The notes under the pieces are model-generated. The model had not been told where the DNA came from. It saw only the letters and a list, made by a program, of their open reading frames with translations, and made no database searches. Shown piece by piece: positions 1-64,000 of a DNA stretch of 64,000 nucleotides; within the stretch, counting starts at the first letter, position 1; each line of letters begins with the position of its first letter. The position numbers and the translations under genes were made by a program. The stretch comes from a virus. The stretch is from UHGV virus genome UHGV-0026213; one strand, given 5' to 3'.

Positions 1-1589
1 TCTTTTGCGAACAACCACCCTTGACGCGACGTGACAGCTTTGTCGTTCGTGGCATCAATCGCATCCCACAGCTGTAAGATACCATCCACGGTCGCACTAC
101 CAATCGGGACATTATCCAAATCGGCGGTAGTGTGCGTGTGCTCCTTCACACTTTTATTTTTCAGCACATTCGCTAACGCTTTTGTTACCGGTTTAGCGAT
201 CGGCATGGTGTTATCCATCTTATCGATACCGAAATCGGTTTTCGTTAAGGTTAACACCATTTTATCGCCCGTCTTAACAAACCCTTTACCGTTAACCGTG
301 TAGTCATCGTCAACGTACAGGTCCAAGCGGTCTTTTAATTCGGTCACCGCCTTTTGGGAAATAGCAGTGCCTAGTGCTACGGAGGTTGCGATATTCGTAA
401 TCGAAAACACCCCATAAACCGACTCAGTTGCTGTGGGAATATTCGCGTTCAACGTTAGCGGATTAGACTGCTTCGCTGTACCGTATGGTTTTACGGTGTC
501 TGATGGTTTGAAATAGGCATTTGCTTCAAGTAACGTTACAGACGTCAGGTACATGTTCACCATTTCTGGTGTAACCAAATACACAGAGTTGTAAACCGGC
601 GCTAATACATCCTGTTCTGTCCCAGAGTGTACCCAAAGCGTATTCAGTCCCGCACTAAATTCAACCGCCAAACCCGATTCGTTGTTGTCCTGGTCTGCTT
701 TAATCACCAACGGTTGTGGTGAGGTAATTAACCACTTATCACCACGGATGCTGATAATGTGTCCGCCTGCTGTTTTAAACGTCAGTTCGTTACCGTTCGT
801 GCTACCCCAACGACCGTAAACGGTACCAAGGGCTTCACCCATTAACTGATCAACGTCTGATTGCTCAATACCCGCCGAACCCATCAGCGTAGCCAATTCG
901 TCAATCGTCAGTCCAAACGCTTTTGTAGCGTCGACAGCACGTCCCAAAACCGGAAGGGCACCAACATCAGTGGTCGTATACTGGTGTGCGTTAGGATTAA
1001 GGTGGTGTTGGTATAACTCCTCGTCGAAAACCTTTTTACCGTTCTCGTAAATCAGGTTAGTGACTTCGGTAAACGCTGCATCTAACTCTGTTGAACGTTG
1101 AATGATTTTCTTACGGATGTCGTTTAACGCTTTAACAACCTCATCCCTCAGAATAGCTTCTTCTAAGTTAGCAGGAGGATCGATGGGTTGAATAACTGGC
1201 GCATACGCCATTAACTCTGACCAGTCCACGTTACGTGGGTCTTTCAGGTCAGTACGAACTAAGAACTTTCCGATTTCAGATTGTGGTACACGATACTGGC
1301 GTGCTACCCCTAAAATCTCATATTCTATTTCTGTTGCGGTCAGCAACATGAACCCGCCGTAAATCTGATCTTGCTCAGCTTCTGCGAGTTCTTTAAAGTA
1401 ATAGCCTAAATAGTAGTCCAACCCCTCAATCAGAGTACGACGTCCGTTAGGCGCGGTATCGTCGGCTACTGTGAGTTTTAATCCGATACGATAAAAAGGT
1501 CCTTCGGGCGGAATGACCACATTAAATCGGTTAGGGTACGTCGCTGTGCTTAACGTACCGTTAAACTGCGCCGCGTCTTCTCTCGGCAT
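1..1589 (-). CDS. Tail fibre protein, N-terminal part (C-terminus lies beyond the window start)
   Basis: Hand translation of the minus strand from an ATG near 1589 with AGGAG SD gives an open frame to position 1 (MPREDAAQFNGTLSTATYPNRF...). Position after two other fibre genes and a His-rich stretch (EHTHTT) support a fibre call. Not in the ORF track because there is no stop in the window. Confidence 0.45.
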   Translation of the reverse strand, partial: MPREDAAQFNGTLSTATYPNRFNVVIPPEGPFYRIGLKLTVADDTAPNGRRTLIEGLDYYLGYYFKELAEAEQDQIYGGFMLLTATEIEYEILGVARQYRVPQSEIGKFLVRTDLKDPRNVDWSELMAYAPVIQPIDPPANLEEAILRDEVVKALNDIRKKIIQRSTELDAAFTEVTNLIYENGKKVFDEELYQHHLNPNAHQYTTTDVGALPVLGRAVDATKAFGLTIDELATLMGSAGIEQSDVDQLMGEALGTVYGRWGSTNGNELTFKTAGGHIISIRGDKWLITSPQPLVIKADQDNNESGLAVEFSAGLNTLWVHSGTEQDVLAPVYNSVYLVTPEMVNMYLTSVTLLEANAYFKPSDTVKPYGTAKQSNPLTLNANIPTATESVYGVFSITNIATSVALGTAISQKAVTELKDRLDLYVDDDYTVNGKGFVKTGDKMVLTLTKTDFGIDKMDNTMPIAKPVTKALANVLKNKSVKEHTHTTADLDNVPIGSATVDGILQLWDAIDATNDKAVTSRQGWLFAK

Positions 1590-1683
1590 CGTAAAGACTC
1601 CTACTTTTAAATAAAATGGATACCCCTCCCCGTTACAGGGAGGGGTTACCTACGGACACACAACTGCCCGTAGGCAGCCTGTC

Positions 1684-4600
1684 CTAAGTACGATCCCCTA
1701 ACTGCTTCCCGTTAAGTTCTCGTTTCAGTACAGCCAAAATCCACTTCCACGCTTTACTCGTGATGTGGTACGGATTGCGTTTCTCCATTAAGAACTGACT
1801 TTCGCCGCTACGGAGTTCGAAGCTCTGCGCATTGAGTTGGTCTTGGCGAACACCGTTCTCGTCAGTGACATCTAACGAACAGGTAAAGTTAAGCTCGTAG
1901 CCTTCAGGATTATTACCCGGTGGTTCTAAGACAATATAAATATCCTGCCCTACACGTAGATCCTTTGGCGTAAGGGTAACTGCTTTACCTGTGTCGGCGC
2001 TGGTCGAAAGCGCAAACGGCACGCTATCAATAGCTGATACATACGCGTCCTTCCCAGCATCGCCGATAATCACCTTACCCGGCCAGTTACACTTCACCGT
2101 TCCTGTCACTTTTGCAATACGGTACTGCTGTTTATCAGTACCTTGTGCAAAGCGTAAAATGAGTTTATGCCGATACCGGTTTGCGGCAGCTTTGGATGTA
2201 CTCCACTCATTGTTCCAGGAGGTATGAAGTTCACCTTTCTTGGCCATCAAAGCACCACGAGACAGCTTACGTGGGAAGAATTGTGCCGGAAGTTGCCCAT
2301 CGTGGGAGATCGCTACACTCCCTTGTCCGGTTGGAAGTGCTATTGTTTCCGTAGGGCAATAATTTAACTCACTCACGTATGATGTAGGATCGATCAATTT
2401 CTGATAGTAATCACCGTCCTTACTGTCCGCTAACCAACCAACGGAAGAGTCCGTATACGATTCAAACAGTGAACGTAAATAGTGATACTTATCGATATCG
2501 ATGTTACCCGTTTTTGGATCGATCAGAGCATGGTTAATAGTGAGGAAACACTTCTCACTCAAACCATTAAACGCCAAACCCACACCGTCACCAGTAAAAT
2601 AGTCTACCAGGTCAAATGGAAGCGTCATTTCTATTTGTCGCAAGTTGATAGTCGTTGAACCAAACTGCGAAAAAGATAGCGCTAAACGAAGTACACGAGT
2701 ATTAACATTATAACGATAACGTATCATCCCACGCGGCGCGTGGTTCGCGGAGATCTTATCACCGTTTGCGCCCCACCCAATTAAATCGAGTATTTCAGCG
2801 TTTGTTACTTCACCGTTAAACAAAACGTCTTTAGTCGTGATTTCAACTGACGTTTCCCTTCCGGCATCCATTAACATCGAACCGTTATTCAACTCGAAGC
2901 TCTTGTGCCAAACTTCTGAAGTCGAGCCAGCACCTACACCCACCTTACAAGTTTTACTAGTAAGGTTAATACGCACATAACGGCGTCCCACTGTACCGCC
3001 CTGCGAGCTTGCACACAAAATAAGATCAGGTGCCGCAGACAGTGCCTTGGTCCCTGCAATGTCATCAACATCGAAAACGAATGAGCCTTCGAACGTTGGT
3101 GCGTTATTTTCCTTCGGGTTAAATGGTGTAAACCAACAATAAGGCATCGCGCCCTCGGTTGAGAAAATCAACTCTAAGTCAGATTTAACATTTAATCCGT
3201 GGGAATAAGAAAAAAGACCGCGACTTAAGGTACAAAGCGTACCACCACTTCCAGCACCTAACAATTTTCGATATATTAAGGCACGGGGTTCTGGGATAGC
3301 ACGGTTTAATAACGGCAACCGTGGGTTATCCGTTAACGTCCAATCTACAGAACTGAGTCCGTGTGCCTTACGAGTGCTAATGTGCTCACTAACCTCGGCA
3401 CTTTTCCCGAAATCAAATGTGGTTTCAAAACTCACGGTTTTATTCGAGTAGGATTCACCACCTGCAACAATATCAACGTAACCGATATAACCGCGCTCAG
3501 GATCGACTGCAATACTCTGAATTGGCTCAGTACGCGAATACAGAGAGCCTGTGAGCATGTTAACGTACAGATAATGACGAATCCCTACGTGTGTTGTAAC
3601 AAACTCTTGGAGAAGCTCTACGTGCGTTTCAGGCCCACTGAAATAAACGGGGTAGTCACCGTCGTAAATTTCGAATTGCACCGCTGCGGATTTAGCCGTG
3701 TCGCTACACTCAGCTTTAACCGCTACGGTGTAGTTTTCAACGTCCGCTGATGTTTCGTACACTGCAACGAGCGGAGACTGGCCTGTGGCTGCCTGGATAC
3801 CGTTAATGTAAACTGTAACCGGGCCACCCCCTGCGGCATAAACCCAAAGCTTCGGCTGGCGTGCCCTTACCCGCGTTTTTGCCAACACAGTAACAACTGA
3901 CTGGTCGCCCATCTGTGAGGCGGTTTTACCTACCGGAACAGATTGGAAACCCATTAGTGGTGGTTCTTCAATACCTGTCCAGTTAATGCCCTTACCAGCG
4001 CTCACTTTCCCCGTAGGCCAGGTCGTCTCAATTTGGTTGTTCGGTGAGAACCAGTTAAACATCGGCGTAGTTTGCAGGTCAATCGAACCTGTAACGGCGC
4101 TATCAGCTTTCGCGCCGTTCAGCAAATAGAAATACTTCAAATCTTGGACGGAGATTGCCGTACCCTGACTATTAAAGCGCCAGTCTGCGCCTTTTACCGC
4201 AGCGAAATCCGTTACCGACCCTTCTTTCGCGTTTGCAATCGCCGCAGCAACCACATCTAAACGCGCCGAAAGTTCTTTTAAGACGTTCGGCACCACTGCA
4301 CGGTTTTCAACCAAACCGTTCTGGTTAGTTGCGTAACGACCGATACCGTAAACGGTTTGCGAGGCTTTATAAATGCCTAGTTCCGACCAATCGTGGTGGT
4401 GACCTGCATCCGCTAAACCACTAAGCGCCGTATTTAACTCGGTAGACAACGGCTTGTCAACGTCTGCGGTGTTATCCGCTTGCCCTAACCCCAGATCAGC
4501 TTTCGTGATTGTCCTGGAGCCGTCATTCATCGGCTTACCGTTAATCATGGTCGTTTTAGCCACATACCCCGATAGGTCAGTTGAGTATGGTGCTAACGAA

Positions 4601-5892
4601 GCCGGTGTTGCAGCAACCCCAGTCGTTTCTGTACCTTTACCTGTTTTAAGTTTAGCGACGCCTTTTTCGGCGGTTGTCGCTTTTGTTGGGTCGATAGTCC
4701 CCACGATAGGGTCGGCGCGAGAACCTTTACCGGTAAAGCTAATCCCATTACGACCTTCAATGTACACCTTCGAGTCATCAGGGTCGCCACCGCCACCAGA
4801 ACCCGCATCTGGATCTTGTTGGTATTCCATCAACGCCGTGGTAGTCAGTAACGGGTTACCGTTCAGGGTGAGTTTGTTCATCCCTAAAGCATCGCCTGTT
4901 GACTCGATGCGTAATGTGTTTTTACCGGCACGCCAGTTGATATAACGTCCTGCACCCGTACCTTCCAGATGCCCTACCGCTAATACCACAGAACCGTTGG
5001 ATTTTAACGTAAAACCATCGTTGGCAAAAATGATTTCGGACTCACCGTTTTTCGAACGGAACTGTGCGCGGTTTCCTGACACCGTACAGTTAAACACGCC
5101 CCGCACTTCCGAAGAAATCCAGTGAGAGATATACGTATCGATAACCGACTGCGGTAAACGAAACGCTTTCAGCTCATCCGTCAGTGCTTTCAACTTTAAC
5201 CCGTACGCCATAAAGGTGTCGGGTGTTTTCAAGTTAACAGGATGCGCGTTAATCTGCGCGGATGTGGTTTCGTGCGGGTTCTTCGCTGCGATATGTGCTG
5301 GGTAATTAAATGCTTCGATTTCTTTACCCAACGCAGTCACTAACGCTTTAACTTCAGCTAATTTGTCTTTAATTAGCTGGTTAGCGTCGTCGGTTTTCAA
5401 TTCAATATCGTGAACTGCCGACGCTAAATATTTTTTGTTCAGCAAATCCGCCCAGGACGTTGCTGCTGGCGTCGCTGGATATAACGATGGTCTACCGTCT
5501 AATAACAGCCAGTCAGCACTGACTGGGTTATTCAAATATTTCACCAGTTCATCGAGAATATCAACAAACGGGTCGTAGAACGTACCGCCGAGCATTTGTC
5601 CTTCAAAGGTTACGATACCCTTGATGGATGGGTTGATAAGGTGTACCCCACAATACACGTTGGCTGCTACCGAGTCATCCAGTTCCGTCAGCTGATATTG
5701 CAGTTCGTAGTCCACCCCACGACTCAGTGGGGTGGTTGAACCTGGTTGTCTGACGACCAAATCTTCAAAGAACGGGCGGTGGTCTAAAATCACCACCCGA
5801 TCGTTGTTGTTCTCTGACCCGATGATACGCTCCTCTAAGAAGTGATTCTCGGCTTTCGTCCCCCGAGGATCGTAAGGATACGCTTTCATCAA
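1684..5892 (-). CDS. Large tail fibre protein (1402 aa)
   Basis: Contains the fibre-type repeat ITKADLGLGQADNTADVDKPLSTEL, a Gly-rich linker (GGGGDPDD) and an HHH motif; adjacent to another giant fibre gene. Confidence 0.6.
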   Translation of the reverse strand: MMKAYPYDPRGTKAENHFLEERIIGSENNNDRVVILDHRPFFEDLVVRQPGSTTPLSRGVDYELQYQLTELDDSVAANVYCGVHLINPSIKGIVTFEGQMLGGTFYDPFVDILDELVKYLNNPVSADWLLLDGRPSLYPATPAATSWADLLNKKYLASAVHDIELKTDDANQLIKDKLAEVKALVTALGKEIEAFNYPAHIAAKNPHETTSAQINAHPVNLKTPDTFMAYGLKLKALTDELKAFRLPQSVIDTYISHWISSEVRGVFNCTVSGNRAQFRSKNGESEIIFANDGFTLKSNGSVVLAVGHLEGTGAGRYINWRAGKNTLRIESTGDALGMNKLTLNGNPLLTTTALMEYQQDPDAGSGGGGDPDDSKVYIEGRNGISFTGKGSRADPIVGTIDPTKATTAEKGVAKLKTGKGTETTGVAATPASLAPYSTDLSGYVAKTTMINGKPMNDGSRTITKADLGLGQADNTADVDKPLSTELNTALSGLADAGHHHDWSELGIYKASQTVYGIGRYATNQNGLVENRAVVPNVLKELSARLDVVAAAIANAKEGSVTDFAAVKGADWRFNSQGTAISVQDLKYFYLLNGAKADSAVTGSIDLQTTPMFNWFSPNNQIETTWPTGKVSAGKGINWTGIEEPPLMGFQSVPVGKTASQMGDQSVVTVLAKTRVRARQPKLWVYAAGGGPVTVYINGIQAATGQSPLVAVYETSADVENYTVAVKAECSDTAKSAAVQFEIYDGDYPVYFSGPETHVELLQEFVTTHVGIRHYLYVNMLTGSLYSRTEPIQSIAVDPERGYIGYVDIVAGGESYSNKTVSFETTFDFGKSAEVSEHISTRKAHGLSSVDWTLTDNPRLPLLNRAIPEPRALIYRKLLGAGSGGTLCTLSRGLFSYSHGLNVKSDLELIFSTEGAMPYCWFTPFNPKENNAPTFEGSFVFDVDDIAGTKALSAAPDLILCASSQGGTVGRRYVRINLTSKTCKVGVGAGSTSEVWHKSFELNNGSMLMDAGRETSVEITTKDVLFNGEVTNAEILDLIGWGANGDKISANHAPRGMIRYRYNVNTRVLRLALSFSQFGSTTINLRQIEMTLPFDLVDYFTGDGVGLAFNGLSEKCFLTINHALIDPKTGNIDIDKYHYLRSLFESYTDSSVGWLADSKDGDYYQKLIDPTSYVSELNYCPTETIALPTGQGSVAISHDGQLPAQFFPRKLSRGALMAKKGELHTSWNNEWSTSKAAANRYRHKLILRFAQGTDKQQYRIAKVTGTVKCNWPGKVIIGDAGKDAYVSAIDSVPFALSTSADTGKAVTLTPKDLRVGQDIYIVLEPPGNNPEGYELNFTCSLDVTDENGVRQDQLNAQSFELRSGESQFLMEKRNPYHITSKAWKWILAVLKRELNGKQLGDRT

Positions 5893-5902
5893 AAAATTCT
5901 CC

Positions 5903-8900
5903 TTAATCGCGAATGATTACCGCCTGCACTTTATTGTTGGTGTCGATAAACGACATTACGCGCTCCTTGTTAAGATAAGGAGGTATCGGTAACGCAGCGT
6001 AATCCACCAGGTTGTTATTAAATTCAGTTGCCACTAACGCATTAAGCGTTTCGGGGTCTGAACTGACACCGGTCAATTCCATAACGCGCACACGATTTAA
6101 TGAGGAATAGTTGCTAATATAGTCTAACAACGTACCATAGACTTTATTCGCGGTTGCGCTATCTGCCGTAGAACGGATGTTGGCACGAACTTCATCCTCA
6201 TAAAGTCCCCCTAAACCGTAGTAAATAGGGGTATACGGATCGTTAACGATAGGTTCGATATTGAACCCTGTTAAACGGTCGGTTAATGGGATTTTCTGCG
6301 TAGTTCCCCCTGCCGCCGTACAACTTACATATTTGTCCGTCGCAGATAAATGCACCGCGACAGTATACGTAGTCCCCGCTAAGGTCAGTCTTGCACTAAA
6401 CGTTATTGCGTTGGTTGCACTACGGTTGTGGGTAAACGATACTTCAGGTTGTAATGAACTCCACGGTGCTGGCGTGACACGTTTCGTTGGTGTGAAACCC
6501 ACCACTACCGATTTCCCGCTACCGAAGTTCAAACCGAACCCTGCGTAACAATATTCACCGTTACTGTCGGTTAAACGATACCCGCGAGTGATAAGTAACG
6601 ACAACCGCATAAACTCGCCGTCGGTGTTTTTCCAACAACCTAAAACAGTTTCTAACACCGTGCCGGTTTTTGCGTTGCTTTCTGTTTCCCAACTGACTCG
6701 CATTCCTGCGTTCTTAAAAGCTGGGAACATGTTGTGGATAAACCCGTGTAGGTTATCGCTTACCCCTTTCGCGTCAAAAATCCACTTGGATGCGAGCTGG
6801 TCGTATTTCACCCCGTCTAAAGCTTTATACTGCCCACCGGCAACATAACGCCAATCTGCTTCACCGCGTACTACTGCCTGGAGTCCAGAAGCCCAGCAAG
6901 GCGCACCTACTGTTAAGTTAGCTAACCCAAGCGCTGCACGTGACGCGGAGCGCTGAATGTGTGCGTTGTCATCGGCTTTATGATCTTTCAGTTCACGGAA
7001 ATCGCCCAACCGTGTGACATTACGCATCTCCGTAACGAACACCTCAGAAATGTCGTTAACACCAATCAACCCTACACGCGTCATGGTATCCGTTTCAGCC
7101 TGACTGTAGCTGTCGTGGACAATATACTTCGCTTTGTTGTCAACAATATCAACAAAAATCCCTGCGTAGATTTCTGTATTCAATTTCGGAAAACGTTCAC
7201 TGACGTTAATCGTCATCAACGGAACGTCGTATGTTTCACCACCGATAAAATACGTTGAAGCTGGAAGCGTGACCAGAATTTTGTCTTTGACCGTAAGGTC
7301 TATTAAGTCGTTACCAGACTCACCAAAACGTATAATGTCAAGACGTGCCTCCGAGTCAACACCGCTGACAGCGCGCTCCAATTTTTCAATCTGGGATGTC
7401 TGCGCCATTACCACACTCCCATCGAGTGCTAAAGTCACATCATCCACATCCAGACCAAATTTAATCAGACCACGTTGCGCTGTGGTTGCGTTCCCTGTAC
7501 CAAAAGCGGTAAACGGGTGTTGGTGAACTTTAGGCGAGTATTTATCTAACTCCGCACGCTGTGCTGTAGAAATCGGTAAATCGGCATCGGGCGTATTCGC
7601 AACATTACCTAAACCAAAGGTAATCTTATCGATAGTAACCGAGCTGGTAAGTTGCATGTCGTTAATGTACGATTTAACTGCAACTAACTTACCGGTGAAC
7701 TCCGCATCGAGTTTTTCAATCAGTGCTGGCGTTGCTGCAAGGTTTTCAGCGGTACCGAACTCATCGGTCAACTGCCAAGCTGCCAGAGCTGTTGTATCGG
7801 TCGCGGTAGGAAGAATAAAGGTCGCTACGAACGGCGAGGCTTTTATCCCGCTACCGGTGATCGTAACCGTTGTTGTCGAACTTGCGTAGAATAAACCTGT
7901 GCCACCTGCGGTATTGCCTGGCAGATACGGGGCTACGGTGGTGGGGTCTAAGAGTTTTTTACCACGCCACAACAATCCTCGGTCATCGGGGTATAGCACA
8001 AGCTGGTTAGTACCTGCTTGGAACGTTACGGGGTTGTTACCCACGTTAACATCAGTTGAACCTTGGCCAATAAACTTGATGGATTTCGGATCAACAACAA
8101 ACTGGGCACCTAAACGTGTCTCGTCAACAACATCCGGTGCTTTCTTAATGGTAACCGTGTTACCTTTGTTTTGCGAACTAATGGTAACGGCGTCGGCAAC
8201 ATTATTGATCAGCGATTTAAAGTGGTGCTGATTCTCTAATGCTTCTAACGCAGCGTCCATGTTATCGAAGTTAATCCGACCGCTATACGTTTTACCGTTT
8301 ACGGTAATAACGACGTCAAACACGTTCCCTGTACGCTTCAGTTGAAAACGTAGCGTAAAATCCCCATCCGGTATTGCCGGATTAGGAGCTTGAGAAATAT
8401 AACGTACCGACGGTAACGGACTCCCGTAACCGTTCAATGTCAGACTGATAGTAAGGGTACCACCCCAGATTTGACCAGTAATCTCTACGAACTTACCGGA
8501 GTTACTACCCGGGTTTTCGTAGAAACGTAAACCAACCCTACCGACCGCTTCATTACCAGACGCTGTTTTACGTCCAGTAACAATAAAGTCAATATCTTGC
8601 AGGTTGGCAGGCACTGCATTAAAGTTAGCAATGAAACCGCTTTTCGCTCCTGTATAACGAAGCGCGCCGTGATATCTGTGACCACTACTAACATAGCTTT
8701 CGCTAAAATAAGGACTCACGTATTTCGACATCGAGACCGGATCAACTTCCGTCGTGAACGAAGTAAAACCCGGAAGTGTGGTAATCGTGCCGTTAACGTT
8801 CTTGCTCGGCGATTCACGAAGCAGTTTTTTCTGTGCGGTTAACGTTGCTTGTGTTGGGTACTTAGCATTAACATAATCCGTTAACTGCTGTTTCGTCTTC

Positions 8901-10225
8901 CCGTAAGCTAACGCGGCATCTGTCGCAATACCATTCAGCTCTAACGCACGGATCGGACCCCACGTATCGGTGTGCGGGTTGTCCTTACGTGTAACGTGTT
9001 CGTGTGCAGGCGCGTTACGATACAGCTGCTCAACTAACTGATGGTATTTGACTATTAACTGGTAAACATCGTTATCGATGTCAGGTTCTGGTGCGCCGGG
9101 TAAAGAACGAATTTGAATATAATCGTTTTCGGCCGCATACCAGTTTAAATTAATGTTCGTTTTAAACTTCAACCATTTAGCAACATCCGTTTTCGAATAC
9201 CCTGCCGAGAACTCATCAGGCGGCGTATCGACATTGAATGTGTAATCCATGGTCTGTTTATTTGTTTTTACTACGATGACGTAAACACCGTTTCCGGGTT
9301 GACGGGTTACACTAAAATCGATATCGTTTTTTAACTCATCGTCAGTTAAACCGTTGATTAACGTATAATCGTAGTTTGTTGAACCGCTACCAATAGCGAC
9401 CGTTAAGACCAGTGAGATTTTGCGCTGTTTTAGCTGCAGCCGTAGAATACTTGCACCGCCGTTAGCATAACAGAGCATCCAATCGATCTGTTCGTTTGGA
9501 TTCAATTTCGTCATGTCTGGCAGAATAGCAGGAATTATGTGTTTCACTGACAGGGCGTAGTCGTTAAAGGTTGCAGTTTTATAACTCAAGCTATAACGAT
9601 GACGGGCAGTGTTGTAGGTGAAGCCACCTTTATTGTCGTATACGGCATACTGCTCGGAAGTGATAACCTTGCTATTAGCACGGTATTCTAAATCCAGGGT
9701 ATTGCGTGCGATGGGGTTAAGCCGACTCACGACTTCCCCTAACGAATCGCCTAATCCAGCAATAGCCTGCATTAATTCCAGTTCACCTTTCCAATTCTCC
9801 CAATCGAACTGAATATCGACCGGCGGAAAGTAAACGTCCCCGATGACGGTGTCCCACTGACACGCAGACGGGTATTTATCTTTATTGAGTTCGCGTTCTG
9901 CGCTAATCTGTTGTTGGGTAGCCTGACCACAACCAACGGCGTGGTAATCTACCGTAAAATTCGATTTGTATTTGTCATTAACAATCCAAATCATCCCGTG
10001 AATGAGATAGGCTGTGCGCAACATACCGGTCTCGTACGGGTGTGTAATAACGTAATCGTCGCCTAAGGTCAGTGTTTTGCCGCCGCTCTTGACCACCAGG
10101 GATGTGGTGAAAAAAGGGGCGTGGGCAGGTACCAACATTCGGTATTTCGTACCAATGACGGCGACCGCTTCACCGGTTATTTTATTCCCCGGTTTTTTGA
10201 AGTGTGGGTCTAAGACGACAGCCAT
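5903..10225 (-). CDS. Large tail fibre protein (1440 aa)
   Basis: Contains the repeat KITFGLGNVANTPDADLPISTAQRAEL, matching the motif in the neighbouring fibre; 10-nt gap to the downstream gene suggests co-transcription. Confidence 0.6.
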   Translation of the reverse strand: MAVVLDPHFKKPGNKITGEAVAVIGTKYRMLVPAHAPFFTTSLVVKSGGKTLTLGDDYVITHPYETGMLRTAYLIHGMIWIVNDKYKSNFTVDYHAVGCGQATQQQISAERELNKDKYPSACQWDTVIGDVYFPPVDIQFDWENWKGELELMQAIAGLGDSLGEVVSRLNPIARNTLDLEYRANSKVITSEQYAVYDNKGGFTYNTARHRYSLSYKTATFNDYALSVKHIIPAILPDMTKLNPNEQIDWMLCYANGGASILRLQLKQRKISLVLTVAIGSGSTNYDYTLINGLTDDELKNDIDFSVTRQPGNGVYVIVVKTNKQTMDYTFNVDTPPDEFSAGYSKTDVAKWLKFKTNINLNWYAAENDYIQIRSLPGAPEPDIDNDVYQLIVKYHQLVEQLYRNAPAHEHVTRKDNPHTDTWGPIRALELNGIATDAALAYGKTKQQLTDYVNAKYPTQATLTAQKKLLRESPSKNVNGTITTLPGFTSFTTEVDPVSMSKYVSPYFSESYVSSGHRYHGALRYTGAKSGFIANFNAVPANLQDIDFIVTGRKTASGNEAVGRVGLRFYENPGSNSGKFVEITGQIWGGTLTISLTLNGYGSPLPSVRYISQAPNPAIPDGDFTLRFQLKRTGNVFDVVITVNGKTYSGRINFDNMDAALEALENQHHFKSLINNVADAVTISSQNKGNTVTIKKAPDVVDETRLGAQFVVDPKSIKFIGQGSTDVNVGNNPVTFQAGTNQLVLYPDDRGLLWRGKKLLDPTTVAPYLPGNTAGGTGLFYASSTTTVTITGSGIKASPFVATFILPTATDTTALAAWQLTDEFGTAENLAATPALIEKLDAEFTGKLVAVKSYINDMQLTSSVTIDKITFGLGNVANTPDADLPISTAQRAELDKYSPKVHQHPFTAFGTGNATTAQRGLIKFGLDVDDVTLALDGSVVMAQTSQIEKLERAVSGVDSEARLDIIRFGESGNDLIDLTVKDKILVTLPASTYFIGGETYDVPLMTINVSERFPKLNTEIYAGIFVDIVDNKAKYIVHDSYSQAETDTMTRVGLIGVNDISEVFVTEMRNVTRLGDFRELKDHKADDNAHIQRSASRAALGLANLTVGAPCWASGLQAVVRGEADWRYVAGGQYKALDGVKYDQLASKWIFDAKGVSDNLHGFIHNMFPAFKNAGMRVSWETESNAKTGTVLETVLGCWKNTDGEFMRLSLLITRGYRLTDSNGEYCYAGFGLNFGSGKSVVVGFTPTKRVTPAPWSSLQPEVSFTHNRSATNAITFSARLTLAGTTYTVAVHLSATDKYVSCTAAGGTTQKIPLTDRLTGFNIEPIVNDPYTPIYYGLGGLYEDEVRANIRSTADSATANKVYGTLLDYISNYSSLNRVRVMELTGVSSDPETLNALVATEFNNNLVDYAALPIPPYLNKERVMSFIDTNNKVQAVIIRD

Positions 10226-10293
10226 TCTCTACTCCTATAGTCCGTGGGCGTCGAAGTTCATACTATGACTTGAATCTATAGAGGAAAAGAGCT

Positions 10294-11556
10294 GTGACTA
10301 CTGCTTATCAAGTGCGGCCCGACAGCGCTTTTGGCTTCTCTCGAGAGTCCCGTACCTGGGGAGCCATCGATGTCACGCAACCCTTAAATACGTTGTGTTC
10401 AGACTACCACACCTTTGAGATCGGTTTAAGTGCACTTGGTAAAGACTATACGTTAGTCAGCCAATACCATCTTGCCGAGCTACAAAACCGAACAGACACT
10501 TTACAAGATTGGTTAAATGAAAAGGCCGGAAACGTCATCCCCACTCTAAAGGCCGGATTGCCGAAACTCGAATTCAGTTGGGCGCATTACCAATCGATTA
10601 ATGCTGACGTGCCCGTTGAAACGTACCTGTGTCCGCCGGGGTACCACCACAGTCAAGATTTCAGCTTAGACGATGCTGACGACGTTGTCATCGTTTGTGA
10701 GGACAAGTGGAAGGACAAATACCGTAATAGCGTTCTGTACAACATTAACGGTCAGTGGGTACCGCATCAGACGGATACCGTAGGTGTCCGATTACCCGGG
10801 GCCGGTAAAATTGTACGAAGGGCCTGTACGCCAGATATCGGCTGTATGGTTTTTGGTCAGTTAGGGAATGTTAAAACTTACCCCATCGCCAACCTTACCC
10901 TAAACAAGCTCGACACTACACGTGACTATTACTCCACGTTAATGATTTCACTGCCCGAATCTATTACGGGGAAAACGGTGGGTTTCGTCATCGGTGGTCT
11001 GTTACGTTGGTTGCCCCCAGGCGGTTATTTCTCCGACCGTGCGATCATGATTTCTTTACCGAATTTTGATCTTGCGCGGACCGTTCTGGAAACCCGTCGC
11101 TATTACGACTGGGACGCCATCGGTGTAGGGGATTTATCAACGCCTACTAATGTCCAACGTATTCGCAACCCCGAAACATTAAAGGCACTTTTACTCCACG
11201 AGTCTTCGTTTATCTTTACGGTAGATAACCCGTATTTAGAAGAAGAGGTTGTGGGTGTATCGCATAACGCAGTTTGGGGACGTTGTTATCTCAAGGACCC
11301 TAGCGATCCTGATTCTGAAAAACCATTAGGGTACTTAAATAATCGTTTCGGAAAGACGGTGGGCTATTGGCCTACATGGGAGGAGGGTGAGTGGGTATTT
11401 AACACCACGGAGTTCGACAGTCAAAACTACGTCTTTCGTGAAGCCCGGTGGTATAATCAGAAGAAGATTAACGACGCGCAAGCAATCGTCGGTCCATTCG
11501 GTCCCTGGGAAAAAGTGTATTTAGAAATGCATCGCTTTAGAGCACGAAAAAAATAA
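10294..11556 (+). CDS. Hypothetical protein (420 aa), rightward gene inside the leftward fibre cluster
   Basis: Long ORF with GTG start, followed by a hairpin plus T-run terminator; no recognisable motif. Confidence 0.5.
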   Translation: MTTAYQVRPDSAFGFSRESRTWGAIDVTQPLNTLCSDYHTFEIGLSALGKDYTLVSQYHLAELQNRTDTLQDWLNEKAGNVIPTLKAGLPKLEFSWAHYQSINADVPVETYLCPPGYHHSQDFSLDDADDVVIVCEDKWKDKYRNSVLYNINGQWVPHQTDTVGVRLPGAGKIVRRACTPDIGCMVFGQLGNVKTYPIANLTLNKLDTTRDYYSTLMISLPESITGKTVGFVIGGLLRWLPPGGYFSDRAIMISLPNFDLARTVLETRRYYDWDAIGVGDLSTPTNVQRIRNPETLKALLLHESSFIFTVDNPYLEEEVVGVSHNAVWGRCYLKDPSDPDSEKPLGYLNNRFGKTVGYWPTWEEGEWVFNTTEFDSQNYVFREARWYNQKKINDAQAIVGPFGPWEKVYLEMHRFRARKK

Positions 11557-11559
11557 AGT

Positions 11560-11606
11560 AACCTCCTACCCTCTAAGAGGGTAGGAGTAGCACGTTTTTT
11601 TTTTCG
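11560..11606. terminator. Bidirectional intrinsic terminator between convergent genes
   Basis: Inverted repeat CCTACCCTC..GAGGGTAGG followed by a T10 run, between a plus-strand stop and a minus-strand stop. Confidence 0.6.
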
Positions 11607-11607
11607 C

Positions 11608-11817
11608 TTAGTCTTTTTTGTAGACAATTGCGTTACCGTGCAGTTTGTTGTTGCCGGAAATACCGATAACTTTGAATGCGTCGCCGCCAATTTTTTCAGC
11701 TTCAGCAGCCAGCTTACCCGTTACATGATCAACGGTGTCGCCGAAAGCGCTAACGTTACCGATTTTCTTAAACTCTTCTGGAATATGCTCAGCAGAAGAG
11801 AACTCTTTAATAGACAT
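11608..11817 (-). CDS. DUF1471 (YdgH/BhsA/McbA-like) domain protein without signal peptide
   Basis: C-terminus VIGISGNNKLHGNAIVYKKD and upstream GDTVDHVTGKLAAEAEKIGGDAF match the enterobacterial DUF1471 signature. Likely start is the internal ATG (MSIKEF, GGAGAG SD); the ORF-track start at 11835 is TTG. Confidence 0.55.
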   Translation of the reverse strand: MSIKEFSSAEHIPEEFKKIGNVSAFGDTVDHVTGKLAAEAEKIGGDAFKVIGISGNNKLHGNAIVYKKD

Positions 11818-12023
11818 AACAGCTCTCCATTTCAAAAGGAAGGTGGTCTAAGACCGACGTGTGTTACAACCGAAGCATAAGATAGCTCCTCCCCGTAGGG
11901 AGGAGTAGAGTGCGCGAAAAAAGTGGCCTGCTTAACTAAACGATGGGTTTAAGAAAAGTGTTGATAAAAAGCTTTACCAACGTCAGGTCACAATATATAA
12001 ACACAACGTAAGAAAAAGGGGAA

Positions 12024-12989
12024 TTATTGCGGAGGTGATGTCGGACCATGTTTACCTTGGTGAATGTGAACGCTAAAGGTAATACCGGAAATAATGGCAT
12101 CTTTAACCGTAAAGACACCCACACCTTCACCCGTACCACCGTATTTGAAGTTCTTAGCAACTTCCAAATTACCGGTGAACATCGCTTCCTTCCCTTCTTG
12201 TTTAAAGTTCGGCGTTTTAAACGTTGTCGAACTGCCCGCTTCTGTTAACCAGGTTTGTGTTTTAAACGTAACGGAACTCGCTGCTTCCGTATTGCGGACT
12301 TCGCATTTTTCATTAATCGTTTTCGTTTCCAGGTTAATAGAACGCTTTGAATAAATGAACGCATCTTCTTTGTTGATGTTCACTTTTGAAAGCATCGCAT
12401 TCTCAAACCCGAGATCATCTTCAACCGAGTTAATGTAATACTTGTTTCCTTTATGGTCAACGCACTGCCACGTACCGTTTGCATTATCAAACTGAAACAA
12501 CCACGCCGCTTTCTCGCCATTCACCATACTCGTTCTTAGCGTGATATGTTTGTCAATCGTCGAAACGTTCAACACATACGCATTGGACAAGTCATCCGCC
12601 ATTTGGTTTTCAGGGTCAGCCGACCACGCATAAACCGCATCTTCTAATCGCTTAACGTTAGCGAAGTTCAGATCAATCCAAAAATAAATATCGGTTTTCC
12701 CCAAACGTAACAAGATAACGTAATCTTCTCGTTTAACGTCAGGGGAATTAATTCGGTTGGAGTTAAACTTCCACCACTTTGCTGTTATCGTGTTACCCGT
12801 CTTAATGGTTAGGTTATCTGTTGCACCAGATGTTTCGTGCGTCTTTTCAGTTGCTGAAGAAACAGATTGCACCACGGTAGGGTTAGCAAAGTTGGTTTCA
12901 ATTGGTATCACTTTTACCCGATCTGTACCACGGGGTTTGTCTTCCGCGACGATACCAATTGAGAAAAAATCAACACTGGATTTCTCCAT
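12024..12989 (-). CDS. Putative tail or baseplate protein (321 aa)
   Basis: Long minus-strand ORF heading the leftward cluster; beta-rich Ser/Thr/Asn composition and C-terminal VHIHQGKHG His motif. Function is inferred from context only. Confidence 0.4.
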   Translation of the reverse strand: MEKSSVDFFSIGIVAEDKPRGTDRVKVIPIETNFANPTVVQSVSSATEKTHETSGATDNLTIKTGNTITAKWWKFNSNRINSPDVKREDYVILLRLGKTDIYFWIDLNFANVKRLEDAVYAWSADPENQMADDLSNAYVLNVSTIDKHITLRTSMVNGEKAAWLFQFDNANGTWQCVDHKGNKYYINSVEDDLGFENAMLSKVNINKEDAFIYSKRSINLETKTINEKCEVRNTEAASSVTFKTQTWLTEAGSSTTFKTPNFKQEGKEAMFTGNLEVAKNFKYGGTGEGVGVFTVKDAIISGITFSVHIHQGKHGPTSPPQ

Positions 12990-13017
12990 CGGGACGTTCC
13001 TTAGATCGGAATTGAAT

Positions 13018-13041
13018 TCAGATATATATTACTTAAGTGAA
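13018..13041 (+). promoter_or_regulatory. Promoter-like motif TTCAGATATATATTACTTAAGTGA (copy 1)
   Basis: Near-identical 24-mer recurs at about 17405; preceded by TTGAAT; lies in the 370-nt divergent intergenic region. Confidence 0.4.
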
Positions 13042-13410
13042 TAGGGGCTGAAGTGCCAGTTCAGCCACTACGGACACGTTTCATTCGAAACGGATTGATT
13101 AAACCATTTGGGGAGACAGATCATGTCTACTAAAAAGAAAGAAAGTCTCAATGAGCTGCTCAAACGGCTTAAAGACTACACTCCATTTAGTACCTTCCGA
13201 TAACAGGTACTAAAATTTTACAGTCTGTCCCTTTATTCTGCTACTCGGGATACCGGTAGGGGGTAGGGGGCATTATGTATACGGATATAAATAGCGGAGG
13301 TATACGGAGTATACCGACATACTCTTCCCAGAGGAACGTAGTGACTTCCTTATACCTCTTTTACAATCCATAATAATAGCCTTCCCTTCATTGGGATTAG
13401 CGAGTAAATC

Positions 13411-14148
13411 ATGAGAGAATTATTAGACGATATCTTTACCAACACCAGTTTAGAACTTTCTTCTACGGTGGTTAACGAACTAATAGGGCAAACCCAACCT
13501 GCTAAGTTAATCGATGTTGGAACAATTAAACCTGAAGATTATCCAGACAGTGACGTTATCGACTGTATGATTGACGAATACGTGATAGGAAGTTACGCCA
13601 ACCGCGTCTTCTTTGTTATTAATACCGAAACCAGTGTCATGTTAATCTATAAGTTGATCAGTGATGCCGAACTTGAAGTTGTGGCTGACCACATTCGTCT
13701 TCTTGCGAACACACCTACTAGTATCGCTGATGTGCTTATTGGGAACGGTTGGGCTTTACCACCACTATTCTCTTACTTCCCTCTGTTTAGAAATGGGATA
13801 GGGTTACTCCGAAATGCAGAAAATCTTCCCGATAACGTCGAGTTATCACTGCTTGGACCCGGCATCGATCTTTGTCCATTAGAAGACGAGGGCACGCTAT
13901 ATGGTTTGCGCATCTATGTTTCTGTGTTAAACGGATACCGCGTTATTGAACTAATTGCATCCGACTTAGCAAAACAGATCCCAGATGTGGAAACGATTTC
14001 TAAAGCCACCCACCTGGTTGAGATTAACTCAGATGATCCCTTATTGAAATATCACGAGAAAATTGATCTTCGTAAAATCGCCACGATGAGAGGGTGGGGT
14101 TGTGCTGAGATTACGAAGGACTATCTGCTGTTAATTAAAACCGCGTAA
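13411..14148 (+). CDS. Hypothetical protein, member A of a tandem paralog array
   Basis: C-terminus MRGWGCAEITKDYLLLIKTA weakly resembles the GW..QLLF tail of the next three genes. Confidence 0.5.
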   Translation: MRELLDDIFTNTSLELSSTVVNELIGQTQPAKLIDVGTIKPEDYPDSDVIDCMIDEYVIGSYANRVFFVINTETSVMLIYKLISDAELEVVADHIRLLANTPTSIADVLIGNGWALPPLFSYFPLFRNGIGLLRNAENLPDNVELSLLGPGIDLCPLEDEGTLYGLRIYVSVLNGYRVIELIASDLAKQIPDVETISKATHLVEINSDDPLLKYHEKIDLRKIATMRGWGCAEITKDYLLLIKTA

Positions 14149-14177
14149 TTAAGAAAACCGAAAAAGGAGAATATACC

Positions 14178-14732
14178 ATGTTTCAAACTGAACTGAAAAA
14201 TGAAATTATCCAAACCCTTGAAAAGGGCGTAGGCGAACATTTCTTTGTCCGTCCTTATACCGTACTGACCAATACCATTATTCAGCCTGGTGCGATGATA
14301 GTAGGGGTAAGTGTACAAGCTGTAGAGGAAACCCCGCTGCGTCGTAACATCACACGTAAAACCCATATCCCATTTAAAACAGGTTTTACAGATTACCTTC
14401 AGAGCTTACTGGGGGATAGCGCTTGGAAAACAGGCAGCTTCTTCCACGAAGGGAAGACTTCCACGCTGGTTTATAAAGAGAGCACCAAGTATCTGGTTGA
14501 TTTTCTCTTAGCGCGTCAGTATACTTTCTTTCCAACCCCTACTGACTGCACCCCAGACAACCCAGGTAAGTTATTAAACCAAAGCGAAGCCGAGGCACTC
14601 TTTACAAGACTTCGGAATGAACAGTGCGATGTTGACGACTGGGAAACGTTGATCGCGGTCGCTAAAGCCCACGGTTGGTATACCGTACGTAAAATCGGCC
14701 AGCAGCTGTTGTTCTTAGCTTACCCTGCTTAA
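14178..14732 (+). CDS. Hypothetical protein, paralog family member B
   Basis: SD AAGGAG upstream; C-terminal HGWYTVRKIGQQLLFLAYPA. Confidence 0.6.
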   Translation: MFQTELKNEIIQTLEKGVGEHFFVRPYTVLTNTIIQPGAMIVGVSVQAVEETPLRRNITRKTHIPFKTGFTDYLQSLLGDSAWKTGSFFHEGKTSTLVYKESTKYLVDFLLARQYTFFPTPTDCTPDNPGKLLNQSEAEALFTRLRNEQCDVDDWETLIAVAKAHGWYTVRKIGQQLLFLAYPA

Positions 14733-14761
14733 GTAACGAAAAAACCTAAAGGAGAGTAAAA

Positions 14762-15913
14762 ATGCGAAATATTATTTCTAAACCAGGACATGCCAAGATC
14801 CTAAAAGAACTGATGGACAGATGCTATAATCGGACTTGGTCACTACCAAGCTTAACCATCGAATCTTCATTACAACGTGAGTTGTTTGGTTATAACTTGG
14901 GCTGCTGTGTACTTACTGAATACAATGAGATTATCGCACCTGTCGATGTCTGTACTTACGATGAAGAAATTGAAGGTTACAAGTTCGCGGTTTACACAAA
15001 TTGTGGACTAAATTACCGTAAACTCGTTGTTAGGGAAAAGAGTAGCAACCGGAAGATTATGTTTAAGGTCTTCCCAAGTGGTAAAGTCAGTAATTTATGT
15101 CTTCAGCTTGAGAAAGTGCCCTTTCACGGTGCAGCCATTTTAACTAAACCAGAACTCCTGTTATTAAGCGGGTTAATTGGCTTTGAAGTAAAAACCATCA
15201 AAGTTGAGCAGGAACTTACACGAAACGATTTCGGCTCAACTTGGTACGAAAGTTTCTTCCGCTACGAAATGTTAAGTGATAAAGCTATCAAACTCACTTA
15301 CCGTTCTACCGACGATATCGTTTACCACATTTTAATTAGCGGCGAACCCCACCAGATTATTGAAGACGAAGGAGAAAAATCAGTGTGCACCTTAAAAGAT
15401 GAATTAACTGATTTTGTTAACAAAATTGATAACGTGGGTATCAGTGAATTATTGTTCCCGATACAGCATCCAGAGTTGCTTGACGAGAAATCTGAAAACG
15501 TGGTTATGGGTGTGCATTTACTTCCTGACCATCTTGCTATCTACCGTACACTTTCTAAAAATCAACTTAAAGTGTGGTGCCTGTTAAAAGACCTTTTAAC
15601 AGAGGCGGGGTGGTCGTGTAGTGTAGATGTTAACTGTGAAGGAGTTGCGTTCTTCATCACAATAGGCAATCGTAGTTTTTCTGTCGATTTACCTACTCGC
15701 AGCTATTACAATTTCTTCCCGACCGCAGAAGGACGTACTGAAAAAGAACCCGCATTACTGCTCAGTGCTGAGGAGTCCAATGCGTTAATGACGAAACTAA
15801 AAGCGAAAGACGAGAAGCTGGATGCTTTACATCTACCTATAATCGGGAAAGACTACGGTTGGGCTGACGTGCAAAAATACGGCAGCCAACTGTTGTTTGT
15901 TGCCAACATTTAA
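14762..15913 (+). CDS. Hypothetical protein, paralog family member C
   Basis: SD AAAGGAG upstream; C-terminal YGWADVQKYGSQLLFVANI. Confidence 0.6.
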   Translation: MRNIISKPGHAKILKELMDRCYNRTWSLPSLTIESSLQRELFGYNLGCCVLTEYNEIIAPVDVCTYDEEIEGYKFAVYTNCGLNYRKLVVREKSSNRKIMFKVFPSGKVSNLCLQLEKVPFHGAAILTKPELLLLSGLIGFEVKTIKVEQELTRNDFGSTWYESFFRYEMLSDKAIKLTYRSTDDIVYHILISGEPHQIIEDEGEKSVCTLKDELTDFVNKIDNVGISELLFPIQHPELLDEKSENVVMGVHLLPDHLAIYRTLSKNQLKVWCLLKDLLTEAGWSCSVDVNCEGVAFFITIGNRSFSVDLPTRSYYNFFPTAEGRTEKEPALLLSAEESNALMTKLKAKDEKLDALHLPIIGKDYGWADVQKYGSQLLFVANI

Positions 15914-15980
15914 TAAGTGAAACTACACTTTCTCTAACTGCCGCGCTTTAGTCGCGGCTTTTGTTAAGAAGGAAATAGAA

Positions 15981-16754
15981 ATGAAAGTCCATTTAGACGA
16001 TATCTTTAAAACCGAACCGTATATGATCGAAGGCCCGCTATCATCACTACTATTTGCCGATAGATTAGATCGTACGCTGCAATTACAATCGGTCGAATCT
16101 GCACCCGTTGATGATGTAGAGCGTTACGAGCGCATCAACCATACGCGGGGTGAGTATCGTCGCTATAAGCCAAATTCACTAAGCATCAAGCTCTGGCAAG
16201 TGAGCACAGGTAAAGTATTAACTTATCGCGCTGTTGGTAGTTATTACATTCAACAAGCCAAGGAATGGCTAGAGAAAGTTAAAGAACTGAACTTCGATCT
16301 ACTGAGCAAAAAACTGCGCGATCATAACGCCAGTTTGCCGATACGTAATTATTTCTCCACGATTGAAAATAGTCGTTGTTTCGTTTCTCGTGAATCCACG
16401 ATATTACCTGGGGATGATGTTCAGACGACACTAAAAGATGTGGTTGTGAAGAAAATCTTTCATGAATCTGAACACGTTGGGTTCCGTATCTACTTAACAC
16501 ACAAGAGACCATTTACCGTTATTCACGTTGATACCGCACCCGAAGGCTCAGCGGTTATTCGAGAACTTCCTGATGCTCGAGACCGTTGCCCTAATGAGCC
16601 GCTTTATTTAATGTCAGGAACAAAATCAACCGCGTTGATGTCCCGTTACAGCATGTTAGATGTTGTTGACGCTGCTATGAAACTAGGTTGGAAAGAAGTG
16701 CAGCAACATGGTAAACAATTGCTGTTTATTGCCGATGTAAAACTTAATCAATAG
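15981..16754 (+). CDS. Hypothetical protein, paralog family member D
   Basis: C-terminal LGWKEVQQHGKQLLFIADV. Confidence 0.6.
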   Translation: MKVHLDDIFKTEPYMIEGPLSSLLFADRLDRTLQLQSVESAPVDDVERYERINHTRGEYRRYKPNSLSIKLWQVSTGKVLTYRAVGSYYIQQAKEWLEKVKELNFDLLSKKLRDHNASLPIRNYFSTIENSRCFVSRESTILPGDDVQTTLKDVVVKKIFHESEHVGFRIYLTHKRPFTVIHVDTAPEGSAVIRELPDARDRCPNEPLYLMSGTKSTALMSRYSMLDVVDAAMKLGWKEVQQHGKQLLFIADVKLNQ

Positions 16755-16766
16755 TGAGGTGGTACC

Positions 16767-17345
16767 GTGTACCGATTAATAGAAATGCGAAAAGACGTTT
16801 GGTTGGAAAACCTCGTCGATGGGGAGCTTGAGGGAATAGAGCTTTCCTTACCAGAAAGAGCGGACACGGTATTGGTCTTTCTGATAAAACAGGCAGCGAA
16901 TGAACCGGTAGGAATCTTCAGCGTGGACTATAAAGACCCACGAGGGATTCATTTACGGAACATTTGCAGTGGTTTAGAAAGCTTACCGGCTAATCCGTTC
17001 TTAAACTACGCAAAACGTAAACTCCAGCCTGGACAACATCTCTGGGTAGTTCTAGCGCCTGATACACGCATTATACGTGACGACCTGACTGCGTTTGTCC
17101 AAGCAACGAAAGTCAGTTTGTACAATCCTAATGCGGATCGTACCGATATGCCGTTTACAATCACCTTAGAAGACGATGGAACGCAAGAGGGTATTGAGGC
17201 AATTACGGAATTAGTAAACTCTTATCCGGTAGCGTCTATTGAGTTAGAAAACCCAAACCGATTACCGTTGGGTGATTTACTCGAATGGATTGAGCTGAAT
17301 ACCGAGTTCCTCATTAACTCCCGGCAGTACCGGTTCGATGTATAA
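16767..17345 (+). CDS. Hypothetical protein (192 aa)
   Basis: GTG start with GAGGTGG SD; followed by terminator hairpin GGTGGGGG..CCCCCCACC plus T-run. Confidence 0.5.
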   Translation: MYRLIEMRKDVWLENLVDGELEGIELSLPERADTVLVFLIKQAANEPVGIFSVDYKDPRGIHLRNICSGLESLPANPFLNYAKRKLQPGQHLWVVLAPDTRIIRDDLTAFVQATKVSLYNPNADRTDMPFTITLEDDGTQEGIEAITELVNSYPVASIELENPNRLPLGDLLEWIELNTEFLINSRQYRFDV

Positions 17346-17348
17346 CAT

Positions 17349-17385
17349 CGGTGGGGGTTTACCCCCCACCTTTTATTTTTTTGTT
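17349..17385 (+). terminator. Intrinsic terminator
   Basis: GGTGGGGGTTTACCCCCCACC hairpin followed by TTTTATTTTTTT. Confidence 0.6.
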
Positions 17386-17404
17386 CGTTAATATTAAAAA
17401 TAAT

Positions 17405-17428
17405 TTCAGATATATATTACTTAGGTGA
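17405..17428 (+). promoter_or_regulatory. Promoter-like motif TTCAGATATATATTACTTAGGTGA (copy 2)
   Basis: Second copy of the 13018 motif, preceded by an AT-rich tract and about 50 nt upstream of the 17477 gene. Confidence 0.45.
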
Positions 17429-17476
17429 GAGTTACGATTAACTCTTTATACATTAACGCCATGAAGGAGCAAAACA

Positions 17477-17938
17477 ATGAAAATCTTCACTTCCTTTTTA
17501 ATCGCCCTTTTCGTAATCGGTTTCAATACTGCACACGCCGCTATCAATAACTGGGAACAAATACAAAACCCTGGCCAGGCAGTTTACGAAATTGAAGACA
17601 CCGCCGGAAACGGACTGTCTATCAACTGTGACACAGAAACTGCGAATCGCAAATTTTACGGTCGCATGGTTTGGTATTACGGTGAACCCGTAGGTGCAAC
17701 TAACGCGGAAGATAACACGTTGGATATTGTCGTAAACGGCAAGACCTATAACATCCCTACCGTGGACGGTAGTGACAAAGCAGAACACGCTTGGGTTGCT
17801 TTCGTTAATGCTATCGGTAATGCCAAAACTTTCAGTGTGAGTATCAATGGTAACGACACCGCTAACTTTACCGTAGAAGGCGAACGTCTGTCTGAAACTT
17901 TCTTCCAGAACTGTGGACACACCCGTCCTAACAAATAA
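17477..17938 (+). CDS. Small secreted protein (153 aa)
   Basis: N-terminal signal peptide MKIFTSFLIALFVIGFNTAHA; SD GAAGGAG. Confidence 0.55.
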   Translation: MKIFTSFLIALFVIGFNTAHAAINNWEQIQNPGQAVYEIEDTAGNGLSINCDTETANRKFYGRMVWYYGEPVGATNAEDNTLDIVVNGKTYNIPTVDGSDKAEHAWVAFVNAIGNAKTFSVSINGNDTANFTVEGERLSETFFQNCGHTRPNK

Positions 17939-17960
17939 CTATTAGTCTTTTTTAGAGTGC

Positions 17961-18353
17961 GTGAAAATGAATATCAGAACTATACTTTATATCATCATTA
18001 TTTTCTGTGCGGTCGGAATTACTGGCACTTATGCTTTCGGTGATTCGGATGTCCGCTATTACGAACCGGCTCCTGACTCACCGATTATCAACCCGGATGA
18101 GACGCCTGCGTTAATGCGCAGTTTCGGTAAACTGCAAGTTTATCGTTTAGTGCGTGGTGAAACCTGTACGGGTTTACTCATTGCTGACACCCGTGCACAA
18201 GTCTACCAACGTCTAACCGATATCGCCTGCGAACAACCAAAAGTCATGTCGGTTAGTATCCATCCGCTATCAGTTGGTAACTATACCGCTGTGGACTTCT
18301 TTCACAACGCCGAATTAATCGGGCGCGTTACCTTAAATCGTCCTGCCGAATAA
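17961..18353 (+). CDS. Small secreted or membrane-anchored protein (130 aa)
   Basis: Hydrophobic N-terminus ILYIIIIFCAVGITGTYA. Confidence 0.5.
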   Translation: MKMNIRTILYIIIIFCAVGITGTYAFGDSDVRYYEPAPDSPIINPDETPALMRSFGKLQVYRLVRGETCTGLLIADTRAQVYQRLTDIACEQPKVMSVSIHPLSVGNYTAVDFFHNAELIGRVTLNRPAE

Positions 18354-18371
18354 TCTAAAGGAGTAGTTATA

Positions 18372-18857
18372 ATGAAACGTTTACACACATTGATGTTCTT
18401 TCTGGTTTTCTTGTTTATCGGTACCACGCCAACTGTAGATGCGGCCTCCGTAGACGAATTGCTTACCTGCGATGGAAACGCTTGGGAAGGTCAGCCAAAT
18501 GCGTGCCCAAACATCAACGACTTGTACGATACCGATAAGTCGTTTAAAGCCGTTGTTGATAAAACATTAGACCCTGTGGGGCTGGATGGTATGTTCGGCT
18601 CTAAAGGTTACATGGATGGTCCTGGCGGTAACATGTATCCGGTAAACATCAACAACAAAATCTGGATTGAAAGTGGCGGTTGTAAAGCTAACGCTTGTGG
18701 TTGGGAATACATCGTAACGCTATACAACCCACACACCAAGAAACTCGTCGGCTATTACTACAACATCGACCCCGGTTATCTGATTTGGTTCGGTGATATC
18801 GGTGTTGCTGAATTCGCTTACCTGGTTAAGAAGTACGTAGAACAATCTAAATACTAA
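18372..18857 (+). CDS. Small secreted Cys-containing protein (161 aa)
   Basis: Signal peptide MKRLHTLMFFLVFLFIGTTPTVDA; SD AAAGGAG. Confidence 0.55.
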   Translation: MKRLHTLMFFLVFLFIGTTPTVDAASVDELLTCDGNAWEGQPNACPNINDLYDTDKSFKAVVDKTLDPVGLDGMFGSKGYMDGPGGNMYPVNINNKIWIESGGCKANACGWEYIVTLYNPHTKKLVGYYYNIDPGYLIWFGDIGVAEFAYLVKKYVEQSKY

Positions 18858-18868
18858 GGACTTTTATC

Positions 18869-19279
18869 ATGAAAACTATCATTAATACTCTTCTCATTGC
18901 AATTGCTGTTCTGTTCTCTGTCAACGCTACAGCAAAGACAATACAGTTGCCAGACAATATTAAGTACGTCAATAGCACCGATGATTTCTATTGTACGGAA
19001 ATTGACGGCTTGTACTGTCAGGCAAAGAGCCTGTTTAAATACAAAGGTAGCAGATACGTATTCATCGTTGAGCAAGGTGGTGCCTGGTGCTACGACAGCC
19101 CAATGTCCGTACTCAACCTCGAAACGTGGAAGGCTCAGCGTCTCGAATACAACGACAAACGTCTGTGCTCTGGTAATAACAAACCATTCTTCAAAGTCGT
19201 AGATGGTGTGCCAATGGTAGGGATATTAGACACTTCGGAAAAACCTATCGTTGTAGCTATGGATAAACTTAAAATTTAA
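18869..19279 (+). CDS. Small secreted Cys-containing protein (136 aa)
   Basis: Signal peptide MKTIINTLLIAIAVLFSVNATA. Confidence 0.55.
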   Translation: MKTIINTLLIAIAVLFSVNATAKTIQLPDNIKYVNSTDDFYCTEIDGLYCQAKSLFKYKGSRYVFIVEQGGAWCYDSPMSVLNLETWKAQRLEYNDKRLCSGNNKPFFKVVDGVPMVGILDTSEKPIVVAMDKLKI

Positions 19280-19289
19280 GGAGTAACTC

Positions 19290-19679
19290 ATGCGTCTCGT
19301 CTGCGTTTTAGCATTCTTCTTCTCCCTGAGTGTAGCAGCATCTACTCAAGTTAACGATTTACTGCTAACCCCAAACAACAATACCGATTACCAGTACAAT
19401 CCTCCTGGGTTTGAAGTTTGTGAAGTCGGTGAAACAATCTGCCAAGAAGTCGGCGCAGACGGGCGCTATATTCTGGTAAAAGCTGATGGTGGCACAATGT
19501 GTCCCGCAGGTTATTACTTTCTGCTCGATTCCGTCGCAAGAGAGGTTCTTCCTATCACCACAAAAACGTGCGACCCTACTGTTGTCTTAACTCTCGCTAA
19601 AAGCAAATCTCGCGACCGTTATCTGATTGTTATCGAAGAACGGGGCAAGATGGCTGGTGCTATCGAATTAGATCATTGA
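19290..19679 (+). CDS. Small secreted Cys-containing protein (129 aa)
   Basis: Signal peptide MRLVCVLAFFFSLSVAAS; followed by terminator hairpin. Confidence 0.55.
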   Translation: MRLVCVLAFFFSLSVAASTQVNDLLLTPNNNTDYQYNPPGFEVCEVGETICQEVGADGRYILVKADGGTMCPAGYYFLLDSVAREVLPITTKTCDPTVVLTLAKSKSRDRYLIVIEERGKMAGAIELDH

Positions 19680-19745
19680 GTGTAGTCTTGGCCCCGATAC
19701 GTTCGGGGTCCTTTTTACGACATGTTTACCTAAAGGAGTATTAAA

Positions 19746-20222
19746 ATGCAATTATCTAACGTTTACCAAGCTGCGCAATTTCATCATGACCTGTCGGCTA
19801 AACCTGAACAAATTCGCCACAACTTAACGGTGGCCTGGAAACTGCTGCGTATCGCCGAAGCCTCCCGCCTTAACGATCAGTCGACGATTATCGAGACGGT
19901 GCGCACACTACATCCAGTCGACCTGGAAACAATCTGGACCTTTGATTTAACCCGAATTTATCACCGTCGTTTTAATGCGGCAGTTGATGCAATCCGTCCT
20001 TACTTTCATCACCTGCGAACAACACGCGAAAATGACACCGCACTTGAGTGGGTATTGGTACAAAGCGTATGGAGCGACTACATTTATCTCCTTTCTTTAG
20101 AGACGGGTGAATGTATCGTTGCTAACGAAGTTTTTTCAAGTAACGCAGAAATGTATCGTTCCTTCGCGACGATTAAAGGTGAAACACAACCTATTTTATC
20201 ACTCACGCACTTAGGGCTGTAA
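19746..20222 (+). CDS. Hypothetical protein (158 aa)
   Basis: SD cassette TAAAGGAGTATTAAAATG; terminator downstream. Confidence 0.5.
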   Translation: MQLSNVYQAAQFHHDLSAKPEQIRHNLTVAWKLLRIAEASRLNDQSTIIETVRTLHPVDLETIWTFDLTRIYHRRFNAAVDAIRPYFHHLRTTRENDTALEWVLVQSVWSDYIYLLSLETGECIVANEVFSSNAEMYRSFATIKGETQPILSLTHLGL

Positions 20223-20278
20223 TTAGCCCGGCCCCGTTTACTCGGGGCTTCTTTTTTTGATCTAAAAGGAAAGACCAG

Positions 20279-20887
20279 ATGAACGAAATTACATTAGTTC
20301 GTTTTCTTGAAGCGATGCAAAATGCAGAGCGCTTTTCACATACGCCTTTATTCATTGACTTAATGGAAGAAGAAGTAGAGGGCTTCCTGGCGTACCCTCG
20401 CTTACGGGAATATTTTAAACGCAAAACACCGACTGCTTACGAAAAGTTGGTTTACGCGCTTGAGAACAGTACAACATTGTTAACGTCACCTTTTAAGGCG
20501 TTGGAGGCTTTAGACCCGGCTGGTACCACAAGTATCCCACAACGTGTTGTGTTCTACTATATCGACCACGATCGAATTAAAGCCGATGTTGTTAACTGGA
20601 TCTCTGAAAACGCAGTTCCTGAAACACGCACTTTTAATCTCTGTCCTGTAGAAGAAGGGTGGAAGGTCGGTAGCCACTATTCTTACCCGTACCAATCCAT
20701 TAAATCGCCGTTTTTATATCCGGTTTATCTGGATGATGTTACACCTGGAAATTGTATCCCGGTAACAAATCTGATCTGTACATTGACAATGGAAGTCTTA
20801 GCCACAAAGGCGGGACAGGTTTGGGTAGAAAACACGAAGAACGTCGATTATTGGACTTCAATGGGTTATCACCTGTACACCAAATAA
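20279..20887 (+). CDS. Hypothetical protein (202 aa)
   Basis: ORF bounded by terminator hairpins; no recognisable motif. Confidence 0.5.
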   Translation: MNEITLVRFLEAMQNAERFSHTPLFIDLMEEEVEGFLAYPRLREYFKRKTPTAYEKLVYALENSTTLLTSPFKALEALDPAGTTSIPQRVVFYYIDHDRIKADVVNWISENAVPETRTFNLCPVEEGWKVGSHYSYPYQSIKSPFLYPVYLDDVTPGNCIPVTNLICTLTMEVLATKAGQVWVENTKNVDYWTSMGYHLYTK

Positions 20888-20965
20888 CGTTTGGGAGAAC
20901 CTTCGGGTTCTCCCTTTCTTTATTTTTTTCTTTTTACACCACACTCCGTCTTTATGGAGGTGGGT

Positions 20966-23470
20966 ATGCTAAAAGTTGAACGCATTATACTCAAAGGTTT
21001 TACGGGGATGGGGTTACATGAAATTGAAACCTTCGATTTCACTATCCAGTCTCCGACAACAATTATCCTGGGTGGGAACGGCTGCGGGAAAACCAGTCTA
21101 CTGTCTGTGTTCTTACCCTTAGCACCGGCTAAAACAGAATTTAGGGACGGCGGTTCTTACACAAACTACTGTTTAGTTGGCGATCAACGCTATCGTTTCA
21201 AAGTTGCTCGTAAAGGCAACTCATTGGTTTGCGATATTGAGAACTTGACTACGGGGGCAAAGATCGTCGAGCAAGGTAATGCGAAAGTCTACAACTCCCG
21301 TGTTGAAGAAATCACAGGTATTACGAAAGAGATTAAAGAATTATTAAATGGTGAGGTGTTGTTAACCGATGCGGGAACTGAATTACGCCGCAAATGGTTT
21401 TACCGTTTAAGTACCTCTGACCTCACTTACGCGTTAGGGTTTTATCAACGTTTACGTAAAAACCTTACTGCCTTAAATGGGGGTATTGAAATCACCAGCC
21501 GTAAAATCGCCGAATTGCGGACGCGTGTTATTGAGAACGAGGAAGAACGGCAGCAGTTGGCGACGAGATTAAAAGGTTTGGAATCGGATTTACGTGAACT
21601 GAACCGAGAAATCGAACAGTTGCCAGGATTAAATCGTGCCGTCACCATCGAAACAATCCAAGCGTTATTAAACAGCTTGGGCCCAACCATCGACGCAATA
21701 TTACAACATCGTGGTGGACTGCCTACTGATGAACAGATACTGGCCGCGCGACAAAACGAAGCGACGGCCCGCGAAGCTGTCGTGTCTACTGAAACAGAGG
21801 TATCGATGTTGAATAAAGACTTGTCGTTATTGATGGATGAGTCGACACGACAGGACTACCTGATGCGGAATCACGAAGGTCTCAAGAATACGCTGGCACG
21901 TTTACGTGAGTTACTTACCAAATGGGACACTGAACATCTCTTTCCGGGTCTATTTAACGATAACGTCAATTTAGACCAACTTCGTGCGGCTACCGACGCG
22001 CGTGTTTGGGGACAACGGTTAGGAACAACGCTGGACGCAATTCATTCGACCGAAAAACTCAATGTTTTGGAAGAACGGCTTCTGGTGATGGATCAAAAAA
22101 CCGCCGGGTTGCGGGATAGACTCCAGCGAGTGGAGAACGTTTTACAGAATTTAAATCACGAACGTAACCACTACTTAGAAACAGCGGAAGTGGATTGTCC
22201 GCAGTGTCGGTTTAAGTTTCGACCAGGCGTTACGCGTTCTTTGCCTGAACTTGAGTCTTCGATTCGTGGACAGCAACAGCAGCGCACGGAACTGCAAACG
22301 CAGTTAGAGACCTTATTACGCGATCGTGTTGAATTAGAATCTGATGTAACTTATATGCGGCAGGTTCGTGAGATTGTACTGACGTATTCAAAGGACCCGG
22401 TATTGAGCATGTTCTTTAAGCGTTTGCAAGAACGTAACGTTTTCACAGAATCACGCGAACAGTTCGGGAGTCTATGCGCAGCGTTTGACAGCGAGTTGTA
22501 CTCTGCTATTGAGTACCATGAAACCCGTCAACGGTTAGTGAAGGCGGAAAAAGAATGGCAGGATGCCGTGGCGACCGTTGGTAACGTCGATGGTGCTTTA
22601 CAACAGAAAATCGCCTTCCAACAGTCACGATTAGGTAAAGCCACAGAAATGCTCTCAATGCGTCGTAGAGAGCACGAACTGGCTAACACGACACTTACCT
22701 ATCTGGTGAATGTTAAACGTGCTGTAGATGATTTCAGTGCGTTATTCGAACGGTTAGAGAGTGATGTTAAGGTTACGTTGACAAATACGGTCGTCGAGGA
22801 ACTCTTACGTGCACGAGAAGGGAAGCTGGATGCTTTTACAACCGCACGCGAACGTTATCGTCAGATGGAAAATGAATTGAATCAGCTCAACAGTTTGGAA
22901 CGCGAACTTGCTGACTTACAAGCCCAGCAGTTCAATAACAAACTGATGATTCAAGCCTTCTCTCCAGAAAAGGGTGTACTTAGAAAGTATTTTTACAACG
23001 CTATCGTTAGAATCACAGAGTTAATGACGCGTTATATCGAACAAGTCTGGACGTACCCCATGCGCGTTATGCCTTGTGACCTCACTGACGGTGATTTGGA
23101 TTATACTTTTCCTGTCCAGCTAAAAACGCATCCTGAGCCTGTTCCTGACGTGCGTAAAGGGTCTAAGGCGCAGCGTGCGATATTTAATCTGATGTTCAGG
23201 CTGACTGCGTACAAAGCGCTGATGTTGCATCAGTTTCCATTGCTTTTGGATGAGCCTTCGGAAGGCATGGATGAGGAGCACCGTAACAACCTGGTCGGCT
23301 TTATTAAAACGTTAGCAAACTCGGGAGAATTTTCTCAACTGTTGGTAGTCTCCCACGAAGCCGAGGTTCATTCTAAACTTAATGAAGCATCGTACTGTGT
23401 CATCGAACCGGAAGGGGTGACATTGCCTGCGGTGTATAACGAAGGAGTAAAAATTGTTTATGCAAACTGA
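20966..23470 (+). CDS. SbcC/Rad50/SMC-family ATPase
   Basis: N-terminal Walker A ILGGNGCGKTSLL, long central coiled-coil region, C-terminal Walker B-like PLLLDEPSEGMD then VVSHE. Start refined to an internal ATG with GGAGG SD; the ORF-track start at 20891 overlaps the upstream terminator. Confidence 0.6.
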   Translation: MLKVERIILKGFTGMGLHEIETFDFTIQSPTTIILGGNGCGKTSLLSVFLPLAPAKTEFRDGGSYTNYCLVGDQRYRFKVARKGNSLVCDIENLTTGAKIVEQGNAKVYNSRVEEITGITKEIKELLNGEVLLTDAGTELRRKWFYRLSTSDLTYALGFYQRLRKNLTALNGGIEITSRKIAELRTRVIENEEERQQLATRLKGLESDLRELNREIEQLPGLNRAVTIETIQALLNSLGPTIDAILQHRGGLPTDEQILAARQNEATAREAVVSTETEVSMLNKDLSLLMDESTRQDYLMRNHEGLKNTLARLRELLTKWDTEHLFPGLFNDNVNLDQLRAATDARVWGQRLGTTLDAIHSTEKLNVLEERLLVMDQKTAGLRDRLQRVENVLQNLNHERNHYLETAEVDCPQCRFKFRPGVTRSLPELESSIRGQQQQRTELQTQLETLLRDRVELESDVTYMRQVREIVLTYSKDPVLSMFFKRLQERNVFTESREQFGSLCAAFDSELYSAIEYHETRQRLVKAEKEWQDAVATVGNVDGALQQKIAFQQSRLGKATEMLSMRRREHELANTTLTYLVNVKRAVDDFSALFERLESDVKVTLTNTVVEELLRAREGKLDAFTTARERYRQMENELNQLNSLERELADLQAQQFNNKLMIQAFSPEKGVLRKYFYNAIVRITELMTRYIEQVWTYPMRVMPCDLTDGDLDYTFPVQLKTHPEPVPDVRKGSKAQRAIFNLMFRLTAYKALMLHQFPLLLDEPSEGMDEEHRNNLVGFIKTLANSGEFSQLLVVSHEAEVHSKLNEASYCVIEPEGVTLPAVYNEGVKIVYAN

Positions 23471-23639
23471 TTGGTTCCGTCGTATTGTGGATGCGGCAGG
23501 GTTTGGCTTCATGTCCATTCTAGCGGTTCTTTATGTCATGTTTTGTGTGGTGATGATTTTATGGGTAGTTTCATCTTATCTGATTAAACTATCGTGGGGT
23601 TCAATTTGGCGTCAACGCGAATGCGAATGGCGGAATTAG
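23460..23639 (+). CDS. Small hydrophobic membrane peptide
   Basis: One predicted transmembrane helix (FGFMSILAVLYVMFCVVMILWVV); overlaps the 3' end of the ATPase gene. Confidence 0.35.
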   Translation: MQTDWFRRIVDAAGFGFMSILAVLYVMFCVVMILWVVSSYLIKLSWGSIWRQRECEWRN

Positions 23640-23959
23640 GAGAGGGAATATGGTTGTAGGGGTTCTGTTAACACTTGGCTCGTTGTGGTTAATTGGTAAA
23701 GGTTTAAACTTGCTGATTAAACGTCACCGTTGGGCGTTTGAAGATTAACCACCCAAATAATCCAGAAGATACCCTCCGGTGTGAGGGTATTGACAGGAGC
23801 AGAAAATGACCACGATAAACGCTACGAATGTAGCGATATCCGCACTATACGACGCGGAACTTTCATGGGGTGGATTGATAATCACCACAGCCATATTAGC
23901 CGCTGCGGCTTTCGTCATCGCGCGTTGGTTTTAATTTTACTTTTTTGCGTCTCTAAGGT

Positions 23960-24439
23960 TTGCAAATGGAAATTTATTTGTTGAACGCATCTTCTAAAGT
24001 CGGTGAGCGTCAAGCTGCCGATTTACTCAAACTACACTACCGTTACTTAGACCACCAGGCCACGTTACTGAAAATCAAAATGTCGGTGCCGAAGTTAAAT
24101 GCGCGACAGCTGATCGAAGGTAACTGCATAGTTCTGGTGTATCAGGATGATGTCGCGGTAGGATACTGTAGTTATCGGAATCGTAACGGTTCACTTAAGA
24201 TACGTTCGGTATACGTGCTCCCAGACTATCGTCAACGGGGTGTAATGAAAGAGATTTTCAAAGCAATTGCAGCTATGCGAAATGTAAAGAAGCAAAAGAG
24301 TATTTCATCCGACGCGGCTATCAGGCGGTTTACTCACGCGATCGTGAGTGGGTCGATTTTAGCAAAACATTCTAAAAACAATAAAGCTCTCTTGGCGTAC
24401 CTCACTATGAGTGTGAGAAATTTACGTCAGGAGAGCTAA
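23960..24439 (+). CDS. GNAT-like acetyltransferase fold protein (tentative)
   Basis: VGYCSY...VYVLPDYRQRGVMKEIF resembles GNAT motif A; weak. Confidence 0.35.
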   Translation: MQMEIYLLNASSKVGERQAADLLKLHYRYLDHQATLLKIKMSVPKLNARQLIEGNCIVLVYQDDVAVGYCSYRNRNGSLKIRSVYVLPDYRQRGVMKEIFKAIAAMRNVKKQKSISSDAAIRRFTHAIVSGSILAKHSKNNKALLAYLTMSVRNLRQES

Positions 24440-24441
24440 TT

Positions 24442-24687
24442 ATGTTAAAATCGTGCGGAGTGGGTGGTTTGGATACGAGTATTTGTTGGAAGGAATACGA
24501 ACGTGCGAAAGCGTTCTTACAACATCCCAATGTGGGGACAATAGGTAAGGTCTGTTTCGGCAAACCTTCACTGACGGCCTGTATCCAAGGGGCTTTAGGG
24601 ACGTTGCCACCCGAATCACATTTCGAGCCTGAGGAGAATATGAATGTTCACAGAGAACCCATCAATTTACGGCATACCGTTGAATGA
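24442..24687 (+). CDS. Hypothetical protein (81 aa)
   Basis: SD CAGGAGAG upstream of ATG. Confidence 0.35.
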   Translation: MLKSCGVGGLDTSICWKEYERAKAFLQHPNVGTIGKVCFGKPSLTACIQGALGTLPPESHFEPEENMNVHREPINLRHTVE

Positions 24688-25012
24688 AATTGATATTCTG
24701 CAAATTTGTTATCAGTGTGGCGACTTCGGTAAGACGCAGGTAACGCCGTTAGTTAATCTTTTAGGTTACTTGCCTGAAATCGAGCTACCTTTTGTTAAAC
24801 CTAGCTTAGTTCGTCGCGCATCGTGTCGTGAAGCTTATTTGCTCTGGAAACACAATATTTCAGTAGAGAAGGTCTGGGACCGTATGAACGATCATCAGTT
24901 CCGTGAGCAGGTCGTGCACACGCTTAACTTGGCACTGACTATGCAACGCCTGGGCTTACAACACGAGGGTTTAGAAGCGGCGGTCAAGCAATGGATTACG
25001 AAAAATCGATAA
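24644..25012 (+). CDS. Hypothetical protein (122 aa)
   Basis: SD GAGGAG 7 nt upstream; overlaps the previous ORF in another frame. Confidence 0.4.
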   Translation: MFTENPSIYGIPLNEIDILQICYQCGDFGKTQVTPLVNLLGYLPEIELPFVKPSLVRRASCREAYLLWKHNISVEKVWDRMNDHQFREQVVHTLNLALTMQRLGLQHEGLEAAVKQWITKNR

Positions 25013-25036
25013 TGGGTAAAACATATATCGCTATAC

Positions 25037-25597
25037 TTGTCGAGCTATCAATCGGCGGTACACGTTTTAATACTACACATCAACTCCGGGCGTTTCGTTA
25101 TGTTAACGGTACGTAAAGAATCTGAAATTGGTAACGATCTTTTTAATGCGCCCGAAGACTATAAAGTCGTTACCATTAACTGCGTAGGAGCGATGGGACG
25201 TGGCATTGCACTCGCGTGTCGTGAACGCTACCCCAACCTTTATCAAGATTACCGTAAGCGGTGTCGTGAAGACGAAATTAAGATTGGAAGCGTTTACGTT
25301 TACTCTGACGAAAAGTGTATCTTGCTCCCCACGAAAACACATTGGCGTTTAAAATCCCAGGTTTCTTATGTTACTGCGGGCATTACCGCACTAGCGGATT
25401 GTGCTGAGGATCTGGATACCAGCGTTGCTATCCCTCCATTGGGAATGGCAAACGGGTGGTTAGATTCCTGGGAAAGACAAGAAATCTTTTTGTGGCTTTA
25501 CAAAAAACTTGAACCGAGGAGGCAACGCTACACGTTATACTTACCTGTTAAGTTGTATCAAGAAGCAGAGTCATTAATTCCAAACTCTTTTAAATAG
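25037..25597 (+). CDS. Macro-domain protein, TARG1/DarG/Poa1p-like (predicted ADP-ribose hydrolase)
   Basis: VVTINCVGAMGRGIALACRERYP and AIPPLGMANGWLDSWE resemble the two signature segments of TARG1-type macro domains. Confidence 0.5.
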   Translation: MSSYQSAVHVLILHINSGRFVMLTVRKESEIGNDLFNAPEDYKVVTINCVGAMGRGIALACRERYPNLYQDYRKRCREDEIKIGSVYVYSDEKCILLPTKTHWRLKSQVSYVTAGITALADCAEDLDTSVAIPPLGMANGWLDSWERQEIFLWLYKKLEPRRQRYTLYLPVKLYQEAESLIPNSFK

Positions 25598-25606
25598 ATA
25601 TTATCA
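25590..25606 (+). promoter_or_regulatory. Promoter-like motif AAATAGATATTATCA
   Basis: One of three copies of AGATATTATC, each 35-70 nt upstream of a gene start (see also 35085 and 44203). Confidence 0.35.
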
Positions 25607-25670
25607 TTAGGGCACACAACAAAGGAGTATTAGCTGTCCGCGCCGTCATTTCGTCTTACGGAATACGGAA

Positions 25671-26396
25671 ATGTATAAATCCAACTGGAGAAACAAAATG
25701 TTTCGTATCTTCTTTCTTTTACTGGTAACACTTTTCGCGTTTAACGCACAGGCGTCAACGTCAACGCCACATTCTAAGCATCAGCGTGAGTTTGCACAAA
25801 TCCAACATCGGTTCGAAAAAGTCAGCCCGTTAATTGTGGAAATCTCACGAAAGCAGGGCGTTGATCCCAAGCTGATGATTACGCTGATTTATCGTGAATC
25901 GCGTTTTGATCCCAAGGCTTACAACAAAAGCTCACGAGCACATAGCCTGGTACAGATGCTTCCAAGTACCAAGCGTAATCTGCTAAAGCTTTATGGAAAA
26001 GAATTAGGTCTTAGTCAGAACGCTGATTTGTATAATCCGCGTAATGCTGTTTTGCTGGCTACCGCGTATGTTAAACATCTTGAGAAGGGGTTAACCAAAC
26101 GACTCAAACGCAAGCCCACCATGGCTGAAATTGCGTTAGCTTACCACTGGGGTGAAAGTGGCGCTCACACGCGAATCAAAAGCAAATCTCGAGCAGCACA
26201 ACGAGAAATGGCAGGCTTTATGAAAGACGCCGCGTTCTATAGCGCGAAAATCGATGTGCCTGTTGTTGTGGGCTCGGCCCCACGTCAGCTTGCGTTTGCG
26301 AAGAAAACACCACGTCAGATTCAACTGGCGGAAGTTAGTAGAATTTGGGATACGATAAACACGAGTTTTCCAATCAATAGAGGAGTTACCCTTTGA
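25671..26396 (+). CDS. Secreted lytic transglycosylase (SLT domain)
   Basis: Signal peptide MFRIFFLLLVTLFAFNAQA (probable true start at the internal ATG near 25698) and catalytic-region motif IYRESRFDPKAYNKSSRAHSLVQMLPST. Confidence 0.6.
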   Translation: MYKSNWRNKMFRIFFLLLVTLFAFNAQASTSTPHSKHQREFAQIQHRFEKVSPLIVEISRKQGVDPKLMITLIYRESRFDPKAYNKSSRAHSLVQMLPSTKRNLLKLYGKELGLSQNADLYNPRNAVLLATAYVKHLEKGLTKRLKRKPTMAEIALAYHWGESGAHTRIKSKSRAAQREMAGFMKDAAFYSAKIDVPVVVGSAPRQLAFAKKTPRQIQLAEVSRIWDTINTSFPINRGVTL

Positions 26397-26902
26397 GCAT
26401 CGTAGTAACCGATTGGTATAAAGGCATTACAAAAGCCGCACAATTGACCGCGAAAGACGTTTACAGTATCGTCCGAAGCAGTATCGAAGACGAGATTAAG
26501 TCGGATGAAGAATTCGCTGAGAAACACGAATTTTACGATGCTTTACCCACAGCATTCGGTGATGACGAAGAAGAAGGTTTAGAGTTTGACTGGAACGTCA
26601 ACCTTGCCTTGTTGTGGATTTGTGGTTTACGACCAACGGTAAAAGAAACCGAAGAAGGGAAAGTCTTGCTTTGGAATTTTACCGGGCAGTATAACCGTAA
26701 TTTAGTCTTTAAACAGGCGTATATGGACGCTACTGTAGAACTTCAAAATCTACTGCTTGGTGAAAACACATACTGCCAGCGTAGTTTTCTAACGATTCTG
26801 GAAAAACTTGTGTCGACACACAAGGTCTGGCGTAAAGAAGACGCCCCAGAACACATGTTCATTTTAGAGTACGCTGTCATTCCAAATCAGCCGTTCTTCT
26901 AA
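26393..26902 (+). CDS. Hypothetical acidic protein (169 aa)
   Basis: ORF followed by a terminator hairpin. Confidence 0.45.
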   Translation: MSIVVTDWYKGITKAAQLTAKDVYSIVRSSIEDEIKSDEEFAEKHEFYDALPTAFGDDEEEGLEFDWNVNLALLWICGLRPTVKETEEGKVLLWNFTGQYNRNLVFKQAYMDATVELQNLLLGENTYCQRSFLTILEKLVSTHKVWRKEDAPEHMFILEYAVIPNQPFF

Positions 26903-26968
26903 TCCCTACCCCTTACCCTTTGTGGAGTAAGGGGTACTTTTATTTTCATTCCCTAAAGGAGCAGAGTT

Positions 26969-27448
26969 ATGATAAAGTTCATTTGGCGTTATCCAACGCG
27001 TTTTTGGTTTGTGGTACTTGAATTGTTTATGGTCCTTGTGGCGATTACTTTTGTCGAAGCGCCCGCCTCGCAGTTGGCTATTTTCTGCCTTTTCGTGACT
27101 GTCCCTGTATGGGTGATTGCGAAGGCTATTAAGTTCGTCATGGTGTGTTGGGCGAATTATACCTGTCCGTATAAACCTAAACAAATCATGAACTGGCTGA
27201 TGTATATTGAAGAACGTTTACCGGCGCAGCATAAATTACTGGGCTGGTCGTCAATGTTGGATATTGCGCTAGAAACCAATGCAAAGTTTCCCGGTGCGAA
27301 AAACCCTTATTTGTTGATGGCAGTAATTGTTGCACAACAAAAACTGGTAGGTGACCGTTGGTTGCCAGAAGAAGCGAAAGCGTATATCCGTAAACATCCA
27401 AAAGCTTTTTACTCGGTAGGACAATGGCGTAACTTGCCATTATTTTAA
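26969..27448 (+). CDS. Membrane protein (about 3 TM helices)
   Basis: SD AAAGGAG; hydrophobic segments FWFVVLELFMVLVAITFV and AIFCLFVTVPVWVIA. Confidence 0.5.
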   Translation: MIKFIWRYPTRFWFVVLELFMVLVAITFVEAPASQLAIFCLFVTVPVWVIAKAIKFVMVCWANYTCPYKPKQIMNWLMYIEERLPAQHKLLGWSSMLDIALETNAKFPGAKNPYLLMAVIVAQQKLVGDRWLPEEAKAYIRKHPKAFYSVGQWRNLPLF

Positions 27449-27501
27449 CTTTTTACATAACCCTTAGTTGATTTGAACAAACCTAAAAGAGGACTATTAA
27501 A

Positions 27502-28434
27502 ATGACTTTTCCATCAGAAGTAATTTACGAACTGGCTAACACACTGCGTCGTCGTTATAACCACCATATACTGCAAACCAGCGTAGACCAAACCGCTGCT
27601 TTTCTGCGTAATCACTTCCTAGGCAGTAATCAGCCTTCAATTACGCAGAAAGAGATTTTCTCTATTGATCGTACCACCAAAATTCTTCCGATTGACGGTG
27701 CAATTGCGGTTCTAAATGGGGATACGTTCAACTTCTCCATGGGAATGCGCCATACATCCGTTACTGTTGACCCAGGCGTAGGGAACGAACTTTCTTTCAT
27801 GCGCAACCCGTATCCTCTCCCGGATAACTGGTTCGTTGTTGTAGAACAAGGGGTGAATCAGTACGAAGTTGTTGCGGCACGCGACGAGTCTTTCTTTGAC
27901 TTGGGGCAGATTTCACGCCGCCTGGAAATTGCTCTCGAACTTCGCCAGGGCAATATCGGATTAAATGGGGGTGTTGTCTACTTCATCCTGAGCAATTGGT
28001 CGCATGTGAGCTACGTCCTGAGAAAAGCTGACGCAACATTCCACGCAACAGAAGTAAGTTACCTCTCCGCTGAGAATGAAGATCAAGACGAAGAAGAAAC
28101 GGTACCTGGCACAGAAGTCGCCGTTTGTGAAAACTACGATGATCTGAAATCTGTGCTCGTTAAGCGTGATGTTTTCGAATCGTTAAACCTGGATTTCCCT
28201 GGTGACGAAAATGAAATATCCGTAGCTGACCTGGTAGAAGCATTGTGTCAGAAAGACCAAGCTAATGAAATCAGTGACGAAGAAGCAGAACTCTTCCAAG
28301 TTCAACAACTCGTCAGCAAGGTTATCGGTGGGCAGGGAATCGTTGACACCCTTATGGCTTTACCGCCGAAGAAACGTACTCAGAAGTACATTCGTGAACT
28401 GGTTCTTGAAAACCTGGGTCAAACCAAAAAGTAA
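27502..28434 (+). CDS. Hypothetical acidic protein (310 aa)
   Basis: SD cassette AGAGGACTATTAAAATG; terminator downstream. Confidence 0.5.
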   Translation: MTFPSEVIYELANTLRRRYNHHILQTSVDQTAAFLRNHFLGSNQPSITQKEIFSIDRTTKILPIDGAIAVLNGDTFNFSMGMRHTSVTVDPGVGNELSFMRNPYPLPDNWFVVVEQGVNQYEVVAARDESFFDLGQISRRLEIALELRQGNIGLNGGVVYFILSNWSHVSYVLRKADATFHATEVSYLSAENEDQDEEETVPGTEVAVCENYDDLKSVLVKRDVFESLNLDFPGDENEISVADLVEALCQKDQANEISDEEAELFQVQQLVSKVIGGQGIVDTLMALPPKKRTQKYIRELVLENLGQTKK

Positions 28435-28439
28435 TTTAA

Positions 28440-28470
28440 ATCCCCTACTCCTCCGGGAGTAGGGTTAATT
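28440..28470 (+). terminator. Intrinsic terminator (CCCTACTCC/GGAGTAGGG family)
   Basis: CCCCTACTCCTCCGGGAGTAGGG hairpin followed by a T-run. Confidence 0.6.
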
Positions 28471-28495
28471 CTTTTTCCATCTTAGGAGTATTAAA

Positions 28496-29047
28496 ATGTT
28501 TCCATCGTCTGAATATTTAACTCATCTGGCTTACGGTATTCGTCGTGGTTCTGTTTTCCGCACACGTTTAAAGGATATAAATTTCCTGGCTAATTTCTTA
28601 TTTGATCGTTTGTGGGATGGCGATAGTGTTTACAAAAAGATCACCGTAACGCAACTTTATTCCCTTATAGCAGCATCTGAAATTGTGCCTACAGATATTC
28701 ATCGATTCAAACGACAACATAACGGGGAGGTTACAATCAGCTTTCTTGATCGTTCTCCTATTACCGTTGAAATCGACGATCGTATTGACGCTAATAGTGA
28801 AATGTCTGGTTGGAAGATTCTTTTTGATTGTGGCAATCGTTATGCGGTACTTGGTTCCTCTGATGAGCGCGACTTCCCTTTCGACAAACCCTACTACTAC
28901 CTCAGCGAAGACGATTTCCCGGATAAAGAATCTAACATCTTTTTAAACGGAGACACAGTTTACTTCATTTTTCGTACCTGGAACGATGTTGCTGCTATGA
29001 TTGCTCAAGGCGTCATCGATTACCGTAAACTAGAAGTCGACATTTAA
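28496..29047 (+). CDS. Hypothetical protein (183 aa)
   Basis: SD cassette TTAGGAGTATTAAAATG. Confidence 0.5.
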   Translation: MFPSSEYLTHLAYGIRRGSVFRTRLKDINFLANFLFDRLWDGDSVYKKITVTQLYSLIAASEIVPTDIHRFKRQHNGEVTISFLDRSPITVEIDDRIDANSEMSGWKILFDCGNRYAVLGSSDERDFPFDKPYYYLSEDDFPDKESNIFLNGDTVYFIFRTWNDVAAMIAQGVIDYRKLEVDI

Positions 29048-29048
29048 A

Positions 29049-29090
29049 ATAAAAGCTACCCTACTCCCGAAGGAGTAGGGTAATCTTTTT
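29049..29090. terminator. Bidirectional terminator between convergent genes
   Basis: CCCTACTCCCGAAGGAGTAGGG hairpin flanked by A-run and T-run. Confidence 0.6.
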
Positions 29091-29712
29091 AGTTAACTAA
29101 CCCGTTAGCTTTAAGAATCTCTAACATTTGGTTGTTTAACTCTTTTAATTTTTTGTTTTCTTCTGTCAACGCAGCAACTTTCTCACCTAATGGAATAGAT
29201 TCACGAATTTTATTTTTTCGTGCCGCTTCCATCTGCAAGTGTTGTTCCTCCGTTACCTTCCCCTCATACTCGAGCGTTGTAATTTCAACTTTCGGCTCAA
29301 TCCCCAGTGTATGCGTGAGAATATCTGAAACGTCTTTTGTTATAGACGACACTTTCACGTAATCCGGTACCAGTGCCAAATCTACCACTAACACATTTCG
29401 TTGATACGTGATCCCGGATAAACCTGGGTATGATTCCAGGTAGGTGTCAGGTATATATACAACTTGACCGTCCCGAGATTTAAATGTCAGAATCGACGCA
29501 CTAACATTCGCATCTGCTAAATATTCTTCACGTCCTAGCCCTACTGGCTGGTAATACGAGTTATAAACGTCAATATTCTGACGTACTAAATCTGGGAAGG
29601 TACGTGACGCTTCTACCGTATAAATGACGGTCTCGGCTAAAGTAAATGGTGTTTTTACTTTAAACAGTCCCGTGGTGTTGACCGGTACCTGGAGTGGTAA
29701 ACGCGTAGCCAT
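29089..29712 (-). CDS. Hypothetical protein with C-terminal coiled coil (207 aa)
   Basis: Minus-strand ORF; 4-nt gap to the upstream minus gene; C-terminal heptad-like EKVAALTEENKKLKELNNQMLEIL. Confidence 0.5.
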   Translation of the reverse strand: MATRLPLQVPVNTTGLFKVKTPFTLAETVIYTVEASRTFPDLVRQNIDVYNSYYQPVGLGREEYLADANVSASILTFKSRDGQVVYIPDTYLESYPGLSGITYQRNVLVVDLALVPDYVKVSSITKDVSDILTHTLGIEPKVEITTLEYEGKVTEEQHLQMEAARKNKIRESIPLGEKVAALTEENKKLKELNNQMLEILKANGLVN

Positions 29713-29715
29713 TCA

Positions 29716-31089
29716 TTACTCCTCGTCTAACTCGGTGTACCATTTCGCTTTCCGAGACAGGATACGATATTCTACGTTGTCGTATTCAAACACCCAGAAG
29801 TAGTTATCAGGGTCGGCCTCATCGACCAGTTTTACAACATCTAAGCTGGTTTGATACGGGTGGTATTCTTCCGCAGCAATAAGTGCCTGGAAGAATAACG
29901 CCAACCATTCGGTCGTTGTTTTCGACATACGCGCAATATCAGGGTTAGTCGTCGCAATTAACGCATAATCCGGGATAGTTTCGTGTAAGGTCGCTTTCCG
30001 TGTATCGTTTTCCGGCCCACTGATTACAACGCAGTTTAATGATTTATAAACTGTTGGTAAGTCAGTTACGTCTGTTGTAGGTTTACTGATCGTTTTAGTA
30101 TTTCTTTCTGCTACCGTCTGGTCTGCCCATTCTCCAAACCGACTGATAGCTTTGACCCAGAAATCATATGGAAGGATGGGGGAATAAAGCGCCGCCACAT
30201 CTTCCTCATTGGGTATCCCACGAATTTTCCATCCAGGGACAATTGTAAATTTCGTGGTAGTGAAAATTTCGGGAAATACTTTTACCCCGATAGGGACAGT
30301 AAAGCTAGAATTAGCGAGAATATGTTCTCGCAACGCTTGCTTTATTTTCGTTGGGTTTTTTCCCGCACGTCCGTAGATAATAACCGACATTGGGACAACT
30401 AGGGTAGACTCGTAGTTTTCTTGATCGTGCCAAGTATAGTAGTTGGTTTGGATAGCGGTATAAGGAAACCCTGCCATTAACTCATTGATTTTCTTATGGT
30501 GTTCGGTAAGGTTAAACCCTTCCATCGCCTTTTCAACGACTGACTTGGTCGACAAAAATGTGTCGATTGGCGAAATCGGCATCTGTACTTCGATTTCGAA
30601 CCCTGTGTAATCTTGATCGAAGTCTTCATCCGAGAACCAAACAATGATCTGATTATCTACATCAGTGTCATCTTGTACTTGATCTGCCGTTACTTCATAT
30701 TTCCAGCTCACCCAACGTGGGAACCAGTTACTGTTCGTCTGTATCATCGCACCAGACTGAACACCAGAAATGGTTGATTGGAATTGGCCTAATAACAGGC
30801 GCTGGAATTCGAGTTCGTCATTTCTCAGATTCCCCAAGATGGCTTGCTGGTAAATCCATTGAGAAACGGTTAGAATATGATCAGAAAATTCGGCTGGTAC
30901 AACAACCGTCTGTTTTTCTCGTTTAGACGTAAAAGTCACCAATTGAACTTGCAGATTGGTTTTAGTAAACGTCTGTTTACTCTTCGCGTACGAGAGTGTC
31001 AAATCCGACAGCTCGCCCACCGGAGCGGTGACGCCGTCCTGATTGTCAAACAGTGCCGGTATCTGAATAAAACCTTGTAAGTCTAACAT
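29716..31089 (-). CDS. Hypothetical protein (457 aa), first gene of a leftward two-gene island
   Basis: Long minus-strand ORF diverging from the 31115 plus gene. Confidence 0.5.
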   Translation of the reverse strand: MLDLQGFIQIPALFDNQDGVTAPVGELSDLTLSYAKSKQTFTKTNLQVQLVTFTSKREKQTVVVPAEFSDHILTVSQWIYQQAILGNLRNDELEFQRLLLGQFQSTISGVQSGAMIQTNSNWFPRWVSWKYEVTADQVQDDTDVDNQIIVWFSDEDFDQDYTGFEIEVQMPISPIDTFLSTKSVVEKAMEGFNLTEHHKKINELMAGFPYTAIQTNYYTWHDQENYESTLVVPMSVIIYGRAGKNPTKIKQALREHILANSSFTVPIGVKVFPEIFTTTKFTIVPGWKIRGIPNEEDVAALYSPILPYDFWVKAISRFGEWADQTVAERNTKTISKPTTDVTDLPTVYKSLNCVVISGPENDTRKATLHETIPDYALIATTNPDIARMSKTTTEWLALFFQALIAAEEYHPYQTSLDVVKLVDEADPDNYFWVFEYDNVEYRILSRKAKWYTELDEE

Positions 31090-31114
31090 AATTAAAAATA
31101 CTCCGAGGTGAGCA

Positions 31115-31618
31115 ATGGGTTCATTTTTTAAAGTGCTTCCGTTCTTCCTTCAGATGTTAATGGAAGCATTTAAACCAGGAGAAGGAGAAAACGTATCAAG
31201 AGCAAGCAAGATAATGACTTTAATCATCACGATCTTGTTGTCGTATTCTGGCTTCGTCTCCTACGCCTATGTACAACAGTTTCACGCGCTCGTTGCAGTG
31301 CAGTCTCATGACACGTATATGTCGCAGTCTTACCAAGAGATGAAACAAGATCGAGATAAACTAAAAGAAGATAATGGGAAGTTATACGACAGGCTCTTCG
31401 TTTGCCTCGGCCAGAAACCGCCATATGAAAGCACGTTTAATTCATCGAAAGCGAGCGGTACGGCGAAGGATCTGTCTTCGACAAAACCAGAAACTCCTGT
31501 TAATCCAGCTTCAACACCAGAACAACGTAAAGAGGCTTCGGCGAGACCTGTTGGCAATTTAAATGCGAACAGCTTTCGACAGGAGATCATAAAGACGCTA
31601 ACGTCTTCTAAGGAGTGA
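31115..31618 (+). CDS. Membrane-anchored coiled-coil protein (i-spanin-like architecture, tentative)
   Basis: One TM segment IMTLIITILLSYSGFVSYAYV followed by a charged helical region. Confidence 0.35.
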   Translation: MGSFFKVLPFFLQMLMEAFKPGEGENVSRASKIMTLIITILLSYSGFVSYAYVQQFHALVAVQSHDTYMSQSYQEMKQDRDKLKEDNGKLYDRLFVCLGQKPPYESTFNSSKASGTAKDLSSTKPETPVNPASTPEQRKEASARPVGNLNANSFRQEIIKTLTSSKE

Positions 31619-32077
31619 TTGATGAAAATGCTGTTATTCATCATGATGGTGTTCGTGGGGTTGGTGAGTAATAGCTACGGCGACGAAGTTAAACGTCCAG
31701 CTTATAGGCCACTGGAACTTCCTCCTACACCGCCAATAATGGTGAATTGGAAAATTGACAATAATGCAATGCGTGAGTATGTTGCGGATGTCAACACCTA
31801 TGCTTACTACGTTTATGTCTACACCCGAAATTTAAACCAACAAGCCGTTAAACGTGGCTGGAGCCCACCAATGCTGGCTCCACTTTGTGAACGTTATGAG
31901 TTACCGAAGTTACATGTTGTACCTGAACGCTTATCTCTTGATGAAAGTTCTTTAACGCCCCAAGAGATTAGCCGTGATTTATCGCGTAAACTCAATAATT
32001 TGTTGTGGAATTACCGTTCCGACCGTCAGACACTGCTCGATTCGTATAACCAATACTTGACATCGTGTTTGTACTGA
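31619..32077 (+). CDS. Secreted Pro-rich protein (152 aa)
   Basis: Signal peptide MMKMLLFIMMVFVGLVSNSYG with no lipobox Cys; PAYRPLELPPTPP. Confidence 0.4.
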   Translation: MMKMLLFIMMVFVGLVSNSYGDEVKRPAYRPLELPPTPPIMVNWKIDNNAMREYVADVNTYAYYVYVYTRNLNQQAVKRGWSPPMLAPLCERYELPKLHVVPERLSLDESSLTPQEISRDLSRKLNNLLWNYRSDRQTLLDSYNQYLTSCLY

Positions 32078-32167
32078 CACTCCCTCCTGTACCCTTTCGT
32101 GGTACAGGAGGGTCTTTCTTTTTAACGTTTACGACTATTTTAATGTAGACTAACAGGAGAATTCAAC

Positions 32168-32902
32168 ATGACCTACCCAAAAATTGTCACCCCGTACACA
32201 CCGACGCTGGTTATTGGCGCTGATGCTGAAACCAAATCATTACGTCCCGATGCTTATCTGTTAAGTGCAGGTTTAGTGGCTTTTGACGTCCCTACATTGA
32301 AAATGGTCGGTTCCTCATACATCCGTATTGATCCTAACGATCCTAAAGCAAAAGCCATTTTCCACGAAGACCCACAAACCGTCGGTTGGTGGGAAGGTAA
32401 AGGCGAACCCGAATACGCACCGTCTCGTGAAGCCTATGCGGAAGCATGGGGTGGGACGACAGCATTGCCAGACGCGCTGTGGGCGATGCAAAAATGGCTC
32501 GGGGAGATTACCGCAAAACATGAGTTTGTGATTACCATGCGTGGTCCTGACTTTGATGCACCGATTTTCATGAACGCGTTCGCACAATGTGATATTCCGC
32601 CAGGGAAATTCCGTAAATTTAGTGCACTGGATAGCGATCGTACCGCAGAACGGTTAGCCTTTGCATTTGGTTTCGAGCCTGACTTAACCGTAGAGCAAAT
32701 TTACTGGACACGCGGCAAGCCCGCTTTTGAGCACCACGCAATGTGGGATGCAGCAAAAGAAGCCTACACCACGGCACGTATTTACCACCTCGCTTTGGTC
32801 ACACGCCAATACGGGTTTGAACGCGCCAAAGCCTGTCACGAAGAACTGAAAACAGGCGAGTATGTTGCGCCGCAGATTCGTGATCAATTAACCAGGGATT
32901 AA
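32168..32902 (+). CDS. DEDDh-type 3'-5' exonuclease (DnaQ-like), putative
   Basis: LVIGADAET (D-x-E), MRGPDFDAPIF and HHAMWDAAKEAY (H-x4-D) resemble Exo motifs I-III. Confidence 0.5.
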   Translation: MTYPKIVTPYTPTLVIGADAETKSLRPDAYLLSAGLVAFDVPTLKMVGSSYIRIDPNDPKAKAIFHEDPQTVGWWEGKGEPEYAPSREAYAEAWGGTTALPDALWAMQKWLGEITAKHEFVITMRGPDFDAPIFMNAFAQCDIPPGKFRKFSALDSDRTAERLAFAFGFEPDLTVEQIYWTRGKPAFEHHAMWDAAKEAYTTARIYHLALVTRQYGFERAKACHEELKTGEYVAPQIRDQLTRD

Positions 32903-32904
32903 GA

Positions 32905-34425
32905 ATGAAGAACGTTGATGTTGCAGTAATTTACACGGATGGTAGCCATTTGACCTCCCCGCTCGGTACAGGAGCGGGGATTCATGGATACTTATTTAAT
33001 CGTGAAACGATTGAGGATGGTCGGGTTTATCGCCATCCCTCTATTCCCGAGGGGATTACGACGTCAGGATACCGCCAGATAAACAAGGATGAAAAACTTC
33101 CGCCTTTACCAGAAACCGTGGAGTTTATTGACGGTGTTGTGCCTGTACCAAAAATGTCGCACTCCGACGTTGCAGAACTCGTGGCTTTCCTGACCGTTTT
33201 CGAACATGCACCTTTCGTTGCCAAAAACTATGTTATCTATATCGACGCATCTTACGTTGTCAACACGTATAACGATTGGATTGATGGTTGGGCTGCACGA
33301 GGATGGCGACGTGCAGACGGTACGCCCATTGCGAACTTGGAATTAATCCAACGGATGTGGGAGGTTAAACAGCGGTTAAAGAAAGAAGGGAAAGGTGTTC
33401 GTGTCCTTAAAATTAAAGGGCACTCAGGACGCTATGGAAACGAACGTGCCGACGAGTTAGCACGGAAGGGTTCAAGTATCTCGGCACGAGGCGATGGGCT
33501 AGACTATACACCGTATTGGTCAAAAGACGAGATGCCTGAGGAAGATCAGCAACCAGAAGTTGTTGGTGAGGGTGTCAATTTGTCTGCCTTTCCCGATATC
33601 TGTGTTACGAAGTTCTGTTACCCGATGGTGAACGAACCCCATCCCACGGTTACGGTTAACGGTAATAAACTTTATTACATGTTCGGTGGGAACCATGCAA
33701 AACAGAAGGACGATATCGTCTTCGTTGGTAAGTACATTCCAGACGCACAATTCTGCGTAATGTTTACCAAAGAACCGTGGGATAACGTATACGAGTTGGT
33801 AAATACCCACTCTGCGAAAGCGTGGGAAGGGGTGCCCCGTTTACGTCGATTTGATCCCATCGCCGTTGTATTTAACTTATTCGTAAAGCGTAAAAAGTTC
33901 GCAGAAGCCGCAGCTAACGGTATTCCTATCGATCGGATGCATTTTAGCGAAGACAAAAACCTGTGGATGTTTGAAGATCTTTCGATTACACGAATTCTTC
34001 GTCCCGCGTTATTGTCTTATCGCTGCATTACGATTCGTGATGAGCTTGCAGGTTGGTTACGCGATGCCATGGAGGGGAAAAACTCAGTCGTAATGAACGA
34101 CATTACTGACCTGCTTTACGATGAGAAAGGTAAGCCGAAGAAAGACTTTTATCGTAACGTAGATAAAGGTTTTGACGTAACCATCCATATCCCTGGTAGC
34201 AAAAACAAGGTTAAAACCATCCTTACTCGTGGTATCGACATACCGACGCGTACGGAAATCAACCGTATGAAAGAACCAGAAGGACGATTCTACGTGGCGG
34301 TACGCCGTCCAGAACGGCAGTATATCGAATATGCGTTGGTTTATATCGGGGAAAAATATCATGGGTTGTGGTGCGGTTATTATTCAAACAAACGAATATT
34401 GACGGATAAGGAGCTTGAATGCTGA
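32905..34425 (+). CDS. RNase H-like protein with long C-terminal extension (506 aa)
   Basis: VAVIYTDGS, VAELVAF and KIKGHSGRYGNERADELARKG resemble the RNase HI catalytic motifs in the first ~190 aa. Confidence 0.6.
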   Translation: MKNVDVAVIYTDGSHLTSPLGTGAGIHGYLFNRETIEDGRVYRHPSIPEGITTSGYRQINKDEKLPPLPETVEFIDGVVPVPKMSHSDVAELVAFLTVFEHAPFVAKNYVIYIDASYVVNTYNDWIDGWAARGWRRADGTPIANLELIQRMWEVKQRLKKEGKGVRVLKIKGHSGRYGNERADELARKGSSISARGDGLDYTPYWSKDEMPEEDQQPEVVGEGVNLSAFPDICVTKFCYPMVNEPHPTVTVNGNKLYYMFGGNHAKQKDDIVFVGKYIPDAQFCVMFTKEPWDNVYELVNTHSAKAWEGVPRLRRFDPIAVVFNLFVKRKKFAEAAANGIPIDRMHFSEDKNLWMFEDLSITRILRPALLSYRCITIRDELAGWLRDAMEGKNSVVMNDITDLLYDEKGKPKKDFYRNVDKGFDVTIHIPGSKNKVKTILTRGIDIPTRTEINRMKEPEGRFYVAVRRPERQYIEYALVYIGEKYHGLWCGYYSNKRILTDKELEC

Positions 34426-35087
34426 TCGTTTATAGTGAGGTCTTGTCAAAAGCCCCTCGGTTTTTACAAACTCACTTTATGTATAACGCACGGCAGTATT
34501 GGGGCTTTAAAGCCCCTTACTCCGAAGATTGGGAAGTGGTGGAAAAGTTAGCATTTGTATTTTCTCTTTCGTTGTTGTGGGAGATCATTGCACTATACAA
34601 CGCAGGTTGTGATATCCCGGAGAACGGCTTTTTCCAACAACACCTATTCCAAAAATTCGCAGCAACGGTAGAAAATCATGAAGTACGCAAGGAGTGTATC
34701 GGCTACGCAGAGCATTCTGAAGAATTGAGAAAGATTTCCAAATTAGTTATCACGCGGACATGGGCTGAATTCGAAACTTACCCCGAAAAAATAATTTGGT
34801 TTAATCGTGAACAGTTTATTAAAGAGGCAGTCAGTCAACATCCCGTTCGATTAATCGTATTAAAGCCGACCGATCTTGCCTTACGCCACATCTATTCGTC
34901 TCCAGAGGAAATCGTTTTTTCCGCAGGAACAACAGATTATGGTATTTTTAAACAGGGGGATTCTTGGATTCTTCCACACGATTTAGACGGGTATTTGCTC
35001 AGTAGCGATCAGATACATTCGGGTTATGACTCACAGGTGAAGGAGTTTACAGTCGATCCTTTTTTCGCTAAAAATATTCTTAGATAG
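34419..35087 (+). CDS. Hypothetical protein (222 aa)
   Basis: ORF overlapping the upstream stop by 7 nt. Confidence 0.45.
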   Translation: MLIVYSEVLSKAPRFLQTHFMYNARQYWGFKAPYSEDWEVVEKLAFVFSLSLLWEIIALYNAGCDIPENGFFQQHLFQKFAATVENHEVRKECIGYAEHSEELRKISKLVITRTWAEFETYPEKIIWFNREQFIKEAVSQHPVRLIVLKPTDLALRHIYSSPEEIVFSAGTTDYGIFKQGDSWILPHDLDGYLLSSDQIHSGYDSQVKEFTVDPFFAKNILR

Positions 35088-35100
35088 ATATTATCCAGGT
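35085..35100 (+). promoter_or_regulatory. Promoter-like motif TAGATAGATATTATCC
   Basis: Second copy of the AGATATTATC motif, about 35 nt upstream of the 35124 gene. Confidence 0.35.
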
Positions 35101-35123
35101 GTAACACCATTGGAGTTATTAAA

Positions 35124-35867
35124 ATGTTAAAAGTTTATGTCCCTCAATTACAACGTATCAATCCCTCGTTGTTCGAGGGAATCTTTTATAAAATTTGGCC
35201 ACAATACTTCAATGAACACTTGAAGGACCCGAAGTGGTCAACCGTACAAGGAGAATTCTTTTATACCGCACAGACGGCTTGCACAATCGTCTTTACTCGT
35301 CTCATCTCCGAAGTTATCGAGGCTGTCAATACCAACCGAAACTTTGACCTTCGCGGCGTAGTCGAAATAGATCTCTCAGGGATCTTCGATAACTACGATT
35401 GCGATGACGCTGTATTCGAACATTTCTCTTCTGAAGATGTCTGGGAGGCCGTTTATCAATGGCTAGAATACTACATGAATTTTCTATTCTCTCCAGAGAT
35501 GTTAGAAAGTTTCAATAAAGCACTCTTCCCCATTTATAACGACTTGCTCAACGTTAAACAAACAAAGAACCTCGTTGGTTTCTGGTTTTCGATTTACGAC
35601 GCCGAATGTACGTTGTGGGAAAAAGAATTGATTGCTTACGGGATAGAACGTGGAGACTATGTTGAGCTTCACTGTGGTTTCTGGCCATTCAGTGACTACG
35701 AGAACGCACGGCTTGGTATCTCACGATTGTGGTCGTTTTATCTCTGTGAAGCTACGGGCGTTATTTACCTTGAAGACAGCGGAGCACAAATCCCTAATGG
35801 TGCTGTTGTAACTTACTGCCAGATTCGAGAAGATCGGGGTCGGGCAATTTATCAGGAATATGCATAA
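35124..35867 (+). CDS. Hypothetical protein (247 aa)
   Basis: SD cassette TTGGAGTTATTAAAATG. Confidence 0.5.
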   Translation: MLKVYVPQLQRINPSLFEGIFYKIWPQYFNEHLKDPKWSTVQGEFFYTAQTACTIVFTRLISEVIEAVNTNRNFDLRGVVEIDLSGIFDNYDCDDAVFEHFSSEDVWEAVYQWLEYYMNFLFSPEMLESFNKALFPIYNDLLNVKQTKNLVGFWFSIYDAECTLWEKELIAYGIERGDYVELHCGFWPFSDYENARLGISRLWSFYLCEATGVIYLEDSGAQIPNGAVVTYCQIREDRGRAIYQEYA

Positions 35868-36409
35868 TGAAAATACTTATCGATTTCTCACTCAGCGAGT
35901 CACGGGGTAAATTAAACAAACTGTTAAGTGGGATGCGTAGCCGCGTTGCGTTTGAACTGCACGACGCGATAGCAGTACATGAGAACAAGATTTCTGAAGA
36001 ACACAGTGGGGTCGAAATTACTATCCTGGATTCAGAAGCGATGGTGAATAATCTCATTGAACAGTTAGAGCGAAAAATCCATTCGGCCATGACATACCCA
36101 CATTTGGTGCGGGTAACTGATCCCGATACGGATATTCACCTGATTCTTGAGAAAGCCTTTCTACATGCCGCGCATTACTTACAGAATAATGCTCCAGATA
36201 CCCTCGACGAAGTGTATGTCGCCATATTGCAGCGGCAATCTTCAACGACGGATATAATAGACACAACGTGTTGGAGCGATATTCTTACCAACGAAACAAT
36301 GTCCCGTATCCGGGATATTTTCATTGAGACACTCGGGTTAGTTGAGAAAATCTGCCATGCTGAACTCATCTACCTATCGTCAAAATACGGAAAACCTAAG
36401 GAGGTATAA
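35867..36409 (+). CDS. Hypothetical protein (180 aa)
   Basis: Start overlaps the upstream stop (TAATG coupling). Confidence 0.5.
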   Translation: MKILIDFSLSESRGKLNKLLSGMRSRVAFELHDAIAVHENKISEEHSGVEITILDSEAMVNNLIEQLERKIHSAMTYPHLVRVTDPDTDIHLILEKAFLHAAHYLQNNAPDTLDEVYVAILQRQSSTTDIIDTTCWSDILTNETMSRIRDIFIETLGLVEKICHAELIYLSSKYGKPKEV

Positions 36410-36411
36410 CC

Positions 36412-36936
36412 ATGGATATTTTAATTCAGCTTCGTAAGAAAACAACCATTGCCACACCGATAGCGCTAGAGGAGAAAATCTCTGGCGCGGTTGCACGCAA
36501 GCTCTGTGGTGCTCACGGCTTTAGCGACCATCAGGAGCGGGTCGTTACTGTCGCCACATTACACAACTTACGACACACAGTGCATTACTGTTTAGTTGAC
36601 AACGTCACCATCACTCTTGATGATAACGTAAATGTCGACCAACTGCGACGCGAAATTGTCCACAAGATCGAGGCTTACAATAGACGTTTCGATCGGGCGT
36701 GTGCACGTTTAACTGATGACGAAGCACTACGGAAACGTTTGAAACTTGAAATTGAGTATGCGGCGCAACGTTACGGGATTGGCGGTACCGAACCGTGCCT
36801 GACTGAACAAGAAATCGCGTTAGCAATCGAGGTTTATACCACTCTCTGCTGCGTCATCCTAAAAGAGACCAACCACGAAATTACAAAAGCGTTGTTAAAC
36901 ACCGCAGACAAACTCTCCCCAATTTTAGGACAATAA
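36412..36936 (+). CDS. Hypothetical protein (174 aa)
   Basis: SD GGAGGT upstream. Confidence 0.5.
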   Translation: MDILIQLRKKTTIATPIALEEKISGAVARKLCGAHGFSDHQERVVTVATLHNLRHTVHYCLVDNVTITLDDNVNVDQLRREIVHKIEAYNRRFDRACARLTDDEALRKRLKLEIEYAAQRYGIGGTEPCLTEQEIALAIEVYTTLCCVILKETNHEITKALLNTADKLSPILGQ

Positions 36937-36937
36937 A

Positions 36938-37426
36938 ATGAACGTAAATGATATTATCAATCTTAGTAAAAGTGATATTGTGCATGAATTTCTCAATCAC
37001 GGTGCGCGTGTAAGAAAAGAAATTGAAGAGAAGTTGACCCCAATGGTTGCTTCCACTCCTTGGATGGCAGGATACGCTGCTGCCTACTTCAGTTTCCAGA
37101 GCGGAAAAGCATACATAGCTAACCTGTTTGATTTCTTCAATCCATCAAACGACCACATAACAGAAACAGACGTTCGACAACGCCTTCGCGATTGCCGGTA
37201 TCAGTTCTTAAGAAATGTTACTGATGCGTACAATTTAGAGGAATTTCCTACACCGATTGTTCCCTATACAGAACCGGAATGGGAAAATTTTTATAGACGA
37301 ATTTGGATTGGTGGGTCTTACGTGGCAGATATAATGGAAATCATCGAACGTAGTGAAAACCAACTTGCTCTGCAACTATGGGAGTGGTTAAAAGCCAATT
37401 ATCCGAACTACGTCCAAATAGATTAA
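36938..37426 (+). CDS. Hypothetical protein (162 aa)
   Basis: ORF followed by terminator hairpin CCCTAGC..GCTAGGG. Confidence 0.5.
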   Translation: MNVNDIINLSKSDIVHEFLNHGARVRKEIEEKLTPMVASTPWMAGYAAAYFSFQSGKAYIANLFDFFNPSNDHITETDVRQRLRDCRYQFLRNVTDAYNLEEFPTPIVPYTEPEWENFYRRIWIGGSYVADIMEIIERSENQLALQLWEWLKANYPNYVQID

Positions 37427-37485
37427 TAGACACCCTAGCTTCGGCTAGGGTTACTTTATTTTTAACCATTTTAGGAGAATAAACC

Positions 37486-38412
37486 ATGTATTTGTACAAA
37501 AGTAAAAAAGTAAAAGGTATTAAAGACTGCCTTAGACAAATGGGGAGTCAGCATCTAGAAAATGTCATGGAAGAAAACCAAACAAAAGAAAATCCCGTCT
37601 CGAAATGGATAAAAAAGAATCGTAAGCATTTAACTAATGCCTTTATACCCTACGATGCTGAGTTAGGTCTCAAAGATCCCCGTCCCCTTCACGCACAAAC
37701 GTTGGCAATCGGGTGGCTATATGGCGGAGTTTCCTTAATATCCAACCAAGCACTTAGAGAACTTGTTTTCGAGACTGAGATGCCCAGTAAATTCCCTGAA
37801 GAATGGTTGGACTTTATACCCGCATGGACTGTGGCAATCGATGTAGGTAAAGAGGATGAGACTTTCTTTCTCGGCTATCGAAAAAATGGGAAGAGAAGGT
37901 TTATTATAATCGCTACAAATACGGATTACGGGTTAACAGAAGGCGTTACCACAATTGCCACTTGTTCGTTAGAGCTTCGTAGTGCAGGGAACGGGCTTGT
38001 GGAAATCGACTATGCCGACGGCGTGGAGAACGAACAAGAAAGGATGTTATGGTTATCTCTGGCCAAAGCCGCCACATCGATGATATTTCTGTGCACGCTA
38101 ATCCCACCTAATTACAGGGAGTCTTTTAATGATATTAAGTTCAGGGAAATCAAAAAGAACGGTAGTATTAGTTACGACGTTAAACCTCGTGAACGTGATG
38201 TTAAGGTAGATATCACACCAGGACAAGTGAATTATCTAAAAGGGTTTAACACTGACTTGAAAACCATGCAGGGTATCAAACATGCTAAGGCTGCCCACAT
38301 CCGTCGCGCACACTGGCGTAGATATTGGGTCGGCCCAAGAAATGGTGAAAGAAAGAGAAAACTTTGTTGGATTCCACCAACATTTGTCCGTGGCTACGTA
38401 CCCCACAATTAA
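37486..38412 (+). CDS. Hypothetical basic protein, paralog 1 with C-terminal AAHIRRAHWRRYW motif
   Basis: Shares LAIGWLYGGV / FIPAWTVAIDV and the C-terminal motif with the next gene. Confidence 0.55.
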   Translation: MYLYKSKKVKGIKDCLRQMGSQHLENVMEENQTKENPVSKWIKKNRKHLTNAFIPYDAELGLKDPRPLHAQTLAIGWLYGGVSLISNQALRELVFETEMPSKFPEEWLDFIPAWTVAIDVGKEDETFFLGYRKNGKRRFIIIATNTDYGLTEGVTTIATCSLELRSAGNGLVEIDYADGVENEQERMLWLSLAKAATSMIFLCTLIPPNYRESFNDIKFREIKKNGSISYDVKPRERDVKVDITPGQVNYLKGFNTDLKTMQGIKHAKAAHIRRAHWRRYWVGPRNGERKRKLCWIPPTFVRGYVPHN

Positions 38413-38436
38413 GCTAAAGTGTTTAGGAGTATTAAA

Positions 38437-39336
38437 ATGACAACGAATAATAGACTTTACGGGAAAGCGCTAAGACGCATGAGCGAACAAATAGAAAAGG
38501 CACACCAAACAATTCACGGATTAGATCAGTGTCGTTTTATTCGGTTCATTAACGAGCATAAACGTCAAATACCCGTAACGTTTATGCCAGTTAAAGATCC
38601 GACCTATCGTGAGTATGGTGTTACCGAACAGATTCCCAGACTGATTAAGCAGTCTCTGGGACTAGGATGGCAATACGCTGCTGTTGAAATCATCTCGGAT
38701 GAAGAACTGATGGCGCTCTTAGCAAAAACTGAGAGACTAAAAAATATCCCGTACTTCTGGATAGAAACCATCCCATCATTTACTTTCTCGGTTACCGTAA
38801 ATCTCGACGAAACCCCAATCACGTTATTTATCGGAAGACGTCTTTACGAAGGCGAAGAAGTTCTCTTTGTGATGTCATGCGAAGAACATGACGAGTCGGT
38901 ATACATGGAGTTTGAGATTTACACGATCGATAAAAGTAATGATGATTTCGTGGAGTTAAAGCCGATCCTTACTTCGGTTAAGGAGAATCAACGACTACTC
39001 GACGCGGTCTACATCGGGCTATATCTTTCATCACGAATTAAACGAACTGAACGTGAGAAGAAAGAATTTCGCGGAAGGTCCATTCGTTATGTTCCTGATA
39101 CAGAAATTCGCCCACGTAGTGAAGCAGTCGTTTTAGATGTAAGTCCGGTACAATGGGAAGATATAGAGCAGCAACGCAAGGAAGGACACGAGGTTTGTTT
39201 GGCGATTTATTGCGCCGCACATATCCGTCGTGCGCATTGGAAGCGTGTATGGTGTGGTAAAATGACAGAAATGCGCTGGCGCGAATGGCGATGGATAGCG
39301 CCGAGTTACATTTCTGGATTTTATCGTGGGAAATAA
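38437..39336 (+). CDS. Hypothetical basic protein, paralog 2 with C-terminal AAHIRRAHWKRVW motif
   Basis: Start refined to ATG after the SD cassette TTAGGAGTATTAAAATG (ORF-track start 38419 is GTG). Trp/Arg-rich C-terminus. Confidence 0.55.
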   Translation: MTTNNRLYGKALRRMSEQIEKAHQTIHGLDQCRFIRFINEHKRQIPVTFMPVKDPTYREYGVTEQIPRLIKQSLGLGWQYAAVEIISDEELMALLAKTERLKNIPYFWIETIPSFTFSVTVNLDETPITLFIGRRLYEGEEVLFVMSCEEHDESVYMEFEIYTIDKSNDDFVELKPILTSVKENQRLLDAVYIGLYLSSRIKRTEREKKEFRGRSIRYVPDTEIRPRSEAVVLDVSPVQWEDIEQQRKEGHEVCLAIYCAAHIRRAHWKRVWCGKMTEMRWREWRWIAPSYISGFYRGK

Positions 39337-39337
39337 A

Positions 39338-39380
39338 TAGTTTACCCCTAGACCGTGTGGTCTAGGGGTAACTTTACTTT
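39338..39380. terminator. Bidirectional terminator between convergent genes
   Basis: CCCCTAGACCGTGTGGTCTAGGGG hairpin flanked by T-runs. Confidence 0.6.
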
Positions 39381-39381
39381 T

Positions 39382-40137
39382 TTATTTTTTGTTTGCCTTA
39401 AGCGCTTTTAAGCGTTCGGCAGTAACGTTCAGGCATTCGATTAACTCGTTAACCTGTTTCATGAACAGACCAAACAGCTCCACCCAATCGGATGCAAAAT
39501 CTAACATCATCGTCAGTTCTTTTGCTACATTCGGATGAATGTTTTGTTCGGACAAGATTTCTGACGTAGTGCGAATGGACTCGATTGACTTGTCAATGTT
39601 CGTCCGTAAACGTTTCGTAATTTCAACGTTCAGGGCTTTAGCACGATTGAACGCAACGTCAATCTCAGACGCGCTGTGGTACGTCTTCTCAATTGGACGC
39701 TGGTCAATAACGTTGTTAGTGTACGATTTCGCTAATAAGTTAACCAGGTCTTTCGGGTTAACATTACGTAGCGGTAAATTAACGTTTTTGTAACGGAAAC
39801 CAATCGGTAATGACAGTACCCCCACATCATGTGTAAGGGCCGAAAGTTGTTTATCGACCGGCACCAGAATACCCGTATAGATGTTTTGTAGTGAACTCCA
39901 TACGGATTCTAAGCGGTTCAAGTGATCCATCACGTAGGTATTAAACCCAGGTGGAACGATAACCAACATTCCCGCAAAGTGTAGGAATTTTTCTTGTTGC
40001 ATCCACTTGGAAACGTCCGACATCTCGTCATAAGTGGTTAATGCAATCTCTTGTTGAGGGCCACTAAACCCTTTCGGTAAGATTGCAGACGCTTTAGCGG
40101 CGAAGCTAGATAACGCTGCAAGTGGATTTACATTCAT
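39382..40137 (-). CDS. Hypothetical protein (251 aa)
   Basis: Minus-strand ORF convergent with the upstream paralog. Confidence 0.5.
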   Translation of the reverse strand: MNVNPLAALSSFAAKASAILPKGFSGPQQEIALTTYDEMSDVSKWMQQEKFLHFAGMLVIVPPGFNTYVMDHLNRLESVWSSLQNIYTGILVPVDKQLSALTHDVGVLSLPIGFRYKNVNLPLRNVNPKDLVNLLAKSYTNNVIDQRPIEKTYHSASEIDVAFNRAKALNVEITKRLRTNIDKSIESIRTTSEILSEQNIHPNVAKELTMMLDFASDWVELFGLFMKQVNELIECLNVTAERLKALKANKK

Positions 40138-40235
40138 TCTAAAACCTCGGATTATAAGTCAGGGTTACATAGTAAAGTCTTTTTACAGTTCACCCAAACC
40201 TTATGACCGAGACTCTTCCATAAAGGTAAAGCTCG

Positions 40236-40535
40236 ATGAAAATCAAATTACTGACTCGAAACACCACACCGCGTTTAGAACCGGAAATTTATCTGACCCC
40301 TGTTAAAAAAGGTCAGAACGGTAAACCTATTCAAGTTGGAAAAGTCTTGAGCGTAACGTCGTGCCCGAGCGGTAAACGTGTTATGGAACTGGAAATTGAC
40401 GAGCGTAACAAACGCCGTTTCGAGTCTATTGAAAACCCTTATCCTGAAAATGCGGAAGAAGTTACTGAGTGGGTAGAGACCTACTTTGAATTCTGGCACA
40501 ACCGCCGTCTCCTTCTTCCGACCAAGAATCGTTAA
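40236..40535 (+). CDS. Hypothetical small protein (99 aa)
   Basis: ORF immediately upstream of the recombinase-like gene. Confidence 0.4.
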   Translation: MKIKLLTRNTTPRLEPEIYLTPVKKGQNGKPIQVGKVLSVTSCPSGKRVMELEIDERNKRRFESIENPYPENAEEVTEWVETYFEFWHNRRLLLPTKNR

Positions 40536-40550
40536 TTATCGGAGCGCTAA

Positions 40551-42047
40551 ATGGCAGGCCCAACTAAGCAAGTTATCGGTGAAGTAATTCGTCCACGTTT
40601 TAACGTTTACACCATCATGGATCATGCCTTAGGTAACTACGAAAAAGGTGAAGATGGTTTGTACTACCTTAACGGTGGTTTTGCCCACATCATGGGTTTC
40701 GCAGGTCGCGGTAACACTTTTAAATCCACCTTGTTAGATTTCTGTATCTTCCAAATCCTGCAACGTTATAAAGCAGAGTGGGGTTCTAAGTACGATACAG
40801 AAGTGTCCGCTGCCCTCGATCGTTTAGAAACTGGGTACATCTCTGCCATGAACGCCAACGGTATCGACGACGGAACATCCGTACTGGAACTTATCCACGA
40901 AGGTCGTTATAACCTGGTCGGTTCTGACGTAATGCCTGGGGAACAGTATTACAGTGATTATATTCGTGATGAAGTTGAAAAACGCTTCAAACAGTATATG
41001 TCTGGTAAAACCCGCGTAACACCGTTCCCCGATCCGGTTCGTCGTAAGTTAAAAGAAATCCTGGACCCCTGGCTTTATTCTATCGACTCCCTGTCAGAGT
41101 GGCATTCCAGTTCGCTGGAAGACAAACACGCAAAAACTGATATTGGAGATTCTGATCAGAACATCCTGAACGCCCACGACGCGCTGCAAAAATCGAATAT
41201 GATGAGCCGCTGGCCGTCTGCGTTTGCACGCGGCGGTTTTTACATGGGCTTCGTGGCACAGATGGCCGATGACTCTGGGAAAGCGATGGCAGGTGGCCGA
41301 CAGGCACAAAAAGCAAATGCGAAAATTCTCGACGACGCCAACGACGATCTAAAGTTCGCAGGTATTCCTCGCCGTCAGCTTAGCTTCTTAACAAACTCTT
41401 TTATCGTCGCGACGAAATCAGGGGAACTGAAGAAAGACCAGAGCTATAACGCACAGACCGGTGTTAACGAAGAACTTTATCCGACGTCACGTTCTAAGGC
41501 GATGAATGCGTCGGTAAACGACTTGAAGATTATCACATTTACCCAGTATCGTGCGAAGGGTGGTCACACCGGTGTGAAATTTCAGATGATCTTCTCTCAG
41601 GAAATGGGCCTGTTATATCACTTGAGCCTGTGGCACTATTTAAGTGACACGCTGAAGAAGTCAGACTTTGGTTTCACATCAAGCGGTAGTGGCGGTTCCA
41701 TCAAAGAACTGGATATTCTACCTGGTGTGAAATTCCAACGCACGACGATCCGTGATATGATTTCTGATAACGCACGCTTACGTCGCGCTTTAGAAATCAC
41801 TGCGGCAATTGCGTATATGCAAAACAACTACCATCGTCTTGAAATGAAGTATCATCTCAGCATGAGTGAGATTTACAAACTGATTGACGAGAAGTGGGAC
41901 TGGAATGAAATTCTGGATAACACGGTAGAATACTGGATGTTTAAAGACCAGGAAACCAAAGGCGGTAAACGTACACTGACTGCACGTACCATTCTGGGTA
42001 TGGCTGTCGATGGACTAGAACCGAAGTTCCTGACGAAAAAGAAATAA
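40551..42047 (+). CDS. UvsX/RecA-like recombinase (putative)
   Basis: Atypical Walker A MGFAGRGNTFKST resembling the T4 UvsX AGPSKSFKS loop, and Walker B-like LYSIDSLSEW resembling UvsX FIDSLGNL. Confidence 0.4.
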   Translation: MAGPTKQVIGEVIRPRFNVYTIMDHALGNYEKGEDGLYYLNGGFAHIMGFAGRGNTFKSTLLDFCIFQILQRYKAEWGSKYDTEVSAALDRLETGYISAMNANGIDDGTSVLELIHEGRYNLVGSDVMPGEQYYSDYIRDEVEKRFKQYMSGKTRVTPFPDPVRRKLKEILDPWLYSIDSLSEWHSSSLEDKHAKTDIGDSDQNILNAHDALQKSNMMSRWPSAFARGGFYMGFVAQMADDSGKAMAGGRQAQKANAKILDDANDDLKFAGIPRRQLSFLTNSFIVATKSGELKKDQSYNAQTGVNEELYPTSRSKAMNASVNDLKIITFTQYRAKGGHTGVKFQMIFSQEMGLLYHLSLWHYLSDTLKKSDFGFTSSGSGGSIKELDILPGVKFQRTTIRDMISDNARLRRALEITAAIAYMQNNYHRLEMKYHLSMSEIYKLIDEKWDWNEILDNTVEYWMFKDQETKGGKRTLTARTILGMAVDGLEPKFLTKKK

Positions 42048-42091
42048 ATAGGCTCGGGTAGGGTAAACCCTACCCGACCTAAGGAGTCATC

Positions 42092-42391
42092 ATGCGTTAT
42101 CAAACGGAGATTGTGGAACGCTTAAGTGAAGGATTGGCAAGTGTTAATTTAGAAACAGCGGCCGAATTTCGTGAAGCCTTCACTCACCCGTTTCCCGATC
42201 TGGAATCCTTTTGTTTAAAGGTCGCTGAGTATTACTCGAATCTATTAGTACGTTACGGGTATGCGCCAGTACATTCCGAACTTCCTGAAAACACGGAAGC
42301 TATCAGCTACTGGATTGACCTGCTTGAAGCAGAAACGTTATCCAATTTACGTAAGGCGGTAGACAATGAAACTCGAACCAGCGCGGCGTAA
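42092..42391 (+). CDS. Hypothetical protein (99 aa)
   Basis: SD CTAAGGAG upstream. Confidence 0.45.
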   Translation: MRYQTEIVERLSEGLASVNLETAAEFREAFTHPFPDLESFCLKVAEYYSNLLVRYGYAPVHSELPENTEAISYWIDLLEAETLSNLRKAVDNETRTSAA

Positions 42392-43034
42392 AAAGGCGGA
42401 AGCCTACGCCTTACAAATCTTAAAGTTGGTAGACCCATCTGGCATTAATGCCGAAGCCGCGAAGAAAGCCTTCGCTCGAATGACCGATGAACAGTTTAAT
42501 CGACTTCGTAACGGTTTACCTATTTACAACCCGGTGGGAAGTAAAGTCGAAATTGACCACCTGCGCAATATCGAGGTGTGCAAAATTCTCGGGGTAAATC
42601 TGGAGCAACGACTCTGGTTAACAGAACCAAAAACAGGTGTCTATCACCGTACTCGTTACCCTCACTTAGTCTTACGCTTGCCTGTCCGTCGTCAGACACA
42701 GATGCAAGAAAAGAAAATGGCGGTTGCGAAAAACGACAAAGTCCGCGATAAGCTCTCCGGTCAAGTCGTCGGTCCTTCTAAAGCCTCCGGGGTGTCCTTC
42801 CCAGAGGCATACATCATGTACTCCGATGGTCACGACTGGACACTGAAAGAGTTCTTGTGGGCGCGTGGTGGTAACGACGCACTACAACGTGCTTTCTATC
42901 AATCACTGCGCCAAACCGGTAAAGGGCGTATTGATTTGCCTGGAGCGGAGCGAACGAGTTCTAAAGCAACGCGTACGTGGTCAGCGTACCTGAAAGCGAT
43001 GCATATCGGTAACAACATAGGCCATCCGTCATGA
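42366..43034 (+). CDS. Hypothetical basic protein (222 aa)
   Basis: ORF overlapping neighbours at both ends. Confidence 0.45.
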   Translation: MKLEPARRKKAEAYALQILKLVDPSGINAEAAKKAFARMTDEQFNRLRNGLPIYNPVGSKVEIDHLRNIEVCKILGVNLEQRLWLTEPKTGVYHRTRYPHLVLRLPVRRQTQMQEKKMAVAKNDKVRDKLSGQVVGPSKASGVSFPEAYIMYSDGHDWTLKEFLWARGGNDALQRAFYQSLRQTGKGRIDLPGAERTSSKATRTWSAYLKAMHIGNNIGHPS

Positions 43035-43753
43035 GATTATCTCGGCGTTTCTTAATCGATATTGATACGTTATTTGATACGCGTTTAGGTTGGGTAAAAG
43101 CCGTTAAGCCTGAAAGCTTAGCATTGCTAGACTACGATGTTTATCGTCGTCGCTATACAGAAGCTTGGGCTGGCGTACTCGGATTTGAAAAATGGGATGA
43201 AGAGTGGCGGAAGCGGGATAAGCGCGCGTTGATTAATGCGCAGCCTACTGAATTATTGGCAACAATGAAAAACGAATTCGAGTGTATGTTGCTTGAAATC
43301 GAAATGCATTCGCCGATTGAAAAACCCACTCTGACCATCAATACGTGGCCTTATACGGATTTAACGGGCGAAGAACTTCAAGCCTTTTTGAATCTGTTTC
43401 GGATGTACTACAATAACGTACAAGTTGAATTGGTGTCTTGGTCGTTAGAAGATCTCACACCGGGGAGATTATCATTGGCTTGGGATTGCTGGATAATGTA
43501 CGATTGGTTCGAGTGGATTAAGCTTAACGCCTCACACTTGAAAAAACCGATTCCAAGCTTTACCATCACACACCCTGCCATGCTCACACCAGAACTGACC
43601 GGAGTGTTGGTTGAACAAATCAAACAAGACGGCGTTAACCCGTTTAAGGAACATATCCGGTTTATGGCAGAGTGGGTCGGTGTCGACCCACGAGATGCCG
43701 CTTTATTTAGTCTTGCTCGCCCTGTTCAGGACGTGCAAACGCCGCCGTCATAA
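43031..43753 (+). CDS. Hypothetical protein (240 aa)
   Basis: Start overlaps the upstream stop. Confidence 0.45.
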   Translation: MRLSRRFLIDIDTLFDTRLGWVKAVKPESLALLDYDVYRRRYTEAWAGVLGFEKWDEEWRKRDKRALINAQPTELLATMKNEFECMLLEIEMHSPIEKPTLTINTWPYTDLTGEELQAFLNLFRMYYNNVQVELVSWSLEDLTPGRLSLAWDCWIMYDWFEWIKLNASHLKKPIPSFTITHPAMLTPELTGVLVEQIKQDGVNPFKEHIRFMAEWVGVDPRDAALFSLARPVQDVQTPPS

Positions 43754-44171
43754 TGGACTTAACGTCGATTTGTTCACCTACTGGTGCCAGCTCCCCTTCT
43801 GTTACTTCAACATCAGGAATAACAGGAACGGGGGGCTGGTAGCCCTGGGTTTCTTCGATTTCCTCATCGTGACGACGTATTTTGATATTGCCACGTTGCA
43901 TGAGGATGCTATTAAGTGCATTCGCCAAATCTTGGTTAGCTTCGCTGTTTTTCTGTGCAGCAGCGACGCGACGTTTGGAAATGATTTGTTTGTCAACGTC
44001 GTTAAGCAAAGACCCCAGCCGGTCTACCGTTTTCAAGTCTTTGTGTGCTTGTGGATCGTCTAAGATGAGATTCACAATCCGTACACGGGCTTGTTGCGTT
44101 TGGCGGAGAAGCGATTCTTCGTCGTCCACATCTCCATCAAACGCCTGATATTTCACTTCTTCGTCAGCCAT
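43707..44171 (-). CDS. Hypothetical highly acidic protein (154 aa)
   Basis: Minus-strand ORF with GAGGTAG SD before the ATG; N-terminus MADEEVKYQAFDGDVDDEE. Confidence 0.5.
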   Translation of the reverse strand: MADEEVKYQAFDGDVDDEESLLRQTQQARVRIVNLILDDPQAHKDLKTVDRLGSLLNDVDKQIISKRRVAAAQKNSEANQDLANALNSILMQRGNIKIRRHDEEIEETQGYQPPVPVIPDVEVTEGELAPVGEQIDVKSIMTAAFARPEQGEQD

Positions 44172-44202
44172 TCTTACTACCTCAATTTCAAAAAGAAGTC
44201 AG

Positions 44203-44219
44203 ACAGATATTATCTACGT
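44203..44219 (+). promoter_or_regulatory. Promoter-like motif CAGACAGATATTATCTA
   Basis: Third copy of AGATATTATC, preceded by TTTCAA about 16 nt upstream; in the divergent region between the 44171 minus gene and the 44243 plus gene. Confidence 0.4.
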
Positions 44220-44242
44220 GAGACATTCTTTAGGAGTGAATT

Positions 44243-44791
44243 ATGTTAACAGGAATAATAACTCGTTTTAAACAACGGTTAGAGAATAATCGTTTAAAAG
44301 CCCTCAGAGAGTCTCTGAAGCAGGAGTTCCATAAGAACACCCACAACCCCTATGTCAGAGTCTTTACCGGCTTACAATTGCTTACGTTGCCTTTAAACAT
44401 AAATGAAGAACCTTTTCGTCCCAGCCTTCGCGGTTTCCTCGAATTGCGTATTAATAACATTGATCTCGTTTATCAACGTTTGGCATTTCTCATTAATGAA
44501 TACCAACGAGCAATTAACAGGAGTTCAATCGAATGGCTACCATTACCTGACGCTTTAAATAAACGAAACGACTTGGCGGAATACCGATGGCTAGACACTT
44601 ATTTTGGGACGTCTAGTCCTGAGGTTGCCGCTTATAAGCTGGGTAAATTACTCGCGCTAATTCAACCTTATGAATCAGCGTTCCTTAAACCGGAGTCCGA
44701 CGAAGACAAAGCGCTGGTAAATCAAACTGCGCATTTATTCCGGGAGTTGGAAACGTTGATTGAACACTACCTTTTAGAACGTCCCATTTAA
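44243..44791 (+). CDS. Hypothetical protein (182 aa)
   Basis: SD TTAGGAGTGAATTATG. Confidence 0.5.
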   Translation: MLTGIITRFKQRLENNRLKALRESLKQEFHKNTHNPYVRVFTGLQLLTLPLNINEEPFRPSLRGFLELRINNIDLVYQRLAFLINEYQRAINRSSIEWLPLPDALNKRNDLAEYRWLDTYFGTSSPEVAAYKLGKLLALIQPYESAFLKPESDEDKALVNQTAHLFRELETLIEHYLLERPI

Positions 44792-44821
44792 TAAACCAGT
44801 AACCCCTTGTAACAAGGTGAT

Positions 44822-45667
44822 GTGATGGATAGCAAAAAAGTAAGTGTGGTCGTGGACGCTGAAGACGAACGTGCAGGCGGACCACTTCAAACACTATATT
44901 GGAATTATAAAGAATTGATCGGATGGAAGCCTTCGGATTATAAACTCGCCGTCGCCAAACATATTCTGTCTCCAGAATTTAAAACACGTTCAAAAGCAAC
45001 GATGGACGATCGAATACAACGTATCTCCACGAAGCTGAGTTCAGGTAACATCCCTGCACTACCTGTCGATCTTACCTGGCGAGGTTTTACAGAAGGGTTG
45101 GTGATTACCGGAGTGGAGACACTGCGGATTTGTGTAACCACTTACCGAGGACACTTCAAAACAAAAACCGTATCTGAAATTACCACACGCGTGCGTGAAG
45201 ATCTCGCTCGGGATTTGTTCGAAGATAACGACGAACGACCTAAAGAGTCTGCAACTGCGCAATTGAACCGTTATTTCCAGAACTGTGGTGAGACCGCAAA
45301 GATGATGGTGCATCCGTTATCTCGGCTAACTTGGACTATCTTCGCAAACATGAAAATGAATGCGGATTGGTGGTATCGTCTTTCCACAAACTTCGTTAAC
45401 GATCCTGCTAACTGTGAGCAAACGCCGTCGAAACGAAATGATTTGCGGCACAACATGCAGCACAATCTAAGGTTAAAAAAGAAGTTTTCCTGGAAATGGT
45501 TTATGAGGGTACTCAAGGCAATTGATGTTCGTAGCTTCGAAATCCTTCTGACCTTAAGGCGTCAGAAAGACAATAAAATCTACGAAGTTCAGGTCACGGT
45601 AAACCTTGACGAATACCAAATTGGAGACCAGAATGAAAATCGACCAAATAACCAGTCAGATAAATAA
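44822..45667 (+). CDS. Hypothetical protein (281 aa)
   Basis: GTG/ATG start region after the upstream stop. Confidence 0.45.
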   Translation: MMDSKKVSVVVDAEDERAGGPLQTLYWNYKELIGWKPSDYKLAVAKHILSPEFKTRSKATMDDRIQRISTKLSSGNIPALPVDLTWRGFTEGLVITGVETLRICVTTYRGHFKTKTVSEITTRVREDLARDLFEDNDERPKESATAQLNRYFQNCGETAKMMVHPLSRLTWTIFANMKMNADWWYRLSTNFVNDPANCEQTPSKRNDLRHNMQHNLRLKKKFSWKWFMRVLKAIDVRSFEILLTLRRQKDNKIYEVQVTVNLDEYQIGDQNENRPNNQSDK

Positions 45668-46907
45668 AGGTCAGTCAGCAATCGATAATTCCGTTAATAC
45701 GGCAAAGAACGCCGCAAACCGCGTACAAACAACGGTGGAAAATGCGGAGCGTGGTATTAAAAACACGGTCGATAGCGTCAACCGATTATCAGAACGTGCT
45801 GGTGAAACATTCAACAAACTGATTGGCGGTGGTAACGAACTGACCAGCAAAATTGGTAACCTTTTTGGCGGTAGTGATACCGCCAGTGTTGGAGGAAGTA
45901 AGACTGCGGGGAGTTCAGCCTCGGGGGTGTCGCCAGGACAAAAGGTTCCCGGTTTTGCATCTAACACCAAAGAAACGCTTCCTGTCCTCGACCCACAAAA
46001 GCGTGACGTTTCTGAACCCTTTAAGAAAAAGGATGAAGATGGCCTAAAAGCGCTAGACTACCTAAGTCCAGGCGGGATGGGGAAACTGTTAAATAAAGGG
46101 TGGGACAGCATCGGCAGCTTAACCGACTCTGTTTTATCAGGTATCGGCACCGACTTTAACTCAGTGAAAAAACGTCTCGAAGGGACGATGAACATTGCTG
46201 GGCAACTGGCTAAACTCCCCTCGGAAGTTAGTCAAGAAGTCAACGGCTTTATGTCCGAAGTCAACAGTATGCGTTATCAAATCACCTCGATCGTTGATGA
46301 CGTACAGCATACTTTCGACAGCTACAAAGACTTAGACGACTTCTTAGCCATCGATAACCTGATTAACAGCTTTAAAGGCAGCAACAGTTTCTCCACGTTA
46401 GATATTAATACCTCTTCGGCGTTGATTTATGGCCTGTCTACCAAACTGAACAGTTATGGTTTACCGGCTAAAATCGAACCGATGCTTCAAGCGATTACCG
46501 ATGCGCAAGCGAAAGAGGTACTGTACGGCGAGCTGATGATTCAGGCAGCAGCGACAGGTAATCTGGATTCAACGGAATACTATCTGGATAAACTCCAACC
46601 GGGGCAAGGGACTCAGATCGCAACCACCGTTATCCAGAACCTTATGGCTAACCTTCGGGTTGAACCCGGTGTCAGTTTCAAAACGTATGGCACTCGTCTA
46701 TTAACGTTATTTAAAGGATTAGATGCAAAATGGGACAAAGCGAAAAACATCACGCCAGAAATGACTGAACTTAAACTTTACACCTATGCAGGCGTAAATG
46801 CGATTCAGGCGCTACTAACCACCGAGAAACGTAATTACGTGATTGCTGCAGGCAGTGTAAGTTACCAGTCTACCGATAAAATCGTGGAAGACTATTTTGC
46901 AATTTAA
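45633..46907 (+). CDS. Hypothetical Ser/Gly/Thr-rich protein (about 424 aa)
   Basis: Start refined to the internal ATG with GGAGACC SD; the ORF-track start at 45606 overlaps the upstream gene. Confidence 0.45.
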   Translation: MKIDQITSQINKGQSAIDNSVNTAKNAANRVQTTVENAERGIKNTVDSVNRLSERAGETFNKLIGGGNELTSKIGNLFGGSDTASVGGSKTAGSSASGVSPGQKVPGFASNTKETLPVLDPQKRDVSEPFKKKDEDGLKALDYLSPGGMGKLLNKGWDSIGSLTDSVLSGIGTDFNSVKKRLEGTMNIAGQLAKLPSEVSQEVNGFMSEVNSMRYQITSIVDDVQHTFDSYKDLDDFLAIDNLINSFKGSNSFSTLDINTSSALIYGLSTKLNSYGLPAKIEPMLQAITDAQAKEVLYGELMIQAAATGNLDSTEYYLDKLQPGQGTQIATTVIQNLMANLRVEPGVSFKTYGTRLLTLFKGLDAKWDKAKNITPEMTELKLYTYAGVNAIQALLTTEKRNYVIAAGSVSYQSTDKIVEDYFAI

Positions 46908-47739
46908 GAGGCCGGTTATGTCCGAACCACAATTACTGCGTTCCGTATTAAAGAAGATCAAAAGCCAGGGTGAAGACAATCAAGCTTTGGCATTAACGCT
47001 GGGTTATCAACCTGGGCGAAATAATCCTAATGGATACGTTAACGCGTCAAACATCGTGCTTACTCCTGATGAGCGCTTTGTTTATGTCCTATACCTTCGT
47101 CGTTTAGGCTACGTTTGTGCGTTACCCGAAAAACTCCCTTTTACCGATGGTATCAACCATCTTAACCTTTACTCTAACGGTCGTACTACCGTAGGGAAAA
47201 TGATCAGTAACTTCTACGCGCAACCTAACGGTGCGAAATTCGACACAATTCACGGTCAGTTTTTAACGTTAGAAGGCTACTATCATTATTTAAGGATCGT
47301 AGACTATCTGTTCTACAAAGGCTACGGAATAAACGCTTTGGGTCGTTTGGAAACTGAATATCCTGACATCCGTTTATTACGCACCCTGACTGGGGCTGAA
47401 TGTATACAACGCGGTCGGCGATTAAAGGCGAGCATTTACGGGGGCACGGATTATCGGCCTGGCGAGTTTAGCGATTACGCGAACGGTGCATTTCAAAACG
47501 CATTACTGCGTAAACTCCGACTCTTGAAGTTTGACGGAAGCTGCTTAGGTAATGTGTTATCGTACTGTCATTCGATGGGATTACCGTTCTTGCATTACTA
47601 CGTTATGAACGGCCGGGTTATTACACCACCCCATTCGGAATGGCTTCCTAATCTGGTGGTTTCTATTGTAGAAAACATCGATTTTAACGACACAACGTTC
47701 GACATTACGAGCGTCAGTGAAAGTATGGGATTAATCTAA
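46897..47739 (+). CDS. NADAR/YbiA (DUF1768)-like protein, putative N-glycosidase or ADP-ribosyl hydrolase
   Basis: KMISNFYAQPNGAKFDTIHGQFLTLEGYYHYL resembles the YbiA core FSNF..P...DG..YPT.EHYFQ. Confidence 0.4.
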   Translation: MQFKRPVMSEPQLLRSVLKKIKSQGEDNQALALTLGYQPGRNNPNGYVNASNIVLTPDERFVYVLYLRRLGYVCALPEKLPFTDGINHLNLYSNGRTTVGKMISNFYAQPNGAKFDTIHGQFLTLEGYYHYLRIVDYLFYKGYGINALGRLETEYPDIRLLRTLTGAECIQRGRRLKASIYGGTDYRPGEFSDYANGAFQNALLRKLRLLKFDGSCLGNVLSYCHSMGLPFLHYYVMNGRVITPPHSEWLPNLVVSIVENIDFNDTTFDITSVSESMGLI

Positions 47740-48398
47740 TGGGATTATTCGATACCCTTGCGCAATTGGAAAAAGCGCAGGAAGAAGAGGTTATTCGCGT
47801 TGCGGGCGAATCCATTAAACGCGAAGTGGAAAAGGAATATTGCGTCTGGGTTAAACCTACGCAAGCGGGATGGGATTGGCTGCACGCACAGTCCACTAAG
47901 ATGTTCATGGACATTCTCATGCCGATAGAAGGTGGGCGTCGCCGTATCCGTATTAAAGAAGACGGTACAGCACAGCTAACGCTTAAGCGTAAATTCCTGG
48001 ACGGAAAGGTTGAAGAGAATTCGGATATCGGGATTAGTTCTGCACTCTCTTTTTACAAGGACGGTTATTTGGCGCACCTGGTGAAACGTATTCACTTAGA
48101 ACCGGGTGAATTAGCCGATAAGGGTGCTAAGCATTGGGATATTGATATTTTCACGATCACCACCGGACACCCCGCAATTGAAGTTTCGGGTGACTTTAAC
48201 GATCTCCTCACTGAGATGCGTAGCAGTACCAGCGTCGGTGACTGGGTGAAAGTTGAACTGGAAGTCGAACGTTACGAGATTGCGGATGTTCTGTCTGTGA
48301 TTCCGTTTGAGTTTGACGGCCATATTCCGGCTACGCCAAAAGATCCTGAAGACCAAGAATATCTTCGTGATTACTGGGATTCAGTTACCCGCATGTAA
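47739..48398 (+). CDS. Hypothetical protein (219 aa)
   Basis: ORF followed by a CCCTACTCC-type terminator. Confidence 0.5.
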   Translation: MGLFDTLAQLEKAQEEEVIRVAGESIKREVEKEYCVWVKPTQAGWDWLHAQSTKMFMDILMPIEGGRRRIRIKEDGTAQLTLKRKFLDGKVEENSDIGISSALSFYKDGYLAHLVKRIHLEPGELADKGAKHWDIDIFTITTGHPAIEVSGDFNDLLTEMRSSTSVGDWVKVELEVERYEIADVLSVIPFEFDGHIPATPKDPEDQEYLRDYWDSVTRM

Positions 48399-48436
48399 CA
48401 CCTACCCTACTCCTGACTAGGAGTAGGGTATTTTCA
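48399..48436 (+). terminator. Intrinsic terminator (CCCTACTCC/GGAGTAGGG family)
   Basis: CCTACCCTACTCCTGACTAGGAGTAGGG followed by TATTTTCATTTTT. Confidence 0.6.
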
Positions 48437-48460
48437 TTTTTACCCTAAAGGAGAATTATC

Positions 48461-48829
48461 ATGCAAGCTCAGTTTTTTAGTACACCCAAAGGTTTCGGTT
48501 TTAAATTCCCTGAATTTGTTTTACCAAAACAAGTTATTGAGGTACCCTTCCCCCGTTATGTGCAATTAGGACTGCGCACTGTACTTGCCAACTTTTCGGG
48601 AAAGACTGTGGAATTTCGTGTGTGGGAAGGTTCGGGAAGTCCTGGTGGTGTTATGTTTGTTGATTACAATTGGATTAAAAGAACAGGTTTTCCGCTTGTA
48701 CGAACAGTTGAGGCTGCTCGTGGATTACCCTTCCACGCTATACTGGGAGATATAACGTTACCTGTAACTGGCGATTATTCTTCTCCTGCGGATGACGAAT
48801 ACCAAATTCATCTTGTTTTGTTGAAATGA
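48461..48829 (+). CDS. Hypothetical protein (122 aa)
   Basis: SD CTAAAGGAG. Confidence 0.45.
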   Translation: MQAQFFSTPKGFGFKFPEFVLPKQVIEVPFPRYVQLGLRTVLANFSGKTVEFRVWEGSGSPGGVMFVDYNWIKRTGFPLVRTVEAARGLPFHAILGDITLPVTGDYSSPADDEYQIHLVLLK

Positions 48830-48889
48830 TTTTTACAGTTGGGAACAGACTTATGTCTCCCAAGACTGCGTTTAAGCGGAGAAACAATT

Positions 48890-49354
48890 ATGCGTGGATA
48901 TATTCTCGATCTTGCAATTTCTGTAGAAGAACTTGTGGAAAAACTCGGCGGTACCGGTCATGGGCTTCATGGGAAGACCAAAAGCATAGCTCATCTTCTC
49001 GAACCAAAATACGAACGGAAACTCCACATGATTGCTTCCGTTCGCAACAAAGCCGCTCACAGGAGAGTTCTTCCCGATCGCATAGACGTCTATGAACAAG
49101 CTGTGGAAGAAACGAGGCTCTATTTAGAAGAACTGATTGGGGAAGAAGAACGGAAACGTCGTTGTGAAGAGGAAATAAATCCCAGCTGTCTGGAACGCGA
49201 AGCGACGTGGAGAGAACGGGCAGAAGAGGCCAAACGACGTAACGAAGAGAAAAGATGGGACGATATGAGTGTAATAGAAAAGATAGGTTGGGGTGCCGGG
49301 ATTGCAATCGTGGGAGCTGCGGTTGCGTACCTTAAAATAAAGTCTCGTGACTAA
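48890..49354 (+). CDS. HEPN-motif protein with C-terminal transmembrane helix (candidate RNase)
   Basis: IASVRNKAAHRR fits the HEPN R-x4-H motif; C-terminal IGWGAGIAIVGAAVAYL is hydrophobic. Start refined to the internal ATG (MRGYILD) with GGAG SD. Confidence 0.35.
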   Translation: MRGYILDLAISVEELVEKLGGTGHGLHGKTKSIAHLLEPKYERKLHMIASVRNKAAHRRVLPDRIDVYEQAVEETRLYLEELIGEEERKRRCEEEINPSCLEREATWRERAEEAKRRNEEKRWDDMSVIEKIGWGAGIAIVGAAVAYLKIKSRD

Positions 49355-49368
49355 ATCGGGTATCGGAA

Positions 49369-49914
49369 ATGAAACAAATACAGTTAACTGATCACGTTAA
49401 TGCGTTTAAACACTTTCTGGATAACGCGGGTATAAAACCTGGCGAACAGTCGGACGCATGGACTGCACATGTTTATGGAAGTATTGGCAAAGTCTGTGAA
49501 TCCGCGACAACACACGACGGGTTGTTTGTTGCTAAAGCGGTGGGTATCGCCTTGTGGGATATTGCTGCTCTAGTTTACGTGATGAATAACGGGGATTTAC
49601 GTCCCCTTGAAAAATCGCTACACCGACTACTAGCCATTAAGAAATGGAAAAACGAACATCCTGAGTCAATCGCGGTTACGTTGATGCCAGAAGCGGTACT
49701 TGCTATCAAAGCGGTACGAAGTTGTACCGCACGCGCACAAATGGAGCGGCGTCTACATCTCGCGACGCTCTTTTATCAATTGGCCAGAATTGTAAAGATG
49801 AACGGCCTAATCTTCGACCGGGTTCTACAGAACGGACGTATAAGTTGGACAGAAGAACTAAGTAGTTCTCCGTTCTATACAAAACTAAAACTTAAAGACA
49901 TTTTGAAGGATTAA
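49369..49914 (+). CDS. Hypothetical protein (181 aa)
   Basis: ORF in the gene-dense plus block. Confidence 0.45.
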   Translation: MKQIQLTDHVNAFKHFLDNAGIKPGEQSDAWTAHVYGSIGKVCESATTHDGLFVAKAVGIALWDIAALVYVMNNGDLRPLEKSLHRLLAIKKWKNEHPESIAVTLMPEAVLAIKAVRSCTARAQMERRLHLATLFYQLARIVKMNGLIFDRVLQNGRISWTEELSSSPFYTKLKLKDILKD

Positions 49915-49915
49915 C

Positions 49916-50224
49916 ATGGAAAACTATTCGGGTTGGGCAATTTCGCAGTGCATTGGCTATTCTTTACGTTCTTTAGTGCGTACAATTTATAACAAAAACT
50001 CGGGTGAAACCATTTCACCACAGTTACTGGGTAAATTGGAAGTCGATGTTAACCACAAATTAAAACAGTTACTCGACAGCCACGTAAGAACAATGCGTTG
50101 GGAGTTCTTACTACGTGGTAAGAAGCCTTCAATTACCGTTGTAGCAGAAGGCAGTGAAATCGTACTGCAATCCAACGCAGACCTGTTTGAAATTTTAACT
50201 GAACTCGAAAAGGACAAAATCTGA
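49916..50224 (+). CDS. Hypothetical protein (102 aa)
   Basis: ORF tightly abutting neighbours. Confidence 0.4.
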   Translation: MENYSGWAISQCIGYSLRSLVRTIYNKNSGETISPQLLGKLEVDVNHKLKQLLDSHVRTMRWEFLLRGKKPSITVVAEGSEIVLQSNADLFEILTELEKDKI

Positions 50225-50544
50225 TGACTGTGAACGACAATATAAAGAAAAAGATTGACGAAATCATAAGCGTCAGTTTAGATAGAATCGAATTAATTCC
50301 CGAAACTAAGGAGATCAAATATTACGTTCCTGCGGACGAACTATTTCCAGGTCTTCTTAGAATCTCACCAAAAAAGGTTGAAGAGGCTAAACGGCAATTC
50401 GAAGTTCGTGGCCTTAAGGTTGACATTGTTAACAAAAAACATTTCCAAGTAACGTATAGTCAGGAAAACATTATATTTAGTCCTGAACAAGCGCAACGTA
50501 ATTTAGATATTTTAACGAAACGAATGGGGAATAATAACAAATGA
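50224..50544 (+). CDS. Hypothetical protein (106 aa)
   Basis: Start overlaps the upstream stop; its stop overlaps the thyA start. Confidence 0.4.
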   Translation: MTVNDNIKKKIDEIISVSLDRIELIPETKEIKYYVPADELFPGLLRISPKKVEEAKRQFEVRGLKVDIVNKKHFQVTYSQENIIFSPEQAQRNLDILTKRMGNNNK

Positions 50545-52076
50545 AACAGTATTTAGCGTTAATGCAAGACATTCTGGATAACGGTGTTGTCAAGAAAGAC
50601 CGCACAGGTGTAGGGACACTATCTGTATTTGGTCGTCAACTACGTTTTGACCTGAAAGAAGGTTTCCCATTAGTTACTACGAAGAAGGTTCACCTGAAAA
50701 GTATCATTCATGAACTGTTGTGGTTCTTAAACGGTGACACTAACGTGAAGTACCTGCAAGAGAACGGGGTAAAAATTTGGGATTCATGGAGGCGGCCATA
50801 CGTAGGTTTTACTGGTAAAGTCATTCGCATTCCACGATTGAAAAAAGAATACGTCCCTTTTAATGGAACTTTTCCTTTGGCCATTCCTAGTTTCGATTCA
50901 ATAGAAGATAAAAAATTGGCATACGCCTGGAAACGAATGATGCATCGCTGTTATGATAAAACAGCACATAACTACCGACATTATGGTGCAAAGGGTGTAA
51001 GCGTTGCTTTACGTTGGCACGACGTAACTAATTTTGTTAACGATGTTAAAAAACTGCAAAATTGGTTTTATAAAAGTAAGAACTGGAATGACTTCGAACT
51101 CGATAAAGATTATTACGGCTCCAATCAATATTGCCCCGACGGATGTGTATGGCTCAGTAGAGGAGAAAACGTCCATCATGCGTGGGTACGCATTATTAAA
51201 GGTGACGGAACACAATACATTTGCCGAACGTATAAACATGCATCCCAATTAACTGGTTTAAGCAAAACATCCATCCACAGATTCGTTAAGGAAGGCATTA
51301 CCCCACATCTTAAAGGAAATAACAGAATCAAAGGTGTAAAAAATTGGATTATGCAAAAAGCTACTACTGAAGACTACCTCTATCGCAACGAAATTAACGA
51401 CGACGGAGATTTAGGCCCAGTCTACGGTAAACAATGGCGAGATTGGGTAGGTCCAGACGGTCGCCACCACGACCAGATCAGCAAAGTTATCCAACAACTT
51501 CGTGAAGACCCTGACTCCCGCCGTATTATCGTTAGCGCCTGGAATGTAGGTGACCTGGACGATATGGCACTTAATCCATGCCACAACTATTTCCAATTCT
51601 ACACAACAGAAATGACGTTGCTTGAACGACTGGATTGGTACGAAGCAAATGAACCGGAAAAATTTGCGAACGCGCCACTTATTAATCACGAAGATATTGA
51701 TGATGAAGAACGACTTCATGAAACTTTAGATCGTGAAGGTATCCCTCGTCGTAAGCTTTCATGTTTTTACATGATGCGGAGCAACGATTACCTACTCGGC
51801 GCGCCATTTAACGTCGCTTCGTACGCGTTGTTAACTCACATGATTGCACAGCAGTTGAACATGGTTCCAGACGAGTTGGTTTATAGTGGTGTAGATGTTC
51901 ATCTTTACTCTAACCATCTGGAGCAGGCAAAACTACAACTTACTCGCGAACCTTACCCGCTACCTAAACTGGTTATCAAACGTAAACCTGATTCCATCTT
52001 CGATTACAAATACGAAGACTTCGAATTAGTTGGTTATCAATCGCACGACACAATTAAAGCTCCCATAGCTGTCTAA
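50541..52076 (+). CDS. thyA: Thymidylate synthase with two in-frame insertions (511 aa)
   Basis: N-terminus MKQYLALMQDILDNGVVKKDRTGVGTLSVFG, and GDLGPVYGKQWR, DSRRIIVSAWNVGDLDDMALNPCH, PFNVASYALLTHMIAQQ, PLPKLVIKRKPDSIFDY all align with ThyA; catalytic Cys retained. About 205 extra aa after IWDSW and about 46 extra aa after QFYTT. Confidence 0.85.
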   Translation: MKQYLALMQDILDNGVVKKDRTGVGTLSVFGRQLRFDLKEGFPLVTTKKVHLKSIIHELLWFLNGDTNVKYLQENGVKIWDSWRRPYVGFTGKVIRIPRLKKEYVPFNGTFPLAIPSFDSIEDKKLAYAWKRMMHRCYDKTAHNYRHYGAKGVSVALRWHDVTNFVNDVKKLQNWFYKSKNWNDFELDKDYYGSNQYCPDGCVWLSRGENVHHAWVRIIKGDGTQYICRTYKHASQLTGLSKTSIHRFVKEGITPHLKGNNRIKGVKNWIMQKATTEDYLYRNEINDDGDLGPVYGKQWRDWVGPDGRHHDQISKVIQQLREDPDSRRIIVSAWNVGDLDDMALNPCHNYFQFYTTEMTLLERLDWYEANEPEKFANAPLINHEDIDDEERLHETLDREGIPRRKLSCFYMMRSNDYLLGAPFNVASYALLTHMIAQQLNMVPDELVYSGVDVHLYSNHLEQAKLQLTREPYPLPKLVIKRKPDSIFDYKYEDFELVGYQSHDTIKAPIAV

Positions 52077-52083
52077 GGGGTAC

Positions 52084-52380
52084 ATGATGATTAATGAGAA
52101 ATCGTACGTGGAGTTAACTTCTTTCGGCATTAGTCGATTAGCTGAGCTAAAAACTGTTACTGAGCGTGCTGGGATAGCATTACAGACTAAAGGTAAGTTT
52201 GATCAAGCTGATATCGAAATCTTAGAGAAGATTTCGGCAACGTTAAAAGACTTACGTGTATTGAATATTCTTGTTGGTAAATTGGGTGGCCTAAGTAACA
52301 AGAAATTGGCCGAAATACACGGAGTGACGCCAAGCAGAATATCTCAAATCATCAGCAAAGCCAAACGCGATTTTCAGTAA
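52084..52380 (+). CDS. Small HTH protein resembling sigma-70 region 4 / LuxR-type DNA-binding domain
   Basis: C-terminal LSNKKLAEIHGVTPSRISQIISKAKRDF is an HTH pattern typical of sigma region 4. Confidence 0.45.
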   Translation: MMINEKSYVELTSFGISRLAELKTVTERAGIALQTKGKFDQADIEILEKISATLKDLRVLNILVGKLGGLSNKKLAEIHGVTPSRISQIISKAKRDFQ

Positions 52381-52437
52381 AGTTGTTTCACATGCAATCT
52401 ATATCTGAACCACCTCGAAACTAAAAGGAACATTGAA

Positions 52438-52884
52438 ATGTCTAAAACTCATGTTAACTATAACATCGTAGTAGAAGAATTATCAAAAGGTTTAACTGAT
52501 CTGGATTCTAAAGATAATCCGTTTACCGATCGTTATGGTCCCAATGCCTTATCTGAATTTCGTACTATCCGCTACGGTACAGGCAGGCAGACAGGACTTA
52601 CAGACTTCGGTGTCGAGTTAGCTAAGAACCATAAAGGGAAGGTATTATTCGTTAACCCAAAAGGGTTCTTAGAGGACGATGTGCTATTCCGTTTGGGTCT
52701 CGAAGACTTACCGGAGAATATCACGCAAATCATTGGTTATCAGATGGGTACAGAAAAAGAAAAATACAGCCTTGTTATTGTAGACGACGCTGGGGTTTTC
52801 TTTAGCATTTTCCGTTACATGAAGTTTTTCCGCTTACTAGCAAACTCAGTAACTAAAGACGTTGTAATACATTTAATGGGTTAA
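52438..52884 (+). CDS. Hypothetical protein (148 aa)
   Basis: SD AAAAGGAAC upstream. Confidence 0.45.
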   Translation: MSKTHVNYNIVVEELSKGLTDLDSKDNPFTDRYGPNALSEFRTIRYGTGRQTGLTDFGVELAKNHKGKVLFVNPKGFLEDDVLFRLGLEDLPENITQIIGYQMGTEKEKYSLVIVDDAGVFFSIFRYMKFFRLLANSVTKDVVIHLMG

Positions 52885-53028
52885 TCAGTGGGGTTAGTTC
52901 TATGGAAGAATTAGAGGCGGTTCCCTGTTACATTCCTAGAAGACGTGTTATAAAAGAATGTTACATCGATCGTATTTTGATCTCTCGTATCAAGAAAGGT
53001 CCAAGAAAACATCAAAACAAGAAGGTAT

Positions 53029-53062
53029 TTATTTATAAATACTTCGAAAAGGTTATAATCCG
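53029..53062 (+). promoter_or_regulatory. Sigma-70-like promoter candidate (TTTATA-N16-TATAAT)
   Basis: GGTATTTATTTATAAATACTTCGAAAAGGTTATAATCC about 40 nt upstream of the 53101 gene; also contains TATAAATA. Confidence 0.35.
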
Positions 53063-53100
53063 ACCTTACTGATTAAATTAACTCAGGGAGTAAATTCATT

Positions 53101-53490
53101 ATGTCAATCGATATCTACGTTTATTCATACTCAAAATCCGCTGTAAAAGAATCCGTGCGTCAGGCTTGGGAGCACCAATATTACGTCGATCATGTTGACG
53201 ACATACTCGGAGAAATATTCGATCAGGGTGAATTAATGTGGACGGAAAGGCTGTCGTTTTGTTGGAACGCATTTAACAAACTTAAATCCGAATTCAATAT
53301 AACGACGGTATGCGGTAGCAGTGAATTCGCAATCAATAAAGAACAACTCACCGCTTTTAAACAATATATTGAAGAATTGGATCAGCTCATTCCACGCGAT
53401 GAATGGAAACAGCGCGCGTTGGAAGAATTGCAAAAGCTAATCGAAACTTTCGATTTTGAAAGTAATTATCTCACTTTGCACACCGATTAA
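53101..53490 (+). CDS. Hypothetical protein (129 aa)
   Basis: SD GGGAG upstream. Confidence 0.45.
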   Translation: MSIDIYVYSYSKSAVKESVRQAWEHQYYVDHVDDILGEIFDQGELMWTERLSFCWNAFNKLKSEFNITTVCGSSEFAINKEQLTAFKQYIEELDQLIPRDEWKQRALEELQKLIETFDFESNYLTLHTD

Positions 53491-53498
53491 GGTGAACT

Positions 53499-53684
53499 AT
53501 GGGGGCTAATATGTTAGACGATGTTCTTAATTTCACGATAACGTATTTCGAGCCGAAGAAGTTCCGTACCATTGTTACACGTTGGTGCAAAGGGCCACGT
53601 AAAGGACGTAAACGTTTCCAAGTAATCCAATTTGATTATTCCAAGTTCCTTGAATCTAACCCATTCGAGAAGGAGGAACAATGA
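53499..53684 (+). CDS. Hypothetical small basic protein (61 aa)
   Basis: Short ORF; weak. Confidence 0.3.
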   Translation: MGANMLDDVLNFTITYFEPKKFRTIVTRWCKGPRKGRKRFQVIQFDYSKFLESNPFEKEEQ

Positions 53685-53906
53685 AGAAGCCATATTTTCA
53701 TAACCTCAGATTCTTTACAGGTACTCTATATTTTATTGGTTACAACCGTGTACGTAAGGGACCTGGTAAATCGAAAGTACGCACTGTGCAATATAAAAAG
53801 GCAATGACCGCGTCAGTTCCATTACGGATGGGCCTGCTTCTGTCTCACATTCGCCATCGTTAAATCAAAACTGTTAACACCTTTGTAAGAAATTTGGGAA
53901 CTAAAA

Positions 53907-54050
53907 TGACTGAAGAAGTTAAAGTAGAAACCGTTAAAGAAACTGATGAATTTGCAATCCCTGGGTTAGACCCGGAAGCAACCGTAGAGAAGGGAGCCGA
54001 CCCGACCACGGAAGACGATAACTGCTCAGGCGGGGCTTGCAAAATTTAAC
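53907..54050 (+). CDS. Small acidic protein (about 47 aa), below ORF-track size cutoff
   Basis: Hand-read ATG with upstream GGGAAC..AAA; MTEEVKVETVKETDEFAIPGLDPEATVEKGADPTTEDDNCSGGACKI; followed by hairpin GGGGTGCT..AGCACCCC and T-run. Coordinates approximate. Confidence 0.3.
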
Positions 54051-54118
54051 AGTTCCTGGGGTGCTTATGTAGCACCCCTAATCCTTATTCTTTTTGTTTA
54101 AACTAATGGAGTTTTAAA

Positions 54119-54952
54119 ATGGGCGAACGTTTTGACATCAACACTATTTACAACATCGTGGTTAATCCTGGTCAGCACCTGGAAGAAGTTAACGCACAAC
54201 TGCGCGCTCTGAATGAGAATGCAGTACAGTTCGATGCTATTTACACAATTGGTGTAAACCCTGGTACCAACCGTATTCGTGTAGAAGGTAAACGCCACAC
54301 CGGTAATCAAGAACTGGACATCGAAACAATTGTAGCACCTATTAAGCTTACCGATGCTGTTTACAACGGCACGGTAATGCATACAGAATCTGTTCTAGTT
54401 TGCACGATCGCAAAATGTGTAAAACTCGTTAAAGGTTGGTCTAAAGAACGTGGGATTCTCGATAACGGTAAACTGGAAACCCAAATCACGAAGTTCTTTG
54501 AAGAGTTAGGTGAAATTGCGGCGGGTATCAGTAAAAACAAACCTGAACTGATCATGGATGGTATTGGTGATGCGTTGGTGGTTCTGGTAAACATCATCGA
54601 ATTAGGGGATGCGTATTCTGGTCACCTTACAGTGGCAGAAGACTGCATCGAGTCTGGTCTACGCTTAAACGTGGAAGACGTAGCTGAAGTTGAAGAAAAT
54701 TTAAACAACGCTGGATACCCACATCAACAATACCTTCACGCTATTGAAAGTTTTGCCACAACCTTTATGGAAGGTAAAGATCATGGTTTCGATTTCGTTA
54801 GCCTGGGTTTAGCTCATCTTGCCCGTATCGCCTTGTATTACAAACTGGATATTCGCCATTGTTTCTCTTTGGCCTGGCACGAAATCAAAGACCGTAAAGG
54901 TTATCTGAACGCCGACGGTATCTTTGTAAAAGAAGCAGACCTGGCGAAATAA
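54119..54952 (+). CDS. MazG-like nucleoside triphosphate pyrophosphohydrolase (putative)
   Basis: QITKFFEELGEIAAGISKNKPELIMDGIGDALVVLVNIIELGD resembles the MazG EExxE...DxxGD helix pair. Confidence 0.5.
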   Translation: MGERFDINTIYNIVVNPGQHLEEVNAQLRALNENAVQFDAIYTIGVNPGTNRIRVEGKRHTGNQELDIETIVAPIKLTDAVYNGTVMHTESVLVCTIAKCVKLVKGWSKERGILDNGKLETQITKFFEELGEIAAGISKNKPELIMDGIGDALVVLVNIIELGDAYSGHLTVAEDCIESGLRLNVEDVAEVEENLNNAGYPHQQYLHAIESFATTFMEGKDHGFDFVSLGLAHLARIALYYKLDIRHCFSLAWHEIKDRKGYLNADGIFVKEADLAK

Positions 54953-54956
54953 ATAA

Positions 54957-55008
54957 AAGTACCTACCTCCGAAAGGAGGTAGGTAGACTTTCTTATTTTT
55001 TTCTTTTT
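54957..55008. terminator. Bidirectional terminator between the rightward block and the right-hand leftward structural genes
   Basis: CCTACCTCCGAAAGGAGGTAGG hairpin followed by a long T-run. Confidence 0.65.
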
Positions 55009-55572
55009 TTAAGCGCCTGGAACAATCCCAGAAGAGATATACGTCAAACCGTCAAGTTCAGTGACTTTAATCAACTTCGAAATATCCTTACCGTCGGACG
55101 GCAGCTCTGTTAAGTACACTTCCAGCCGCCCTGTCCACGCCAAAGACGTCCCATTCATGATAATGATGGTTTTATCTTTGCTGTCTGGTGCAGCTGTTGG
55201 GTTCTCAACTTCGTCGTCAGTAATCTGTAAATTGTACTTATTGCGGAAAAGCTGTAGTACCTCAGATACCGTAGCCGCATTAACACCCGCAACAGAAACT
55301 ACAAAGTCACCTAAGAGGTGCTCTAAATCCAAACGACGATAAATAACGTCAATTTTACCAAACGTTTTCTGTTCAATAATTCCCTGGACGCTAAGTTGGG
55401 TATTTAATCGCGTAAATTGGGTTTCTGGTGTTTCTACCGCAGGAATATGTGACGGTGTACCAAAATTCAACTTATCGATTGTAATACCTTTCTCTACCAA
55501 ACCAGGATTCTTTTTTACTAATAACTCGTAAACCAATTGTTTTCCTGATTTACCTAATAGCGTATTAGCCAT
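55009..55572 (-). CDS. Hypothetical virion-associated protein (187 aa)
   Basis: Minus-strand ORF directly downstream of the structural genes; no motif. Confidence 0.45.
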   Translation of the reverse strand: MANTLLGKSGKQLVYELLVKKNPGLVEKGITIDKLNFGTPSHIPAVETPETQFTRLNTQLSVQGIIEQKTFGKIDVIYRRLDLEHLLGDFVVSVAGVNAATVSEVLQLFRNKYNLQITDDEVENPTAAPDSKDKTIIIMNGTSLAWTGRLEVYLTELPSDGKDISKLIKVTELDGLTYISSGIVPGA

Positions 55573-55588
55573 TATTTCCTCTCAAACA

Positions 55589-57760
55589 TTAACGTGCTTG
55601 CGGCAAGAAGATGTTCGCGATCTGGCGTGCTGGAAGCACATCAAACGCAGAGTTGATAAAGCTGCCCTGTGACCATGCAGATGCCCAGTTCTGCGCCCAA
55701 ATGCTTCCTTGGATCTTGGCACGCTCTATACCGTTCGTACGTTCGTACAACGTCGCTGCGCCCAAACACGCCATAAACTCACTGAATTTATTATCGTCGT
55801 CCCAAACACCAGTGTCCGTAACGATGGGCATATACATCACACGGGACAAATCGCGGATGGTAACATTGATATCACATGACAGTGGAACAGAATCGCCTGG
55901 ACGCCAACCTAAACCACCAACACCGAATTGTAAAGACAAAGACGTTACGATAGCATTACGGAACGAGAATCGGCCTTGTGAGTAACATTCCAAATAAAAC
56001 GGATGGGTGAAAGATTGTTTGCCTGTCGCAATTGGGCATACTGCGGCGATCCAAAAGGACAACGGCACCAGAATTTCCTGGAAGATATCCAGGTCACTTC
56101 CCGACCACGCGCGTAAAGGTATTGTCAAGTTAATATCGTCACCCGAGGCATCTGAACTGTCCCACACCTCTGGGAAGTCGATGACGGATGAGTTATATAA
56201 CGACATAATCCCCGTTAAATGTAGCGTATCTGCTAACCCACGCATTACGGACTTAAAGCCTGTAATTAATGAATCGACCGCGTTGAAGCCGGTTTGCCCG
56301 CCGGACAAGTTTACTTCAAGTTGACGCGCTTTCGCCGTCATTGAGTTAACTGTACTAGAAATCTCCGGCTCTTTTGTGGAGTTAGAGAACGAACGAGAGA
56401 CGGTGTCCTTCCCATCAATTCTCCAGGTTACCCACTGAGAACCGTTGTAGATTTCGGACAGCGCCTGTGCTTTAATCCCTTCAATCTGTTCGCCAACCAC
56501 TTTAACAAAGTCGCCGAAGAACGTCTCCATGGTCGATTCTTTACCTTTATCCGCCCAGGACTGTATCGTATTCTGTTGTCCCTCGGTGAGGTTACTCGCA
56601 TCGGCATTTTCCAAATCCTCATTCATTTTGTTTTGGATTTCTGCCGCCTGCGCCTCTAGGTCGCTTGCCGTTCCTCCAGTTTGTAACCCGGAACTAAACG
56701 CATCGAGAACCCCCTTCTCCAGTTCATCAACGCTGTTAATATCTTTACCCGACGCGTCTTTCGCCGCATAACCGCCGCGTTCGGATGCGGCTAACCGTTC
56801 CATGTCTTGCAAAGAAACTTCGTAATTTCTCACATCGTCAGAATACGAAGACGCGCCATATGTGCTATCCAAATAGAAATTTCGTATCCGCTCGGCGAGA
56901 TCGTCGTCACTTGAGGACTGCTTACGAAGTTCTTTTAAACGCTGATTCTGATAGTTCGCCAAGGTTTGATAACGGTTGATCATCTTAAAGACATCGAATT
57001 CACCGTCTTTTTTCCAAACCTCCGGCAACGCTTCAAAAGCTTCATCACGTGCTTTTTTGTTCCCTTTTCCATCGCCGTCTTGACTAACCTGGAAGGTACC
57101 TAAGATACCCGTAGGAACCAAACGACGATAAACAAGCTGCGTATTCAAGATGTTCTGTACAGCACGCAAATACAGATGCATCGTCGGTTTAACGTAATAG
57201 TAACGCGACGTTTGCTTATTCAACGCTGCCGCGAGAATTCGGGGAGTAATTAAAATTACCGCAAAAGCAACAGTGCCTACAGTTGCCCATATCGCTGCCG
57301 CGCCGATATAACTTGCTATCGTGCGGATCATTCCAGGATAATCGCCCGTACGTGCTAAATACGCTAAGTTGGAATCGTACATATTCGCAAAGAACGCGGC
57401 CATACCCAGATATTTCGGCTTGCCGAAGCGACAATGTACGTAAAACGAATTTTGGTTAATGCTTTCGTAATAATACGTCCCTAAGCGATAAGAAGCGGTT
57501 GGCATACCGTTAGCCAACGCCTTTTTCTCCGCTTCACGATTACCGGGTCGTGCAAATGCCCCTGTTGATGGGGGGTCTGCAAACCACGTAAACTGCGGAG
57601 GGCTATTAATCGCTTTGCTACCGCCCATGGTCGTATCTTCAAAAGACATCATACCGTTAGAGTAGCGTCGCAAGGCCAGAAAACGTTCATCTCGGCCTTC
57701 CAACTCTCCCTTAAATAGATTTCTGACCCAGCTTGAGTCGTTAGCTGATCTAGCGTCCAC
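55589..57760 (-). CDS. Hypothetical structural protein (723 aa) downstream of the tape-measure-like gene
   Basis: GTG start with SD; one hydrophobic segment (IGAAAIWATVGTVAFAVILI). Function inferred from position only. Confidence 0.45.
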   Translation of the reverse strand: MDARSANDSSWVRNLFKGELEGRDERFLALRRYSNGMMSFEDTTMGGSKAINSPPQFTWFADPPSTGAFARPGNREAEKKALANGMPTASYRLGTYYYESINQNSFYVHCRFGKPKYLGMAAFFANMYDSNLAYLARTGDYPGMIRTIASYIGAAAIWATVGTVAFAVILITPRILAAALNKQTSRYYYVKPTMHLYLRAVQNILNTQLVYRRLVPTGILGTFQVSQDGDGKGNKKARDEAFEALPEVWKKDGEFDVFKMINRYQTLANYQNQRLKELRKQSSSDDDLAERIRNFYLDSTYGASSYSDDVRNYEVSLQDMERLAASERGGYAAKDASGKDINSVDELEKGVLDAFSSGLQTGGTASDLEAQAAEIQNKMNEDLENADASNLTEGQQNTIQSWADKGKESTMETFFGDFVKVVGEQIEGIKAQALSEIYNGSQWVTWRIDGKDTVSRSFSNSTKEPEISSTVNSMTAKARQLEVNLSGGQTGFNAVDSLITGFKSVMRGLADTLHLTGIMSLYNSSVIDFPEVWDSSDASGDDINLTIPLRAWSGSDLDIFQEILVPLSFWIAAVCPIATGKQSFTHPFYLECYSQGRFSFRNAIVTSLSLQFGVGGLGWRPGDSVPLSCDINVTIRDLSRVMYMPIVTDTGVWDDDNKFSEFMACLGAATLYERTNGIERAKIQGSIWAQNWASAWSQGSFINSAFDVLPARQIANIFLPQAR

Positions 57761-57764
57761 GTTA

Positions 57765-57805
57765 TACCTCTAAAAAACGGGGGTAGTTTCCTACCCCCTG
57801 TTGTT
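57765..57805 (-). terminator. Intrinsic terminator/attenuator after the tape-measure-like gene
   Basis: On the minus strand, GGGGGTAGGAAACTACCCCC hairpin followed by TTTTTT. Confidence 0.5.
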
Positions 57806-57806
57806 A

Positions 57807-60800
57807 TTACGCTGATTTACGACTAACGTCGAGTTGCGGCGCGGGTTGAGTTATTGACACGTTACGTGACGCCGAACCCGGAGCGGTTGACGCCGGGTTA
57901 GCCGGTCCGTTTTGCATAGCCTGTGGCCGCTGACGAAGAATTGTTACAATCTCTTTCAGATAGCCTGCAGACTCTTTTGCAACCGCCAGCTGTTGTACGC
58001 TGATCGGATCACCGCTGTTCACTGTGGAACCGGTCTGAGCATCGGAAGTCACCGTTGGTGCAGGACGGGCTGATTTCTCCAGCTGCTGTCTAGCACCTTC
58101 TTTTACTTTAGCAACATCCTCTTCGGCCAGGCCATCAGCACGTGCATTTTGACCCACCGTTTCTACAACAACTGACGCATCACTCGGTGTAACGTCACCA
58201 CCAGGGCTCGGCACAGCCGGACCACCGCCCGTCGCAGCTTTAATGTCATCAGCCCCCATTGCACCTTTGTCTGCTAAAGCGGAGTCACGATTCGCCTCGT
58301 TCGCGGCTGGCAGGTTATCTGCCGGGCCAGAAATAGACGGATCGTTAGCAGCGCCCGCAGCGATGGCTGGGGATGACGGCATTGGCGTTACGCCTGTCGT
58401 CAAGTCTTTCAGCGATGCCTGGTTAGCCGCGATCGCGTTTGTTCCTACAGCACCAATCTTACCACCCATGATGTTGAGCACTTCATCCAAACTACGCAAT
58501 TTTCCATTCTTGTAGAAAATTGTGCTGTTTGCCGCGATTTGATCGGCCGACGCACCACGCGACGATGGCCCGTTCGGATCACGCTTCCATTCTTGCAGGA
58601 ATTTCTTACCGCCACCTTGTCCTAAGAAGTGGTAGAGGTAAACAGCTGCACCTGGAGGATCGATACCACCTAAATCCTTTCTGGCTTTCTCGATATTATC
58701 ACGAATATGACGGACGCCAAGCAGAGCATTCGCCCACGGGTCATACTGGTTGGTTTGCGGGATACCATAACGTCTCGCATAAGCTTTCATCTGCGCACCC
58801 CAGGTATCGTTGATGAACTGGAACAAGCCAGCCGCAGAACTTCCTTTAGCTTTGATACCGTATCTAAGCCCAGATTCTGCTTGTGCCATTCCCAGTGCTA
58901 ACGCTGGAGGAACACCCATCATCTTCGCTACGTCTGTAATCAGTGCTGCAACCGCATTCAAGTTAGGCTTCAATCCGTCACCCAACGTTGAAATTGGATA
59001 CTTAGCCGCTAACGTTTTATAGTCACCGTCTTGCATATCGCCAAGTTTCACGCCGAAGTTACCGGTAGTAAATGCAGCGTAATTCTTAGCTCCCATCTGA
59101 CCGTAAGCACCGGCCAAATCGTTTGGTGTGCCGTAATTCCCACCGTCGTTTGCCGCTGGTTGCAATAGGTCACGATAAGAGGAGGAGGTGTTCATCTGTG
59201 GTCGAGACGGTTGCTCCTTCTCATCGTCAGTCAAGAACATCTGAGTCGCGCGATCTTTTCGCTGCCAGTTCACACGGAAACCCGCAGAAGGCGTAGCACG
59301 CAGCGTTTTACGTACTGCCAAATCAGCTTCCTTAGACAGTTCTTTCAGGTTCTCTAACTCCGTTGCAACTGAACCGGCGTCGGTGTTAGCGTCTCCCCCT
59401 AACGGGTTAAACGGTACCTCCCACACTGACTGACGAATACCCCCTTTCAGGTTGTATGCACCACGCATCATCAGTGCGATTTCATACAAGAACCCACCCG
59501 TAACACGTAGGTCCATCGGATCGGCAGCAGGAACATAACGTTTTACCCCAACGATGTACGTCATGAAGACAGGTAAGAAGCGGTTATAGAACCAGTTCTT
59601 GTACCGATCTTCTTTTGGTCCACCAATGGCGTCGGGCGCAATCACCGCAATCGCACGTTTCCAGTCGCCTTTATACGTACAACTTTTCACATCGGTGTCT
59701 TGCAACACTTGACGTTCCAAGAGCGTATAGAGGTTACGGGTTGTTTGAGTAATACTCACCGCACCATAAGCTTTCAACCTTACGGACTCCAAATCACGGA
59801 GATCGGTTTCTTTAGGTAAACTTCTCCAGTCGACTTGAACCTGAACTTGTTCGGTGCCGTCTTCCCAACCTTCGACTTTCGCAACTTCTTTGTTGCGTTC
59901 CGCATCCGCTTGAGCCAACGCTTGGGTCGATTCTGCCACAGAAGCAACTTTGTGTCCTTCGGCCACACCGCCTGTAGCATTTACATCCTTACGTTTTTCA
60001 TCACGACGCATGTTAATCGAACGAAGCACGCGTTCTTGCGCTTCAACGACTTCTTCGCCTGACAAAAACTCGGCCGGGGTAAACGTTACGAAATCCCACG
60101 CTTTAGAGAACCAACCTTGGTTAACCTTGCGGGGATCTTCTAATGCACGGAATGCAGGCGCATCTTTCGACATCTTCATTTTGTTGAAGATGTTCAGCAT
60201 GTCCGCTTTCGACACTTTCGCTGGATTACCGACGTCTGCTAACGCGATATCGTTATCCATAGATTTCAGTGCCGTAATCCAACGTAAGTAAATGGGCACA
60301 AAACGTTGTAGCATAAACGCACTAAACGCCAGCATTTCGCCTTTGTCTTCTACGTTAGTACCAAACCCTTCGGCCAGTTTCTTCACGTCGTCACCGGACA
60401 AACCACGCAACTGTGCTTGGCCATTCTCTGTATAAGAGATGTACGGTTTCAAGTTGTCTTCTAAATAACGTGCTTTTGCGCCATCGTCGGAAGACCATTC
60501 GTCGTGATCTCTAAATCCGTACTGTGCCAATCGCATGTTATCCAGATACTGGGCATTTACACGGGTTGCCGTTTTATACGCAAACCAAGACAACGCAGCG
60601 CCTGCAGCGACCAAACCGATGATCGGCCAGCCAACCGCAGTTACCACTGCAGATGCCGCTGTCGCGACAGCACTCACCGCAGGGACAGCCAAACGGGTCA
60701 CAGCAAACTTACCAACGTTCCACAACGCTTTACCTGCAAACCCAACCGGCTTAAAGATTCCCCATTTTGCAACTTTACCTAAGATTGAACCCACTGTGCC

Positions 60801-63800
60801 TAAAATACTCACAATCGGCCCTACTAACGGTAGCCCTTTAAGGAAATCCATTACCCCGCGTTTGCCGCCTTTCTTCTCAGCCTCTTTCTTAGCCTTTTCC
60901 TCTTCCTTAGAACGACGACGGCGTCGGAAGAACTGGAAGTAATCGCGTTTTTCATCACTGGCAGGCGGCTTGTTACGTTGACCGAACTTACTGAACATGG
61001 TTCTTAACAAACCATCCGAAGCACCTGCTTTTTCCGCAGAATCACGCATGGTGTTAAACCATGACATTTCTTGAAGATTAACCATTCGGTTCAGGCGTTC
61101 CAGTAAAGCCGACCCAACGCTACGGGCTTTCTGTTTCCCTTTATTAATCACACGTCCAGCGCTATCCGTTACGGTGTCTAAGTCTTCTTTTGCCGCATCG
61201 ATGATACGTGTTTTAGACACCTTGCCTCTTGCGTAGATGTGTTGACGATAAAACTCAGCAACATCGTCATCGCGTCCTGCTAAACGACTCTCCATTCGAT
61301 AACGTGTTCCAATGTCGTAACGCGGATCACGGAAGGTATCGACCATATCGCTTGCACGGCCACGGAAACGGTCAAACCAATCACGTGCTGCACCACCCCA
61401 ACGAGAAAGACGACCACCTACCGCACTACGGTAACGGGACATTCTGTCACGCATCCGACCACGCCAATCCCGGAACCCTTGAAAATGTTCACGGAACCCA
61501 TCGCGTATGTCCTTAGCACGTTGGAATAATCCTTTAACTGAACTGGCCCCCGTATTCCGCTCCATCTGTTCTGTCCAGGTGTCATCTTCAGGTTCACCTG
61601 GCAATCTCCGGTTAAGGAGTTTGTAGATACGGATTAGGATGTGGTTAGTTTTACGGCCATTCGACCACGAGAACACACTAAACCCACCACCAGAGCCCCC
61701 TTCCTTACGGTTCTGCCACCAACGTGTCAACGGATTATCAGAAGCCAACTCTTTGAGCTTCTCAAACCCACGTTTTGCATTGTTCCACAGACGAGCTGGC
61801 ATTCCCGTTACGCGGGAAATCATGCTTTGTAAACGGGTTTTCTCTGCGCCCTCTGGAACCTCATTTAACCACTCGCGTGCTTTCTCGAACAACGAAGCCG
61901 CTTTAGGCGAAATGAAACCCAGAAGTTTCTTCGGTAAAGTCACAGCTTTGTTTACCGCCGTTCCTGCTTTCCCAGAAATGTACTGGAAAAGCGCTTGAAC
62001 TTTACCGCCTTTGTAGAAGCGCAGTTTACCTGCGGCAGCCAAATCAGCAGCCGCTAAGATTAAATTACCCGCTTCGTCGACGATGTCACGTCCCAGTTTA
62101 ATATCGTCGAGAGTTTTAAGTTGAATCAGCTTCTCAGTTTTCGGGTCAGCCTGGTAATATTCCCCAGCCTCTAAACGACTTCCTTGTAATACGACGTTAC
62201 CACGTTCATCGTAGATGTCGCGAACGCCTAAAACACCTTTACCGAAAGCTACGGCAGAATTCCAACCCGTCGATAATGTACCTGTTACTAACCCTTTCAG
62301 TCGGCTAAATACGCCGGGACCTTCGGAGGAACCGCCTGAGAATTTCCCACGAATAAAACCACCTAATGCTTGTAGGCGATCTTTCCCGCGCAGGAACAGA
62401 TTCTTACCAAACCGTCCTACACCAGAACCGGTATCCCAAAGCACCCCAGCCCAGCGACGTAACAAACCTGTCTCGCCTAGTACAACACGTTTGCGCTTAC
62501 GACGACGTTTACGGCCTGATTCACCCGAACTTTCAGGTTCGTCACCGTCATCACGACTACCGCCTAAACTGGCTAGAAGAATACCTTCCTCATCCATGTT
62601 CTTAACGTGTTTGAGGATATCTTGCACTGTGCTAGATTCGGGCTGTTTACGTACAGCATCAATCAAACGGTCGAATTGTTGCTCCAATCCGGCGTTCGTG
62701 TCTGGACGACTGCTTAAAAGTTCAACAAAGTTAGTGGATTTCTCTCCATAAAGTACCGCAGCGAGTTGGCGTGCGCTTAAACCGCGACCACGACCTCCTT
62801 TTCCACCGCCACGTACATTGGACAGTTCTTTGTCTTCAAAGCTCGGCTCTGCGCCTGCACCCATCCGACGCAAGTAATCACCCAGCGCAGAACCGTTCTG
62901 CAATTTACGCTGAATCTCTTGCTCACGGGTTAACGAACGTCCAGAGCGGGTCTTACCCATCGACAGGTCATTAAATAACGTATAGGGATCGTTAATGTCC
63001 TTATCGACCTCGAAAATGTCTTTCTTCGCATCGTATTTAAAAATACCGGAATCACGAAGTGCATTCTCGCCGTAAATCACAGACGCAGCATCAACAGTGT
63101 CCTGACGTGCGCGAATCGTTGACTGGATAGCGGCGATTTTGTTTGAAATCGCGTTGCTCAGTTCATGGTGTCCACCAACCAGTTCCGCAGAACGGGCTTC
63201 TAAAACACCCTGAATCGCTTCCACAGCGTTTGCGTTCATGTACCGATACATGTGCATCGGGTCTTTCAATAAAGACCCTACGTCGAACGCTTTCCCTTCT
63301 GAGGCACGAGATTCGATGTAGTCCGCTAATGCTTGACGTGTTTTATTATCGAGCGTTTTATCTTTATCGATAAAGTCGACAGTGTCGTTGATGTAAGTCT
63401 GTAAACGTTTACGCTGATCGTCATTAGCGACCGCTTTACGGACACGATTACCAATAACTTTACGATCCACCATACCGCGCGTGGTCAGGTCATAAACCTG
63501 ATCGTGGTGTTCACCATATCCCCGACGAATAGATTTGTTAATCTCGGACAGTAACGTCGGAATAACTTCAGTGATACTAAGGTAAGCTTTACGATCGAAT
63601 TTCGCCGCCGCAGAAAGAGATTCCGCAGAGCGATCGTCTAATGCTAACGTTTCGCGACGTAGCGGGTTAACCAATCCCACGTCGTTCAACAGGCGGAAAA
63701 AGTCGGCTAACCATCCGCTCGACTCCCCCGCAATAGCTGAGTTAGAAAGTGACGATTTATTACTAACGATGTAATTCAGCTTTTCCAACCGCTTCATTAC

Positions 63801-63983
63801 TTCTGGATTTTTCTCTAACTCGCCACGAGTCCAGTTTTGGAGACGCTCGATCTGGGGTTGTAAGAACCGTTTTGCTAACCAACCACCGGCAAACCCTGCC
63901 GCTTTATTACGCGAGTTTGTGTTACGACGGTCAGGGGACAAAGATGAGCTGTCCGACATGCCAAAGTCATCTTCCTGAGCCAT
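57807..63983 (-). CDS. Tape-measure-like giant virion protein with internal lytic transglycosylase domain (2058 aa)
   Basis: Central hydrophobic/Gly-Ala-rich segments (LPLVGPIVSILGTVGSILG..., AVPAVSAVATAASAVVTAVGWPIIGLVAAGAALSWFAY), Arg/Trp-rich repeats, and an SLT motif (GMAQAESGLRYG...AAGLFQFINDTW) in the C-terminal third. Confidence 0.6.
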   Translation of the reverse strand: MAQEDDFGMSDSSSLSPDRRNTNSRNKAAGFAGGWLAKRFLQPQIERLQNWTRGELEKNPEVMKRLEKLNYIVSNKSSLSNSAIAGESSGWLADFFRLLNDVGLVNPLRRETLALDDRSAESLSAAAKFDRKAYLSITEVIPTLLSEINKSIRRGYGEHHDQVYDLTTRGMVDRKVIGNRVRKAVANDDQRKRLQTYINDTVDFIDKDKTLDNKTRQALADYIESRASEGKAFDVGSLLKDPMHMYRYMNANAVEAIQGVLEARSAELVGGHHELSNAISNKIAAIQSTIRARQDTVDAASVIYGENALRDSGIFKYDAKKDIFEVDKDINDPYTLFNDLSMGKTRSGRSLTREQEIQRKLQNGSALGDYLRRMGAGAEPSFEDKELSNVRGGGKGGRGRGLSARQLAAVLYGEKSTNFVELLSSRPDTNAGLEQQFDRLIDAVRKQPESSTVQDILKHVKNMDEEGILLASLGGSRDDGDEPESSGESGRKRRRKRKRVVLGETGLLRRWAGVLWDTGSGVGRFGKNLFLRGKDRLQALGGFIRGKFSGGSSEGPGVFSRLKGLVTGTLSTGWNSAVAFGKGVLGVRDIYDERGNVVLQGSRLEAGEYYQADPKTEKLIQLKTLDDIKLGRDIVDEAGNLILAAADLAAAGKLRFYKGGKVQALFQYISGKAGTAVNKAVTLPKKLLGFISPKAASLFEKAREWLNEVPEGAEKTRLQSMISRVTGMPARLWNNAKRGFEKLKELASDNPLTRWWQNRKEGGSGGGFSVFSWSNGRKTNHILIRIYKLLNRRLPGEPEDDTWTEQMERNTGASSVKGLFQRAKDIRDGFREHFQGFRDWRGRMRDRMSRYRSAVGGRLSRWGGAARDWFDRFRGRASDMVDTFRDPRYDIGTRYRMESRLAGRDDDVAEFYRQHIYARGKVSKTRIIDAAKEDLDTVTDSAGRVINKGKQKARSVGSALLERLNRMVNLQEMSWFNTMRDSAEKAGASDGLLRTMFSKFGQRNKPPASDEKRDYFQFFRRRRRSKEEEKAKKEAEKKGGKRGVMDFLKGLPLVGPIVSILGTVGSILGKVAKWGIFKPVGFAGKALWNVGKFAVTRLAVPAVSAVATAASAVVTAVGWPIIGLVAAGAALSWFAYKTATRVNAQYLDNMRLAQYGFRDHDEWSSDDGAKARYLEDNLKPYISYTENGQAQLRGLSGDDVKKLAEGFGTNVEDKGEMLAFSAFMLQRFVPIYLRWITALKSMDNDIALADVGNPAKVSKADMLNIFNKMKMSKDAPAFRALEDPRKVNQGWFSKAWDFVTFTPAEFLSGEEVVEAQERVLRSINMRRDEKRKDVNATGGVAEGHKVASVAESTQALAQADAERNKEVAKVEGWEDGTEQVQVQVDWRSLPKETDLRDLESVRLKAYGAVSITQTTRNLYTLLERQVLQDTDVKSCTYKGDWKRAIAVIAPDAIGGPKEDRYKNWFYNRFLPVFMTYIVGVKRYVPAADPMDLRVTGGFLYEIALMMRGAYNLKGGIRQSVWEVPFNPLGGDANTDAGSVATELENLKELSKEADLAVRKTLRATPSAGFRVNWQRKDRATQMFLTDDEKEQPSRPQMNTSSSYRDLLQPAANDGGNYGTPNDLAGAYGQMGAKNYAAFTTGNFGVKLGDMQDGDYKTLAAKYPISTLGDGLKPNLNAVAALITDVAKMMGVPPALALGMAQAESGLRYGIKAKGSSAAGLFQFINDTWGAQMKAYARRYGIPQTNQYDPWANALLGVRHIRDNIEKARKDLGGIDPPGAAVYLYHFLGQGGGKKFLQEWKRDPNGPSSRGASADQIAANSTIFYKNGKLRSLDEVLNIMGGKIGAVGTNAIAANQASLKDLTTGVTPMPSSPAIAAGAANDPSISGPADNLPAANEANRDSALADKGAMGADDIKAATGGGPAVPSPGGDVTPSDASVVVETVGQNARADGLAEEDVAKVKEGARQQLEKSARPAPTVTSDAQTGSTVNSGDPISVQQLAVAKESAGYLKEIVTILRQRPQAMQNGPANPASTAPGSASRNVSITQPAPQLDVSRKSA

Positions 63984-64000
63984 CCCTAGAACTTGTTCTA

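Follow-up and report, generated by a model that had tools for sequence, protein, structure and literature searches.

The DNA window analyzed here, a 64,000-nucleotide stretch of UHGV virus genome UHGV-0026213, contains a complete gene for a small protein, HEPN-TM, that combines a conserved R-x4-H motif and an N-terminal HEPN-like four-helix fold with a conserved C-terminal membrane anchor. The fold call is solid, and the joint assignment of a HEPN fold and a membrane anchor is held with high confidence; activity as an RNase is probable. The explanation that we prefer overall, with modest confidence, is a cytoplasm-facing, dimerization-dependent RNase used in competition between mobile elements, the role as a conflict module being the more tentative part. 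This biology is cheaply testable.

The gene and its product

The features of the gene and its product, together with the hairpin that precedes them, are as follows.

48403..48440, + strand: terminator-like hairpin after a 219-aa gene, with a 12-bp stem, 6 GC pairs and a T-run (consensus scan)
48878..48881, + strand: Shine-Dalgarno-like GGAG, 8 nt 5' of the ATG (read directly)
48890..49354, + strand: complete coding sequence of the tail-anchored mini-HEPN protein, 154 aa plus stop, ATG start
48890..49144, + strand: N-terminal HEPN-like four-helix domain, aa 1-85 (helices 2-18, 25-32, 39-58 and 65-89)
48926..48928, + strand: E13 in helix 1, an invariant acidic residue and candidate auxiliary active-site residue (alignments)
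49043..49060, + strand: R-x4-H motif R52-N53-K54-A55-A56-H57 at the C-terminal end of helix 3 (conservation)
49145..49255, + strand: Glu/Arg/Lys-rich charged helical linker, aa 86-122, with a length that varies by allele
49256..49282, + strand: conserved juxtamembrane segment W123-D-D-M-S-V-I-E-K131, of the form W-x-[DE]-[ML]-[ST]-x-x-E-K, also present in plasmid homologues
49283..49333, + strand: hydrophobic Gly/Ala-rich tail-anchor helix IGWGAGIAIVGAAVAYL, aa 132-148
49334..49351, + strand: short basic C-terminal tail KIKSRD

Homologues begin with MRGYILD or MREEILD, which favors the ATG at 48890 over an upstream TTG at 48839. An antisense ORF at 48888..49307 (139 aa) was also considered and finds no support. 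The peptide IASVRNKAAHRR is found in the product, which at the motif reads VRNKAAH, with R52 encoded at 49043-49045 and H57 at 49058-49060. The R-x4-H motif singled out in an earlier note on this DNA is therefore present, and none of 16 close and 81 distant relatives departs from its R, N and H. Taken alone, the motif lies within chance expectation. There are 29 R-x4-H matches in the 21,019 aa of the window's mechanical ORFs, or 0.21 per 154 aa; the stricter R[NDH]x3H is found four times in the same ORFs (0.03 per 154 aa). The hydrophobicity peak, a 19-mer from aa 132 with a Kyte-Doolittle mean of 1.66, is equaled in 132 of 5000 composition-preserving shuffles (2.6%). The motif and the hydrophobic end are each weak when taken alone, and it is conservation in homologues, not the motif by itself, that makes the observation real. 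The charged Glu/Arg-rich helix and the terminal hydrophobic helix described earlier are likewise recovered, the first as 15 D/E and 12 K/R among the 43 residues of aa 85-127 and the second as aa 132-148, conserved among homologues.

A word-indexed search returned 57 clusters of close homologues with 46-97% identity. Salmonella, Shigella, E. coli and Enterobacter are the sources of nearly all of them, on contigs of about 221-226 kb. Their alignment falls into three modules: the conserved N-terminal 85 residues, a variable linker, and the juxtamembrane segment with its hydrophobic helix. R52, N53, K54 and H57 never vary, nor does much of the TM segment, and indels in the linker, with AEIN/AEMN repeats, give proteins of 136 to 191 aa. 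Among the phage alleles, the dN/dS of the N-domain is mostly 0.04-0.66, with few substitutions. An exhaustive HMMER search with the N-domain profile extends the family to 338 cluster representatives (E ≤ 1e-3). When 81 of the distant sequences (18-36% identity) are aligned, E13, R52, N53 and H57 are the sole invariant positions; G20, G23, G25, H27, S32 and A49 are nearly so. The family signature reads E13 ... G-[AG]-x-G-x-G-L-H-E-K ... I-A-x-x-R-N-K-x-x-H-E. Beyond their TMs, larger relatives have NERD, double-zinc-ribbon (DZR; P0090) or ClpB-like AAA+ domains, and a gene for a Zn-ribbon protein adjoins that of relative P0061. The HEPN-TM protein matches no family in the known-family libraries PHROGs, NCBIfam and PADLOC.

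The N-terminal domain and the membrane anchor

Against Pfam, the window protein matches DUF4145 (PF13643) best, at 13.3 bits (E 0.092) over profile positions 21-72 of 88, a segment spanning the motif; this does not reach the PF13643 gathering cut-off of 23.1 bits, which applies to the whole-protein score. Among 15 close homologues, seven match DUF4145 (best E 0.013) and three match Abi_2, both of which are HEPN families (HEPN superfamily, Pfam clan CL0291). Of 80 distant relatives scanned, 16 match DUF4145 at E ≤ 0.01 (best E 5.5e-7) and six match HEPN_Apea, and the RiboL-PSP and Swt1 HEPN models are matched as well. One relative (P0059) scores exactly 23.1 bits, at the DUF4145 cut-off, and another (P0211) carries the NCBI name 'DUF4145 domain-containing protein'. 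The sub-cut-off score of the window protein argues for a divergent sister group rather than formal membership of PF13643.

An AF2 model of the whole protein is confident in the N-domain only; its C-terminal half is poor and the anchor has low confidence, and a domain-only model was made for this reason. That model, built on a 66-sequence alignment, has four helices, with a pLDDT of 97.4 and a pTM of 0.86. The top 21 Foldseek matches are almost all HEPN chains, with a probability of 0.98 and an E value of only 0.15, and HEPN proteins lead two independent structure searches. The domain model and Foldseek thus point to the HEPN fold on which the earlier note had staked its reading. A deep-profile sequence search of the PDB gives HepS as its best match (E 0.14), across the motif iRNKyAH; the matches of a narrow profile were discarded as spurious repeat proteins. 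HEPN domains are defined as up-down four-helix bundles of two alpha-hairpins (PMC3710099), and the N-domain of HEPN-TM forms such a bundle. Their R-x4-6-H motif closes helix 3 or opens the helix 3-4 loop, and its R is directly followed by a polar N, D or H (PMC3710099); here, R52-N53-K-A-A-H57 ends helix 39-58. A second, acidic residue upstream lies near the motif, often within E-x3-[KR] of helix 2 (PMC3710099). In HEPN-TM, the invariant E13 is in helix 1, E14-x3-K18 is present, and the E28 of GLHEK in helix 2, frequent among family members, is replaced by Gly. The N-domain is a divergent minimal HEPN of the DUF4145-like branch.

These data also bear on whether the gene could be a chance ORF, in which R-x4-H and a hydrophobic end coincide on an unrelated fold. 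Such a reading could invoke the 0.2 occurrences of R-x4-H expected per 154 aa, the 2.6% of shuffles that are as hydrophobic, and the Pfam and Foldseek statistics, each sub-threshold on its own. However, it would have to account for 338 relatives at E ≤ 1e-3 with a conserved motif and a conserved anchor, for a high-confidence domain model, and for two independent structure searches led by HEPN proteins. It is effectively refuted.

At least one hydrophobic 19-mer is found in 108 of 147 distant relatives. When 139 domain-trimmed relatives are sorted by layout, 46 have exactly the N-domain and one TM ending no more than 15 residues from the C-terminus, 56 have other layouts with one to several C-terminal TMs, and only three have N-terminal TMs. 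As predicted from these sequences, membrane association is a trait of the HEPN-TM family. In Acinetobacter relatives, the TM is followed by a Cys- and Asp-rich domain that we take, by eye, to be Excalibur-like, and some distant relatives match PG-binding models. These observations are suggestive of an N-in topology, with the HEPN domain facing the cytoplasm. The short C-terminal tails are usually basic (e.g., ...FRR, ...TSK, KIKSRD), which does not fit the positive-inside rule for the predicted N-in topology. A basic tail is, however, a feature of C-tail-anchored bacterial proteins of the ElaB/YqjD type, which in E. coli are ribosome-associated.

The likeness to ElaB and YqjD, in both the tail-anchor layout and the basic C-terminus, raises the possibility of a non-catalytic membrane tether that would bind RNA, nucleotides or ribosomes without cleaving them and thereby modulate translation or dormancy in carrier cells. 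Several HEPN families are indeed non-catalytic binders, and the Bapsvirus-like phages described below persist in growing isolates. However, R-x4-6-H is lost in the non-catalytic HEPN families (PMC3710099) and is invariant here, and DUF883-type similarity is absent from every search made. We consider a tether improbable.

The main mechanistic rival is a Csx28-like pore. HEPN-TM would then be a membrane pore or depolarizing effector, its HEPN-like bundle serving as an oligomerization scaffold, its R and H used for protomer contacts or ligand sensing, and its Gly/Ala-rich helices lining the channel; growth would be arrested, or the timing of lysis would depend on it in part. Csx28, a small single-TM four-helix HEPN protein, is a pore, and its motif sits at the face-to-back interface between protomers. 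Small residues abound in the anchor of HEPN-TM (GWGAGIAIVGAAVA), the domain family is combined with membrane segments more often than with any other partner, and a 2TM effector model gives weak PADLOC matches on relatives. Csx28, a type VI-B2 CRISPR accessory protein, further resembles HEPN-TM in pairing one TM helix with a cytoplasmic HEPN-type four-helix bundle and in its link to phage conflict. It differs, however, in its N-terminal TM, its divergent motif, its face-to-back octameric pore, and its dependence on Cas13b. In HEPN-TM, the domain order is reversed and the motif is canonical; no CRISPR genes are found near the gene or its homologues, and there are no cas genes in the window block or at the homologue loci. 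We consider the pore an unlikely reading, and an RNase remains the preferred one.

The phage locus and the same module on plasmids

PHROG and tblastn matches identify the phage as a phiKZ-like jumbo type; virion proteins are among them, as are a UvsX-like recombinase, an SbcC-like protein, and a transglycosylase tail protein of 2058 aa. Its nearest cultured relatives are the Erwinia phages phiEaH2, Stratton and Asesino (Erskinevirus) and the SPN3US-type Seoulvirus, to which one structural protein has 78-84% aa identity. Genomes of 221-225 kb with the HEPN-TM gene are found in IMG/VR (loci L005-L008). One IMG/VR protein is identical over the N-terminal 84-residue query and differs at two positions over the full length. 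RefSeq 'plasmids' of about 222 kb from E. ludwigii and E. coli (NZ_CP134650.1, NZ_CP173450.1) are 83-84% identical to the window. The phage fits the proposed genus 'Bapsvirus', a nucleus-forming-type member of the Chimalliviridae. Hundreds of assemblies from clinical Salmonella, E. coli and Shigella contain Bapsvirus genomes, which are about 220-226 kb and are thought to be maintained in a carrier-like state (PMC12768965). We also observe complete genomes of Bapsvirus-like phage deposited as circular 'plasmids', and the phage in many Salmonella and Shigella assemblies. Both observations are consistent with a carrier-like state.

Among INPHARED phages, the HEPN-TM gene was not found by megablast or tblastn, and it is absent from the cultured relatives of the phage. 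None of the 14 genomic loci found using a narrower alignment is a viral contig.

The hairpin at 48403..48440 likely marks the start of a co-directional block in the order 122-aa gene, HEPN-TM, 181-aa, 102-aa and 106-aa genes, and thyA. It is the sole + strand site among five terminator-like sites in 47600-50600, as compared with 2.8 expected from shuffles. A sigma-70 promoter scan was uninformative (one site versus 5.2 expected), jumbo-phage promoters lying outside the consensus used. In Asesino and Seoulvirus Lh1B, the flanking genes are conserved, and the slot is occupied by an unrelated 140-aa protein with neither the motif nor a TM. HEPN-TM is thus an accessory gene of the phage. In the Bapsvirus-like genomes sampled, the slot is always filled by HEPN-TM, as either of two diverged alleles. 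The long allele encodes 154-191 aa and the short allele 136 aa; their N-terminal 50 residues are nearly identical, and they differ in the post-motif region and anchor. In the short allele (L030 3501-3911), these differing parts resemble a tandem-HEPN protein of 3.6-kb E. coli plasmids. This likeness suggests that phage and plasmid copies have recombined.

Other genes of the block vary as well. The 106-aa gene (50224..50544) is missing in short-allele phages (L030, L031), where thyA directly follows the 102-aa gene. The 181-aa and 102-aa genes (49369..50224) take the place of a single 303-aa gp250 in Asesino (L009 4999-5910), a difference that may have arisen by gene splitting or gene fusion; the 181-aa protein is matched by phrog_10269, which has a profile length of 299. 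The thymidylate synthase ORF (50541..52076) encodes 511 aa, as compared with 341-346 aa in relatives, owing to an in-frame insertion of about 199 aa (about 50790..51386) after ...IWDSW. The insert matches PHROG HNH-endonuclease families (phrog_2081, E 3e-29) and, by this similarity, looks like an in-frame module derived from a homing endonuclease. A group I intron was rejected as the cause of the long thyA, Rfam finding none.

Outside phages, a 129-aa homologue (P0206) that is 41% identical and shares the juxtamembrane motif and anchor is carried by Enterobacteriaceae conjugative plasmids of about 100 kb. Its gene (L025/L026 8001-8390) lies in the leading region between ArdA and DUF1380/YubE/orphan methylase genes, near psiAB, hok and parM-like genes; this leading region also contains a ParB-like gene, and its orphan methylase is an N6/N4 enzyme. 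The gene is on the strand opposite to the surrounding leading-region genes, which would place it outside the early set expressed from single-stranded DNA. The coding content of a 2,078-bp Col(MG828) plasmid of E. coli is limited to an HTH protein and a homologue of 144 aa (MRGYILD...WSDMSVMEKI...YFKIKD), so that HEPN-TM is its sole cargo. The 3.6-kb plasmids encode a 293-aa protein with two HEPN domains, a coiled stalk, and an anchor (L029 683-1564), the C-terminal half of which resembles the short phage allele. On one of them (NZ_CP148488.1, L029 1548-2066), the 3' end of the tandem gene is overlapped by a gene for a 172-aa protein, the long C-terminal half of which is hydrophobic and rich in Gly and Ala; this protein might be a partner or a bacteriocin-like peptide. 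A further relative adjoins TraI and TraG genes of a conjugative element, and the chromosomes of Planctomycetota, Acinetobacter and others also bear copies, with neighborhoods that are unrelated.

No conserved partner gene was found across the plasmid and chromosomal loci compared, and a toxin-antitoxin reading was rejected because no neighbor is conserved across loci. An MNT antitoxin was also sought next to the phage gene: the neighboring 181-aa gene has no Pfam NTase match, and the other neighbor is the conserved 122-aa phage gene. Neither the HTH protein of the 2-kb plasmid nor the Gly-rich neighbor on the 3.6-kb plasmid has a homologue in the window, which makes the single gene the unit of inheritance. 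The presence of the same one-gene module on small and conjugative plasmids gives it the look of a mobile weapon rather than that of a core phage function.

The distribution also speaks to the role that the earlier note had proposed. There, a membrane-tethered HEPN RNase was suggested for host shut-off or interference with host immunity. Spelled out as a lytic-cycle enzyme made early, it would degrade host transcripts or immune-system RNAs near the membrane, for example at the entry site or an early infection vesicle, and so effect host shut-off or counter-defense. The gene does lie in a co-directional block with nucleotide-metabolism genes (thyA, MazG-like), which are typically early or middle; the same slot is kept in every Bapsvirus-like genome sampled; and a plasmid homologue sits among anti-restriction and anti-SOS genes of the leading region. 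However, that homologue is opposite in strand to the early-expressed genes, the closest cultured relatives (Erskinevirus, Seoulvirus) manage without the gene, and host shut-off makes no sense for the sole cargo of a 2-kb plasmid or for copies on Planctomycetota and Acinetobacter chromosomes. Thus, the HEPN-like fold and the anchor of the earlier reading stand, whereas host shut-off or anti-immunity is possible and fits less well; we consider such a lytic-cycle RNase rather doubtful. Carriage by plasmids and a persistent phage, absence from the sister genera, and allelic turnover in one slot together suggest competition between elements or control of the carrier cell.

Proposed function and relation to known systems

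Our preferred explanation can be outlined as follows. HEPN-TM would be a tail-anchored inner-membrane protein whose cytoplasmic side consists of a minimal four-helix HEPN domain carried by a charged helical stalk, the length of which varies. As in characterized HEPN enzymes, two HEPN domains would pair to form a composite R-x4-H site, which would cut RNA without metal and leave 2',3'-cyclic phosphate ends. In characterized HEPN RNases, two domains form the active site, and catalysis is metal-independent. The tandem plasmid protein, which joins two HEPN domains to one stalk and one anchor, is a fusion whose layout lends indirect support to such a dimer requirement. Pairing or clustering is probably controlled by the stalk and the small-residue-rich anchor, in which case the enzyme would be switched on at the membrane. 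In the phage, the protein most likely would serve in competition with other phages and plasmids or in control of the carrier cell, rather than in virion production. The module behaves like portable cargo, carried by a persistent jumbo phage and by both Col and conjugative plasmids.

In 2013, Anantharaman et al. (PMC3710099) predicted membrane-associated HEPN proteins, among them DUF4145-type and viral examples, and described the DUF4145 family as including dsDNA viruses within its phyletic range and fusions to 'Zinc Ribbon, TM'. [quoted passage not shown] It is unlike the DUF4145 groups in having its own signature, a minimal domain of 85 aa, and one C-terminal tail anchor without a Zn ribbon. 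The membrane groups named are those with an N-terminal WP-TM, those with an Abi2/Swt1-type domain, and those with two TMs plus a Zn ribbon (PMC3710099). HEPN-TM shares with the third group the order of N-terminal HEPN and TM(s); in place of the TM pair and C-terminal Zn ribbon, it has a single TM and a tail of six residues, and Cys clusters are absent.

Among defense systems, RAZR, an E. coli anti-phage RNase that joins a zinc finger to a DUF4145 HEPN domain, and Ishtar, an anti-plasmid protein with an N-terminal DUF4145/DUF3644 HEPN domain, resemble HEPN-TM in being encoded by a single gene with a DUF4145-type HEPN. Both are non-toxic until assembled or activated, and the RNase site of RAZR is completed by oligomerization. 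However, their sensors are soluble (a zinc finger and a beta-rich C-domain), whereas HEPN-TM has only a charged stalk and a membrane anchor; no direct PADLOC or PDB sequence match to either was found. RAZR and HepS are harmless until a phage trigger assembles them. HepS, the HEPN tRNA nuclease of prophage Gifsy-1, is unlike HEPN-TM in that it is a soluble tetramer triggered by a tail-tip protein. HepT of MNT-HEPN systems also differs, being soluble and neutralized by an adjacent MNT antitoxin, whereas here there is neither an MNT nor a conserved neighbor. A HEPN-TM anti-phage defense system on phage-inducible chromosomal islands (PICIs) of Enterobacteriaceae, credited to Fillol-Salom et al. 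(Cell 2022), is cited in PMC11087260 and PMC12948488. As far as these citing papers describe it, that system likewise brings together a HEPN effector and a transmembrane element on a mobile element. PADLOC-DB 2.0 gives no match for the window protein or for five relatives. The PICI system is said to consist of two genes, for separate HEPN and TM proteins.

Cas13, Csm6, RNase L and many abortive-infection systems all act through HEPN RNases, and how these are silenced and switched on is a central question. With a stalk and a membrane anchor as its only regulatory parts, HEPN-TM would be among the simplest switchable HEPN enzymes and would offer a direct test of membrane-gated activation. Its carriage by Bapsvirus-like phages and as the sole cargo of a 2-kb plasmid makes it a cheap candidate factor for superinfection, plasmid competition or persistence. 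If it is only a housekeeping accessory, the finding is a routine annotation of a hypothetical protein. A bolder version, which we regard as unlikely, is a self-sufficient, one-gene, membrane-gated RNase that moves between persistent nucleus-forming jumbo phages and Col or conjugative plasmids. It would be inactive in an intact envelope, and envelope disturbance, as by the entry of a rival phage or plasmid, would lead to local shutdown of translation. If this is true, a carrier-state phage or plasmid would gain immunity to superinfection, and HEPN-TM may help 'lytic' Bapsvirus-like phages to coexist with their hosts over long periods.

Follow-up and report, generated by a model that had tools for sequence, protein, structure and literature searches.

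Directly downstream of a thyA gene in the window (the whole 64-kb stretch of viral DNA analysed here) lies a plus-strand open reading frame that starts with ATG-ATG, ends in TAA and encodes a protein of 98 residues (Table 1). The earlier note on this DNA had placed a reading frame of this length here, and its exact coordinates and strand are confirmed. The start lies 7 nt beyond the thyA stop codon and 3 nt beyond a Shine-Dalgarno-like AAGGGG. Searching 5.8 billion proteins yielded 13 homologues with 78–97% identity, encoded on metagenomic contigs of up to 225 kb, and 11 of them are also 98 residues long. Pairwise codon-level comparisons with four homologous loci gave dN/dS values of 0.06–0.27, with dS of up to 2. 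In view of the close homologues, the length shared by 11 of them, the low dN/dS and the Shine-Dalgarno-like site, this is a genuine translated gene under purifying selection. Selection extends over the whole length of the protein, including the helical hairpin described below; residues 47–95 are nearly invariant in the 78–97% homologues, while the N-terminal helix is more variable. The short distance to thyA recurs as a gap of 7–10 nt in three related loci (L012, L014 and L004), and the two genes probably share a transcript, with their translation coupled. The 64-kb window contains no paralogue of the protein.

Table 1. Features of the locus, parts of the encoded protein, and lineages in which a related gene directly follows thyA.
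Feature	Position or loci	Strand	Basis or remark
CDS, 98-aa protein	52084..52380, stop codon included	+	ORF list and sequence
AAGGGG, Shine-Dalgarno-like, overlaps thyA stop codon	52075..52080	+	sequence reading
thyA, 511 aa, conserved left neighbour	50541..52076	+	Pfam Thymidylat_synt, 2.8e-105
Terminator-like hairpin and T-run, nearest upstream of the gene	48403..48440	+	terminator scan
Helix 1, aa 5–35, N-terminal arm of antiparallel hairpin	52096..52188	+	
Helix 2, aa 41–67, second hairpin arm	52204..52284	+	AF2, TIGR02937 and FliA alignments
First HTH helix, aa 72–79, NKKLAEIH	52297..52320	+	AF2, conservation, HTH pattern
Recognition helix, aa 83–97, PSRISQIISKAKRDF	52330..52374	+	AF2, conservation
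Recurrent AT-rich motif	13019–13042, 17407–17430, 35086–35104, 44205–44223	+	upstream of plus-strand gene blocks
thyA-linked lineage 1, window clade	L010, L012, L013, L014		
thyA-linked lineage 2, P0057 clade, Caitlin-like phages	L004, L005, L011		55–58% identical
thyA-linked lineage 3, P0017	L021		35% identical

The plus-strand run of genes to which the 98-aa gene belongs is bounded by the upstream terminator-like hairpin listed in Table 1 and by another hairpin at ~54058–54078, and a terminator scan together with a reading of the intergenic sequences found no terminator between either of these and the gene. The run comprises, in this order, five ORFs without a Pfam match, thyA, the 98-aa gene, phrog_2586, small ORFs and a MazG-like gene. 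A 51-aa ORF at 53894–54049 (+) ends in DDNCSGGACKI, and a DDNCTGGACKI C-terminus is kept in SPN3US gp032 and Caitlin gp246, which likewise sit before a MazG-like gene. The hairpins at 28456–28475, 29058–29083 and 48403–48430 have a common stem (TACCCTACTCC...GGAGTAGGGTA), which points to repetition of one terminator cassette and not to hairpins of separate origin. An Rfam scan of the window found nothing, and thus no group I intron.

By protein similarity the window belongs to a jumbo phage that is related to phiKZ and of the SPN3US/phiEaH2/Machinavirus type. A 723-residue virion protein shares 63–64% identity with SPAsTU, SPN3US and phiEaH2 proteins, and 289 phage records contain a homologue of it, including those of Pseudomonas, Erwinia, Salmonella and Vibrio phages; other ORFs of the window match PHROGs of the phiKZ/SPN3US-like group, and there is no nucleotide-level match to the window in 50,697 phage records. 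Giant ORFs occupy 1684–10225 (−) and 57807–63983 (−): two adjacent paralogues, giant virion proteins with 1402 and 1440 aa, have segments of phrog_7449, 7557 and 8078 in common, and there is a separate ORF of 2058 aa. The phiKZ/SPN3US group transcribes with RNA polymerases of its own, two multisubunit enzymes that work without sigma homologues (PMC7824862, PMC13282480), and HTH transcription factors specific to single lineages have been reported from jumbo phages of this group (PMC7824862).

Around the gene there is a depletion of sigma-70-type promoter-like sites (11 between 44000 and 55200, compared with 20.3 ± 4.7 expected from shuffled sequences), which fits a phage not reliant on the host sigma-70 RNA polymerase. 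The AT-rich motif that recurs upstream of plus-strand gene blocks (Table 1) includes two exact 17-nt copies (CAGATATATATTACTTA), and its looser consensus, ATATTAYYTANGTGA, lies at 13024, 17412, 35086 and 44205, giving four matches where 0.11 are expected. It is probably the early promoter for the virion RNA polymerase, as it resembles the conserved early-promoter element that each phage of the group has and that the injected virion RNA polymerase reads before expression of phage genes (PMC7598289). The earlier note had suggested that the 98-aa protein may be connected to the recurring motifs. Since the virion enzyme reads early promoters before any phage protein is synthesised, such a link is unlikely, and the nearest copy of the motif is 7.9 kb upstream of the gene, beyond the terminator. 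Intergenic k-mer enrichment and searches for recurrent 10–14-mers and local inverted repeats revealed no recurrent palindrome or motif that could serve as an operator near the gene or the operon; these searches yielded only ribosome-binding sites, terminators and the AT-rich motif.

Profile comparisons point to regions 4.1–4.2 of the sigma-70 family as the nearest sequence relatives of the C-terminal ~55 residues, so that the region 4 type HTH which the earlier note had recognised in the C-terminal half is borne out. For the 98-aa protein as a single query, the NCBIfam sigma70-ECF model TIGR02937 aligns residues 41–95 with model positions 105–159 of 165, which correspond to regions 4.1–4.2 (E 1.6e-4, 21.4 bits, below the cut-off of 42.9), Pfam Sigma70_r4 (PF04545) reaches E 5e-3 (16.8 bits, below the cut-off of 24.1) and HTH_24 E 8e-3, while PHROGs gave only weak matches to 'transcriptional regulator' and 'sigma factor' entries. 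A profile of the close homologues and a Klebsiella-phage relative, searched against 1.84 billion representative proteins, recovered 44 proteins, and in the family alignment, which contains 25 of them, PF04545 is matched by 14 members at E ≤ 0.01 (best 9.1e-8). The HTH signature is real, yet sub-threshold for the 98-aa protein alone, while the family as a whole matches clearly. The match covers an L..LR..I stretch, which is 4.1-like, and G.s.keiAe..gvs.sRvsQi, corresponding to 4.2. Among PDB sequences, the best sigma-type matches are to region 4.2 of WhiG and FliA (E 0.006–0.03), with the FliA alignments covering residues 40–90 of the 98-aa protein. HTH matches outside the sigma factors were to operator-bound DeoR, DNA-bound HetR, Tn3 resolvase and a small-terminase HTH; the sequence identities of the sigma hits are among the highest, mostly 23–32%.

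Other HTH classes are matched by few of the 25 members: Mor (PF08765) by two (2.4e-6), KorA/TrfB-type plasmid regulators (PF16509) by two, GerE (PF00196) by two and HTH_3 by four. An XRE/Cro-type domain was rejected, as HTH_3 (PF01381, E 9e-4) scores 19.7 bits against a threshold of 23 and covers only 26 residues of the 98-aa protein, which has three helices in this part, not the five of a cro/cI-type domain. The 'LuxR-type' label, which the earlier note set beside sigma region 4, is not supported, because the chain stops at the recognition helix, whereas GerE/LuxR domains have a fourth helix after it; GerE is also absent from the protein's own matches.

Residues 72–91 match the classical HTH pattern perfectly, and the HTH segment carries a net charge of +4 with a pI of 10.45. 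The most conserved positions in the family are R85 and Q88 on the recognition helix, along with G69 and A76; R85 and Q88 are nearly invariant across the family (alignments A2, A3 and A4), and K73, A76 and E77 are invariant in A4. Compared with residues 581–599 of E. coli sigma-70, 9 of the 19 positions are identical in the 98-aa protein, R586 and Q589 included, and these two are the equivalents of R85 and Q88. In contrast, the −35-specificity residues of sigma-70, R584, E585 and R588, are replaced by P, S and S.

The full-length AF2 model consists of a long helical hairpin followed by the HTH. The C-terminal half (residues ~44–98) is predicted with high confidence as a three-helix HTH (AlphaFold pLDDT 95.9), and the C-terminal part of helix 2 (LKDLRVLNILVGKL) is the segment that aligns with sigma region 4.1. 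The N-terminal 40 residues are modelled as one long helix, so that the N-terminal half appears to be one arm of the hairpin and not sigma region 2. Sigma70_r2 (PF04542) has no match in the protein at E ≤ 10, and the absence of region 2 noted earlier thus holds. Helix 1, the most variable part among the homologues, is a putative dimerisation module, and the hairpin superposes on hairpins that form homodimers in 2L4HC2 designs, the CheA dimerisation domain and the histidine-kinase DHp domain. The protein differs from sigma factors in lacking regions 1–3, and with them a core-binding or −10 function, in the extension of the two helices preceding the HTH into a ~30-residue hairpin, and in being encoded by a phage whose polymerases use no sigma.

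Judged by the searches, the family is almost exclusively a jumbo-phage one, scattered, and newly defined here. All of its members are annotated as hypothetical, no PHROG family covers them and no Pfam model matches the whole protein, while Foldseek against BFVD found only uncharacterised members of the same family. About half of the 44 proteins are 73–145 aa long, and the sampled sequences have the same layout. With tblastn, relatives were found in only 12 of 50,697 phage records, belonging to ~300-kb Klebsiella/Serratia jumbo phages and Klebsiella phage Eowyn; Dickeya JA jumbo phages are additional carriers among the other family members, and metagenomic members lie on contigs of 110–280 kb, one of which has a PhiKZ-type capsid gene. 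The locus search with a narrower alignment or a single protein returned two viral contigs only. In the Klebsiella/Serratia jumbo phages the hairpin and HTH form the N-terminus of a 224-aa protein (P0014; in Klebsiella phage LPKP23, L001 4971–5645), the 130-aa C-terminal extension of which is matched by nothing in Pfam, PHROGs or the PDB sequences.

Between thyA and phrog_2586, SPN3US and Erwinia phage Caitlin have other, unrelated genes, and homologues of the 98-aa protein were not found there. L004 and Caitlin show a clean single-gene presence/absence difference for the HTH gene. The gene is thus accessory and sporadic in jumbo phages. An essential role in transcription is not supported, as the gene is missing from close relatives with the same transcription system.

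Distant homologues of ~81 aa, which match the family profile at E 1e-10 to 1e-16, occur on proteobacterial plasmids and chromosomes. They have a coiled coil followed by the same HTH, over which they are only 25–45% identical, but their N-terminal part is shorter and of another kind (an ELERKV coiled coil). The annotation of some names a sigma-70 region 4 domain. Examples, annotated as hypothetical, are found on enterobacterial and Burkholderia plasmids (L015 7717–7968, L019 629–871); the settings include a ColRNAI-replicon plasmid of 4.6 kb in Klebsiella and Raoultella and an E. coli plasmid-like contig, where resolvase, ParE/Phd and ParA/KorB genes adjoin.

What is the role of the protein then? 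Most likely it is not a sigma factor but an accessory regulator that binds DNA. The fuller proposal, that it is a small, probably dimeric, sequence-specific regulator with a build like that of Mu Mor and C, has in our estimate about an even chance of being right. The gene would be expressed within an early/middle nucleotide-metabolism operon, directly after thyA. Helices 5–35 and 41–67 would form the hairpin, two copies of which could pack into a four-helix bundle, giving a dimer with two HTH units as in Mor and C. The recognition helix (PSRISQIISKAKR) would read a specific DNA sequence through R85 and Q88; with P, S and S at the positions equivalent to R584, E585 and R588, its target is presumably not the −35 element TTGACA. 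The protein would then repress or activate a limited number of genes of the phage or its host, with no role as a general initiation factor. Plasmid maintenance regions typically encode small HTH repressors, so the distant ~81-aa homologues found in such regions support a regulator.

Mor and C (PF08765; PDB 1rr7, 9l0x) are likewise small proteins of a phage in which a helical module at the N-terminus precedes a C-terminal HTH of the same class, and the Mor module is known to dimerise. Apart from the two members that match the Mor model, hhalign to a protein matched by both Mor and Sigma70_r4 gave a probability of 91.7%. The window protein itself has no PF08765 match at E ≤ 10, however; it is also shorter than Mor and C (98 aa versus ~130–140) and no beta-strand linker is predicted in it. 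Furthermore, Mor and C use the host sigma-70 RNA polymerase, on which the phiKZ/SPN3US group does not depend.

The observation made in the earlier note is thus confirmed and its interpretation partly supported: of the functions it listed, the simple repressor survives as a repressor or regulator. As the gene is accessory and sporadic, its role probably lies in fine-tuning at a local level or in interaction with the host, outside the core mechanism. One point against a regulator is that, to act on phage genes, the protein would have to enter the phage nucleus. How nucleus-forming jumbo phages control transcription is poorly understood, and phage-specific transcription factors of this group are to our knowledge uncharacterised; the family offers a tractable candidate regulator.

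A different reading is that the protein mimics sigma region 4 and binds an RNA polymerase, either at the host beta-flap tip in competition with sigma or at the flap of the sigma-less phage enzyme. It could then shut off or redirect host transcription or, in a way comparable to T4 gp33, provide an accessory module for specificity. The likeness does span region 4.1 besides 4.2, in the TIGR02937 as well as the FliA alignments, and a sigma homologue is lacking in phiKZ-type RNA polymerases; which factor enables the nvRNAP to work at middle promoters is not known (PMC7598289), and the question of what partners the flap in these phages is likewise open (PMC7824862). However, SPN3US, Caitlin and almost all phiKZ-like phages sequenced lack the gene, so that it is no general component, and we consider this reading unlikely. 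T4 gp33 and AsiA are also small helical phage proteins (~90–110 aa) tied to sigma region 4 function, but the T4-type factors act on the host polymerase, and the 98-aa protein has no sequence match to either in Pfam or PHROGs; unlike a pure protein-binding mimic, it has a basic HTH and retains the DNA-contacting R and Q. The same points tell against the anti-sigma factor or appropriator considered in the earlier note, as the basic HTH favours DNA binding over a protein decoy. There is a slim chance that the sigma-region-4-like module docks on the flap of the phage nvRNAP or the host RNA polymerase while contacting DNA. If so, the protein would be an optional promoter-specificity or host-shut-off adaptor, the 'half sigma' of some jumbo phages, and would bear on how the phiKZ-type nvRNAP recognises middle promoters. 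A minimal sigma factor directing RNA polymerase to promoters unaided, also put forward in the earlier note, is very improbable. The region-4-like sequence would suit it, and single-HTH minimal sigma factors have been described in group 2 jumbo phages (PMC7824862), but region 2 and any −10-recognition or core-binding determinants are missing, the 57 window ORFs scanned include no region-2-like protein as a partner, the polymerases of the phage group are sigma-less, sigma-70-type sites are depleted around the gene and close relatives lack it. Improbable, too, is a DNA-binding role outside transcription, such as packaging recognition of the small-terminase kind, partition or organisation of the phage DNA. 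It would accommodate a weak PHROG match to small terminase (E 0.13) and the ParA/KorB and resolvase genes that adjoin distant plasmid homologues. Both kinds of match are confined to the generic HTH, though, the sporadic distribution contradicts an essential packaging or partition function, and the neighbouring genes are those of nucleotide metabolism, not structural or packaging genes; identification as a small terminase was rejected.

The position of the gene raises the possibility, in our view a rather unlikely one, that it belongs to the mobile elements at thyA, as a DNA-binding module domesticated or left over from a free-standing homing endonuclease or as a factor helping or blocking homing there. 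In its favour, the HTH gene lies directly 3' of thyA in three lineages (Table 1), L004 and Caitlin differ by this one gene, and the family profile also picks up the HTH repeats of the HNH endonuclease P0022. The thyA genes themselves carry insertions. That of the window encodes 511 aa, compared with 339–362 aa in the relatives L012, L014, L004 and L021, and the difference is a ~203-aa in-frame insert (50790..51398), which matches the phrog_2081 HNH endonuclease (3.3e-29, profile positions 100–257 of 433) and, weakly, HTH_17. By this match the insert derives from an HNH homing endonuclease; no HNH catalytic domain and no intein-like junctions were recognised in it. Rfam identifies group I introns in thyA of L011 (4314–4644, 58.5 bits) and L005 (5401–5644, 57.4 bits), both of which carry the P0057-type HTH gene. 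On the other side, the 98-aa protein has no nuclease domain, its likeness to homing endonucleases is insignificant (phrog_59, E 0.14, HTH only), and purifying selection over its full length is not the pattern of a decaying remnant. In six other lineages the HTH gene is sited away from thyA, and a neighbour-joining tree of the family is too star-like to show whether the thyA-linked members form one clade. The thyA of L021 is 64% identical to that of the close relative L014, which is the same level as for SPN3US thyA; the adjacency of thyA and the HTH gene may therefore be inherited synteny. For the 98-aa protein we thus retain an accessory DNA-binding regulator. Independently of this, the thyA of these jumbo phages is a mobile-element hot spot, and its neighbourhood is of interest in its own right for the introns and homing-endonuclease insertions. 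In L011 the thyA gene is in three pieces, with a second intervening sequence of ~610 nt at 3343–3951.

What the first reader, a model, noticed from the sequence alone, without database searches (positions are those of the whole stretch)
57807..63983. 2058-aa tape-measure-like protein carrying a lytic transglycosylase domain
The protein's size and hydrophobic/Gly-rich segments are typical of tape measure or inner tail proteins, and it includes an SLT catalytic motif (AQAESGLRYG, GLFQF) located roughly at 58450-58950. This implies a very long tail or a large ejected protein that digests peptidoglycan during entry. A second, separately encoded secreted SLT enzyme at 25671 suggests one acts in entry and one in lysis.
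Basis: partly seen in the sequence, partly recalled or inferred. Interest (0 to 1): 0.45.

Follow-up and report, generated by a model that had tools for sequence, protein, structure and literature searches.

The report
Jumbo-phage tail tape-measure protein with lysin
This is the gene, cut off by the window edge, for the giant tail-internal protein that phiKZ/SPN3US-type jumbo phages are thought to use both to set tail length and to digest the cell wall during infection; it is an ordinary new member of a known family.

The parts
57807..64000 (-). 3' 6.2 kb of the giant gene (window-encoded residues 317-2374 of a 2374-aa protein; stop codon at 57807-57809). The 5' 0.95 kb lies outside the window.
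   Evidence: PHROG 3201 E=0. 57% identity over the full length to Seoulvirus and Erwinia jumbo-phage homologues.
62859..63866 (-). Mostly alpha-helical N-terminal region (window-ORF aa 40-375), moderately confident in the model and nearly invariant in length among homologues.
   Evidence: AF2 model m2ecac140365c, pLDDT about 70-90. Homologues hold 363-398 residues in this block.
62229..62852 (-). Gly-rich, basic, predicted-disordered region (aa 378-585) that includes the run RKRRRKRKR at aa 491.
   Evidence: pLDDT below 50; composition; basic run.
61944..62228 (-). Small beta-hairpin module (aa 586-680) with two copies of the motif D(I/V)xDxxGN.
   Evidence: AF2 strands with pLDDT 80-90; motifs at aa 589 and 633.
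60879..61649 (-). Second helical, Arg-rich region (aa 779-1035). It is one of the two places where homologues differ in length.
   Evidence: homologues hold 218-353 residues in this block.
60579..60857 (-). Two hydrophobic, Gly/Ala-rich segments (aa 1043-1072 and 1098-1135), candidate membrane-inserting helices.
   Evidence: Kyte-Doolittle above 1.5 over 19 residues. Equivalent segments occur in SPAsTU and Goslar gp204, and a weaker one in phiKZ gp181.
59325..60557 (-). Family-specific all-alpha 'mid' domain (aa 1143-1553) made of two homologous sub-domains, with motifs RLxxYG ... RF(I/V)P(I/V)(Y/F). Its function is unknown.
   Evidence: AF2 pLDDT about 90. No PDB hit attributable to it. hhalign of sub-domain A against B gives probability 97.9%, E 3.8e-13. 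344 representative proteins carry it, nearly all 2000-2700 aa long. This is the part that aligns with phiKZ gp181.
59118..59324 (-). Predicted disordered linker (aa 1554-1622).
   Evidence: pLDDT 30-48.
58449..58952 (-). Lytic transglycosylase (SLT, gp144-like) catalytic domain (aa 1678-1845); catalytic Glu1703 at nt 58875-58877.
57810..58448 (-). Ala/Pro/Gly-rich C-terminal tail (aa 1846-2058) with three predicted helices and a conserved extreme C-terminus.
   Evidence: Homologues hold 181-256 residues here. A near-invariant Arg lies 4 residues from the end.
57779..57798 (-). Terminator-like GC hairpin followed by a T-run, 9 nt after the stop codon.
   Evidence: Consensus scan only; function not tested.
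55589..57760 (-). Downstream gene (723 aa), a homologue of the phiKZ gp182 'spacer' ring, the Goslar gp203 tail-tube-initiator-complex protein and SPN3US gp238 (an essential tail protein).
   Evidence: phmmer to PDB chains 11lx_H (E 7.8e-58) and 9xqs_K (E 9e-52); PMC13250141; the Goslar preprint; PMC5105663.
55009..55572 (-). Next gene (187 aa), a DUF7941 protein of the family proposed to form baseplate-anchored filaments in Goslar.
   Evidence: Pfam PF25613 E 2.1e-23; the Goslar preprint.

Best explanation
The feature is the window-truncated gene for the giant tail-internal protein of a phiKZ/SPN3US-type jumbo myophage; the full protein is 2374 aa and 262 kDa. It is the orthologue of SPN3US gp239 and a distant homologue of phiKZ gp181 and Goslar gp204. 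The proposed mechanism follows. A few copies are built into the tail on the baseplate hub, next to the gp182-like spacer ring encoded by the adjacent gene. The roughly 1350-residue, largely helical or extended N-terminal part runs up the tube lumen and limits tube polymerisation to about 200 nm. On sheath contraction the protein is expelled ahead of the DNA. In the periplasm its gp144-like SLT domain cuts peptidoglycan locally, and the two hydrophobic segments insert into the inner membrane to help form the DNA and protein conduit. What is shown here: orthology, synteny, the SLT fold with an intact catalytic Glu, the domain architecture, and the length conservation. What is shown in the literature for orthologues: virion and tail location, essentiality, and muralytic activity of the phiKZ gp181 domain. 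What is inferred: the ruler role, the lumen location, ejection and membrane insertion.
For: Orthology: PHROG 3201 E=0; 57% identity over 100% of the window ORF to Seoulvirus and Erwinia jumbo phages, and 25.8% over aa 1147-1843 to phiKZ gp181; 59-60% over the full 2374 aa to SPAsTU and Stratton proteins.
Synteny: the order vRNAP subunit (opposite strand), giant gene, gp182-like gene is the same in this contig, SPAsTU, phiKZ and Goslar. The downstream protein matches the solved tail-tube-initiator/spacer chains 11lx_H and 9xqs_K. This arrangement recalls the adjacent T4 genes 29, 48 and 54 (own knowledge).
Length constraint: 61 homologues down to about 23% identity measure 2199-2571 aa. In 81 representatives at 50% identity or less, the mid domain starts at median residue 1413 (5-95%: 1285-1680). 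At 1.5 A per residue that is 193-252 nm, against the 200-nm phiKZ tail (PMC13250141).
Hydrophobic segments are present and the lytic module is swappable: GH19 in Goslar gp204 and P0041, glucosaminidase plus VanY in P0114. Both are features of lysin-bearing tape measure proteins such as P1 Sit (PMC9024508).
Literature: SPN3US gp239 is called the tape measure protein and is lost in tailless mutants. phiKZ orf181 is essential and 'likely the tape measure'. The gp181 lytic domain is active (Briers 2008, cited through PMC5380687).
Against: No member of the family has been shown to set tail length or has been located in the tube lumen. Neither the phiKZ structural atlas nor the Goslar structure models or mentions it.
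The AF2 model of window aa 1-1135 is only 50% helix. Its longest helix is 42 residues and 42% of residues have pLDDT below 50, so it is not an obvious continuous coiled coil.
About 1000 residues (mid domain, SLT and C-terminal tail) are predicted to be globular or otherwise outside the candidate ruler. If folded, they would fit poorly in a tube lumen about 4 nm wide (lumen width from own knowledge).
The whole chain at 1.5 A per residue would span 356 nm, far more than 200 nm.
Goslar has more tail layers than phiKZ (47 against 44), yet its N-terminal region before the hydrophobic segments is shorter (1254 against 1296 aa). Simple proportionality is therefore not seen with these two data points.
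No chaperone gene pair of the frameshifted kind lies upstream.
Confidence: 0.7

Rival explanations
1. It is a tail- or hub-resident ejected lysin and channel former, but not the length ruler. It sits in the hub cavity or lower tube and is delivered at infection to digest peptidoglycan and breach the inner membrane. Tail length would be set by something else.
For: The mid and SLT domains are confidently predicted to be globular. The N-terminal part is not a clean coiled coil. There is no length proportionality between phiKZ and Goslar. The protein is unmodelled in both atlases, so its position is unknown.
Against: No other tape-measure candidate has been reported among the 40 modelled phiKZ proteins or the 28 modelled Goslar proteins. 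Total length and the position of the mid domain are tightly conserved across very divergent homologues, which a pure enzyme or cargo would not need. The gene sits next to the tube-initiator/spacer gene.
Confidence: 0.2
2. It is an external baseplate component: the cell-puncturing needle proposed for phiKZ gp181 in 2008, or a tail fibre as GenBank and PHROG annotate it.
For: The label 'tail fiber protein' appears in many GenBank records and in PHROG 3201. The review PMC5380687 lists gp181 as a 'needle-like cell-puncturing device'.
Against: The phiKZ atlas assigns the spike, tip and hub to gp164, gp163.1 and gp101, and the fibres to gp131-family proteins. Goslar assigns them to gp13 and gp48. 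The AF2 models are alpha-rich, with no beta-helix, fibre or receptor-binding domain. The internal hydrophobic segments do not suit a fibre.
Confidence: 0.04
3. It is a head-packaged internal virion (ejection) protein, analogous to T7 gp16.
For: The SLT domain gives tblastn hits to T7-like 'internal virion protein D' and internal core proteins at 34-36% identity over about 200 aa. The protein is large and has hydrophobic segments.
Against: The similarity is confined to the SLT domain. SPN3US gp239 is absent from tailless, head-only particles and depleted in a tail-tube mutant.
Confidence: 0.03

Closest known systems
Salmonella phage SPN3US gp239 and its Seoulvirus and Erwinia-phage orthologues (e.g. 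SPAsTU AWN09113, 2377 aa)
   Same: Full-length collinear homology at 57-60% identity; the same length within 3 aa; the same flanking genes; the same SLT module and hydrophobic segments.
   Different: About 40% of the sequence differs. DNA similarity is detectable only in patches. The source is an uncultured phage known only from metagenome contigs.
Pseudomonas phage phiKZ gp181 (2237 aa, tail-associated peptidoglycan hydrolase)
   Same: The same order of modules, the same neighbours (gp180 vRNAP subunit and gp182 spacer), and a gp144-type SLT domain near the C-terminus.
   Different: Only 25.8% identity, restricted to the mid and SLT region. The N-terminal 1300 aa is not alignable by BLAST. 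Its hydrophobic segment is weaker.
Escherichia phage Goslar gp204 (2252 aa)
   Same: The same locus, between the vRNAP subunit gp205 and the tube-initiator-complex protein gp203; the same size class; a hydrophobic pair at residues 1255-1338.
   Different: It carries a GH19/COG3179-type lysin where this protein has SLT.
Phage P1 Sit (1140-aa myophage tape measure protein with an SLT domain)
   Same: The same design: a long N-terminal region matched to tail length, followed by an SLT domain (PMC9024508).
   Different: It is half the size and has no mid domain. No sequence comparison was run here. The resemblance is functional and is not membership.
phiKZ gp144 endolysin (PDB 3bkh; also a neck component in 9xps)
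   Different: gp144 is a 260-aa stand-alone enzyme with an N-terminal peptidoglycan-binding domain. Here the domain is embedded at residues 1994-2161 of a 2374-aa protein.

Membership tests
gp181/gp239 giant tail protein family of phiKZ-like jumbo phages (PHROG 3201) | Collinear full-length sequence homology | tested here: met
   PHROG 3201 E=0. tblastn covers 100% of the query at 57% identity. Full-length hits at 59-60% identity.
gp181/gp239 giant tail protein family of phiKZ-like jumbo phages (PHROG 3201) | Conserved locus: divergent from a virion RNAP subunit gene and immediately upstream of the gp182-like spacer/tube-initiator gene | tested here: met
gp181/gp239 giant tail protein family of phiKZ-like jumbo phages (PHROG 3201) | Family-specific mid domain followed by a lytic module about 200 aa from the C-terminus | tested here: met
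   Segment lengths among homologues: mid 500-586, lytic 162-185, tail 181-256 residues. The mid domain occurs in 344 representatives, nearly all of this size class.
gp181/gp239 giant tail protein family of phiKZ-like jumbo phages (PHROG 3201) | Present in the virion tail | not testable with these tools
   Known only for orthologues, from SPN3US proteomics.
Tail tape measure proteins (functional class) | Protein length determines tail length | not testable with these tools
   Indirect evidence only. Length is conserved. The phiKZ-Goslar comparison does not show proportionality.
Tail tape measure proteins (functional class) | Long, predominantly alpha-helical extended region | tested here: inconclusive
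   In the AF2 monomer model of window aa 1-1135, 50% of residues are helix, the longest helix is 42 residues and 42% of residues have pLDDT below 50.
Tail tape measure proteins (functional class) | Gene lies among tail-tube and baseplate-hub genes | tested here: met
   It is adjacent to the gp182/gp203-like gene.
Tail tape measure proteins (functional class) | Resides in the tail-tube lumen | not testable with these tools
   It is not modelled in the phiKZ or Goslar structures.
Family-1 lytic transglycosylase (Pfam SLT PF01464, gp144-like) | Profile match above the curated threshold | tested here: met
   30.1 bits against a cut-off of 21.3. E 3e-19 to gp144.
Family-1 lytic transglycosylase (Pfam SLT PF01464, gp144-like) | Catalytic Glu in the E-S motif | tested here: met
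   E1703 in AQAES aligns with the Glu of ASIES in gp144 and is conserved in 59/59 homologues.
Family-1 lytic transglycosylase (Pfam SLT PF01464, gp144-like) | Lysozyme-like SLT fold | tested here: met
Family-1 lytic transglycosylase (Pfam SLT PF01464, gp144-like) | Muralytic activity | not testable with these tools
   Shown for the phiKZ gp181 domain only (Briers 2008, cited through PMC5380687).
T7 gp16-like internal virion proteins | Homology beyond the SLT domain, and a location inside the head | tested here: not met
   Podophage hits cover only aa 1654-1858. The orthologue is lost from tailless heads.
Tail fibre proteins (the database label) | Fibrous or beta-rich shaft and a receptor-binding domain | tested here: not met
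   The models are alpha-rich with 5% strand. There are no fibre domains in Pfam.

The most novel reading that the evidence does not exclude
The hydrophobic pair together with the duplicated, family-specific mid domain could be a chimallivirus-specific membrane device. This domain has no counterpart among solved structures and occurs only in these giant proteins. After ejection it might remodel the inner membrane and seed or gate the lipid-bounded early-infection vesicle into which these phages inject their DNA. On that reading the protein would be more than a ruler with a lysin attached.
Probability: 0.1. Interest if true: 0.65.

Novelty: new member of a known kind. Interest (0 to 1): 0.2.

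Why it matters
It matters mainly for annotation. The gene should be called a gp181/gp239-family tail tape-measure-like protein with an SLT domain. It should not be called a 'tail fiber', and it should not be given as 2058 aa.

Three smaller points go beyond annotation:
- The family's most conserved part is a duplicated all-alpha module of unknown function with no solved structural counterpart.
- The lytic module is swapped among relatives: SLT, GH19, or glucosaminidase plus VanY.
- This essential 260-kDa protein is still missing from both 2026 cryo-EM atlases of chimalliviruses. Its location, its ruler role and its fate at infection therefore remain open and can be tested experimentally.

Tried and rejected
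- NCBIfam scan of the full protein found no family.
- Pfam scan of the N-terminal 353 aa found nothing.
- Foldseek search of the N-terminal model against the PDB found nothing better than E 1.3. The model is too weak (mean pLDDT 59) to draw any conclusion.
- A self-BLAST of the full protein for tandem repeats gave none at the single-sequence level. Only profile comparison exposed the mid-domain duplication.
- The attempt to test the ruler idea with phiKZ (44 layers) against Goslar (47 layers) showed no proportionality and is too small a sample to decide.
- A search for gp181 or gp204 in the phiKZ atlas, the Goslar preprint, the chimallivirus core-genome paper and the jumbo-phage review found no mention.
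- PDB sequence search with phiKZ gp181 itself found only gp144 and phi6 P5, so gp181 is in no deposited structure.
- The 'tail fibre', 'puncturing needle' and 'T7 gp16-like' readings were considered and rejected, as set out under the rival explanations.
Full report
OBSERVATION. A minus-strand open reading frame runs from an ATG at 63983 to a stop at 57807-57809. The frame does not begin at that ATG. The remaining in-frame codons up to the window edge (E-Q-V-L-G) contain no stop, and they align with the interior of homologous proteins. A look-up of the neighbouring 187-aa protein found a 224,967-bp ENA metagenome contig (ERZ27287186 k141_659670). That contig is 100% identical to window 53001-64000 over 11,000 bp and carries the gene as 2374 codons. 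The window therefore holds residues 317-2374, and '2058 aa' is an edge artefact. The complete protein is 262 kDa with pI 9.4 and one Cys. Pfam SLT covers aa 1683-1769 of the window ORF (30.1 bits against a cut-off of 21.3). The gp144-like domain covers aa 1678-1845, which is nt 58449-58952, and the catalytic Glu of AQAES lies at nt 58875-58877.

WHAT IT IS. PHROG 3201 matches with E=0. tblastn against 50,697 phage records gives 57% identity over 100% of the query to Seoulvirus (SPN3US-like) Salmonella phages and to Erwinia jumbo phages. Identity falls to 35-44% for further Erwinia jumbo phages. It is about 25% over aa 1147-1843 for phiKZ gp181 and its relatives in Pseudomonas, Serratia, Ralstonia, Xanthomonas and Vibrio jumbo phages. 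Every listed hit that extends beyond the SLT domain lies in a record of 212-312 kb. DNA similarity to any deposited phage is patchy, at 72-77% over less than 11% of the gene. The source is therefore an uncultured, genus-level relative of SPN3US.

The locus is conserved. In this contig, SPAsTU, phiKZ and Goslar the giant gene diverges from a virion RNA polymerase subunit gene and is followed by a 660-720-aa gene. In the window that downstream gene is 55589-57760. Its product matches solved chains named 'tail tube initiator complex protein gp203' (11lx_H, E 7.8e-58) and PHIKZ182 (9xqs_K, E 9e-52). In the phiKZ atlas gp182 is the hexameric spacer ring between the tube initiator and the hub. The next gene (55009-55572) encodes a DUF7941 protein, a family proposed to form baseplate-anchored filaments in Goslar. 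A terminator-like hairpin follows the giant gene's stop codon, at 57798-57779.

ANATOMY. All positions here are window-ORF residues; add 316 for the full protein.
- The first 316 residues lie outside the window. They contain the family's most conserved linear motif, ALEAIVKNTALPDYAKEEFSEI.
- Residues 40-375 are mostly helical, with pLDDT 70-90.
- Residues 378-585 are Gly-rich, basic and predicted to be disordered, and include RKRRRKRKR.
- Residues 586-680 form a small beta-hairpin module with two D(I/V)xDxxGN motifs.
- Residues 779-1035 are helical and Arg-rich.
- Residues 1043-1072 and 1098-1135 are two hydrophobic Gly/Ala-rich segments. They are also present in SPAsTU and Goslar gp204 and are weaker in phiKZ gp181.
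- Residues 1143-1553 form an all-alpha domain predicted with pLDDT about 90.
- Residues 1554-1622 are a disordered linker.
- The SLT domain follows, with pLDDT above 90.
- The last 213 residues are an Ala/Pro/Gly-rich tail with three helices and a conserved extreme C-terminus.

The mid domain gave no PDB match of its own. Profile-profile comparison shows it is an internal duplication. Sub-domain A aligns with sub-domain B at probability 97.9% and E 3.8e-13, sharing the motifs RLxxYG and RF(I/V)P(I/V)(Y/F). An exhaustive phmmer search of 1.84 billion representatives found the domain in 344 proteins. Nearly all are 2000-2700 aa long, and the domain starts at median residue 1413 (5-95%: 1285-1680).

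The lytic module is interchangeable across the family. Goslar gp204 and P0041 carry GH19, and P0114 carries a glucosaminidase plus VanY. Length differences among homologues are concentrated in two blocks, aa 681-778 and 779-1042. The first roughly 690 residues are nearly invariant in length.

HOW IT MOST LIKELY WORKS. Published work on orthologues supplies what cannot be computed.
- SPN3US gp239 (259 kDa) is detected in virions. It is missing from tailless particles and depleted in a tail-tube mutant, and its authors call it the tail tape measure protein (PMC5105663, PMC5694885, PMC10052503).
- The lytic domain of phiKZ gp181 is active (Briers 2008, cited through PMC5380687).
- The older idea that gp181 is the cell-puncturing needle is not borne out. 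The phiKZ atlas assigns the spike, tip and hub to gp164, gp163.1 and gp101.

I therefore favour, at about 0.7, a protein that is both a tape measure and a virion-associated lysin, analogous in design to P1 Sit (PMC9024508). In this model the N-terminal roughly 1350 residues span the roughly 200-nm tube: 1285-1680 residues at 1.5 A each give 193-252 nm. The C-terminal modules sit towards the hub. After contraction the protein is expelled, the SLT domain opens the peptidoglycan and the hydrophobic pair enters the inner membrane. Only the architecture, fold, homology and length conservation are shown here. Lumen location, ruler function, ejection and membrane insertion are inferred.

EVIDENCE AGAINST, AND RIVALS. 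Neither 2026 structure models or mentions the protein, and phiKZ gp181 is in no PDB entry. The AF2 model of the N-terminal part is only 50% helix, with a longest helix of 42 residues and 42% low-confidence residues. About 1000 residues are globular or lie outside the candidate ruler. Goslar has more tail layers than phiKZ (47 against 44) but a slightly shorter N-terminal region (1254 against 1296 aa). The main rival is therefore an ejected lysin and channel protein that does not measure the tail, which I put at about 0.2. The readings as a tail fibre or needle (about 0.04) and as a T7 gp16-like head protein (about 0.03) are contradicted by the structural assignments, the alpha-rich models and the tailless-mutant proteomics.

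THE SECOND SLT. The 241-aa protein at 25671-26396 is a genuine SLT enzyme, with Pfam E 8.8e-15 and its best PDB matches to MltC, gp144 and MltE. It has a single N-terminal hydrophobic segment that looks like a signal peptide or a signal-anchor-release sequence. It shares only 26% identity with the giant protein's SLT domain. A 159-aa protein with a 55-residue hydrophobic stretch lies two genes downstream, at 26969-27448. A lysis role is plausible but was not tested.

NOVELTY AND VERDICT. Interest is low, at 0.2. The points worth keeping are the corrected gene model, the duplicated mid domain of unknown function, the lysin-module swapping, and the fact that this essential giant protein remains structurally unplaced in chimalliviruses.

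Noticed in passing
window 50541-52076 (+): The thymidylate synthase ORF is 511 aa. The related contigs L003 and L005 have 344 aa. The window version carries an in-frame insertion or replacement of about 200 aa after 'ENGVKIW'. In L004 the same gene is split by a GIY-YIG/NUMOD3/I-TevI-like ORF. This looks like a hot spot for an intron, homing endonuclease or intein in thyA.
   Followed up: partly
window 25671-26396 (+) and 26969-27448 (+): The stand-alone 241-aa SLT enzyme has a signal-peptide or SAR-like N-terminus. Two genes downstream is a 159-aa protein with a 55-residue hydrophobic stretch (aa 8-62). Together they are a possible endolysin and holin pair. The gene between them (26393-26902) overlaps the SLT gene by 4 nt and has no known function.
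   Followed up: partly
window 55009-55572 (-): A 187-aa DUF7941 protein lies immediately downstream of the gp182-like gene. The 2026 Goslar preprint proposes that this family forms long baseplate-anchored filaments for host recognition.
   Followed up: partly
window 1684-5892 (-) and 5903-10225 (-): Two adjacent giant ORFs (1402 and 1440 aa) match PHROG 'virion structural protein' families 8078 and 7557. They cross-hit each other's families and share an N-terminal phrog_2163-like region, so they look like paralogous tail or baseplate proteins.
   Followed up: no
window 54960-54985 (both strands): A perfect 11-bp-stem hairpin with T-runs on both sides lies between the convergent DUF7941 gene and a MazG-like gene (54119-54952). 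It is a likely bidirectional terminator.
   Followed up: no
homologues outside the window: L008 1718-8476 (Goslar gp204); proteins P0041 and P0114: In the same giant-protein scaffold the lytic module is exchanged. Goslar gp204 and P0041 have GH19 chitinase-like lysozyme, and P0114 has glucosaminidase plus a VanY peptidase, where this protein has SLT.
   Followed up: partly
whole window; L002: Window bases 53001-64000 are 100% identical to ENA metagenome contig ERZ27287186 k141_659670 (224,967 bp). Variants at 91-96% identity occur in several other metagenome assemblies. No deposited phage genome is close at the DNA level.
   Followed up: partly
PDB entry 9xps chain S (phiKZ), not in the window: The phiKZ endolysin gp144, the closest solved relative of the SLT domain here, is itself a structural neck component in the 2026 phiKZ atlas: six copies wedge the whisker collar to the sheath. 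'Endolysin' and 'virion lysin' are therefore not cleanly separate roles in these phages.
   Followed up: no
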